From the NCBI GenBank assembly GCA_003516025.1, contig CP023991.1, positions 600,001 through 632,000 of the forward strand: a stretch of 32,000 nucleotides of DNA. Reading direction: 5' to 3'. The DNA comes from Candidatus Saccharimonadota bacterium (GTDB taxonomy: Bacteria > Patescibacteriota > Saccharimonadia > Saccharimonadales > UBA4665). Below are positions 1 through 32,000 of this stretch, in pieces. Under the pieces are notes generated by a model, which was not told the DNA's origin, ran no database searches, and saw nothing but the letters and a program-made list of their open reading frames with translations. Positions within the stretch are counted from its first letter, which is position 1; each line of letters begins with the position of its first letter. A program made the position numbers and the translations under genes.

Positions 1-218
1 ACGTCGCTATAGCTTTCAAAACTTACAATGACGGCCATATTACTGCTAAAATCCGCTGCAACTATGGCAAAACTATTGCCGGCGAACTTGCGAAACAATT
101 TGGTGGTGGCGGTCACCCGTATGCCAGTGGATTCAAAGTGAACGACGGGCGTAGCTATCAAAGCGTGAAAGACGCTTGTATTACCGCGGGCACAGAGCTG
201 CTCAATGCTCTTGAATAA
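1..218 (+). CDS. DHH/DHHA1-family phosphoesterase (NrnA/RecJ-like), C-terminal fragment entering from the left edge
   Basis: Frame 3 is open from the window edge to TAA at 216-218 and reads ...ELAKQFGGGGHPYASGFKVNDGRSYQSVKDA... The GGGGH-x2-A-x-G string is the DHHA1 motif. It is absent from the ORF track because it has no start in the window. Confidence 0.55.
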   Translation, partial: VAIAFKTYNDGHITAKIRCNYGKTIAGELAKQFGGGGHPYASGFKVNDGRSYQSVKDACITAGTELLNALE

Positions 219-265
219 ATACGATATTTCGAGATAGTACGTCACGCATATCAACCTAAATAGGC

Positions 266-271
266 TACAAT
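266..271 (+). promoter_or_regulatory. -10 box TACAAT, 7 nt upstream of the cysS ATG (leaderless-type)
   Basis: TACAAT at 266-271 is followed by accagct and then ATG at 279. There is no purine-rich SD in the gap. Confidence 0.4.
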
Positions 272-278
272 ACCAGCT

Positions 279-1694
279 ATGGATCTCTACAACACTCTAA
301 CCCGCTCCGTTACCACTTTTACTCCTGTCGACGGTGAAACCGTCCGCATATATTCCTGCGGCCCAACCGTGTATGATCACGCCCATATCGGTAACCTCAG
401 CGCGTACATATTCGCCGATACGCTGCACCGGGCCGTCCAGCTTCCGGGATGGAAAGTGGAGCATGCCATGAACTATACCGACGTTGACGACAAGACTATC
501 CGGCGCAGCCAGGAACTCTACCCCGATGACGAACCGCGCCAGGCATTGCATAAGCTGACTGATCATTATATTGAGCTGTTCCTGCAAGATATGGCCAGTA
601 TTGGCAATGATACAGCTGACCTTACGTTCGTGCGGGCTACGGACACCATTGAAGACATGAAAGAACTTATTACCCGGCTATATGACGGAGGCTTTGCCTA
701 TATTGCTGACGATGGCGTATATTTTTCAATTGACGCCTACCGCAGAAGCGGCAAAACGTACGGCCAGTTACTAGAACTTACGAACTCGAACACATCGTCA
801 GAACGAATCCAAAACGATGAATACGATAAAGAATCAGTTCACGATTTTGCGCTTTGGAAAGTACAAAAGGGAACTGAACCAGCCTGGGACCTACAATTGG
901 GCGGTAAAGACCTGTCTGGCCGCCCGGGCTGGCACATTGAATGCTCGGCAATGAGCCGGCTAGTTCTTGGCCAGCCGTTCGATATCCATACCGGGGGAAT
1001 CGACCTGGTGTTTCCGCACCATGAAAACGAAATCGCGCAAAGTACGGCGCTAGAAGGCGATCCTCTCATGGCCCAGTTCTTCATGCATAATGACCATATA
1101 TTGATCGACGGCAAAAAAATGAGTAAATCAGCTCATAATTTTTTTACGCTGGAAGATATTGTCACTAAGGGATATGATCCACTAGCATTCCGGCTATTGG
1201 TACTTCAGGGACATTACCGCAGCCCGGTCAATTTCACCTGGGAAAATCTTGAAGCAGCCCAAAACCGTTTACGTAATTGGCAGGCGGCGGCGGCCCTGCG
1301 GTGGCAGGCGGTAGACGCCGATCTCGGTGATACTGAAGCCAGCTATGTCGGCCTTATTGACAGTGACGTGTACTCACCGATGTTCATCGATCTGAATACG
1401 CCGCAAGTGCTGGCTAACATCAGTCAACGCTTCACAAAGTTCAGCGAAAACTTGGTGTCGCAATCAGTCATTGATGGTTTCGTCGAATATCTCGAAGTCG
1501 TCGATAGCCTGCTTGGTCTTAATATAAGCTCACAGTCCGACATCAATAGTGAGCAAAAGCAGTTGATACAAGACCGGCAGCAAGCACGCCTGAATAAAGA
1601 CTGGCCGCGTTCAGACGAAATACGCGATACATTACTCGCCCAGGGTCTCGCCGTACGAGACACGCCTCATGGCTCCATATGGCACCGCGTGTAA
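279..1694 (+). CDS. cysS: Cysteine--tRNA ligase
   Basis: 471 aa with class I aaRS signatures HIGN (AHIGNLSAY) and KMSKS (GKKMSKSAHNFFT). It also has the CysRS-typical CGPTVYD N-terminus and the WHIECSAM zinc/cysteine-binding region. Confidence 0.95.
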   Translation: MDLYNTLTRSVTTFTPVDGETVRIYSCGPTVYDHAHIGNLSAYIFADTLHRAVQLPGWKVEHAMNYTDVDDKTIRRSQELYPDDEPRQALHKLTDHYIELFLQDMASIGNDTADLTFVRATDTIEDMKELITRLYDGGFAYIADDGVYFSIDAYRRSGKTYGQLLELTNSNTSSERIQNDEYDKESVHDFALWKVQKGTEPAWDLQLGGKDLSGRPGWHIECSAMSRLVLGQPFDIHTGGIDLVFPHHENEIAQSTALEGDPLMAQFFMHNDHILIDGKKMSKSAHNFFTLEDIVTKGYDPLAFRLLVLQGHYRSPVNFTWENLEAAQNRLRNWQAAAALRWQAVDADLGDTEASYVGLIDSDVYSPMFIDLNTPQVLANISQRFTKFSENLVSQSVIDGFVEYLEVVDSLLGLNISSQSDINSEQKQLIQDRQQARLNKDWPRSDEIRDTLLAQGLAVRDTPHGSIWHRV

Positions 1695-1710
1695 CGCCTA
1701 ACTGTGCGCT

Positions 1711-2823
1711 TTAGTGAACTTCTGCTTTAATAGCCGGACTGTCCGCTATGTAGTCGTGATTTTTTAAATAGTCCAAAATGGCGATACGGATACAGCCGGC
1801 GATTGGAATGGCGAACAGACCGCCGAAAATACCGCCGAAGCTAACGCCAATCAACACACTCGAGAATATGAGAAGGGGCGACATGTCAGTCGAGTTTGCC
1901 TGTATTCTCGGCTGAATAACGTAATTTTCGATCTGCTGGTACAACAGGTAAACAAGGAAAATGATCAGGGCGGCGACCGGCGACGCGGCCAAAGCGACAA
2001 GAGAGACGATGATAGCGCCGATGGTCGCGCCGACCATTGGAATAAGACCGCACACGAATACGATCGCCATGAGAGCGACGGGATAGCTGATATGCAGCAG
2101 GAAGAAGAACGGCGTTATAACAATGGCAGCCAGCGCAGCCAGCGTGACCTGTCCGTTAATGTATCCTTTAATGACCTTGTACATACCGGCTGCCAGCTCG
2201 TCGGCATGATCACGTTGATGCCGCGGAACGAGACTGCGGGCAAACGCCGCCAATCGCGGACCTTCCAGTAGCATCATAATCGTAAGGGCCAAGATAGTCA
2301 CGACTGCCACGACACTGCTGCCGACTTTACTCAACCCGGAAGCGACCGTGCCGCTTGAAGCTTTGAGGCGTTTCGTAACATCACTGGAAAAGTTGTCAAC
2401 TTCATCCTGCAGATCATAGCGGTCAACCAGGCCGCCAATTGGACTGTTGGCATCCCGCAGGTCATTAATAAGGCCGGGTGCGGCTTTGACGAAACTTTGC
2501 GTCTGATGGATCAGAGGCGGAATAATACTCGCCAGGAACCCGCCGAGAATAATGATAACGAGCAGGAAAGCCACGGCCGTCGCTGGCGAACGGCGGCCCC
2601 GCAGTTTACCGGGCAAATGGCGGGCAATCCAGTGGACGGGCGCGTTTAGAGCCAGTGACAGGAAAAAAGCCGTAGCGATAAATAAAAGCGGAGTGGCTGC
2701 CTCGCGAACGGCGGCTAAAAACAAAATGGCGGCGAAAACGAGCAAAACTGTTCGCAGTACCGTTTGATTACTAACCGTTATTTCGACTTGATTCGGCGTA
2801 TCTTTTTTAAGAAGTTTAAACAT
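1711..2823 (-). CDS. AI-2E family transporter (PerM/UPF0118-like permease)
   Basis: 370 aa polytopic membrane protein. The C-terminal half (GLIPMVGATIGAIIVSLVAL...LLYQQIENYVIQPRI...FGGLFAIPIAG) matches the conserved AI-2E core pattern. Confidence 0.8.
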   Translation of the reverse strand: MFKLLKKDTPNQVEITVSNQTVLRTVLLVFAAILFLAAVREAATPLLFIATAFFLSLALNAPVHWIARHLPGKLRGRRSPATAVAFLLVIIILGGFLASIIPPLIHQTQSFVKAAPGLINDLRDANSPIGGLVDRYDLQDEVDNFSSDVTKRLKASSGTVASGLSKVGSSVVAVVTILALTIMMLLEGPRLAAFARSLVPRHQRDHADELAAGMYKVIKGYINGQVTLAALAAIVITPFFFLLHISYPVALMAIVFVCGLIPMVGATIGAIIVSLVALAASPVAALIIFLVYLLYQQIENYVIQPRIQANSTDMSPLLIFSSVLIGVSFGGIFGGLFAIPIAGCIRIAILDYLKNHDYIADSPAIKAEVH

Positions 2824-2829
2824 ACTGAC

Positions 2830-2838
2830 ATTATCTCA
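2830..2838 (-). promoter_or_regulatory. Extended -10 TGaGATAAT, 6 nt upstream of the AI-2E transporter ATG (leaderless-type)
   Basis: The minus strand reads TGAGATAAT-gtcagt-ATG(2823). The box overlaps the stop codon of the upstream GT4 gene (2831-2833). Confidence 0.4.
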
Positions 2839-3973
2839 CAGAGTTCGTGGAGCGCAATGCCTGCAAATAACGAGCGACTAAACGTGGGCCGACGACGGCG
2901 ACATCAAACTGCCTAATGTATGACTTCTGCCATTCTAAAGCCTTAGCGCGCTGTGGTTCATCGGTTAATAGCGACTTAAGTTTAGCTGCCAGCGCCTCAG
3001 AGTCGGCTACAGGGACTAGCGATCCTGGATACGGCTCCATGACAGTGTGATAACCTTCGTTGTCGGCAGCAACGACTACCGGATGCTCCGCTGCCATGGC
3101 CTCGATCAGTACAATACCAAAACTTTCTCCGCCGGTACTAGGGAAAACAGCGATATCGGCCGTCTTAAGGTAGCGGGCTTTATCCTGTTCGGACACGAAG
3201 CCCGTAAACTCCACCACATCCTGCAGGTTGTGCTCCTGCACGTATTGTTGGAGCTGGGATGACAGCGGCCCTTTGCCGCAGATATACACTTTGCATGACA
3301 GCGGTTCATTGGCATGCAGCCTGCTGAGCGCCTGGAGAAGTACTTGACAACCCTTGCGGGGAACCAGCCGGCCAAGATAGACAACCGTTAGCCGCGGCCC
3401 CTGCGCGACAGGAAACGGTACAGCTTCACGGAACGTGTTAGAGACAACCACATTGGGTAATACTGTCGTATCAATATGGTGCGTGTTCTTGGCGAAAGCA
3501 GCGGCCGCGGTACTGGTGCTGAACATGACATTGAAGCGTTTCAGTGTGCCGGCATTTAGTTTACCGAGAAACTTGTTTGCCCGGGTTACGGTATTTGAAT
3601 TCGGCGCGATATGAAACGTGCCGATGATGGCGGTGTGGGCGGGTGCCATAGCTATGATGCGCCCAGCCAAGTAAGGACTGTACGGTACCTGGACATGCAA
3701 CACGTCAAATTGCTCGTACTCTAACAGCTGTTTGATCTGCCGCTTGGAGACGGGCAGGGGAGTAGACATGGTATTACCGTTGAACGTGACCCGAATGTTG
3801 CGGCCCAGGCTATGTACGTTCGGAATATCAGTGCGCGTAGTATGGCCGACGATGTAATGCACCTCATGGCCCTGACGTGTCAGCCAGTTTCCCATCGTCA
3901 ATATATACTGCTGGACACCGTCCGGCGTATCGAGCGTATCATCCAGTACGAATGCTACTTTGAGTTTGCCCAT
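2831..3973 (-). CDS. Glycosyltransferase family 4 (GT-B fold, PimA-like)
   Basis: 380 aa. It has an N-terminal KVAFVLDD...DGVQQY sugar-acceptor domain and the C-terminal EX7E region FPSTGGESFGIVLIEAMAAEHPVV. It overlaps the upstream GT4 gene by 19 nt. Confidence 0.85.
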   Translation of the reverse strand: MGKLKVAFVLDDTLDTPDGVQQYILTMGNWLTRQGHEVHYIVGHTTRTDIPNVHSLGRNIRVTFNGNTMSTPLPVSKRQIKQLLEYEQFDVLHVQVPYSPYLAGRIIAMAPAHTAIIGTFHIAPNSNTVTRANKFLGKLNAGTLKRFNVMFSTSTAAAAFAKNTHHIDTTVLPNVVVSNTFREAVPFPVAQGPRLTVVYLGRLVPRKGCQVLLQALSRLHANEPLSCKVYICGKGPLSSQLQQYVQEHNLQDVVEFTGFVSEQDKARYLKTADIAVFPSTGGESFGIVLIEAMAAEHPVVVAADNEGYHTVMEPYPGSLVPVADSEALAAKLKSLLTDEPQRAKALEWQKSYIRQFDVAVVGPRLVARYLQALRSTNSVR

Positions 3974-5112
3974 GCCGGTTTGGTCCCTTTAGCATGGCGG
4001 GTATAGGCGCTTTCATAGACCTCAAGGTATTGGTCTACGACACGCGGGTAGTTGAACTGCTTTACATAATCTTTGGCCCACTTTTTCCAAAGTTTACGCA
4101 GTTCCATATCATGAAGCATCACATCCAGGCGGCGGGCGAATTCTTCACTGTCTTTCGGGTTTACCAATGATAATGAACCAAGATCTTGCAGCACGGCAGC
4201 GTATCCCGGATTGTTGCCGGCTACCGTAACAATACCCGTGGCCAGTGCTTCCAACAGTACAATACCAAAACTTTCTCCGAACAGCGCGGGTGAACAGAAT
4301 AAGTCGGCTTCCTGCAGTAGCTGGACCTTTTCTTCTTCGGAAACGTATCCCTTGAACGTCACATTAGGCAACTCCAACATAGCCACCATATCTTCCAGCT
4401 TTTCGCGGTCCGGGCCGTCACCGGCAATCGTCAGCGAGACATTAACATCGCGTTCAACCAGCAAACCGTATGCCTGCAACAGATAACTGACCCCCTTGCG
4501 TCCTTCCAGGCGTCCAATATAAAGGATGTTTTTCATCTCATGTTCAACCGTTTGGTTAATCCACTTAAACTGGGACAAGTTGATACCATTCGGAATAATT
4601 GAAACCGGGGCGTCTGTTAAAGTACGGACATACTCTGAGGCGGCTTCTGAAACTGCCGTAAGCTCATCGAGCTGCTTGAGTACCGCCTTGGTATACGGCG
4701 TCACCACCTTGACCATCGTCCGAGTCATCAGAGTTTCCGGTAATTTGGCATGAAAGGTGGCGACGTTAACTGAATTGGAACGGCTGAGGATCTGACGGCT
4801 TAAGACCGGTACCCATGGTTCATGGAAGTGTAAAATATCAAACTTTTCTTCTTCGAGCATCTGCGTGATCCCGTAGGTATCTGCCGCCAGCGAAAACTGC
4901 GAAGTCGTATGTAGCGGTGATTTGAAATCCGCGGCGCCACCGACAAAAATGATATGATCCTGGCGGTGCACATCCGGCATATCGCGCGGCTCAGGCGTAA
5001 GGATCTTAGCCTCATGGCCTCGGGCGGCCAGTTCGAGCTGCGTCGCGCGGACTATCTCCTGAACGCCACCGCCTTTTGCGATGTTGTAGGGACAAACTAA
5101 TCCGATTTTCAT
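3955..5112 (-). CDS. Glycosyltransferase family 4 (GT-B fold)
   Basis: MKIGLVCPYN...GGVQE N-terminus and the EX7E region CSPALFGESFGIVLLEALATG. The start is moved to ATG 5112 (MKIGLV) because the track start at 5121 is a TTG and a TGgTATAAT box sits 8 nt upstream of 5112. Confidence 0.85.
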   Translation of the reverse strand: MKIGLVCPYNIAKGGGVQEIVRATQLELAARGHEAKILTPEPRDMPDVHRQDHIIFVGGAADFKSPLHTTSQFSLAADTYGITQMLEEEKFDILHFHEPWVPVLSRQILSRSNSVNVATFHAKLPETLMTRTMVKVVTPYTKAVLKQLDELTAVSEAASEYVRTLTDAPVSIIPNGINLSQFKWINQTVEHEMKNILYIGRLEGRKGVSYLLQAYGLLVERDVNVSLTIAGDGPDREKLEDMVAMLELPNVTFKGYVSEEEKVQLLQEADLFCSPALFGESFGIVLLEALATGIVTVAGNNPGYAAVLQDLGSLSLVNPKDSEEFARRLDVMLHDMELRKLWKKWAKDYVKQFNYPRVVDQYLEVYESAYTRHAKGTKPAWANSK

Positions 5113-5120
5113 TAGGATCA

Positions 5121-5129
5121 ATTATACCA
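5121..5129 (-). promoter_or_regulatory. Extended -10 TGgTATAAT, 8 nt upstream of the GT4 ATG at 5112
   Basis: The minus strand reads TGGTATAAT-tgatccta-ATGAAAATC. It lies in the 16-nt gap after the hydrolase stop. Confidence 0.45.
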
Positions 5130-5137
5130 TAGCCAGC

Positions 5138-6073
5138 TTACTGCTGGCCGGATAGAACCTTCCGGAGCTTCTGCGGTACGAGAGGTGCGGCCATTTTAGC
5201 GTCCGCGATGACACTGGGGGCATGGGACATCAGCTTAGTCTCGACTTCATGAAAATCAGCAAAAATAACCCGCATGTGTTGCTCGACGACCGCATGATCA
5301 AAAAAGTGATCGTTAACGGTTGTGACGTGCCATACCGGCAGGTCAACTTGAACCTTGCAGTTATCCAGGCTTAAGAATTCGTGACTGGTAAACATATAGG
5401 TCCGGACATCATTGCTTTGCCACAGCCCGACTTCTACATCCATAAGCCGGTTAAAATCTTCTTTGGTGACGGCAGCAGCGAACTTTTTCTTGGCGTTATG
5501 CGTCCGGGCATAGACCAGGCGCAAGGTTGGCGCGTTGAGTGCTACGTGCCGGAAAACAAATGCCGGCAACCGGTACGAACCGATTTTACTCGCAACAGAG
5601 TACATACGGTGCCTGAGCGGTGAAAAGGTAAAGTCATCGTGATGCGCGAAGCCGACCAGGCTCACCAGTAAGTCTACTTTGTTTGTCAGTTCAGGATAGC
5701 GCTGCAGCATACGAGTAATAACGATAAAGCCAAAACTCATACCGACCAGGGTGATCTTTTTTGTCCGTTTATAGCGCCATTTGATGAACGTAGCCATGTA
5801 ATCAGCCATATTGTCGACCGTCGGCGTACGGCCGACTTTATAAAAACTTTCCATACCGCCAAACCCTGGCAGGTCGGGCATAGTCACCGTGCCATACTGG
5901 CTCAGCACTTCCATAAGCCCCCACCACCGCTCAAGGGAAGAGTGATGCCCGTAGACGAATACCAGCTCCCGCTTTCCTTTACCACGGGCCGGTACGTGCA
6001 ACATTCTGCCCTGCAGTCCACTGACATTCAGGGGAACAATATAGTCAGCCGGATTATGTGTATGTTTTGCCAT
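5138..6073 (-). CDS. Alpha/beta-fold hydrolase
   Basis: 311 aa. It has the nucleophile elbow GxSxG (LVGMSFGF), an oxyanion-region VFVYGHHSS, and a C-terminal His (SHAPSV) consistent with a Ser-Asp-His fold. Confidence 0.75.
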   Translation of the reverse strand: MAKHTHNPADYIVPLNVSGLQGRMLHVPARGKGKRELVFVYGHHSSLERWWGLMEVLSQYGTVTMPDLPGFGGMESFYKVGRTPTVDNMADYMATFIKWRYKRTKKITLVGMSFGFIVITRMLQRYPELTNKVDLLVSLVGFAHHDDFTFSPLRHRMYSVASKIGSYRLPAFVFRHVALNAPTLRLVYARTHNAKKKFAAAVTKEDFNRLMDVEVGLWQSNDVRTYMFTSHEFLSLDNCKVQVDLPVWHVTTVNDHFFDHAVVEQHMRVIFADFHEVETKLMSHAPSVIADAKMAAPLVPQKLRKVLSGQQ

Positions 6074-6125
6074 AGTATTCTTAAAACTGTATCGTATACG
6101 GCCAGCGGAGACAAGACTGATGGGT

Positions 6126-6131
6126 TATACT
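6126..6131 (+). promoter_or_regulatory. -10 box TATACT, 9 nt upstream of the M15B peptidase ATG
   Basis: TATACT-gagtaaagt-ATG(6141). Confidence 0.35.
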
Positions 6132-6140
6132 GAGTAAAGT

Positions 6141-6911
6141 ATGAAACGACGTTCCCTGGTCATTATCGTGGTAATTCTTTTGGCCCTGACTGCTGGCGCG
6201 GTGGCATATTACAAAGAGGATACGCCCGAAACTACAAACAAGCCGGCAAACCAGACAACCAGTAAGCCGAGCACCCCTCAACAACCCGCCTTTGATAAAA
6301 AACAATTTTCACTTGAGAACCCCGACAGTCTCTGGATTATAGCCAATAAGCAGCGGCCGCTTAATCCCAAAAACTACGCTCCAACGCTTGTTATTCCGGC
6401 TATGCGGTTGCGGTCCAATATAACTACCGACGAGCGGCAAGTGCGGCAAGTCACAGCCGATGCTTTAGAGAAACTTTCTACCGCGGCTGAAGCCGACGGG
6501 ATCACCCTCACGCTCGAAAGTGGCTACCGGTCATATAATTTTCAGGTTAACCTGTACGACCACTACGTCTCAGTGCAGGGGAAGGCCGTGGCCGATACCC
6601 AAAGCGCCCGCCCAGGTTATAGCGAGCACCAGACCGGGCTGGCCGCTGACCTCGGCGGCGTCACAAAGCCCGCCTGCAATGTCGAAGACTGTTTTAAAGA
6701 CACGCCCGAAGGAGAATGGATCGTGGCCAATGCCTATAAATACGGGTTTATCATCCGTTACCCGGAAGGTAAACAGGCCGTTACCGGATATATCTACGAG
6801 CCGTGGCATCTGCGCTATGTTGGTACGGATCTAGCCCAGGAGATGCGAAGGGTTAACGTTTCGACTCTGGAGGAATTTTTTGGCCTCGGCCCAGCAGGGG
6901 ATTATAACTAG
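6141..6911 (+). CDS. D-alanyl-D-alanine carboxypeptidase, VanY/peptidase M15B family, N-terminally membrane-anchored
   Basis: It has an N-terminal TM helix (LVIIVVILLALTAGAVAYY). M15 zinc-ligand motifs are present: SGYRSY, SEHQTGLAADL (H-x6-D) and EPWHLRYVG. Confidence 0.85.
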   Translation: MKRRSLVIIVVILLALTAGAVAYYKEDTPETTNKPANQTTSKPSTPQQPAFDKKQFSLENPDSLWIIANKQRPLNPKNYAPTLVIPAMRLRSNITTDERQVRQVTADALEKLSTAAEADGITLTLESGYRSYNFQVNLYDHYVSVQGKAVADTQSARPGYSEHQTGLAADLGGVTKPACNVEDCFKDTPEGEWIVANAYKYGFIIRYPEGKQAVTGYIYEPWHLRYVGTDLAQEMRRVNVSTLEEFFGLGPAGDYN

Positions 6912-6931
6912 AAAAATAACGCATCTTTCGG

Positions 6932-6937
6932 TATAAT
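6932..6937 (+). promoter_or_regulatory. -10 box TATAAT upstream of tRNA-Gln
   Basis: Consensus TATAAT lies 35 nt upstream of the mature tRNA 5' end. A TAGAAA -35-like hexamer sits 17 nt further upstream. Confidence 0.4.
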
Positions 6938-6972
6938 CGCTATTCGTTAGCCCGTGCTAGCCATAGCAGTGT

Positions 6973-7047
6973 TGGGATGTCGCCAAGTGGTAAGGCACCA
7001 GGTTTTGGTCCTGGCATCCGGGGGTTCGAATCCCTCCATCCCAGCCA
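6973..7047 (+). tRNA. tRNA-Gln (anticodon UUG), CCA encoded
   Basis: Cloverleaf folded by hand. Acceptor TGGGATG/CATCCCA (U1:A72, typical of bacterial tRNA-Gln). Anticodon stem CCAGG/CCTGG with loop TT-TTG-GT. T-arm GGGGG-TTCGAAT-CCCTC, discriminator G and genomic CCA. Confidence 0.9.
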
Positions 7048-7054
7048 AATAAAC

Positions 7055-7081
7055 AGCATCGGCATCTGTCGGTGCTTTTTA
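7055..7081 (+). terminator. Intrinsic terminator after tRNA-Gln
   Basis: Stem AGCATCG/CGGTGCT (7 bp, one G-U), 8-nt loop, then TTTTT. Confidence 0.6.
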
Positions 7082-7099
7082 CTTAGTTACTAGCTACTA

Positions 7100-7597
7100 A
7101 TGAAAGTCGCGGCCATGAATCGCATTCCATCAAAAAACGTGTACCACGCCGTAGCTCTACGCGCAGCAGCGCCCGCAATGGCTCTATTAGCATTGCAGGG
7201 TTGCAACGGCCAACCTGTTGAAAGCCAAAGTGCAGGCTCCGCGCCGACGGAGCAGGGCTGTGAACCGTTTGTTATATACGCTCAAAACCGTTTTCAGCCT
7301 GCCGGGGCAGCGGGGCGGGTTGAACCCAGCATCGATGCCGCGCAAACGGCGTCGTTTGCAGCTAATCAGGAACTGACTGCCATTGGATACATAAAAGCTG
7401 AGACGCCAGCTTATCCCCATAATGATCCCGGCATTCAGGGCTACCTGTGGTACTTGGTGCAAAGTAACGCGGGTTTGGTTTATGTCAATGACGCTGCGGT
7501 TCGGGCAGCCACCACTGAACAGGATCCTACGGGTGGGTACAGTGATGATCTCGGCCCTTTGGTAACCTCAGACGAAAATTGTGACCTCAACAAGTAA
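7100..7597 (+). CDS. Putative lipoprotein, function unknown
   Basis: 165 aa with signal peptide and lipobox-like ALLALQGC. The mature part is framed by Cys residues (..EQGCEP ... ENCDL). No recognisable catalytic motif. Confidence 0.55.
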   Translation: MKVAAMNRIPSKNVYHAVALRAAAPAMALLALQGCNGQPVESQSAGSAPTEQGCEPFVIYAQNRFQPAGAAGRVEPSIDAAQTASFAANQELTAIGYIKAETPAYPHNDPGIQGYLWYLVQSNAGLVYVNDAAVRAATTEQDPTGGYSDDLGPLVTSDENCDLNK

Positions 7598-7707
7598 TTT
7601 TTACTACTTGGCTTCGTCCAAGCATAAGAATTTATAGTTCAGCGGTTTAAGTATCATATTTTACTTACCAACTGCGAGTATGCAGGTACTATACCTATAT
7701 AAGAACC

Positions 7708-7980
7708 ATGGACCACTATATGAGCCCCACAATGACTTTTTGGCATACTATTACTATTAACCGTCCGATCGATGTCGTTGGCGCTAATGACGTGTTACCA
7801 CCTCCATTAACCGATATCGACGATCTGATGGCTATTGAATTACGCCCCTCCGCGAATGAGAAGGGCACTGAGATTGCCGTACTGATACAGCAGCCCCAAC
7901 AAGAGGCGAACTTAGTTGAAAGTACCAGATCAGTCCAAGAGGCGTTGCAGGAAGCAAAATTATTGTTAGAATGCGCCTAA
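7708..7980 (+). CDS. Hypothetical 90-aa protein
   Basis: ORF preceded by TATATA-N6-ATG. The ends loosely resemble SRPBCC-type proteins (TITINRPIDVV..., ...ELRPSANEKGTEIAV...), but it is far too short for the full fold. Confidence 0.45.
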   Translation: MDHYMSPTMTFWHTITINRPIDVVGANDVLPPPLTDIDDLMAIELRPSANEKGTEIAVLIQQPQQEANLVESTRSVQEALQEAKLLLECA

Positions 7981-8005
7981 TACTAAACGCAACAGGAACC
8001 CGACT

Positions 8006-8359
8006 ATGAATGACGTAGAAGCAGCAGCCCTTTTAATTCGTGTAAGCGTAGGTAGTGTCCAGGTTTTATTTGGATTAAGCCAGCAGCGTTCGCCCCAGGA
8101 TTGGCTGGGTTATGTTCCCAAACCATTGCAGCTTCTCCTCCCGGTTAAACCAGTTAACTTCATGCGTATTCATTCACTTGGGAACATAGGCATCGGGCTA
8201 TGGCTGCTAAGTGGCCTGGTGTTGCCAGTTGCGATATGGGTTTCATTACTGTGGTGGATTTGGATTTTACCTTTTGCGTTTTATAAAGCTATGAGCATTG
8301 GTCTGCGTGACTTTGCCATAATTATGTCTCTTATAGCTCTACTACTGTTGTCAGCTTAA
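8006..8359 (+). CDS. Small integral membrane protein (3-4 TM helices), unknown function
   Basis: 117 aa, hydrophobic, with AGGA SD-like sequence 9 nt upstream. It is followed by a strong terminator. A DoxX-like N-terminus (LLIRVSVGSVQVLFG) is only suggestive. Confidence 0.5.
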   Translation: MNDVEAAALLIRVSVGSVQVLFGLSQQRSPQDWLGYVPKPLQLLLPVKPVNFMRIHSLGNIGIGLWLLSGLVLPVAIWVSLLWWIWILPFAFYKAMSIGLRDFAIIMSLIALLLLSA

Positions 8360-8370
8360 AGATCGTAATA

Positions 8371-8403
8371 AAAAAGCCCCGCTATTTTTGAGCGGGGCTT
8401 TTA
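8371..8403. terminator. Bidirectional intrinsic terminator between convergent genes
   Basis: Perfect 9-bp GC-rich stem AGCCCCGCT/AGCGGGGCT with a 7-nt loop, flanked by an A-run on the left and a T-run on the right. Confidence 0.75.
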
Positions 8404-8419
8404 CTGTTGTTGGCCTGCT

Positions 8420-10297
8420 TTATTTTGTTGAGGTAAATTGCCGGCGGCCACGCAGACGGTCAACTACCAGATAGAGTATACCCAGTACACCGATGGCTAT
8501 TGCCGCGACGGAGAGAGCTATATTCTGGCTGGCCTTACTCAGCTTCGCTGTCGGCCCCTTGGGAGTGCTATCAGTGGTTTTAGTGCCCAGGATTTGGCCT
8601 GCCTTATCAGCGACAGCCTGACTGTTAGTCGAGGAAGGAGTATCATTAGTTGTTACTACGCTGGCGGGAACAGACTTGAGTCCCAGTGAGCTGCTCGCAC
8701 CCGAGCCAGTCGGTACAAAGGCGAATACTTTGGCGACTTCGCCTCCCATAAAGTCGCTACCGGCACCCATGCCACCACCAGAAGTGATAGGCGCTATGAC
8801 AGGCGGTTTCACCGTACCGAAGTTGCCCTTCCAATTACCGAAGACATTAATGAACAGTACACCAAACCAGTTGCTTAAACTGAAATTACTTCCTACTACA
8901 TTGGCGATATTGGCACTCGCCAGAGCGTTTCCGGTAGATATGCTACCGATGTCGTCGTTACCGGTCGCTAGGGCATTGCCCGTTTGAGCGGTAGCCGTAA
9001 TGTTATTCGTTATTGTAGCCTTGTCGCTACTGTTCACGTTTGCGGAGGAACTTGCTTGTTGTCCGCCGTTTTCACTCGCCACAACGCCGCCGCCCAGCGC
9101 AGCCGCTGTTGTTCCGGCCGGGGCATCCATTATTAAGCCAACCCAAGACCCCATGACATTCACGAAAACCAGCAGGCTGTTAGCAGCTACAACTTTGCGA
9201 TTTGTCATATTAAGAATGGTCAGGTTGGTCATGCCGTTACCGCTGGCAATGCTGCCGATATTATCGTTGTCCAACACTGTCGCGTTACCGCTGGCAGCGC
9301 TCAGCTGGACATTATTTATGATCTTGGCGTCGCTAGCCGTATTTGCAGTGCTGTCTGTTAACTGACCGGTAGACACAGTGCCATTGCTTTGCAGCAAGGC
9401 GTTAAGCGAATTCTGAGGCAACAGTACATTTCCCTGGTAGTTGCCATAAATATTTATAGTGCCGATAAACGATTGGTTAGCCGCGACTACTGAATTGATC
9501 ATGTTTATGACATTTGCGACAGCCGTAGCATTACCGGTCGTTATACTGCCGATATTATCATTTTCAGTGGCTGTAGCGTTGCCACTGCCAGCCGTTAAGG
9601 TAAGATTGTTGACGATTGAAGCGTTATTATTCAGGGTCACATTCCCATACTGCAAATTGTTACCCGTATTGGAAGCTGACTGTACCATTGCAGACGGATC
9701 AATCAGAAAATCACCGCTGACATCACCTTGAATATCTTTAGTAAAAGTAGCTACACCAGTGCCGTTCAGTGATGTTTGGGATTGAAGCAGATTGATCAGC
9801 GTAGCACTGGAAAGCGCGTCACCAGTGCTGATTGTTCCGATATTATCATTACGAACTACATCGACGTTGCCCGTTTGAGCGTCAGCCGTGACGGTATTAC
9901 TTACGGCTGTTTGATTATTTATCGTAGTATCGCCGCTACTTTGTTGGTCTTGAGACTGCGTCGGTGCTTCTTCATTGGCTTCGCTTATCGGCTGCGTAAC
10001 GGCTTGGTCGGTTTGGCTCGAAGGTTGGCTTATGCTTGCTTCATCGGCTATCTGATCACTTGGCGGTACAGTGGCAGTAGGTTCATCCGTAATGACCGAT
10101 GAAGTGGTCTGCTGTTCAGTAGCCGACTCAGCTGGTGCGACTGGCTCAGCTTCAACTGCGGTGCCAATCGTGCCGGCAGAACCGTCATCGGTAGAATCAG
10201 TCGTATAGGCAAAGGCCGGCGCGGGTGCGATACCTACGAGTAGTGATATAAGCAGGGCAGTGAACCCTTGCTTGATTGACGTTATAAGTTTTTTCAT
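8420..10297 (-). CDS. Large exported repeat protein: signal peptide, acidic S/T/Q/E-rich spacer, four ~95-100-aa repeats, C-terminal TM anchor
   Basis: GGAGGA SD lies 7 nt upstream. Signal peptide MKKLITS...GIAPAPAFA. There are four repeats carrying SGNA-x5-NDNIGSI-x-TGNA. The C-terminus is IALSVAAIAIGVLGILYLVV followed by DRLRGRRQ. No family recognised. Confidence 0.85.
   Translation of the reverse strand: MKKLITSIKQGFTALLISLLVGIAPAPAFAYTTDSTDDGSAGTIGTAVEAEPVAPAESATEQQTTSSVITDEPTATVPPSDQIADEASISQPSSQTDQAVTQPISEANEEAPTQSQDQQSSGDTTINNQTAVSNTVTADAQTGNVDVVRNDNIGTISTGDALSSATLINLLQSQTSLNGTGVATFTKDIQGDVSGDFLIDPSAMVQSASNTGNNLQYGNVTLNNNASIVNNLTLTAGSGNATATENDNIGSITTGNATAVANVINMINSVVAANQSFIGTINIYGNYQGNVLLPQNSLNALLQSNGTVSTGQLTDSTANTASDAKIINNVQLSAASGNATVLDNDNIGSIASGNGMTNLTILNMTNRKVVAANSLLVFVNVMGSWVGLIMDAPAGTTAAALGGGVVASENGGQQASSSANVNSSDKATITNNITATAQTGNALATGNDDIGSISTGNALASANIANVVGSNFSLSNWFGVLFINVFGNWKGNFGTVKPPVIAPITSGGGMGAGSDFMGGEVAKVFAFVPTGSGASSSLGLKSVPASVVTTNDTPSSTNSQAVADKAGQILGTKTTDSTPKGPTAKLSKASQNIALSVAAIAIGVLGILYLVVDRLRGRRQFTSTK
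8828..9925 (-). repeat. Four tandem intragenic repeats (period 288-309 nt) inside the 625-aa protein gene
   Basis: On the plus strand CCGATATTATC recurs at 9255, 9549 and 9837, with a diverged CCGATGTCGTC at 8946. Each encodes the (N)D(N/D)IG core of one repeat. Confidence 0.8.
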
Positions 10298-10347
10298 ACA
10301 GAAATCCTCCGGGAAAGTGGTTGGTAGGAAGGAACAGGTAAGTGGGT

Positions 10348-10373
10348 GAGGAGTGGCGTAGCCGCCACTCCTC
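10348..10373 (-). other. Perfect 11-bp hairpin between the small acidic gene and the large repeat gene (partial terminator or mRNA stabiliser)
   Basis: GAGGAGTGGCG-TAGC-CGCCACTCCTC. On the minus-strand transcript it is not followed by a U-tract. Confidence 0.5.
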
Positions 10374-10397
10374 CAACTTTGCGCTGACTAAAGTCTG

Positions 10398-10988
10398 TTA
10401 GTCGTTGGTTACAGTAACATCGAAGCTCGTGTGACTCATGTTGCTTGCGTCACCAGAGGTTACGTTTTCAACGTCGTCGTTGTCTTCGACCCAGACATTA
10501 CCGCTCTCGGCAGTCTGATGGTTGTTATTTTCAACAGTAACGTCGGTTTCGTTATCTACAGTGGTTTCACTATTCCAACTATTTTCGATGCGGTTGTAAG
10601 AATCGTCATCGGTTTCACTGATGGTGTTTTCACCCCAGCTGCCGGCACCCATACCACCAGCACTGTCGCTCGAAGCAGCAGTGTTAGTTACGGCAACATG
10701 GCCGCTGGTTGTAGAGTCATTCATGGCTGAGCCGGAAGTAGCCGAGCCAAGGTCATCATTGTTTTCAACTTTAACGTCACCCGACTTGGCGTCCTGTGGG
10801 TTATTGTTTTCAACATCGACATCAGTATCGTTGCGTGTTTCGCTCGTCATAGAGCTGTGGTTCTTTACGTAATTGCTTGAATCATCGCCTGAGCCGCTGA
10901 TAGAATCAGCTGATACGGCGCCTGCAAAGCCGGCTACTAATGCGACTGAGGATGCTACAGTTGCTGAGATACGTGTTAATTTGTTCAT
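10398..10988 (-). CDS. Small secreted hyper-acidic Asn/Asp/Ser/Thr-rich protein with an internal tandem duplication
   Basis: The start is moved to ATG 10988, which has AAGGAG 6 nt upstream. Signal peptide MNKLTRISATVASSVALVAGFAGAVSA. There are two copies of ...ETxxDN(D/E)TDVxVENNNxQxAxSGxVxVExNDD...SGxAxN...VxVTN. Confidence 0.8.
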   Translation of the reverse strand: MNKLTRISATVASSVALVAGFAGAVSADSISGSGDDSSNYVKNHSSMTSETRNDTDVDVENNNPQDAKSGDVKVENNDDLGSATSGSAMNDSTTSGHVAVTNTAASSDSAGGMGAGSWGENTISETDDDSYNRIENSWNSETTVDNETDVTVENNNHQTAESGNVWVEDNDDVENVTSGDASNMSHTSFDVTVTND

Positions 10989-11032
10989 AATGAACTCCTT
11001 ACCGTTACTTGGTATTAAGGTTATTAGTACTG

Positions 11033-11084
11033 CTCGGGTGGCCACCCGAGTTGGAAGCGAACTACATTTTTGCTCCCAACTCGG
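11033..11084 (-). other. Two mutually exclusive hairpins in the intergenic spacer upstream of the small acidic gene
   Basis: Palindrome CTCGGGTGG/CCACCCGAG spans 11033-11050. Its right arm (11046-11050) is shared with a 13-bp stem CCGAGTTGGAAGC (11046-11058) / GCTCCCAACTCGG (11072-11084), which has one mismatch. Confidence 0.45.
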
Positions 11085-11113
11085 CCGGTCACCACGGTCT
11101 CAAACATAAACTA

Positions 11114-11665
11114 TCAAGGAACTCTCCGGCCATCCGTCGTGGTCGATGACTGGCTATAGACGTTAGTTTGAACAGAGGAACTTGATGTCGTAGAGCTACC
11201 ACTGCCGCTCGTGCTGGAGTTATTGTGTATAGACACGTCGAGGGAAGTCGTCGCGTCGTTCGACTGATAGGACTGGGACATGGACGAATTGGCGGGTAAT
11301 TCTGTCGTGTCGCCGTTTATCGTCACCGACGCGCCGTCGTCACCGGCAGATACGGACACCGAGTGGTCGGTTTGGGTTAGATTCGTCGAACTATCTGGCA
11401 TATATTCCTCCACGTCCGTCTCGGCTGTTATGGGTTCATTCGGCGGGCTAATGGATATATCAGCAGTTGTCGAAGTATCGGTATCAGTAGTGGCGCTGGA
11501 CGAACTATTTGACTGCAACACCGAAGCTAATGTAATAGAGAGCAGGGCAAGTACAGTAAGGCTGCCTCCAATATACCAACGGGTAACCGTACCAGGCACT
11601 CGGTACACAAGCGTAAAACGCTTTAGGCCGTCATGCAGCAGCTGCTTATCGAATAAACGGTTCAT
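11114..11665 (-). CDS. Signal-anchored (type II) membrane protein with Ser/Thr-rich extracytoplasmic region
   Basis: The preferred start is ATG 11665 (MNRLFDKQ...), and the track start at 11704 is a TTG. One TM helix (WYIGGSLTVLALLSITLASVL) is followed by ~125 aa of S/T/D/N-rich low-complexity sequence. Confidence 0.65.
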   Translation of the reverse strand: MNRLFDKQLLHDGLKRFTLVYRVPGTVTRWYIGGSLTVLALLSITLASVLQSNSSSSATTDTDTSTTADISISPPNEPITAETDVEEYMPDSSTNLTQTDHSVSVSAGDDGASVTINGDTTELPANSSMSQSYQSNDATTSLDVSIHNNSSTSGSGSSTTSSSSVQTNVYSQSSTTTDGRRVP

Positions 11666-11736
11666 AGGCAGGTATCCACCCCTGTGCGATCGGCACTTGG
11701 ACAAATGTCATATTCTGTATAAACTTGTGCGTGCAT
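11662..11736 (-). CDS. Candidate 24-aa upstream micro-ORF translationally coupled to the S/T-rich protein gene
   Basis: AGGAGG (11746-11751) lies 9 nt upstream of ATG 11736. It encodes MHAQVYTEYDICPSADRTGVDTCL. Its TGA overlaps the downstream ATG as ATGA (11662-11665). Confidence 0.3.
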   Translation of the reverse strand: MHAQVYTEYDICPSADRTGVDTCL

Positions 11737-11867
11737 CGTATTTACCCTCCTGCGCCTTTTAAACGCTGCTGTTGTTATGAGGAACTATAGGCTTCTTAGA
11801 TATGCCTGCTGTGATAATTTTCATAGGCTAGAGCGTTTTACTTTGTAAACAGATTAGAATTACTATG

Positions 11868-11954
11868 TTATCTGTAATACCGCGTACGATATCGCAACAA
11901 TTTCATCTTTTGGTGCTGTTCATAAGCTTCAACGAGCTTGTCAATCCGGGTCAT
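11868..11954 (-). CDS. Candidate 28-aa micro-ORF in the operon leader region
   Basis: AAGGAG (11962-11967) lies 7 nt upstream of ATG 11954. It encodes MTRIDKLVEAYEQHQKMKLLRYRTRYYR and ends at TAA 11868-11870. Confidence 0.3.
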   Translation of the reverse strand: MTRIDKLVEAYEQHQKMKLLRYRTRYYR

Positions 11955-12098
11955 ATCACATCTCCTTATGGGTCACTACGGGTTATTCTTACGTTTAACT
12001 GCTAAACTGGCGATTAAAATTCTTACGCTCCAGCAGTTACGAGTCTATAAGGTTGTCGCCCATTCGAGAGCTATGTATACTACGAGACGAGACCATAT

Positions 12099-12959
12099 AT
12101 GGATAAAATCAAAAAAATAGCCCATTCGCTCGACCGCTTTCAAGGCTCGCACACCATACTGGCATTTCCTGTCGCCGTGATTAAGCGTTACGGCGATGAC
12201 CAGGCGGGCAAACAGGCCGCGTTAGTTACCTATTATGCTTTTTTGTCATTGTTTCCGTTATTACTGGTCTTCATGACAGTACTTAGCCTGGTTATCGTTA
12301 ATAATCCTTCACTCGAAAGCCGTATTATGCGCGAAGTATTCCAGCTGTTCCCGTCACTCGACAATGATTTGCGCAATAATGTCACTTCGCTGCACGCTAG
12401 CGGCCTGGGCCTACTGCTGCAAGCCTTGGTAATTTTTTACGGTGCCCGCGGTCTGGCCAGCATCCTACAGGAAACATTTAATAATTTATGGCACGTTGAT
12501 AAAGACCATCGTCCTGGTTTTTGGGGTGATCACGCCCGGGGATTGGGGATGATGGCCGCCGTAGGTTTCGGCATGATTATTGGAACTGTTACCAGTTACG
12601 GCCTCCATAACATACTGCACCTGGGTGTCTTCGGATCAATTATTATTACCGCCTTCAACGTACTGCTAACATACGGCCTGTTCCTGGCTGTATTTCGTTT
12701 GGGAACTTCGAATCGTATCAGTCTCAAAAGATTGAGCGTCGGCGCCGGCGTGGCCACCATAGGTACTATGGTCGTTCAGCAGTTTGGTGGCTATCTTATG
12801 TCCCAGCATTTACAAAAGCTTGAAGGGTCATACGGCTCATTCGCGCTGGCCCTCGGCATGCTGTTCTGGATTTACCTGCAGGCCCAGATTATTTTGTACG
12901 CCATAGTAGTCACCGTCGTTCGCGCCGAACGGGACTATCCTAAAAAACTGCTGTCCTAG
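12099..12959 (+). CDS. YihY/BrkB-family membrane protein
   Basis: 286 aa. The characteristic N-terminal region is ...AALVTYYAFLSLFPLLLVF..., followed by six predicted TM helices and a C-terminal WIYLQAQIILYA. Confidence 0.85.
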   Translation: MDKIKKIAHSLDRFQGSHTILAFPVAVIKRYGDDQAGKQAALVTYYAFLSLFPLLLVFMTVLSLVIVNNPSLESRIMREVFQLFPSLDNDLRNNVTSLHASGLGLLLQALVIFYGARGLASILQETFNNLWHVDKDHRPGFWGDHARGLGMMAAVGFGMIIGTVTSYGLHNILHLGVFGSIIITAFNVLLTYGLFLAVFRLGTSNRISLKRLSVGAGVATIGTMVVQQFGGYLMSQHLQKLEGSYGSFALALGMLFWIYLQAQIILYAIVVTVVRAERDYPKKLLS

Positions 12960-13376
12960 CTAATGTTCGACTGGCTTGATTTTAGCCGTGCAGTACATGC
13001 ACCGGCTGGCTTTCAGTGGCACTTCACTTAAGCATTCGGGGCACTTCCGGGTGGTCGGGTCAGGGGTGGGTTGCTTCTTGCGGGTGCGCTCCAATAAGTG
13101 ATTGATCGGCTGGACGACCAAAAAGAAAATTACCGCCGCCGTCAGGACAAAAGTTATAAAAACGTTCAAAAAGTCACCGTAACTAAACACAATGCCGTTT
13201 ATATTCAGACTATGCTTAGCCAAATCGGTCTTGCCCTGGATGGCACCGATGAGCGGGCTGAGAAAATCTTTAACAAAGGCATTCACAACCCCGGAAAATG
13301 CCGCGCCGATAACCACCGCGACCGCCAAATCGACAACATTGCCTCGTAAAATAAATTTTTTGAATTCCTGTAACAT
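12960..13376 (-). CDS. mscL: Large-conductance mechanosensitive channel MscL with C-terminal CxxC...CxxC tail
   Basis: From ATG 13376 it reads MLQEFKKFILRGNVVDLAVAVVIGAAF..., the canonical MscL N-terminus and TM1. A second TM helix follows, then KCPECLSEVPLKASRCMYCTAKI. The longer track ORF (to 13508) would overlap the upstream gene. Confidence 0.9.
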   Translation of the reverse strand: MLQEFKKFILRGNVVDLAVAVVIGAAFSGVVNAFVKDFLSPLIGAIQGKTDLAKHSLNINGIVFSYGDFLNVFITFVLTAAVIFFLVVQPINHLLERTRKKQPTPDPTTRKCPECLSEVPLKASRCMYCTAKIKPVEH

Positions 13377-13389
13377 GTAGTCAAGTTTA

Positions 13390-14322
13390 TTACAGGTAGC
13401 GCTTTTCGACAATCCGAAGCGCCACATAACCCGGCAGCAGTGGCAACCAATAGGTGAGACCGCGGTATAAAATGGCAGCCGTAGTCGCCATGGCGAGGGG
13501 GATACCACACGCTACCAACATGCCGGCAATACCAGCCTCAGCGCCTCCAAGCCCGCCAGGCGTCGGCACCAGCGCCGCAACTATGGTACCGCCCGAGATA
13601 GCCAGTAGGGCTGCGGCCCATGAGCCATGAACTGAAAGGGCCTGTAAAACCAGGTACAGGCCGCTGACGTGCAGACTGGTCAGTGCCAGCGAGCTAACCA
13701 AAGCTCCCCCAGTCGCGACTGGCCTGCGAACCAGCAAGTGAAAGTAAGCTTGTAGCTGGCTCTTTATTTTATACAGTCGCATTTTCCGGCCATAACGCCT
13801 GGCAATGATACGCAGGGCAAGGCTGACAACCAGCAGACCTGCCAGTATCAGGCCCAGTTGCTGTGATGAAATGTGTACGCGTATGGAAACATGAGGCGGG
13901 GCAAACATCACGATGCCGGCTACTAATAGAACATTACCTATAAAACCAAGCAGGTTGTTAAGTGTTACGATTGCTGTAGCCTGGGTGAGTGTGTGCCCAT
14001 GACGTTTTAGATAATAAGCGTTTACACCAAGCCCGCCCAGTCCAGCCGGCAGCAGGCGATTTACCAGGCCGCCGGAAATCTGAAGCAGCAGCAGTTGCCT
14101 AAAAACAAGTCTTCTGGCAGCAAGTAAGCGGTACGTAAGGGCGGCGCAGACGTAACTCATTCCAACACAGATTGCTGCCAGTAATACGAGGGACGGCCGG
14201 GCTGTACGAACCGCCTCTACACTATCCGACAAGCCAGTAAAACCTGCGACTATCAGGTACAGTAGCAGGCCCAAAACTACAATTTGTATCAGTCCCCGCA
14301 TACGCAATGAGTGTGGCGCCAT
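13390..14322 (-). CDS. UPF0104 / lysyl-PG-synthase TM-region (MprF flippase-like) membrane protein
   Basis: 310 aa, ~8 TM helices, with the family-typical C-terminal motif VPTPGGLGGAEAG. Confidence 0.75.
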   Translation of the reverse strand: MAPHSLRMRGLIQIVVLGLLLYLIVAGFTGLSDSVEAVRTARPSLVLLAAICVGMSYVCAALTYRLLAARRLVFRQLLLLQISGGLVNRLLPAGLGGLGVNAYYLKRHGHTLTQATAIVTLNNLLGFIGNVLLVAGIVMFAPPHVSIRVHISSQQLGLILAGLLVVSLALRIIARRYGRKMRLYKIKSQLQAYFHLLVRRPVATGGALVSSLALTSLHVSGLYLVLQALSVHGSWAAALLAISGGTIVAALVPTPGGLGGAEAGIAGMLVACGIPLAMATTAAILYRGLTYWLPLLPGYVALRIVEKRYL

Positions 14323-14329
14323 ACCGACC

Positions 14330-14335
14330 AGTATA
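14330..14335 (-). promoter_or_regulatory. -10 box TATACT, 7 nt upstream of ATG 14322 (leaderless-type)
   Basis: The minus strand reads CTAACA-18-TATACT-ggtcggt-ATG. Confidence 0.45.
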
Positions 14336-14376
14336 CGTGCTTATGCTTACGAATGTTAGTCGGGGCTTCTATCTGA

Positions 14377-14382
14377 TATACT
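14377..14382 (+). promoter_or_regulatory. -10 box TATACT for the GT2 gene (SD-led transcript)
   Basis: TATACT is followed by a 24-nt leader containing AAGAGG (14396-14401), 5 nt before ATG 14407. It lies back-to-back with the minus-strand promoter. Confidence 0.4.
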
Positions 14383-14406
14383 GATATGAATTCGTAAGAG
14401 GTTTTT

Positions 14407-15351
14407 ATGAAAGTCGTAGTCCAGATTCCATGTCTCAATGAAGAGGCGACCTTACCGCTAGTACTAGCCAGCATACCGAAAAAAATACCTAACGTAGATG
14501 AAATTGTCGTGGTTATCATCGATGACGGATCGACTGATAAAACTGTCGAGGTCGCCAAGAAACATGGCGTACGGCATTTCGTCCGCCATGCCCGAACCCA
14601 ATATTTAGCCCGGTCATTCCATGACGGAGTCAATTACGCCTTAGAAATCGGTGCTGACATCGTAGTTAATACCGACGGCGATAACCAGTATCCGCAGGAA
14701 AAGATAGCCGAACTGGTACAGCCTATCATCAGCGGCCAGGCAGATATCGTCATCGCGGACCGTCAGACGCAAAAAATCGCTCACTTCTCAGCGACTAAGA
14801 AGTTTTTACAGCGATTTGGAAGTGCCGTCGTCAATAAGGCGGCTGGAACTGATTTACCAGATGCCGTCAGCGGTTTCCGGGCTTATTCGCGGGAATCACT
14901 TTTACGTATTAATACGGTAACACGCTTTAGCTATACTACCGAAACCATCATCCAGGCCGGCCAGAAGCATCTGTCGATTGCCAGCATTCCGATTACCACC
15001 AACGCCAAGACAAGGGAATCACGCCTGTTTAAGTCAGTGCGCCAAATGGTGACAAAACAAGGCGTAACAATCATCCGGGCATTCATTATGTACCGGCCGC
15101 ACATTGTATTCGGTACGCTGGGATACACGCTGCTGGTGCTCGGTCTGGTGCCATTTGTACGCTATTTATACTTCACCATTACTGACCATACCGGACGGGG
15201 TCATTTGCAATCGCTTGTACTGGGTTCAGTATTACTGACAGCCGCATTCATGTGCCTGGTGCTCAACATCATTGCCGATCTTATACGCATTAACCGTATA
15301 CTCATCGAAGATAATCTTGAACATACAAAACGCATTCGCTTTGATAAATAA
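14407..15351 (+). CDS. GT2 polyprenyl-phosphate sugar synthase (GtrB/ArnC/Ppm1-like) with two C-terminal TM helices
   Basis: GT-A signatures are VQIPCLNEE, VVVIIDDGSTDKT and DXD in NTDGDNQY. The C-terminal helices TLGYTLLVLGLVPFV and LVLGSVLLTAAFMCLVLNIIADLI match GtrB-type enzymes. Confidence 0.85.
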   Translation: MKVVVQIPCLNEEATLPLVLASIPKKIPNVDEIVVVIIDDGSTDKTVEVAKKHGVRHFVRHARTQYLARSFHDGVNYALEIGADIVVNTDGDNQYPQEKIAELVQPIISGQADIVIADRQTQKIAHFSATKKFLQRFGSAVVNKAAGTDLPDAVSGFRAYSRESLLRINTVTRFSYTTETIIQAGQKHLSIASIPITTNAKTRESRLFKSVRQMVTKQGVTIIRAFIMYRPHIVFGTLGYTLLVLGLVPFVRYLYFTITDHTGRGHLQSLVLGSVLLTAAFMCLVLNIIADLIRINRILIEDNLEHTKRIRFDK

Positions 15352-16863
15352 TCAGCGTACGGTTATACGGTTTAAAACATCCCTGGTATTCGCGTTCAAA
15401 TTCTGAGCAGGTTCACTTTGCTGCCAAACCCATGTCGTATTACCGCGTACGATCCACGCCATTATGCCACCACCCTGCAAAAACAGGAATACCGTTATTA
15501 CGATGAGCCACGTTTTTAAGTATGAATGCCGTAACATGTTCGCGCCCCAGTTAAATCCCATCGCCAACAGAACAAGCAAAAACGGATACATCGGTATAAG
15601 GTAACGGCCATGGATAGCTACCGCCTCGCCGGTATGCAGGTACATGGAAACATTCTTAGCAAGCAGCACGAACGCGTAGAAAGCGCACGCCAGCAAGAGG
15701 AGGCGAATGGCAGGCTGGCGCCATAAACGCTTCCAGAAAACCACACAAAGCGCCACCCCGCCCAGCGTGATAACCCAGGCAGTGATATTCGCGACCAGCA
15801 GCGGGCTGGCAGCCTGATATGTTACTGTTCCGTCCGGACCGAAGAAACTGCCGATAGTAAACATGGTTTCGTATATCATGCGGTACACCCACACGAACGG
15901 GTAAATTATGATGCCCCATGCGCCGGGACGATCATATATTTCAGCAAAAAGATGGTCCCGGGCCCACGGAGAGTAGGATTCACAGCGTTCTACAGTGAGC
16001 ACTTTGGCACAGTCCGGCTGTAAAGAATGGTACCGCAGCAGGTTGACGCCGTATCGTTCAAGACTAAGACCAGCGCACAATAACACGACGAACAGGCCGG
16101 CAATGAGCAGGCCTCTGCGTGGCCAGGCTGCAACCGGCCACGAACCCGTCGAACGGCGCGCCATGAACGTTTCTATAGCAAGCAGGCCGGCGATAGCAGC
16201 GAACACCGGCAGGGAAGTATATTTACAGACCGCCGCGAGTAACCCCCATATTACAATAAGCAATACGGCGGTTATGTCCAGGCTGTTACGCTGCCGCAGT
16301 GCCTGGATATATCGCACAGTATGCAGAAACAGCAGTCCCGTCAGTAAAAAGATGAGATTGTCATAGTTGATCTGTCCTGCCAGTAAGGGCACAATAGGTA
16401 GGAGCACAAAGAACAGCAGTGCGGCGTGAGCCAGCCGTCTCGACAGTCCTAACGCGTCAAACAGTCTTCGATAGACCAATATGCCGCTGGCGAATATACC
16501 AATATTAATCAGGCGCAGGAATATGACCTGCCCAGCCTCAGAACCGGATAATGACGCGATCAGCCGATAGGGCCAGCTCATAAGGTAATGGTAAAAATAC
16601 GAACCGTCCCGCCAAGCCGGGCCGTACACGTCAGCGCCAGCCGGCTGACTGGTAAAAAACGGTAGCCATTGCTCGGCATGGAGGCGAATCAGACCAAAGT
16701 GGAAGTTCTCATCGAAAGCCTGGGGATAGCGGGCAGTGAGGGCAATCCACAAGCTCTGCACTATGAGCAGCCCAAGAATAATCCAGATAAAATGAGGCGA
16801 GGCGAGCCACCCTGAAACCTTAGCCTGAAGACGAGCGTTGAATGACTGCATATAAGTAACCAT
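15352..16863 (-). CDS. GT-C fold membrane glycosyltransferase (PMT/ArnT-like)
   Basis: ~500 aa with ~12 TM helices. The first extracytoplasmic loop carries AFDENFHFGLI, which resembles the DE motif (FDEVHFG) of PMT/GT39 enzymes. The start is ambiguous (ATG 16863 or 16851). The track start at 17097 is rejected because it would overlap the divergent gene. Confidence 0.7.
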   Translation of the reverse strand: MVTYMQSFNARLQAKVSGWLASPHFIWIILGLLIVQSLWIALTARYPQAFDENFHFGLIRLHAEQWLPFFTSQPAGADVYGPAWRDGSYFYHYLMSWPYRLIASLSGSEAGQVIFLRLINIGIFASGILVYRRLFDALGLSRRLAHAALLFFVLLPIVPLLAGQINYDNLIFLLTGLLFLHTVRYIQALRQRNSLDITAVLLIVIWGLLAAVCKYTSLPVFAAIAGLLAIETFMARRSTGSWPVAAWPRRGLLIAGLFVVLLCAGLSLERYGVNLLRYHSLQPDCAKVLTVERCESYSPWARDHLFAEIYDRPGAWGIIIYPFVWVYRMIYETMFTIGSFFGPDGTVTYQAASPLLVANITAWVITLGGVALCVVFWKRLWRQPAIRLLLLACAFYAFVLLAKNVSMYLHTGEAVAIHGRYLIPMYPFLLVLLAMGFNWGANMLRHSYLKTWLIVITVFLFLQGGGIMAWIVRGNTTWVWQQSEPAQNLNANTRDVLNRITVR

Positions 16864-16880
16864 TATAGCAACCTTAGCGC

Positions 16881-16909
16881 TTACATAAATCACTGAAATA
16901 AAATACAAT
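16881..16909 (+). promoter_or_regulatory. Promoter TTACAT-17 nt-TACAAT, 6 nt upstream of ATG 16916 (leaderless)
   Basis: Both hexamers are near consensus with optimal 17-nt spacing. Only GGCCGC lies between the -10 box and the ATG. Confidence 0.55.
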
Positions 16910-16915
16910 GGCCGC

Positions 16916-17782
16916 ATGAGTAAAAAACAAATCAAGACAGTTCTCTCTATAGCGGTCATATTAATTACCATTGTCGTTTTTGTAATGTATTTCCGTAGCC
17001 ATCCGCATACGTTCAGCGCGCTTAAAAATGTGCCGGTACACACGCTTATCCTACTGTTTATTCTGTACCTTGCCTTTATTGGTACGCTGGCAGGCATTCA
17101 GCAGGCGACGCTGCGACTATGCGGCATTAGCCTGTCTACCCGTGAAAGTGCCTTGGTAATGATGTACTCGTCAATCATTAACTTTTTTGGTCCCCTGCAA
17201 AGCGGTCCGGCTTTTCGGGCGGCATATCTTAAGAGTCGGCATAACGTAAACCTTAAAAAATACGCGCTGGCAACATTACTGTATTACGGCTTATATGCGG
17301 CCATCAGTGGTCTGTTAATTTTATCGTTTATCATCGGCTGGTGGATTATTCTGGGCGCGATTATCGGATTGCTGGCAACACCGTTGGCCCTGCGTATTCC
17401 GCGCTTCCGAGACCTCGACCTTACCGGGTTGCGTCAACTGGCAATAGCGACACTGGCGCAGGCGGCCGTACAGTCACTTATTTATTTTGTTGAGCTTCAC
17501 AGTATCTTACAGCATGTTACGTATATCAAGGCACTGGTTTACACCGGTGTGGCCAATTTCGCGTTATTCGTTTCAGTCACCCCGGGTGCCATTGGTTTCC
17601 GCGAATCTTTCCTGGTGTTTTCACAGAAACTGCATACCATCGGAAATGACACCATCGCGGCGGCCAGCGTAATTGACCGGGGCGTTTACATCGTGATGCT
17701 GCTGGTAATGGCGGCGCTGATTTTCGGGCTGCACGCTAATAAGCTGCTCAAAGTAAAGTCAGCCAAACAAACAGCCGAGTAG
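16916..17782 (+). CDS. Second UPF0104 / MprF-flippase-like membrane protein
   Basis: 288 aa polytopic protein. Family motif VTPGAIGFRESF near the C-terminus. Confidence 0.7.
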   Translation: MSKKQIKTVLSIAVILITIVVFVMYFRSHPHTFSALKNVPVHTLILLFILYLAFIGTLAGIQQATLRLCGISLSTRESALVMMYSSIINFFGPLQSGPAFRAAYLKSRHNVNLKKYALATLLYYGLYAAISGLLILSFIIGWWIILGAIIGLLATPLALRIPRFRDLDLTGLRQLAIATLAQAAVQSLIYFVELHSILQHVTYIKALVYTGVANFALFVSVTPGAIGFRESFLVFSQKLHTIGNDTIAAASVIDRGVYIVMLLVMAALIFGLHANKLLKVKSAKQTAE

Positions 17783-17814
17783 GCCTCTTACAGCATATTT
17801 TCAACATTCCGGCG

Positions 17815-17820
17815 TATACT
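17815..17820 (+). promoter_or_regulatory. -10 box TATACT, 9 nt upstream of the response regulator ATG
   Basis: TATACT-aaagccata-ATG(17830), with no SD. Confidence 0.35.
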
Positions 17821-17829
17821 AAAGCCATA

Positions 17830-18510
17830 ATGCGCATACTGGTTATTGAAGACGAAGTTAAGATCGCCACAGCTATTAAACGTGGTCTCGGCCTTAGTGG
17901 CCACGCCGTTGATATAGTACACGACGCCGATACGGGTTATTCATATGCCAAAGACCCCAGCTACGATGTAATCATTCTGGACCGCATGCTGCCGGGCAGC
18001 ATGGATGGCGTGGCCTTGTGCGCCCGGATACGCCATGAAAGTATCAGTACTCCCGTTCTCATGCTTACTGCCCGCGGCACCATCGGAGACAAAGTAGAGG
18101 GTCTCAACAGCGGCGCCGACGATTACCTCGTAAAGCCGTTTTCATTCGACGAGCTAACCGCCCGCGTCCGCGCTTTACTGCGCCGGCCAAAAGCCACCAC
18201 CGGCACAGTATTGAAGGCCGGTAATCTGGAGCTGGATCCTGTTAATTACAGCATCACTCGTTCAGGCCAGCCCATACAGCTGTCGCATAAGGAATTCCAG
18301 GTTTTGGAATACTTCATGTATCATCCGGGCCAGATTATTACCAAAGACAGACTGATATCGCACATCTGGAATGAAGACGCGGATGTGCTGCCCAATACCG
18401 TTGAGGTATATATAGGTTATCTGCGTAGCAAAGTCGACCGGCCGTTTCCCGATGAAAAGCCGCTCATCCATACCGTTCGAGGTTTTGGTTACCGGCTTGG
18501 AGACAAATAA
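17830..18510 (+). CDS. OmpR/PhoB-family response regulator
   Basis: The receiver domain has the acidic pocket (ILVIEDE), phospho-acceptor Asp (VIILDRMLPG) and LTAR...KPF. The C-terminal winged-helix domain has LSHKEFQVLEYF...TVRGFGYRL. Confidence 0.9.
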   Translation: MRILVIEDEVKIATAIKRGLGLSGHAVDIVHDADTGYSYAKDPSYDVIILDRMLPGSMDGVALCARIRHESISTPVLMLTARGTIGDKVEGLNSGADDYLVKPFSFDELTARVRALLRRPKATTGTVLKAGNLELDPVNYSITRSGQPIQLSHKEFQVLEYFMYHPGQIITKDRLISHIWNEDADVLPNTVEVYIGYLRSKVDRPFPDEKPLIHTVRGFGYRLGDK

Positions 18511-19541
18511 TGGGCGGCATGAGCAGGCCCTTCCGTTCCGCCTTATTCAAGCTAACCGCCGTCTATGTCACCATCGTGATGGCCATTTGCCTCAGTTTCA
18601 GCTTCATCCTGTATCGGTTAGCCGTCAATGAGCTCAATACCGGTTTCCAGAACCAGTACGTCCGCTGGCTTACCGAATATCGCCCCTACGGATTGCGGCA
18701 ACCAAACGACCCCACATCTGAGCTACACGCGCGCACCCGCCATATTTCCGCCCAGTTAGCGTATTTTAACGTGCTGGTGCTGGTAGCAACCACAGGCGCT
18801 TCTTATTTGCTGGCGCGGCGCACACTAAGGCCGATCGAACGGGCCCATAACCAGCAAAAACGGTTTACGGCCGATGTCAGTCACGAACTGCGCACGCCGT
18901 TAACGGCGCTTAAAATGGACACCGAAGTGGCTTTACTGGACAAAAAAGCTACCGCTACAGATTTACGCCAAACCCTGCAGGGCAACCTGCATGAGGCCGA
19001 TCGCATGGAAACGCTTGTAAACAGCCTGCTGCAGCTGACGAGCCTGGAAGCCCACCAGTTGCAAAGCGAGTTCGAAAAGCTGGACATCCAAGATATCGCC
19101 GGCAACGCGCTCAAAGTCGTGGACAAACTAGCCGGGCGGCATGGCATAACATTCGACAACACTTTGCGTAGCGGTTTTGTTATCGGCAACAAGGCAAACC
19201 TGACGCAGCTGATTGTTATACTGCTGGAAAACGCCATCAAGTACAGTCCGGACGGTTCGACCGTCCGCCTGGTTACTTCCAGCACGGCGCAAAACGTCAC
19301 TATCATAGTGGAAGATACCGGCAAGGGTATCCCGCCCGATGCCTTACCGCATGTGTTCGACCGCTTTTACCGGGCGGATAATTCACGCACGGTTCAGCCA
19401 GGCAGCGAGTCGGGCGGCTTCGGCCTGGGTCTGTCATTAGCAAAATTGATTGCCGACGTACACGGCGCGGAAATCGTGCTCACAAGCTCCGTCGGACAGG
19501 GGACGCGGGCACTTGTGCGCTTCCCCTCCAGCGCGAAGTAG
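18510..19541 (+). CDS. Sensor histidine kinase (HisKA + HATPase_c), two TM helices, ~47-aa external loop, no obvious HAMP
   Basis: H-box FTADVSHELRTPL, N-box LLENAIKYSP, G1 box VEDTGKGIP and G2 box GGFGLGLSLA. Its ATG overlaps the RR stop (TAATG). Confidence 0.9.
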   Translation: MGGMSRPFRSALFKLTAVYVTIVMAICLSFSFILYRLAVNELNTGFQNQYVRWLTEYRPYGLRQPNDPTSELHARTRHISAQLAYFNVLVLVATTGASYLLARRTLRPIERAHNQQKRFTADVSHELRTPLTALKMDTEVALLDKKATATDLRQTLQGNLHEADRMETLVNSLLQLTSLEAHQLQSEFEKLDIQDIAGNALKVVDKLAGRHGITFDNTLRSGFVIGNKANLTQLIVILLENAIKYSPDGSTVRLVTSSTAQNVTIIVEDTGKGIPPDALPHVFDRFYRADNSRTVQPGSESGGFGLGLSLAKLIADVHGAEIVLTSSVGQGTRALVRFPSSAK

Positions 19542-19565
19542 AACCCTGTATAAATAACATGCTTA

Positions 19566-19574
19566 TGCTACAAT
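19566..19574 (+). promoter_or_regulatory. Extended -10 TGcTACAAT upstream of cyoA
   Basis: TGCTACAAT lies 12 nt before ATG 19587, implying a very short leader with no SD. Confidence 0.45.
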
Positions 19575-19586
19575 ATTTATACTATT

Positions 19587-20474
19587 ATGGGTACAAAGAC
19601 CAAGATCGCGCTCGCTATATCACCGTTCGTGATTCTTGTTGGCCTACTTGTCGTTCTGGCCCAGGGCCATACTTTTGCGATCCTTGAAACCCAGGGACCT
19701 ATAGCAGCCCAGGAAAAGCGCCTGCTGGCTTTCGCGTTTGGACTCAGCTTGTTCGTTATCGTGCCCGTCTACGTATTGACCGTTTTTATCGCCTGGAAGT
19801 ACCGCGCAGGTAACAAAAAGGCTCACTACAATCCCAATTGGGGACATAGCCGCCAATTAGAAACAATCTGGTGGGGAATTCCGTGTTTTATCATTTTGGT
19901 CTTGTCTGTCATTACTTGGCGCAGCAGCCACAGCCTTGACCCAGCCCGAGCCATTAGCAGCTCGCAGCCAACATTACAGGTGCAGGTTGTAGCATTGCAA
20001 TGGAAATGGCTATTTATATATCCGCAACAAGGTATAGCCACCGTAGACGAGCTGCATATACCGGCTGGCCGGCCGGTGCAGTTCTCCATAACTTCGGACG
20101 CGCCGATGAATTCATTCTGGATTCCACAGCTTGGCGGCCAGATGTACGCTATGAGTGGCATGACGACTACACTGCACCTGCAAGCCGATAAAACCGGAAC
20201 TTATCAGGGAGTCTCAGCTAATATAAGTGGTGAAGGCTTCGCCGACATGCGGTTCACGACCACCGCCAGCAGCGAGGACGACTTTAGCACCTGGGTACAG
20301 CAAACAAGGCAGTCGGCCACCAGGCTGAACAATAGCAGTTATAGGACGCTGGCCGAACCAAGCTCAGACAACGTGGCGATGAGTTTCGCTTCGGTCGAGC
20401 ATAACCTGTATGATACGATAGTAACGAAATATATGTCGGACGAGACTACGGAGACTTCGGCACATGGCCACTAA
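19587..20474 (+). CDS. cyoA: Cytochrome bo3-type quinol oxidase subunit II
   Basis: Collinear with E. coli CyoA ([36 protein letters not shown]). The CuA Cys/His ligands are absent ([12 protein letters not shown] versus E. coli SASYSGPGFSGM), which marks a quinol oxidase rather than a cytochrome c oxidase. There is no lipobox Cys. Confidence 0.9.
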
Positions 20475-20491
20475 GCAGGGGAGAGATTAGT

Positions 20492-22492
20492 ATGTTGGGG
20501 CGGTTAAACTGGGACGCGCTTCCTGATGTGCCGATAACTATCGGCGGGGCCGTCATGCTGGTCGTAATGGGTATTGTGGCTGTTGCTGCCATGACCTACT
20601 TCAAAAAATGGCGCTGGTTATGGACAAACTGGCTCACCAGTCTTGATCCGAAAAAAATCGGTATCATGTACATTATCGTTTCTGTTTTAATGCTGCTGCG
20701 GGGAGCAGCCGATGCTCTCATGCTGCGCGCTCAACAGGCGACCTCAGCCGGCAATTCACACGGAGTGATCAGCGCTGACACTTTTCAGCAGGTATTTTCG
20801 GCTCATGGATCCATTATGATTTTCTTCGTTGCCATGGGCTTTATGTTCGGGCTGATCAACCTGATAGTACCGCTACAGATCGGTTCGCGCGACGTGGCGT
20901 TTCCATTCCTTAACTCAGTCAGTTTCTGGTTATTCGTCGCTGGCATGGTGCTTATAAACGTCTCCTTGGTAATCGGTGAGTTCTCAACGGCCGGCTGGCT
21001 CGCCTATCCGCCGCTCAGCGAGCTGCGCTACAGTCCCGGCGTCGGAGTAGACTACTGGATATGGAGCTTGCAAATTGCCGGCGTCGGAAGTTTGCTGTCG
21101 GGTATTAATTTCCTGGTGACAATACTGAAAATGCGCGCGCCCGGCATGACCCTTATGCGCATGCCGATCTTTTGCTGGAGCGTACTGTGCAGCATGGTAC
21201 TGGTAGCGTTCGCCTTTCCGATCCTGACAGCAACATTACTCATGCTTGGTCTCGACCGTTCGCTCGGCATGCATTTCTTTACGTCCGACTTCGGCGGCAA
21301 TGCCATGATGTACGTCAATCTCATCTGGGCCTGGGGCCACCCGGAAGTGTACATTCTTATATTGCCGGCCTTCGGTATTTTTTCCGAAGTTGTCGCGACA
21401 TTCTCACAAAAGAAACTATTCGGTTATACCTCTATGGTATGGGCGCTAGGTGCCATTACTGTGCTGTCATTTATCGTCTGGCTGCACCACTTCTTTACCA
21501 TGGGCGCCGGTGCCGACGTCAACGCCTTTTTCGGTATCATGACCATGATCATCTCCATTCCGACCGGCGTCAAAGTCTTTAACTGGCTGTTTACGATGTA
21601 CCGGGGACGCATCATTTTTTCAACGCCGATGCTGTGGTTCCTGGGCTTCGTGCTGACGTTTGCCATTGGCGGTATGACCGGCGTCTTGATGAGCGTTCCT
21701 GCCATCGACTTCCAAATGCATAACAGCCTTTTCCTGGTAGCGCATTTCCATAACATGATCATCGGCGGCGTGCTGTTCGGCTACTTCGCCGGCTACATGT
21801 ACTGGTTCCCCAAGATCACCGGTTTCAAGTTGAACGAGCGTCTTGGCAACATCGCTTTCTGGTGCTGGCTTATCGGTTTCTTCTTTGCCTTTATGCCGCT
21901 CTACGTATTAGGTATCATGGGCGCCACCCGCCGTCTCGACCATTATGACGCCAGCCTGGGGTGGCAGGGGCTGTTTATCGTCGCCGGATTGGGCGTGCTG
22001 ATTATCGCCGCCGGCGTAGCCTTCCAATTATTGCAACTGGCAGTCAGTGTCTGGACTCACTTTAAACATCCGCAGCGCAACGCAGACCTCACAGGCGACC
22101 CATGGAATGGCCGTACCCTGGAGTGGGCTACCAGTTCACCGGCCGCTGAATACAACTTCGCGGTTATTCCGACTGTGACCGACCGCGACGCCTGGTGGAA
22201 AATAAAACAAGACCGGCAAACCAAAAAACCAGGCAACCCAATTGTGTATGAAGATATCGCCGTTCCTAAAAATACCGGGGTGGCCCTGTTCGTCGCTGCC
22301 GGCAGCTTTATGGTTGGCTTTGGCATCATCTGGCATATATGGTGGCTGGCACTGGCAGGTCTAGCGGTAGTAATTGCCTCGGTTATTCACCGCTTAAACG
22401 ATGACGATACCGAGCAAGTGATTCCGGCCGCTGAAATCGCCGCCAGCGAAGCCGCGCGGATGTCTCGGCTTAAGCAAAAGGTAGCCGTATGA
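20492..22492 (+). CDS. cyoB: Cytochrome bo3-type quinol oxidase subunit I (haem-copper oxidase catalytic subunit)
   Basis: 666 aa. It has [14 protein letters not shown] (CuB His and cross-linked Tyr), WLHHFFTMG (CuB His pair) and [17 protein letters not shown] (haem ligands). Long stretches are identical to E. coli CyoB as recalled, e.g. [18 protein letters not shown]. Confidence 0.95.
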
Positions 22493-23073
22493 ATAACATA
22501 ACAACCGAACAGGAACAATCAGACGACAAGACAGTTTTCGGTTTCTGGGTCTACCTGATGACCGACTGCGTGCTGTTCGCGACACTATTCGCCACCTACG
22601 CTGTTCTACAGCATAATACTGCCGGAGGAGCCGACGCCAAAGAGTTGTTCAGCCTGCCGTACGTGCTGGTCGAAACCATGCTGCTGCTTATTAGCAGCTA
22701 CACGAGCGGCCTGATGTTACTATCCGCCCGTGCCGGGAACAAAAGGTCAGTGTTTATTTGGCTGGCGGCCACTGTCGCGCTTGGTCTTGGATTCCTAGGC
22801 ATGGAACTTAACGAATTCCACAAACTTGCCTCCGAAGGCAGCAGCTGGAACCGCAGCGGTTTCCTGTCGGCCTTCTTTACGCTTATCGGCACCCATGGAA
22901 TACACATTGCCACCGGACTGCTATGGGCGGCCGTCATGGCCATACGCATCGCCAAAACCGGCCTTACCAATACTATGCTGCGCCGGCTGACACTATTCAG
23001 CATGTTCTGGCACTTCCTGGACATCGTCTGGATCTGTATCTTCACCTTCGTGTATTTATTGGGGGGCCGCTAA
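22489..23073 (+). CDS. cyoC: Cytochrome bo3-type quinol oxidase subunit III
   Basis: [23 protein letters not shown]...[18 protein letters not shown]...[14 protein letters not shown] is collinear with E. coli CyoC. ATGA overlap with cyoB. Confidence 0.9.
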
Positions 23074-23436
23074 ATGATACAACCAGAGACAAAACAACGC
23101 AGTGAACTGCGCAGCTACACCGTTGGCTTTATACTGTCGGTACTACTAACCGTCATACCGTTCACTATCGTCATGAATCACACCCTGTCGGGGGGGTTAC
23201 TTATTAGCGCCCTGGCAGTTTTCGCCGTCCTGCAATTGCTGACCCAGCTGATCTTTTTCCTCCATCTCGGCGATGAGCGCAAGCCGCGCCTGCAAGGCAT
23301 GGCGCTGGTCTTTATGGTACTGGTTGTCGGCATCGTGGTCATCGGATCATTATGGATAATGGAACATTTAAACTATCACATGGATAATAACCCGGAGGTG
23401 ATCAAACAGCAGCTGGATGAATCCGATGACTTATAG
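23074..23436 (+). CDS. cyoD: Cytochrome bo3-type quinol oxidase subunit IV
   Basis: 120 aa with 3 TM helices. YTVGFILSVLLTVIPF...FLHL...GSLWIMEHLNYHM matches the CyoD pattern. Its start directly abuts the cyoC stop (TAAATG). Confidence 0.8.
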   Translation: MIQPETKQRSELRSYTVGFILSVLLTVIPFTIVMNHTLSGGLLISALAVFAVLQLLTQLIFFLHLGDERKPRLQGMALVFMVLVVGIVVIGSLWIMEHLNYHMDNNPEVIKQQLDESDDL

Positions 23437-24298
23437 TCCGCTCCTGAAAAAATATTACCGCCTTGCCAAACCGGGCATTATTTATGGCAATGTCATGACA
23501 ACAATCGGCGGTTTTTTGTTTGCCGCTAGCCGCCATTTTTATCCCGGGTTGCTGGTGTCGGCCGTGGCTGGAACGGCTCTTATCATCGCCTCAGCCTGCG
23601 TTGTCAATAACTACATCGACCGTGATATTGATGCCAAGATGACCCGCACCCGGAAGCGATCTCTGGTTAACGGCGAAATCTCTGCCCGGGCCGCCTTATT
23701 GTACGCCGCCGTGCTCGGTACCACGGGAGCGGCCATTTTGGCTGCGTTTACCAATACCACTACTTTGGTGCTTGGAGTTATCGGCTGGGTGTCCTATGTG
23801 GCAGTATATACGCCATCTAAGCGCCGGACAGTCCACAGCACACTGATTGGCAGCGTCTCCGGAGCCACACCTATCGCCGCGGGATATACCGCCGTTACCG
23901 GCCGGTTTGACGCAGCAGCTCTTATCCTGTTTGTTATCATGGTGATCTGGCAGCTGCCACACTTTTACGCCATAGCGATGTTCCGAGTAGAAGAGTATCG
24001 CAATGCTAGTATTCCAGTACTAGCAGTACAGCAGGGCACGGTGGTCAGCAAACAGTACATTTTAGCGTACAGCAGCCTGTTTCTCCTCGCGGTCGTGGCG
24101 CTCAGTGTTTTCGGTGGCGCCGGTTACGCATTTTTAACCGTTATGACAGGAGCCAGCCTGTACTGGATATGGTTAGGCTTTACGGGGCTGCGGACTAAAC
24201 TGGACGATGTTAAGTGGGCACGAGGCATGTTCGGCACCTCACTGATCGTACTCCTCGCTTTAAGCGGCATGCTGGCGCTCGATCCATGGCTCGTGTAA
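23417..24298 (+). CDS. cyoE: Protohaem IX farnesyltransferase (haem O synthase)
   Basis: UbiA-superfamily polytopic protein. It has the Asp-rich motif NNYIDRDIDAKMTRTRKRSL and a second motif region in the position expected after cyoD. Confidence 0.9.
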   Translation: MNPMTYSPLLKKYYRLAKPGIIYGNVMTTIGGFLFAASRHFYPGLLVSAVAGTALIIASACVVNNYIDRDIDAKMTRTRKRSLVNGEISARAALLYAAVLGTTGAAILAAFTNTTTLVLGVIGWVSYVAVYTPSKRRTVHSTLIGSVSGATPIAAGYTAVTGRFDAAALILFVIMVIWQLPHFYAIAMFRVEEYRNASIPVLAVQQGTVVSKQYILAYSSLFLLAVVALSVFGGAGYAFLTVMTGASLYWIWLGFTGLRTKLDDVKWARGMFGTSLIVLLALSGMLALDPWLV

Positions 24299-24307
24299 GA
24301 TTTAAGC

Positions 24308-24553
24308 ATGATCTTAGTCACTCACATACTGATCGCCCTCGGCAGCTTAGTTTTTACCGGCCTCACATACCTTATGCCGTCTCGTTTTAAATTAGGCGTC
24401 TCGTATGTTTTCGTGGCCGCTACTCTTGCCAGCGGTACCTGGCTCGTCGTCGCCTCTCGTTCCGCGATACTCAGCTCATGCATGACTGGACTGGTATACC
24501 TAGCAGTCACTTGGGGTGGCATCATACTGGCCAGGCGCAAGCTGGCAGACTAG
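24308..24553 (+). CDS. 81-aa membrane protein (2-3 TM helices) at the 3' end of the cyo operon, unknown function
   Basis: It starts 10 nt after the cyoE stop on the same strand and is followed by the operon terminator. Hydrophobic throughout. Confidence 0.5.
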   Translation: MILVTHILIALGSLVFTGLTYLMPSRFKLGVSYVFVAATLASGTWLVVASRSAILSSCMTGLVYLAVTWGGIILARRKLAD

Positions 24554-24575
24554 AGACGCATTACTCGTCACTGAC

Positions 24576-24612
24576 AATTAACATACACCCCATGCGGAGG
24601 TGTATGTTAATT
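24576..24612. terminator. Bidirectional terminator hairpin between the cyo operon and the convergent FAD oxidase gene
   Basis: Perfect 14-bp stem AATTAACATACACC/GGTGTATGTTAATT with a 9-nt loop. The stem is AT-rich and the flanking T-run is short. Confidence 0.6.
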
Positions 24613-24628
24613 TCTGATGGCTGTTTAG

Positions 24629-26293
24629 CTAGAAATGGTCACGGACGCGGCTGAAGCTGAAGTCCCAGTCGGCGTCGGCCTTTTTGTGCGGATTAAAGAT
24701 GTTCTGGGGATCCATAATGTGTTTAGCCTGCTTAAACAAACCGAGTACTTCAGGGCCATACATCTGTTCCAGCCAGGGGCCGCGAACCAGGCCATCGTTG
24801 TGCTCGCCACTCAGTGAACCCTTGTATTTAAGGACAAGCTCGTCTACTTCTTTCATAGCCGGCAACAGCTTTGCGCGCTCTTTCGGATCTTCCAGCTTCA
24901 TGAGCGGAATGATATGGAAGTTTCCGTCACCCATGTGCCCGGCGATGGTCGCGAATAATTTGTACTTATGGATAATCGCCCGTATTTGCGGCAGAAATTC
25001 CGGCAGGTATGGCGGGTTAACGATCAGGTCGTCAATAAAAGGCGCGGTATGCTTGTCTTTTACCTTTTTGCGAAGCAGCTGGAAGCTCTGGCGGCGCATG
25101 ATCCAGAATTTTTCGCTTTTACCTTCAGTGGGGTCTTCTTCGAAACCGTTAATCTCATAGCGAGCCTTGAGGTGCTTTAATTCGGTGTGCAGCGCCTTGA
25201 TTTTATTACGAACTTCTTCTTCGGTGTCACCATTAAACTCGACCATCAGGATGAGCTTTGGAATGCCATGCAACAACTGCAAACCATCAGGGATTAAGCC
25301 GAACAAAAGCTTGATAAACGCCTTCGGTCCCAGCATCTTTAGGAAGTAGGGCATAAACTTAATGGACAACCACAAGGTAGCGTCATCAAACGATTCAAAA
25401 GTTGCCGGTTTATGCTCTAAAACGGTATTAATTAAGGAACCCAGCTCGTTAATGTCACGAAGGAACAGGACAAGCAGGCCGGAATGCGCCCGGGCTGGCA
25501 CTAACCGGAACGTAACATCAGTCGTAAAACCGAGCGTACCCTGAGCGCCGATGATAAGTTTTGTCAGGTCAAAGATCTGTGTTTCACGGTCCCATATGTC
25601 CCACAGGTTATAACCAGTGGAATTTTTGCTGACTTTCGGACGAGCATTTTTAATTGTGTCGTAGTTTTGCTCGACCAGCTGGAAGAGTTCGCGGTAGACC
25701 TGGCCTTCGAAATCCTGCTGTGCCATCTTGGCGTCAAGCTCCGATTTGGTGAGTGCCTTAACGGTCCGCTCTACACCGTCAGCGAAGATAACTTGTAATT
25801 CGGTAACGAAATCGATGGTTTTGCCGAATTCCAGTGACTTTTCACCGCCGGAGTTATTGTTTACCATACCGCCGATCGTACAGAGATCGCGGGAAGCCGG
25901 ATAGGTTGGCATGAGGGCGTTTTGCTTGAGGGTTTCTTTTTCGAAGTCGCGGTAAAACACGCCGGGCTGGGTGCGGGCAACCGTTGGGGTTACCTGTTCG
26001 ATAGTCGTGAAGTACTTGTTGAAATCAACGATAATCGAGTCGTTAATAGCACCGCCGGACATGTCAGTTCCGGCGCTGCGGGCAGTCAGTGACAACTCCG
26101 GTATAGTAGCTTTATTGGCGGCAACCAGCCCGACCAGTTCCTGGACATCCTTACTGTCTTTAGGAAATACGACCAGTTCGGGCCGCATCTCAAACAGGGA
26201 AGCGTCGTGGCTATAAAAATCACGTGTAGTGTTACTATCGTCAATATCGCCCTTGAAACCAAGGGCTGTCAGTTTTTGCTTTATATCTTCCAT
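24629..26293 (-). CDS. FAD-binding oxidoreductase (FAD_binding_4 / GlcD / D-lactate dehydrogenase-like)
   Basis: 554 aa. The N-terminal FAD-binding PCMH region is PELVVFPKDSKDVQELV...LTARSAGTDMSGG...GGMVNNNSGG. The C-terminal FAD-oxidase domain is GDGNFHIIP...GSLSGEHNDG. Confidence 0.85.
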   Translation of the reverse strand: MEDIKQKLTALGFKGDIDDSNTTRDFYSHDASLFEMRPELVVFPKDSKDVQELVGLVAANKATIPELSLTARSAGTDMSGGAINDSIIVDFNKYFTTIEQVTPTVARTQPGVFYRDFEKETLKQNALMPTYPASRDLCTIGGMVNNNSGGEKSLEFGKTIDFVTELQVIFADGVERTVKALTKSELDAKMAQQDFEGQVYRELFQLVEQNYDTIKNARPKVSKNSTGYNLWDIWDRETQIFDLTKLIIGAQGTLGFTTDVTFRLVPARAHSGLLVLFLRDINELGSLINTVLEHKPATFESFDDATLWLSIKFMPYFLKMLGPKAFIKLLFGLIPDGLQLLHGIPKLILMVEFNGDTEEEVRNKIKALHTELKHLKARYEINGFEEDPTEGKSEKFWIMRRQSFQLLRKKVKDKHTAPFIDDLIVNPPYLPEFLPQIRAIIHKYKLFATIAGHMGDGNFHIIPLMKLEDPKERAKLLPAMKEVDELVLKYKGSLSGEHNDGLVRGPWLEQMYGPEVLGLFKQAKHIMDPQNIFNPHKKADADWDFSFSRVRDHF

Positions 26294-26345
26294 ATGCTAT
26301 AAGCTTAACCGTTATGCGGTGAATTAGCAATATAGCGGCAGGGCG

Positions 26346-26819
26346 CTAGCGATGGATTTCTTCCGGCGCGCAGTCACGTATATCCGGATCGAATGCCCGG
26401 TTGATAGGCACACCAGCCTGGTCACCGTTTTCGAAGTTGTTTGCCGGCGCAAAGTCACCGCCCAGCTCGCCTTCGGACGGGTCGAGCTTATACCAGCCAC
26501 CCTCGCCGCTACCTATGGTCTGTTCGGGCACATGACATAAAACCATGACCGCCCGGCCGATTTCAAGACGCCCAGTAATACCTGAGGCGTTTTCATAATT
26601 CGCGAAGACGTCTGTTTCAAATTGCACGATATTACAGTAGCCAGTGGCGGTCTCTACGCCGGGGTCACAGGCAGTCGCCGCGGACGAAGAAGCAGCCACG
26701 TCGCTCGTTTCGCTGCCAGACGAGCAACTGGTAGCCAGTACAAGCCCGCCGGTCAGAGCAGCCACTTGTGCCGAACGACGCAGCACTGATGAGCGCTTAG
26801 CACTTGTTTCTATAGACAT
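26346..26819 (-). CDS. Putative lipoprotein, unknown function
   Basis: The start is moved to ATG 26819, preceded by TACAAT-ggcggc. The signal and lipobox-like sequence is AALTGGLVLATSC. The mature domain is Cys-framed with a GGWYKL SH3-like segment. The track start at 27029 would overlap ndh. Confidence 0.55.
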   Translation of the reverse strand: MSIETSAKRSSVLRRSAQVAALTGGLVLATSCSSGSETSDVAASSSAATACDPGVETATGYCNIVQFETDVFANYENASGITGRLEIGRAVMVLCHVPEQTIGSGEGGWYKLDPSEGELGGDFAPANNFENGDQAGVPINRAFDPDIRDCAPEEIHR

Positions 26820-26825
26820 GCCGCC

Positions 26826-26831
26826 ATTGTA
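26826..26831 (-). promoter_or_regulatory. -10 box TACAAT, 6 nt upstream of ATG 26819 (leaderless)
   Basis: The minus strand reads TACAAT-GGCGGC-ATG. This is nearly identical to the 16904-16918 arrangement (TACAAT-GGCCGC-ATG). Confidence 0.45.
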
Positions 26832-26906
26832 CGGTACTAACGACAGCCAGTAGTGAGATTTTATACTGCGTACATTGTTGGCATAGGCATATTGCTTACG
26901 GTTTTG

Positions 26907-26912
26907 TATACT
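26907..26912 (+). promoter_or_regulatory. -10 box TATACT, 7 nt upstream of the ndh ATG (leaderless)
   Basis: TATACT-actacgt-ATG(26920), with no SD. Confidence 0.45.
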
Positions 26913-26919
26913 ACTACGT

Positions 26920-28116
26920 ATGAAGAAACAACAAGTTGTGATTGTTGGCGGCGGGTTCGGCGGTATCAAAGCGGCGCTCGAACTAGCTAACGACAGTCGC
27001 TTTAGCATCACCCTTATATCTGACCGCAATACTTTCCGCTACTATCCGACGCTGTACCATACGGCAACCGGAGGACTGCAGAGGCAGTCAAGCCTGCCAT
27101 TAGCCGAACTGTTCCAGGACAAACCGGTCACGATCGTGGAAGGCAGCATGACAGCCGCCGACCGTAAAGCTCGAACCGTTACGTTACAGGACGGCCGGGT
27201 TTACACCTACGACTCTCTCGTCCTAGCACTCGGCGTCGTCACTAATTACTTTGGTATTCCCGGTATGCAGGAACTGTCGTACAGCGTCAAGTCGATCGAA
27301 GAGATCACCCGTTTCAAAACTCATGTCCATGACTGGCTGGTCGATGAAGGCAAACCTGATCCGCACTACGTTATCGTGGGGGGCGGCCCAACCGGTATCG
27401 AAGTGGCTGGCGCCTTGCCCGACTACATGAAAAAGGTACTGCAGTGGCACGGCATTAAACATCGTGCTATTCATGTAGACCTCATTGAAGGTTCACCGCG
27501 TTTGTTACCACGCTTCCCCAAAGACGCCTCACGCATGATTACCCGCCGGTTGAAGCGCCAAGGTGTCAAAATCCATGCCGGTAAAGTCGTCCAAGGACTC
27601 ACTGCTGACAGTTTAACCGTCAGCGGCGCGCCGATCCGTAGCCATACCGTAGTCTGGACAGCCGGAGTCACGAATCATCCATTCTATAAGGAAGCCGGTT
27701 TCCAGCTGACGCCTCGTGGTAAAGTAACCACTGACATGTATCTGCAAGCTGAAGATAACGTCTACGTAATCGGTGACAACGCCAACACGCCGTTCAGCGG
27801 TATGGCCCAAACGGCACTGTATGACGGCGCCTATGTCGCGAAAAACTTGAAGCGCAAGGCCAGCGGCAAAGATCCCAAGGGATACGGAGTTAAAAAGCCA
27901 ATCACGGTAATCCCGGTCGGCGAAAAATGGGCCGCTGTCCAGTGGGGCGGTTTGCGCATGTACGGCTGGCTCGGCTGGGTTTTGCGCCAGGCGGGCGACT
28001 ACGTTGGCTACAGAGACTATCAGCCATGGTGGAAAGCCTATAAGCAGTGGTTGACCGAGTTTGGCCGCGAAGAATCGTGCGAAGTTTGTAAAGCCGCTCT
28101 AGCCGCTGGCAAGTAG
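26920..28116 (+). CDS. ndh: Type II NADH:quinone oxidoreductase (NDH-2)
   Basis: Two Rossmann GxGxxG motifs (VVIVGGGFGG and VIVGGGPTGIE), plus VYVIGDNA and a C-terminal amphipathic membrane-association region. Confidence 0.85.
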   Translation: MKKQQVVIVGGGFGGIKAALELANDSRFSITLISDRNTFRYYPTLYHTATGGLQRQSSLPLAELFQDKPVTIVEGSMTAADRKARTVTLQDGRVYTYDSLVLALGVVTNYFGIPGMQELSYSVKSIEEITRFKTHVHDWLVDEGKPDPHYVIVGGGPTGIEVAGALPDYMKKVLQWHGIKHRAIHVDLIEGSPRLLPRFPKDASRMITRRLKRQGVKIHAGKVVQGLTADSLTVSGAPIRSHTVVWTAGVTNHPFYKEAGFQLTPRGKVTTDMYLQAEDNVYVIGDNANTPFSGMAQTALYDGAYVAKNLKRKASGKDPKGYGVKKPITVIPVGEKWAAVQWGGLRMYGWLGWVLRQAGDYVGYRDYQPWWKAYKQWLTEFGREESCEVCKAALAAGK

Positions 28117-28128
28117 CCAGTTTTTTTT
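28106..28128 (+). terminator. Intrinsic terminator of ndh
   Basis: Stem CTGGC/GCCAG with loop AAGTA (overlapping the TAG stop), followed by T8. Confidence 0.6.
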
Positions 28129-28164
28129 CGGGAGACTTCCCCCTGGTAATTAGAAGAAGGGAAG

Positions 28165-28170
28165 TATAAT
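28165..28170 (+). promoter_or_regulatory. -10 box TATAAT, 6 nt upstream of the helicase ATG (leaderless)
   Basis: Consensus TATAAT-aaaact-ATG(28177). Confidence 0.45.
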
Positions 28171-28176
28171 AAAACT

Positions 28177-31100
28177 ATGGACGCCTTTACTACTGCCTAT
28201 AGCCAGCTCAACGATGCCCAAAAACAAGCTGTCGACGCTATAGACGGGCCGGTATTAGTACTCGCCGGCCCTGGAACAGGAAAAACACAATTACTGAGTG
28301 CCCGCGTGGCGAACATTCTTAAACAGACCGACACGCCTGCCTCAACTATCCTGTGTCTCACTTTTACCGATAGCGGCGCCGCTAATATGCGCGAGCGGCT
28401 GACACGCTTTATCGGCCAGACTGCGTACGAAGTCAACATCGGCACCTACCACTCGTTTGGCGGCGACCTGATCCGCCGTTACCCGGAATACTTTTCTACA
28501 GCCGGATCAGACCGTTCGCAGAGCCCCGTTGACGAGCTAGGGAAACGGCAAATCCTGCAAGAACTGACAGAGCAGATGAGCTACAGCAACCCGCTCAAGC
28601 AAACGCGTCACCACCTAGGTGATCTTATGGGAACTATCAGCGAACTGAAGCGCGCTTTAATCACACCTGACCAGCTGCGAGCAATTGCCGCGGAAAATCT
28701 CAGTTTTATAAACGCGGCATCTCAAGGCTTGGCCGATATTTTTGAAAATTTTACAACCATGCCGCGGGCACTCGCCAAGGCACAGCCATATTTTATGGCG
28801 ACCCTGGAGCTGCTCCGTACGTTACAACCCCAAACCCACTCCGCCGGCCAGTTTGGCACCTTAGCTCACATCGCGGCCAACGATTTAGCGGCCGCCCTGG
28901 AATCTGCAGAGGAAACGGCCAAAACGACTCCTCTGACAACTTGGAAAAACAACTGGCTGGTTAAAAATACCGATAATCAGTTCGTATTTGATGGCACACT
29001 GGAAAACCGCCGTGTCCGGGCACTGGCGACCGTTCTCGGACAATACCAGGCCGCCTTGGAAGAGCAGGCCCTGTACGATTTCGATGACATGATCCTGCGC
29101 TCAATCGAAGCCCTCGAAAAGCATCCCAACCTGCGTTACAGCCTGCAGGAGCGCTATCTATACGTATTGCTTGATGAATTCCAGGATACTAACGCCGCGC
29201 AGTTACGGTTAATCGAGCTCCTTACCGACAACCCGGTCAATGAAGGCCGGCCCAATGTTATGGCCGTTGGTGACGATGACCAGGCTATTTATGCTTTCCA
29301 AGGTGCCCAGTATTCCAATATGCTTGATTTTTATCAGATGTACCGTGACGTACTGGTTGTAAATTTAACGGAAAATTACCGGTCGCATGCCGCCATTCTG
29401 GAGACGGCTCAAAACGTCGCCGGACAAATCAGTACCAGGCTTCATCATCACTTCAATGGCATGAGTAAGCAGTTGACTGCCGCCAACAGGTCTATCACCA
29501 CTTCCGAAGTAGTACGCCAAGACTTTTTAAGCCCGATCGCCGAACGCGACTGGGTGGCGAGCCGTATCAGGCAGCTGGTCGATAACGGCACCCCCCCGAG
29601 TGGAATTGCCGTTTTAGCGCCAAAGCACCGCTTTTTAGAACCGCTGGTTCCATATCTTAATAAAGAAGGTGTTCCGGTACGTTATGAAAAGCGTGAGAAC
29701 ATCCTGGAAGCAACGGTTGTCGAACAGCTCATTGTTATGAGCCGCCTGGTTTTAGCCCTTGAGAGTGACAATCAGGCACTAGCGAACCACTTATGGCCGC
29801 AGGTGCTCAGCTATGGCTTCTGGCAGCTGCCGACAGTCCAAATCTGGCAACTTGCCTGGCAAGTGGGGGACCATGCGAAAGAGGGTCTGACCTGGAGCAA
29901 AGCACTGCTCGCCGATACGACCGGCCCGCAGTTACGATTACCGGCTATGCTGCTGCTCAATATAGCTGGCCGGGTGCATACCGAAACGTGCGAAACCATC
30001 CTTGATTACTTAATTGGTAATGCGGCGCTCGAGACCAATGACGATAGCATGCTCCTAGTTACATCACCGCTGCGCAGCTATTACTTAAGTCCCGAACAGC
30101 AGCAGCTGCGGCCAGACCTGTTCTATCAGACCGTTTCGCACCTAACCGTGCTTCGGGCGCGTTTCAATGAATATCAGGCGTCAGGTGACACTACCATGAT
30201 GCTGCCCGACTTCATACGCTTTATCACTATGTACCAGGAAGCCGAGCAACAGATGGTAAATACCAGCCCGTACGCCCAGCAAGCCGATTCTGTGGAACTC
30301 ATGACCGTATTTAAATCAAAGGGCCTTGAATTCCAACATGTTTTCCTCATTAACTGCCTCGATGACACCTGGGGTTCCAGCGCCCGCGATAACGGCAACA
30401 AATTAACACTACCGGCTAACCTGCAGCCTATCCGCCATGCCGGTACGACAGAGGACGAACGGTTACGCATTTTATTCGTAGCGCTCACCCGCGCCAGGCA
30501 AAGCCTTTACTTAACAAGCGCCACCCGGACATTTAGCGGCAAGCATACCAAACGCCTCAAGTACTTCGACGAGCGCGAGCAACCGGACGGCAGCTTTATG
30601 GCCGCCGTTTTACCAGAGCAAAATCAGGCCGTACTGGAGTCTGAACTGGCCGGTGCGGAACCACAGTTAGAGCTGCTGGAGCTTGATTGGCGAGCGCGGC
30701 ACATTGCCGCTGCCGAACTCACTGATCTGCGCGGATTACTTACTGATCGACTGCGCAAGTATCAGCTGAGTCCTACTCATCTCACTGATTTCATTAACCT
30801 TGAGTACGCCGGCCCTCAAAAGTTTTTCTTTAAAACGCTACTCAAATTTCCTGAAACACCACTGCCTGACGCCCAGTTTGGCACCACCATTCATGAAACC
30901 TTGGAATGGATACAGCACCGTACCGCTGAAAACGGCTTCGCACCAAGCATAGCGGAAGTCGTGACCCATTTCCGAAGCCGTATGGCGACTAAGCGCCTGA
31001 CGGAAATTCGCGCTCGCCTGGAAACGGAACGTGGGGAGCGGGCTTTGCAGTCATGGTATAAGCAGCGGGCGCACATATTCTCTCCAGGTGACGTGGCCGA

Positions 31101-31548
31101 GAAGAACTTCCGGAACGAAGGAATATTTGTTGGCGATGCCCATATGTCCGGCCAAATAGACCGCCTGGAAATTAACGAAAAGGATAAGACCATCACTGTT
31201 GTCGATTACAAAACTGGCCGGCCGCACGAAAGTTGGAAGAGCGATCCGAAGCTGCACCGTTACCGATTGCAACTTTACAGCTATAAACTACTGATTGAAG
31301 GCTCTAAGGCATATAAAGATTATCGGGTGATTAAAGGCCGGCTGGAATTCATCGAACCAGACAGCCTTGGTAAAGTACACGCCCTGGAATTGCAATTTAA
31401 GGATGATGAACTGACGCTTACCACCAACCTTATCCAGTCACTTTGGAAACATGTCCAAGAGCTTAATTTCCCCGATGTCAGTCAGTATCAACCTACTATG
31501 AGCGGCGTTAAGGCTTTTGAGCAAGATTTACTAGACGGTAACATCTAA
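28177..31548 (+). CDS. UvrD/Rep/AddA-type SF1 helicase fused to a C-terminal PD-(D/E)XK (RecB-like) nuclease
   Basis: Helicase motifs are I AGPGTGKT, II LLDEFQDTN, III GDDDQAIYAFQGA, IV NYRS, V FKSKGLEF and VI LFVALTRAR. The nuclease region is GQIDRLEI...VVDYKTG...YRLQLYSYKLL. Confidence 0.9.
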   Translation: MDAFTTAYSQLNDAQKQAVDAIDGPVLVLAGPGTGKTQLLSARVANILKQTDTPASTILCLTFTDSGAANMRERLTRFIGQTAYEVNIGTYHSFGGDLIRRYPEYFSTAGSDRSQSPVDELGKRQILQELTEQMSYSNPLKQTRHHLGDLMGTISELKRALITPDQLRAIAAENLSFINAASQGLADIFENFTTMPRALAKAQPYFMATLELLRTLQPQTHSAGQFGTLAHIAANDLAAALESAEETAKTTPLTTWKNNWLVKNTDNQFVFDGTLENRRVRALATVLGQYQAALEEQALYDFDDMILRSIEALEKHPNLRYSLQERYLYVLLDEFQDTNAAQLRLIELLTDNPVNEGRPNVMAVGDDDQAIYAFQGAQYSNMLDFYQMYRDVLVVNLTENYRSHAAILETAQNVAGQISTRLHHHFNGMSKQLTAANRSITTSEVVRQDFLSPIAERDWVASRIRQLVDNGTPPSGIAVLAPKHRFLEPLVPYLNKEGVPVRYEKRENILEATVVEQLIVMSRLVLALESDNQALANHLWPQVLSYGFWQLPTVQIWQLAWQVGDHAKEGLTWSKALLADTTGPQLRLPAMLLLNIAGRVHTETCETILDYLIGNAALETNDDSMLLVTSPLRSYYLSPEQQQLRPDLFYQTVSHLTVLRARFNEYQASGDTTMMLPDFIRFITMYQEAEQQMVNTSPYAQQADSVELMTVFKSKGLEFQHVFLINCLDDTWGSSARDNGNKLTLPANLQPIRHAGTTEDERLRILFVALTRARQSLYLTSATRTFSGKHTKRLKYFDEREQPDGSFMAAVLPEQNQAVLESELAGAEPQLELLELDWRARHIAAAELTDLRGLLTDRLRKYQLSPTHLTDFINLEYAGPQKFFFKTLLKFPETPLPDAQFGTTIHETLEWIQHRTAENGFAPSIAEVVTHFRSRMATKRLTEIRARLETERGERALQSWYKQRAHIFSPGDVAEKNFRNEGIFVGDAHMSGQIDRLEINEKDKTITVVDYKTGRPHESWKSDPKLHRYRLQLYSYKLLIEGSKAYKDYRVIKGRLEFIEPDSLGKVHALELQFKDDELTLTTNLIQSLWKHVQELNFPDVSQYQPTMSGVKAFEQDLLDGNI

Positions 31549-31557
31549 TACATAAAA

Positions 31558-31586
31558 CAGCCGGCTGATTTGAGGTCAGCCGGCTG
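31558..31586. terminator. Hairpin between convergent helicase and MIP genes
   Basis: Perfect 11-bp stem CAGCCGGCTGA/TCAGCCGGCTG with a 7-nt loop and no clear U-tract on either side. Confidence 0.55.
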
Positions 31587-31609
31587 CGTAGCTTCGAAAG
31601 ACTAATTAA

Positions 31610-32000
31610 TTAGCGCTTGCGATTTGTTTTTTTAGCAGTAGCTTTCTTAGTGGTCGCAACTGCTTTCTTTTTAGTTACCGCTGCTTTTGGAGCGACTTTT
31701 TTGCTCTTAGCATTTTCATTGATAGCCTTATCGACGTCGATATCGGTGTCTTCGACTTCTTTCGGCTCAATAACAGCTGCCGCGGCGGACTTAGTGTCGG
31801 CAGTCGCTAGCGCGCGTTCGCTTTTGTTGTTAGCAAACAGCAAGCCATACAGGTTTACGCCGATAACCGCACCGAGCAGTGGCCCTACGAGGTAGTTACG
31901 CCAGCCGTTATCGCCGAAGAACAACCAACCACCGTTCCCAAACAGTTCCCATGCGTTTGCACCAAGAGCTACAGCAGGGTTGATAAGACCTACAGAGGCC
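31610..32000 (-). CDS. MIP-family channel (aquaporin/glycerol facilitator-like), C-terminal part, with ~74-aa Lys/Ala-rich tail; continues beyond the right edge
   Basis: The frame stays open upstream of the track's TTG start, up to the window edge. It reads ...SVGLINPAVALGANAWELFGNGGWLFFGDNGWRNYLVGPLLGAVIGVNLYGLLF, which is the second NPA box plus the last TM helix, then ...AKSKKVAPKAAVTKKKAVATTKKATAKKTNRKR. Confidence 0.75.
   Translation of the reverse strand, partial: ASVGLINPAVALGANAWELFGNGGWLFFGDNGWRNYLVGPLLGAVIGVNLYGLLFANNKSERALATADTKSAAAAVIEPKEVEDTDIDVDKAINENAKSKKVAPKAAVTKKKAVATTKKATAKKTNRKR

Follow-up and report, generated by a model that had tools for sequence, protein, structure and literature searches.

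A conserved gene trio of Saccharibacteria encoding a putative three-component glycosylation module

The design in which a GT-A glycosyltransferase, a flippase and a GT-C glycosyltransferase act together is well established (PMC8035078). In the Gram-positive systems CsbB/GtcA/YfhO, GtlA/GtcA/GtlB, GacI/J/K/L and CsdAB-CflA, a membrane GT-A enzyme makes a C55-P-sugar and is accompanied by a flippase and a GT-C, and the acceptor in such multi-component systems is an extracytoplasmic polymer (PMC8035078). In archaea, Makarova, Galperin and Koonin (2015) described a neighbourhood of a GT2, a PMT/STT3-like GT-C and an UPF0104 protein, and predicted computationally that the UPF0104 protein is the flippase (PMC5898192). 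Archaeal AglD is a fusion of GT2 and UPF0104 (PMC5898192; PplT preprint), COG0392 already bears the name "Predicted membrane flippase AglD2/YbhN", and UPF0104 proteins are the designated flippases in the HexSDF and GpgSDF glycolipid operons. That is, the three-component design is known, and the flippase idea was previously published for archaea. Here we describe a locus with the same three protein classes in a window of 32,000 nucleotides of a Candidatus Saccharimonadota genome (contig CP023991.1, positions 600,001 to 632,000).

Gene arrangement and conservation of the locus

The locus contains four genes in two divergent pairs, and an ORF check of the window confirmed the coordinates and strands that had been predicted for them. 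Gene A (13390-14322, minus strand, 310 aa) encodes an UPF0104/PF03706 protein of the YbhN/PplT-like type, and gene B (14407-15351, plus strand, 314 aa) a membrane-anchored GT2 of GT-A fold, a predicted polyprenyl-phosphate hexose synthase; 84 bp (14323-14406) lie between them. Gene C (15352-16863, minus strand, 503 aa) encodes a glycosyltransferase of predicted GT-C fold from an uncatalogued family restricted to Saccharibacteria, and gene D (16916-17782, plus strand, 288 aa) a stand-alone UPF0104/PF03706 membrane protein whose model has the fold of the MprF flippase domain; these two are separated by 52 bp (16864-16915). The stop codon of B directly adjoins that of C (15351/15352). The maximal ORF of C is 15352-17097, but its start was placed at 16863, with no overlap with D, because P0001, a database protein with 100% identity, is 503 aa long. 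One promoter-like match was found in the C/D spacer (16880-16909, plus strand), but the scan overall did not exceed what shuffled sequence gave. The window ORFs include no recognized GtrA or Wzx family protein, in agreement with the original prediction.

We then compared 80 related Saccharibacteria loci, all from one order-level clade; the evaluable number varies with each count, and the counts are uncorrected for shared ancestry. Of the four genes, B shows the highest conservation (54-88% identity in 71/80 loci). A B-type GT2 directly adjoins the GT-C in 56 of 73 loci and lies within 3 kb in 64, and D stands in divergent orientation next to the GT-C in 54 of 78 loci and no more than 3.5 kb away in 61. 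The commonest layout among the relatives is a short divergent C/D spacer of about 50-300 bp. Among the 72 loci evaluable for both GT2 and D, 56 have both, 8 have GT2 only, none has D only and 8 have neither (Fisher p 1e-6, uncorrected for phylogeny); the two are gained and lost at the locus as a pair. The grouping of D, C and B persists through three gene orders with differing surroundings, one of which is a same-strand C-B-D run with overlapping B and D (L017), and reverse look-ups from two D homologues returned the same arrangement. Of 78 loci, 17 lack an UPF0104 gene in the 10 kb upstream, and at the 8 loci with the GT2-GT-C pair alone no substitute flippase is visible; either D can therefore be dispensed with, or a gene elsewhere can take its place. 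Unrelated neighbours, the cyo operon, MscL and VanY among them, are likewise found repeatedly in the relatives.

Gene A behaves differently from D. Only the 7 closest relatives (L001-L007) have it next to B; it lies 5-9 kb away in 22 other loci and is missing from the flanks elsewhere. The expected co-occurrence of GT2, GT-C and UPF0104 thus held for D and not for A. The conserved unit is the D-C-B trio, probably a three-component glycosylation module.

Properties of the four proteins

B matched the GT2 family PF00535 (Pfam, E 2e-21). It has a DXD motif (D90-G91-D92) and hydropathy places two TM helices near its C-terminus, at around residues 232-259 and 266-300. Its top family match in NCBIfam was the archaeal Dol-P-hexose synthase AglJ (4e-29, across residues 3-294), followed by Dol-P-hexose transferase, PpgS, PgfS and ArnC, and the nearest solved structures by PDB sequence comparison were P. 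furiosus DPMS (5mlz, 8.6e-11) and ArnC. Families, motif and hydropathy bear out the earlier view of B as a GT2 of the polyprenyl-phosphate-sugar type, and at the level of sequence the likeness to polyprenyl-P-sugar synthases extends along the whole of B.

The AFDENFHFG motif of C, at residues 49-57 of its 503, sits directly after TM1 in a confident AF2 model (pLDDT 94.7, pTM 0.94), that is, in the first outer loop, where it had been predicted. Of this motif, A49, F50, D51, E52, H55 and G57 were invariant in an alignment of 41 homologues; N166-Y167-D168-N169, C285, C294 and G419-R420-Y421 are invariant as well. The catalytic DE motif of PMTs lies at the position matching D51-E52, likewise after TM1 (PMC12705809). 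Every significant Foldseek match of C was a GT-C enzyme (Pmt4, ArnT, ALG9, AglB, ALG12, EmbC and STT3), so that we confidently assign the modelled protein to the GT-C fold. The structural comparison favoured no single subfamily. That is, Pmt4 was the best match (E 2e-4) and ArnT the second, but Pmt4, ArnT, ALG9, AglB and EmbC were nearly equidistant, with TM scores of 0.4-0.5, all below 0.5.

The C protein of the window had no match in Pfam, NCBIfam or PDB sequences. Its homologues matched DUF2142, PMT, GT22 and PMT_2 weakly and in a scattered manner (Pfam), with 10 of 41 leaning to DUF2142, which occurs in polysaccharide loci, and 6 of 41 to PMT; two were marginally over the PMT threshold (29.2 and 25.0 bits vs 22.7). 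The C family is small and bounded, its profile finding 1523 of 1.84e9 representative proteins, and the large PMT families are therefore out of its reach. The DE motif was the sole PMT-specific feature found, and the label "PMT-like" did not survive. We rejected the identification of C as a PMT, since C fails the PMT model, finds no PMT structure by sequence and in its fold stands as near to ArnT or ALG9 as to Pmt4.

The two UPF0104 proteins had been taken for paralogues, and possible flippases, flanking the enzymes. Both do belong to PF03706, A with E 3.7e-37 (LPG_synthase_TM) and D with E 2.4e-13 (Pfam), and A also matched the "flippase-like" TIGR00374 (78.8 bits vs a cutoff of 43.2). However, pairwise BLASTP of A and D gave no significant similarity (E 0.94), and family membership alone is common to them; we therefore rejected A as a close paralogue of D. 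A is probably an independent lipid-translocase-like protein, a lineage-specific neighbour outside the conserved module. In D, the residues E77, N89-FFGPLQSGP-98, R101, K106, T222-PGAIGFRE-230 and D254-R255 are invariant (alignment A2). The six top Foldseek matches of its AF2 model (pLDDT 87.3) were all MprF structures (TM 0.61-0.66), and the next match scored 0.19; as modelled, D has the fold of the MprF flippase domain. The aminoacyl-PG synthase domain of MprF is missing from both A and D.

Predicted action of the trio and the alternatives

The adjacency of B and C, the family of B and the fold of C agree with the proposed synthase-transferase pair of the lipid-linked type, and it is very likely that B and C are a coupled pair of donor synthase and transferase. 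D probably belongs to this module functionally. For the whole trio, we lean toward a three-component transmembrane glycosylation, which most likely adds a single sugar to something on the cell surface. By homology, B, anchored by its two C-terminal helices at the cytoplasmic face, would transfer one sugar from a nucleotide sugar to polyprenyl phosphate. D may then move the polyprenyl-P-sugar to the outer leaflet in place of the GtrA- or Wzx-type proteins of characterised systems; its fold, its co-conservation and the archaeal fusions point to such a step. Finally, C would pass the sugar on to an acceptor outside the cytoplasm; D51/E52 of the invariant loop are the putative catalytic acid/base site.

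Concerning the acceptor, three Ser/Thr-rich proteins with signal or anchor segments, recognized by composition and hydrophobic segments, are indeed encoded nearby on the minus strand (8420-10297, 10398-11045 and 11114-11704), as had been noted. Their S+T contents are 23%, 26% and 34%, against 10-19% in nine other tabulated window proteins (10-15% without the CyoA-like one), and they had no Pfam match. As acceptors they fared poorly: only the three closest loci (L001, L003 and L004) have homologues of them beside the module, and Ser/Thr-rich ORFs near the GT-C were not enriched across the 80 loci. Modification of protein Ser/Thr is unlikely. In relatives, a gene for an LCP-family ligase adjoins the GT2 at 19 of 57 loci, with 26 having it within 3.2 kb, a UDP-sugar dehydrogenase gene lies in the cluster or next to it in 5 loci and about 2-4 kb from the GT2 in two more (7/80), and lectin-CHAP wall hydrolases and BacA/UppP neighbour the cluster in other loci. 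Our best guess is therefore a cell-wall-associated glycopolymer or other envelope glycoconjugate rather than the Ser/Thr-rich neighbours, and we tentatively favour a wall polymer or other non-protein acceptor. This guess is drawn from the relatives, because no LCP or UDP-sugar dehydrogenase gene was found in this window.

Downstream of D, Pfam identified an OmpR-type response regulator (17830-18510, plus strand) and a histidine kinase (18510-19541, plus strand). The three genes lie on one strand with gaps of at most 47 nt, and the run occurs in 19 of 68 evaluable loci and also in L082, while D occurs without the two in 36. It is possible that they regulate the module.

The original prediction as a whole was protein O-glycosylation of the actinobacterial Ppm1/Pmt type, with a PMT-like C, both A and D as flippases, and the Ser/Thr-rich proteins (8420-11704) as targets. 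The invariant FDE-x-x-H-x-G of loop 1, the first rank of Pmt4, the two homologues marginally over the PMT threshold, and the export signals and composition of the neighbours agree with this model, and streptococcal GT2/GT-C pairs do glycosylate Ser/Thr-rich disordered regions (PMC12041528). However, C of the window matches no PMT model or structure by sequence, its family profile stops short of the large PMT families, ArnT, ALG9, AglB and EmbC are structurally as near as Pmt4, and more homologues lean to DUF2142 than to PMT. Together with the restricted occurrence of the Ser/Thr-rich proteins and the lack of co-conservation of A, these results make the full model improbable. A stress-regulated modification of a membrane lipid or lipid-anchored polymer against cationic antimicrobials, switched by a two-component system in the style of ArnC/ArnT or HexRK-HexSDF, seems equally hard to credit. 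The recurrent run of D with the regulator and kinase, the control of HexSDF by HexRK, the nearness of ArnC to B and of ArnT to C, and the UDP-sugar dehydrogenase in the cluster of a subclade (cf. Ugd feeding the Arn pathway) speak for it. But the regulator and kinase are missing in most loci, the window has no ArnA/B/D-type sugar-modifying gene or deacetylase, and Saccharibacteria, to our knowledge, have no lipid A.

The role of D itself deserves separate consideration. D may be part of the module and yet bring free polyprenyl phosphate back to the inner leaflet once the sugar has been transferred, translocate a diacyl glycolipid or phospholipid, or serve as a structural partner of C, in which case an unlinked protein or the GT-C itself would flip the polyprenyl-P-sugar; Pmt4, a GT-C, has been suggested as a possible Dol-P-Man flippase (PMC12705809). 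The substrates shown or proposed for the MprF fold (MprF, HexF and GpgF) are diacyl lipids, not polyprenyl phosphates. Moreover, in Haloferax the Dol-P-mannose produced by AglD, itself a fusion of GT2 and UPF0104, does not get to the outside without AglR (PMC3871713), so that an UPF0104 domain may not suffice as a flippase, and eight loci have the enzyme pair without D. Against this, D is tightly co-conserved with the GT2 and never stands at the locus without it, GT2 and UPF0104 are fused in archaea, and no glycolipid-type glycosyltransferase or deacetylase stands alongside, unlike in HexSDF/GpgSDF. We consider a non-flippase role rather doubtful, and D as a polyprenyl-P-sugar flippase a tentative candidate. 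Finally, the adjacency of D (and A) might be functionally meaningless synteny inherited in small compact genomes, as the single clade, the recurrence of the unrelated neighbours and the lineage-specific position of A would allow. This is very improbable, because the trio survives three gene orders and strand changes amid differing surroundings, the GT2 and D disappear from the locus as a pair, and in archaea, too, these three families occur as neighbours or fusions.

Comparison with known systems

With the Gram-positive systems, the trio has in common the membrane GT-A, the flippase (candidate) and the GT-C, but their flippases are of the GtrA or Wzx type, not the MprF type, and their GT-Cs belong to YfhO and other families, none of which C matches by sequence. 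PMT/GT39 with Ppm1, streptococcal GtrB/PgtC2 and PgfS/PgfM1 share the GT-C fold, the DE motif in loop 1 and a donor, polyprenyl-P-sugar, that a GT2 supplies; Ser/Thr-rich candidate acceptors also occur near this module. PgtC2 is a YfhO-family enzyme (PMC12041528). C differs from PMTs in failing their model, in having no MIR domain, and in being no nearer to Pmt4 than to ArnT/ALG9. HexSDF (C. difficile) and GpgSDF (P. aeruginosa) likewise combine a stand-alone UPF0104/MprF-fold protein, to which a flippase role is assigned, with a glycosyltransferase, and HexRK is a two-component system nearby, as here. In those operons, however, the glycosyltransferase acts on diacyl lipids and a deacetylase is present instead of a GT-C, whereas this locus has a GT2 of the polyprenyl-phosphate type and a GT-C. 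MprF differs by its synthase domain.

In Haloferax volcanii AglD/AglR/AglS, a GT2 likewise loads dolichyl phosphate with one hexose, the lipid-linked sugar crosses the membrane and a membrane transferase attaches the hexose outside, and AglD has an UPF0104 domain, a likeness to the family of D. There, however, the domain is fused to the GT2, the separate AglR (the proposed Dol-P-mannose flippase or its assistant) is required, and the acceptor is a protein-bound glycan of S-layer N-glycosylation; no AglR-like gene was seen in this window. There is also a close likeness to the archaeal neighbourhood, in which arCOG00897 (AglD-like), arCOG00563 ("PMT/STT3-like") and arCOG00899 bring the same three protein classes together with UPF0104 read as the flippase; the top family match of B, AglJ, is archaeal as well. 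The co-conservation and fold of D agree with the proposal of a non-canonical flippase; the idea itself was already published in 2015 (PMC5898192). The present locus differs in being bacterial and in encoding three separate proteins, and C is likened to arCOG00563 by class. We therefore regard the trio as a bacterial case of the predicted GT2/GT-C/UPF0104 neighbourhood, in which the GT-C belongs to an uncatalogued family.

Gene arrangement and conservation of the cluster

The window belongs to a Saccharibacteria (TM7) genome. The four genes of the cluster are arranged as two divergent pairs, and all open reading frames (ORFs) are present as the original prediction described them. We call the encoded proteins A to D. 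The gene of A, a UPF0104 protein of 310 aa (13390-14322, minus strand), is separated by a spacer of 84 bp from that of B, a GT2 protein of 314 aa (14407-15351, plus strand). The gene of C, the GT-C protein (15352-16863, minus strand), is separated by 52 bp from that of D, the other UPF0104 protein (16916-17782, plus strand, 288 aa). B and C are convergent, and their stop codons abut. The maximal ORF of C extends over 15352-17097 on the minus strand (581 aa) and would overlap D by 182 nt. Because a database protein that is 100% identical to C has 503 aa, and because the alignment of homologues agrees with this length, we placed the start of C at 16863 (MVTYMQSF...), where no overlap with D occurs. 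When 12900-19700 was scanned for promoters and terminators, the counts stayed inside the shuffled expectation.

The surroundings of the cluster are ordinary housekeeping and envelope genes. Upstream in the window are genes for CysS, an AI-2E transporter, two GT4 glycosyltransferases, a hydrolase, VanY and small proteins, together with those for three S/T-rich exported proteins, BrkB/YihY and MscL. The two GT4 genes (GT-B fold; 2831-5121, minus strand) are in tandem 8 kb upstream of the cluster and adjoin genes for the alpha/beta hydrolase and the VanY D,D-carboxypeptidase; in two related Saccharibacteria loci, L017 and L020, the cluster is flanked by GT4 genes as well. The 165-aa product of the ORF at 7100-7597 (plus strand) carries a lipoprotein-like signal (LALLALQGC) and matches nothing in Pfam; the small membrane ORFs at 7708-7980 and 8006-8359 are likewise unassigned. 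One S/T/N-rich exported protein of 625 aa (8420-10297, minus strand) has a signal peptide, a C-terminal membrane anchor and an internal repeat whose marker, NDNIG(T/S)I(S/T/A)(T/S)G(D/N)(A/G), recurs about every 97 aa, at residues 150, 246 and 344. Pfam gave no match to this protein, and its homologues occur in the closest relatives only. Downstream are genes for an OmpR-type regulator and a kinase, an operon for a cytochrome bo3-type oxidase and heme O synthase, and other genes. The operon (19587-24298) encodes a complete quinol oxidase (CyoA-D-like) with a heme O synthase of the UbiA family, and thus gives a Saccharibacterium part of an aerobic respiratory chain. It adjoins the module and is syntenic with it in many relatives (such as L081 and L082).

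We scanned one genome per GTDB species and found relatives of C in 268 stretches. For 80 loci we collected the sequence together with flanks of at most 10 kb; the number of evaluable loci differs by question. Of 73 evaluable loci, 56 had a GT2 gene no more than 300 nt downstream of the GT-C gene, and in 64 the distance was at most 3 kb. A D-type UPF0104 gene was divergently adjacent upstream of the GT-C gene in 54 of 78 loci, and lay within 3.5 kb in 61. Among the 72 loci evaluable on both sides, 56 had both GT2 and D, 8 had GT2 only, none had D only and 8 had neither (Fisher p of 1e-6 for co-presence, with the loci treated as independent of phylogeny). All three genes were neighbours in those 56 loci, in three gene orders: D<- ->C B<-, which is the arrangement of the window; D<- ->C ->B; and a same-strand run of C, B and D in which B and D overlap (L017). 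Reverse look-ups from two D homologues led to the same GT2/GT-C/D arrangement.

In contrast, A adjoined the GT2 gene only in the 7 closest relatives. In 22 loci it lay 5-9 kb away in a different syntenic block, and elsewhere it was absent from the flanks. Since co-conservation holds for D and fails for A, we regard the module as a trio of D, C and B rather than a quartet. The original interpretation is supported in part: it was right in proposing a module for lipid-linked glycosylation to which a UPF0104 protein belongs, and it overstated the second 'flippase'.

The two genes that follow D on its strand (17830-19541) encode a response regulator of the OmpR type and a histidine kinase; they begin after a 47-nt gap and overlap each other. 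We rejected this two-component system as a conserved part of the module, because the pair followed D in only 19 of 68 loci. The pair was also found beside the GT-C gene in two loci without D.

The GT2 and GT-C proteins

B was correctly recognized as a GtrB/Ppm1-type GT2 protein. It matches PF00535 (GT2; E of 2e-21), and its best NCBIfam matches are polyprenyl-phosphate sugar synthases, with archaeal AglJ matching over the whole length (4e-29) and Dol-P-hexose transferase, PpgS, PgfS and ArnC among the others. The nearest solved structures are the Pyrococcus Dol-P-Man synthase and ArnC. B also carries the DXD motif D90-G-D92 and two C-terminal hydrophobic (TM) helices, and is accordingly a membrane-linked GT-A (GT2) protein akin to polyprenyl-phosphate sugar synthases.

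C was matched by no model in the Pfam and NCBIfam scans, and a search of all PDB chains, by the single sequence or by a 41-sequence profile, found nothing. We therefore classified C by its fold. The AlphaFold model built on the 41-sequence alignment was confident (pLDDT 94.7, pTM 0.94), and all significant Foldseek matches of this model were GT-C enzymes, namely Pmt4, ArnT, ALG9, AglB, ALG12, EmbC, STT3 and Pmt1/2. The GT-C fold of C is thus established, whereas the TM-scores, which were 0.31-0.48 throughout, do not fix its subfamily. Pmt4 ranked first (E of 2e-4, TM 0.46), and the values for ArnT (0.41), ALG9 (0.48), AglB (0.41) and EmbC (0.40) were equivalent. That is, the modelled fold does not discriminate among PMT, ArnT, ALG and OST enzymes.

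The AFDENFHFG loop motif claimed for C is real. A49, F50, D51, E52, H55 and G57 are invariant in the 41 sequences, and D51-E52 directly follows the first TM helix (residues 25-43 of the model). This is the position of the catalytic DE motif of PMTs, which lies in the loop between TM1 and TM2 (PMC12705809). Further invariant positions are N166-Y-D-N169, C285/C294 and G419-R-Y421. The PMT-like affinity drawn from this motif was nevertheless unsupported. The PMT model PF02366 did not match C of the window even at E<=1, and ArnT, ALG9, AglB and EmbC are equivalent to Pmt4 in structural similarity. Weak Pfam matches at E<=1 among the 41 homologues were to DUF2142 (10/41), PMT (6), GT22 (2) and PMT_2 (1); when 9 homologues were re-scanned, 2 were marginally over the PMT cut-off and others passed DUF2142 or GT22. 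Pfam gave no match in C to MIR, the luminal domain of eukaryotic PMTs, and the model is almost all helical apart from a short hairpin at 336-352. Bacterial Pmts likewise lack MIR, so that this absence is weak evidence.

When 1.84 billion representative proteins were searched exhaustively with the profile of C, 1523 matched at E<=1e-3, of which 763 reached E<=1e-30, and the best 150 of the 1523 all belonged to the same family. By this search, the family is small and sharply bounded and remains separate from the PMT and ArnT families, which are very large. Its members come essentially all from MAGs of Saccharibacteria/Saccharimonadales. This delimits an uncatalogued GT-C family with about 1,500 representatives. 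It probably shapes the cell surface of Saccharibacteria, which is important when these epibionts attach to their hosts.

The UPF0104 protein D and its proposed role in translocation

Both UPF0104 proteins passed PF03706 (cutoff 33.4 bits; A 128.9, D 50.6), and A alone passed TIGR00374. They had been viewed as a paralogous pair, but pairwise BLASTP revealed no recognisable similarity (E of 0.94), and we rejected a recent duplication. The model of D (pLDDT 87.3) had MprF structures as its top six Foldseek matches, with TMq of 0.61-0.66, and the next match fell to 0.19. Accordingly, D adopts the fold of the MprF flippase domain. The aminoacyl-phosphatidylglycerol synthase domain of MprF is absent from both A (310 aa) and D (288 aa), in which only PF03706 was found, and the bifunctional-MprF model NF033480 gave 37.6 for A and 19.4 for D against a cutoff of 600. 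As had been predicted, no GtrA- or Wzx-family gene was present among the window ORFs scanned, and a UPF0104 protein occupies the linked position.

We propose that B would link one sugar to polyprenyl phosphate on the cytoplasmic side of the membrane, that D may carry the lipid-linked sugar across the membrane, and that C would transfer the sugar outside by using the D51/E52 loop. The coupling of B and C is the best-supported step, because all GT-C enzymes use, to our knowledge, lipid-phosphate-linked donors and because the two genes are almost inseparable. Co-conservation gives good support to D as a member of the module. A function of D as a sugar-lipid flippase is suggested by the fold, by archaeal GT2-UPF0104 fusions such as AglD and by the analogous assignment of UPF0104 proteins in the HexSDF/GpgSDF systems.

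Several points count against this function. This fold is known, or proposed, to act on diacyl lipids, and 8 loci keep B and C without D. In 7 inspected loci of this kind, no substitute flippase (GtrA, Wzx or MurJ-like) was consistently present; the genes found instead encode Ricin-lectin/CHAP, MFS, BacA, malic enzyme and LCP proteins. Moreover, in Haloferax the crossing of Dol-P-mannose made by AglD involves AglR (PMC3871713). D might instead recycle free polyprenyl phosphate, move another lipid, or be a structural partner of C. A more far-reaching reading, to which we give clearly less than even chances, is that D is a dedicated MprF-fold flippase for polyprenyl-phosphate monosaccharides which, with the Saccharibacteria-specific GT-C family, would provide a minimal surface-glycosylation pathway in these ultra-small epibiotic bacteria.

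The membrane crossing of polyprenyl-phosphate monosaccharides is still poorly defined. GtrA-type proteins have been given a flippase role mostly by genetics, and we know of no reconstitution of the flipping step of three-component glycosylation systems; a true polyprenyl-phosphate-sugar flippase would therefore be valuable. The eukaryotic Dol-P-Man flippase has been called 'long sought after' (PMC12705809). If this reading of D is true, D would be the first MprF-fold flippase whose demonstrated substrate is an isoprenoid-linked sugar and not a diacyl lipid, and the translocation step would become directly testable, since MprF structures exist.

The acceptor and the relation to known systems

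The S/T-rich exported proteins encoded nearby had been suggested as acceptors, and this suggestion was unsupported. Three neighbouring proteins are indeed S/T-rich (23-34%) and exported or anchored, but their homologues occur in the three closest loci only. In the 80 loci, S/T-rich ORFs made up 1% of the ORFs within 2.5 kb of the GT-C gene versus 2-4% further out; they were present in only 19 loci and, if anything, were depleted near the GT-C gene. Pilin-like ORFs occurred in 2 of the 80 loci. We therefore rejected S/T-rich or pilin-like acceptor genes as companions of the module.

The genes that do recur near the module in relatives are those of envelope polysaccharides; they are hints only, because none of them is present in the window. 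Of 57 loci, 19 carried a gene of the LCP family (LytR_cpsA_psr; about 490-520 aa) divergently beside the GT2 gene, and 26 carried one no more than 3.2 kb away (L010, L013, L019, L021, L027, L038, L052, L081 and others; for example, L081:1745-3205), which suggests a link to a wall-attached glycopolymer. A UDP-glucose/GDP-mannose dehydrogenase gene was inside or beside the cluster on the same strand in five loci of a subclade (L017:8627-9979, L020:11574-12935, L022:4540-5895, L042:11553-12914, L037:10755-12056) and nearby in two more, a hint that the sugar transferred in this subclade may be a uronic acid. Furthermore, a Ricin-type lectin and CHAP (peptidoglycan hydrolase) protein was encoded near the GT-C gene in 4 of the 7 inspected loci without D. 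It was directly upstream on the GT-C strand in three (L045:4401-5453, L053:8893-9945, L080:8709-9782), and in L073 (6761-7852) an MFS transporter gene separated it from the GT-C gene. In L051, also without D, the upstream neighbour of the GT-C gene was BacA/UppP, undecaprenyl-pyrophosphate phosphatase. We incline to a wall-associated glycopolymer or another glycoconjugate as the acceptor rather than the adjacent proteins, possibly with a uronic acid in some lineages, and this is the weakest part of our explanation.

The concept itself is not new. In archaea, UPF0104 genes (arCOG00899) are in conserved neighbourhoods with AglD-like GT2 genes and with a GT-C 'distantly related to the PMT/STT3 family', and COG0392 proteins were concluded to be flippases of glycosylation pathways (Makarova, Galperin and Koonin 2015, PMC5898192). 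The idea of UPF0104 proteins as glycosylation flippases is thus already in the literature, and COG0392 is now named as a flippase. We found no publication on a GT-C glycosylation module of Saccharibacteria/Patescibacteria. New here are the bacterial (Saccharibacteria) instance, the quantitative co-conservation and a bounded GT-C family that has no database model. The compact and strongly co-conserved trio of GT2, MprF-fold and GT-C proteins, in genomes of about 1 Mb, offers a clean natural test case for the archaeal prediction of 2015.

The archaeal arCOG00897/00563/00899 neighbourhood likewise unites GT2, GT-C and UPF0104 genes, C and arCOG00563 being likened by class and gene context only. 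The HexSDF/GpgSDF systems have a glycosyltransferase, a deacetylase and a UPF0104 flippase without a GT-C, whereas in the window the GT-C is present and a deacetylase was not found. With three- or multi-component transmembrane glycosylation systems (reviewed in PMC8035078), the module shares the common design of a linked GT2 and polytopic GT-C, whose roles here are predicted. It differs from the three-component systems in that an MprF-type protein sits where flippases of the GtrA or Wzx type are usually located.
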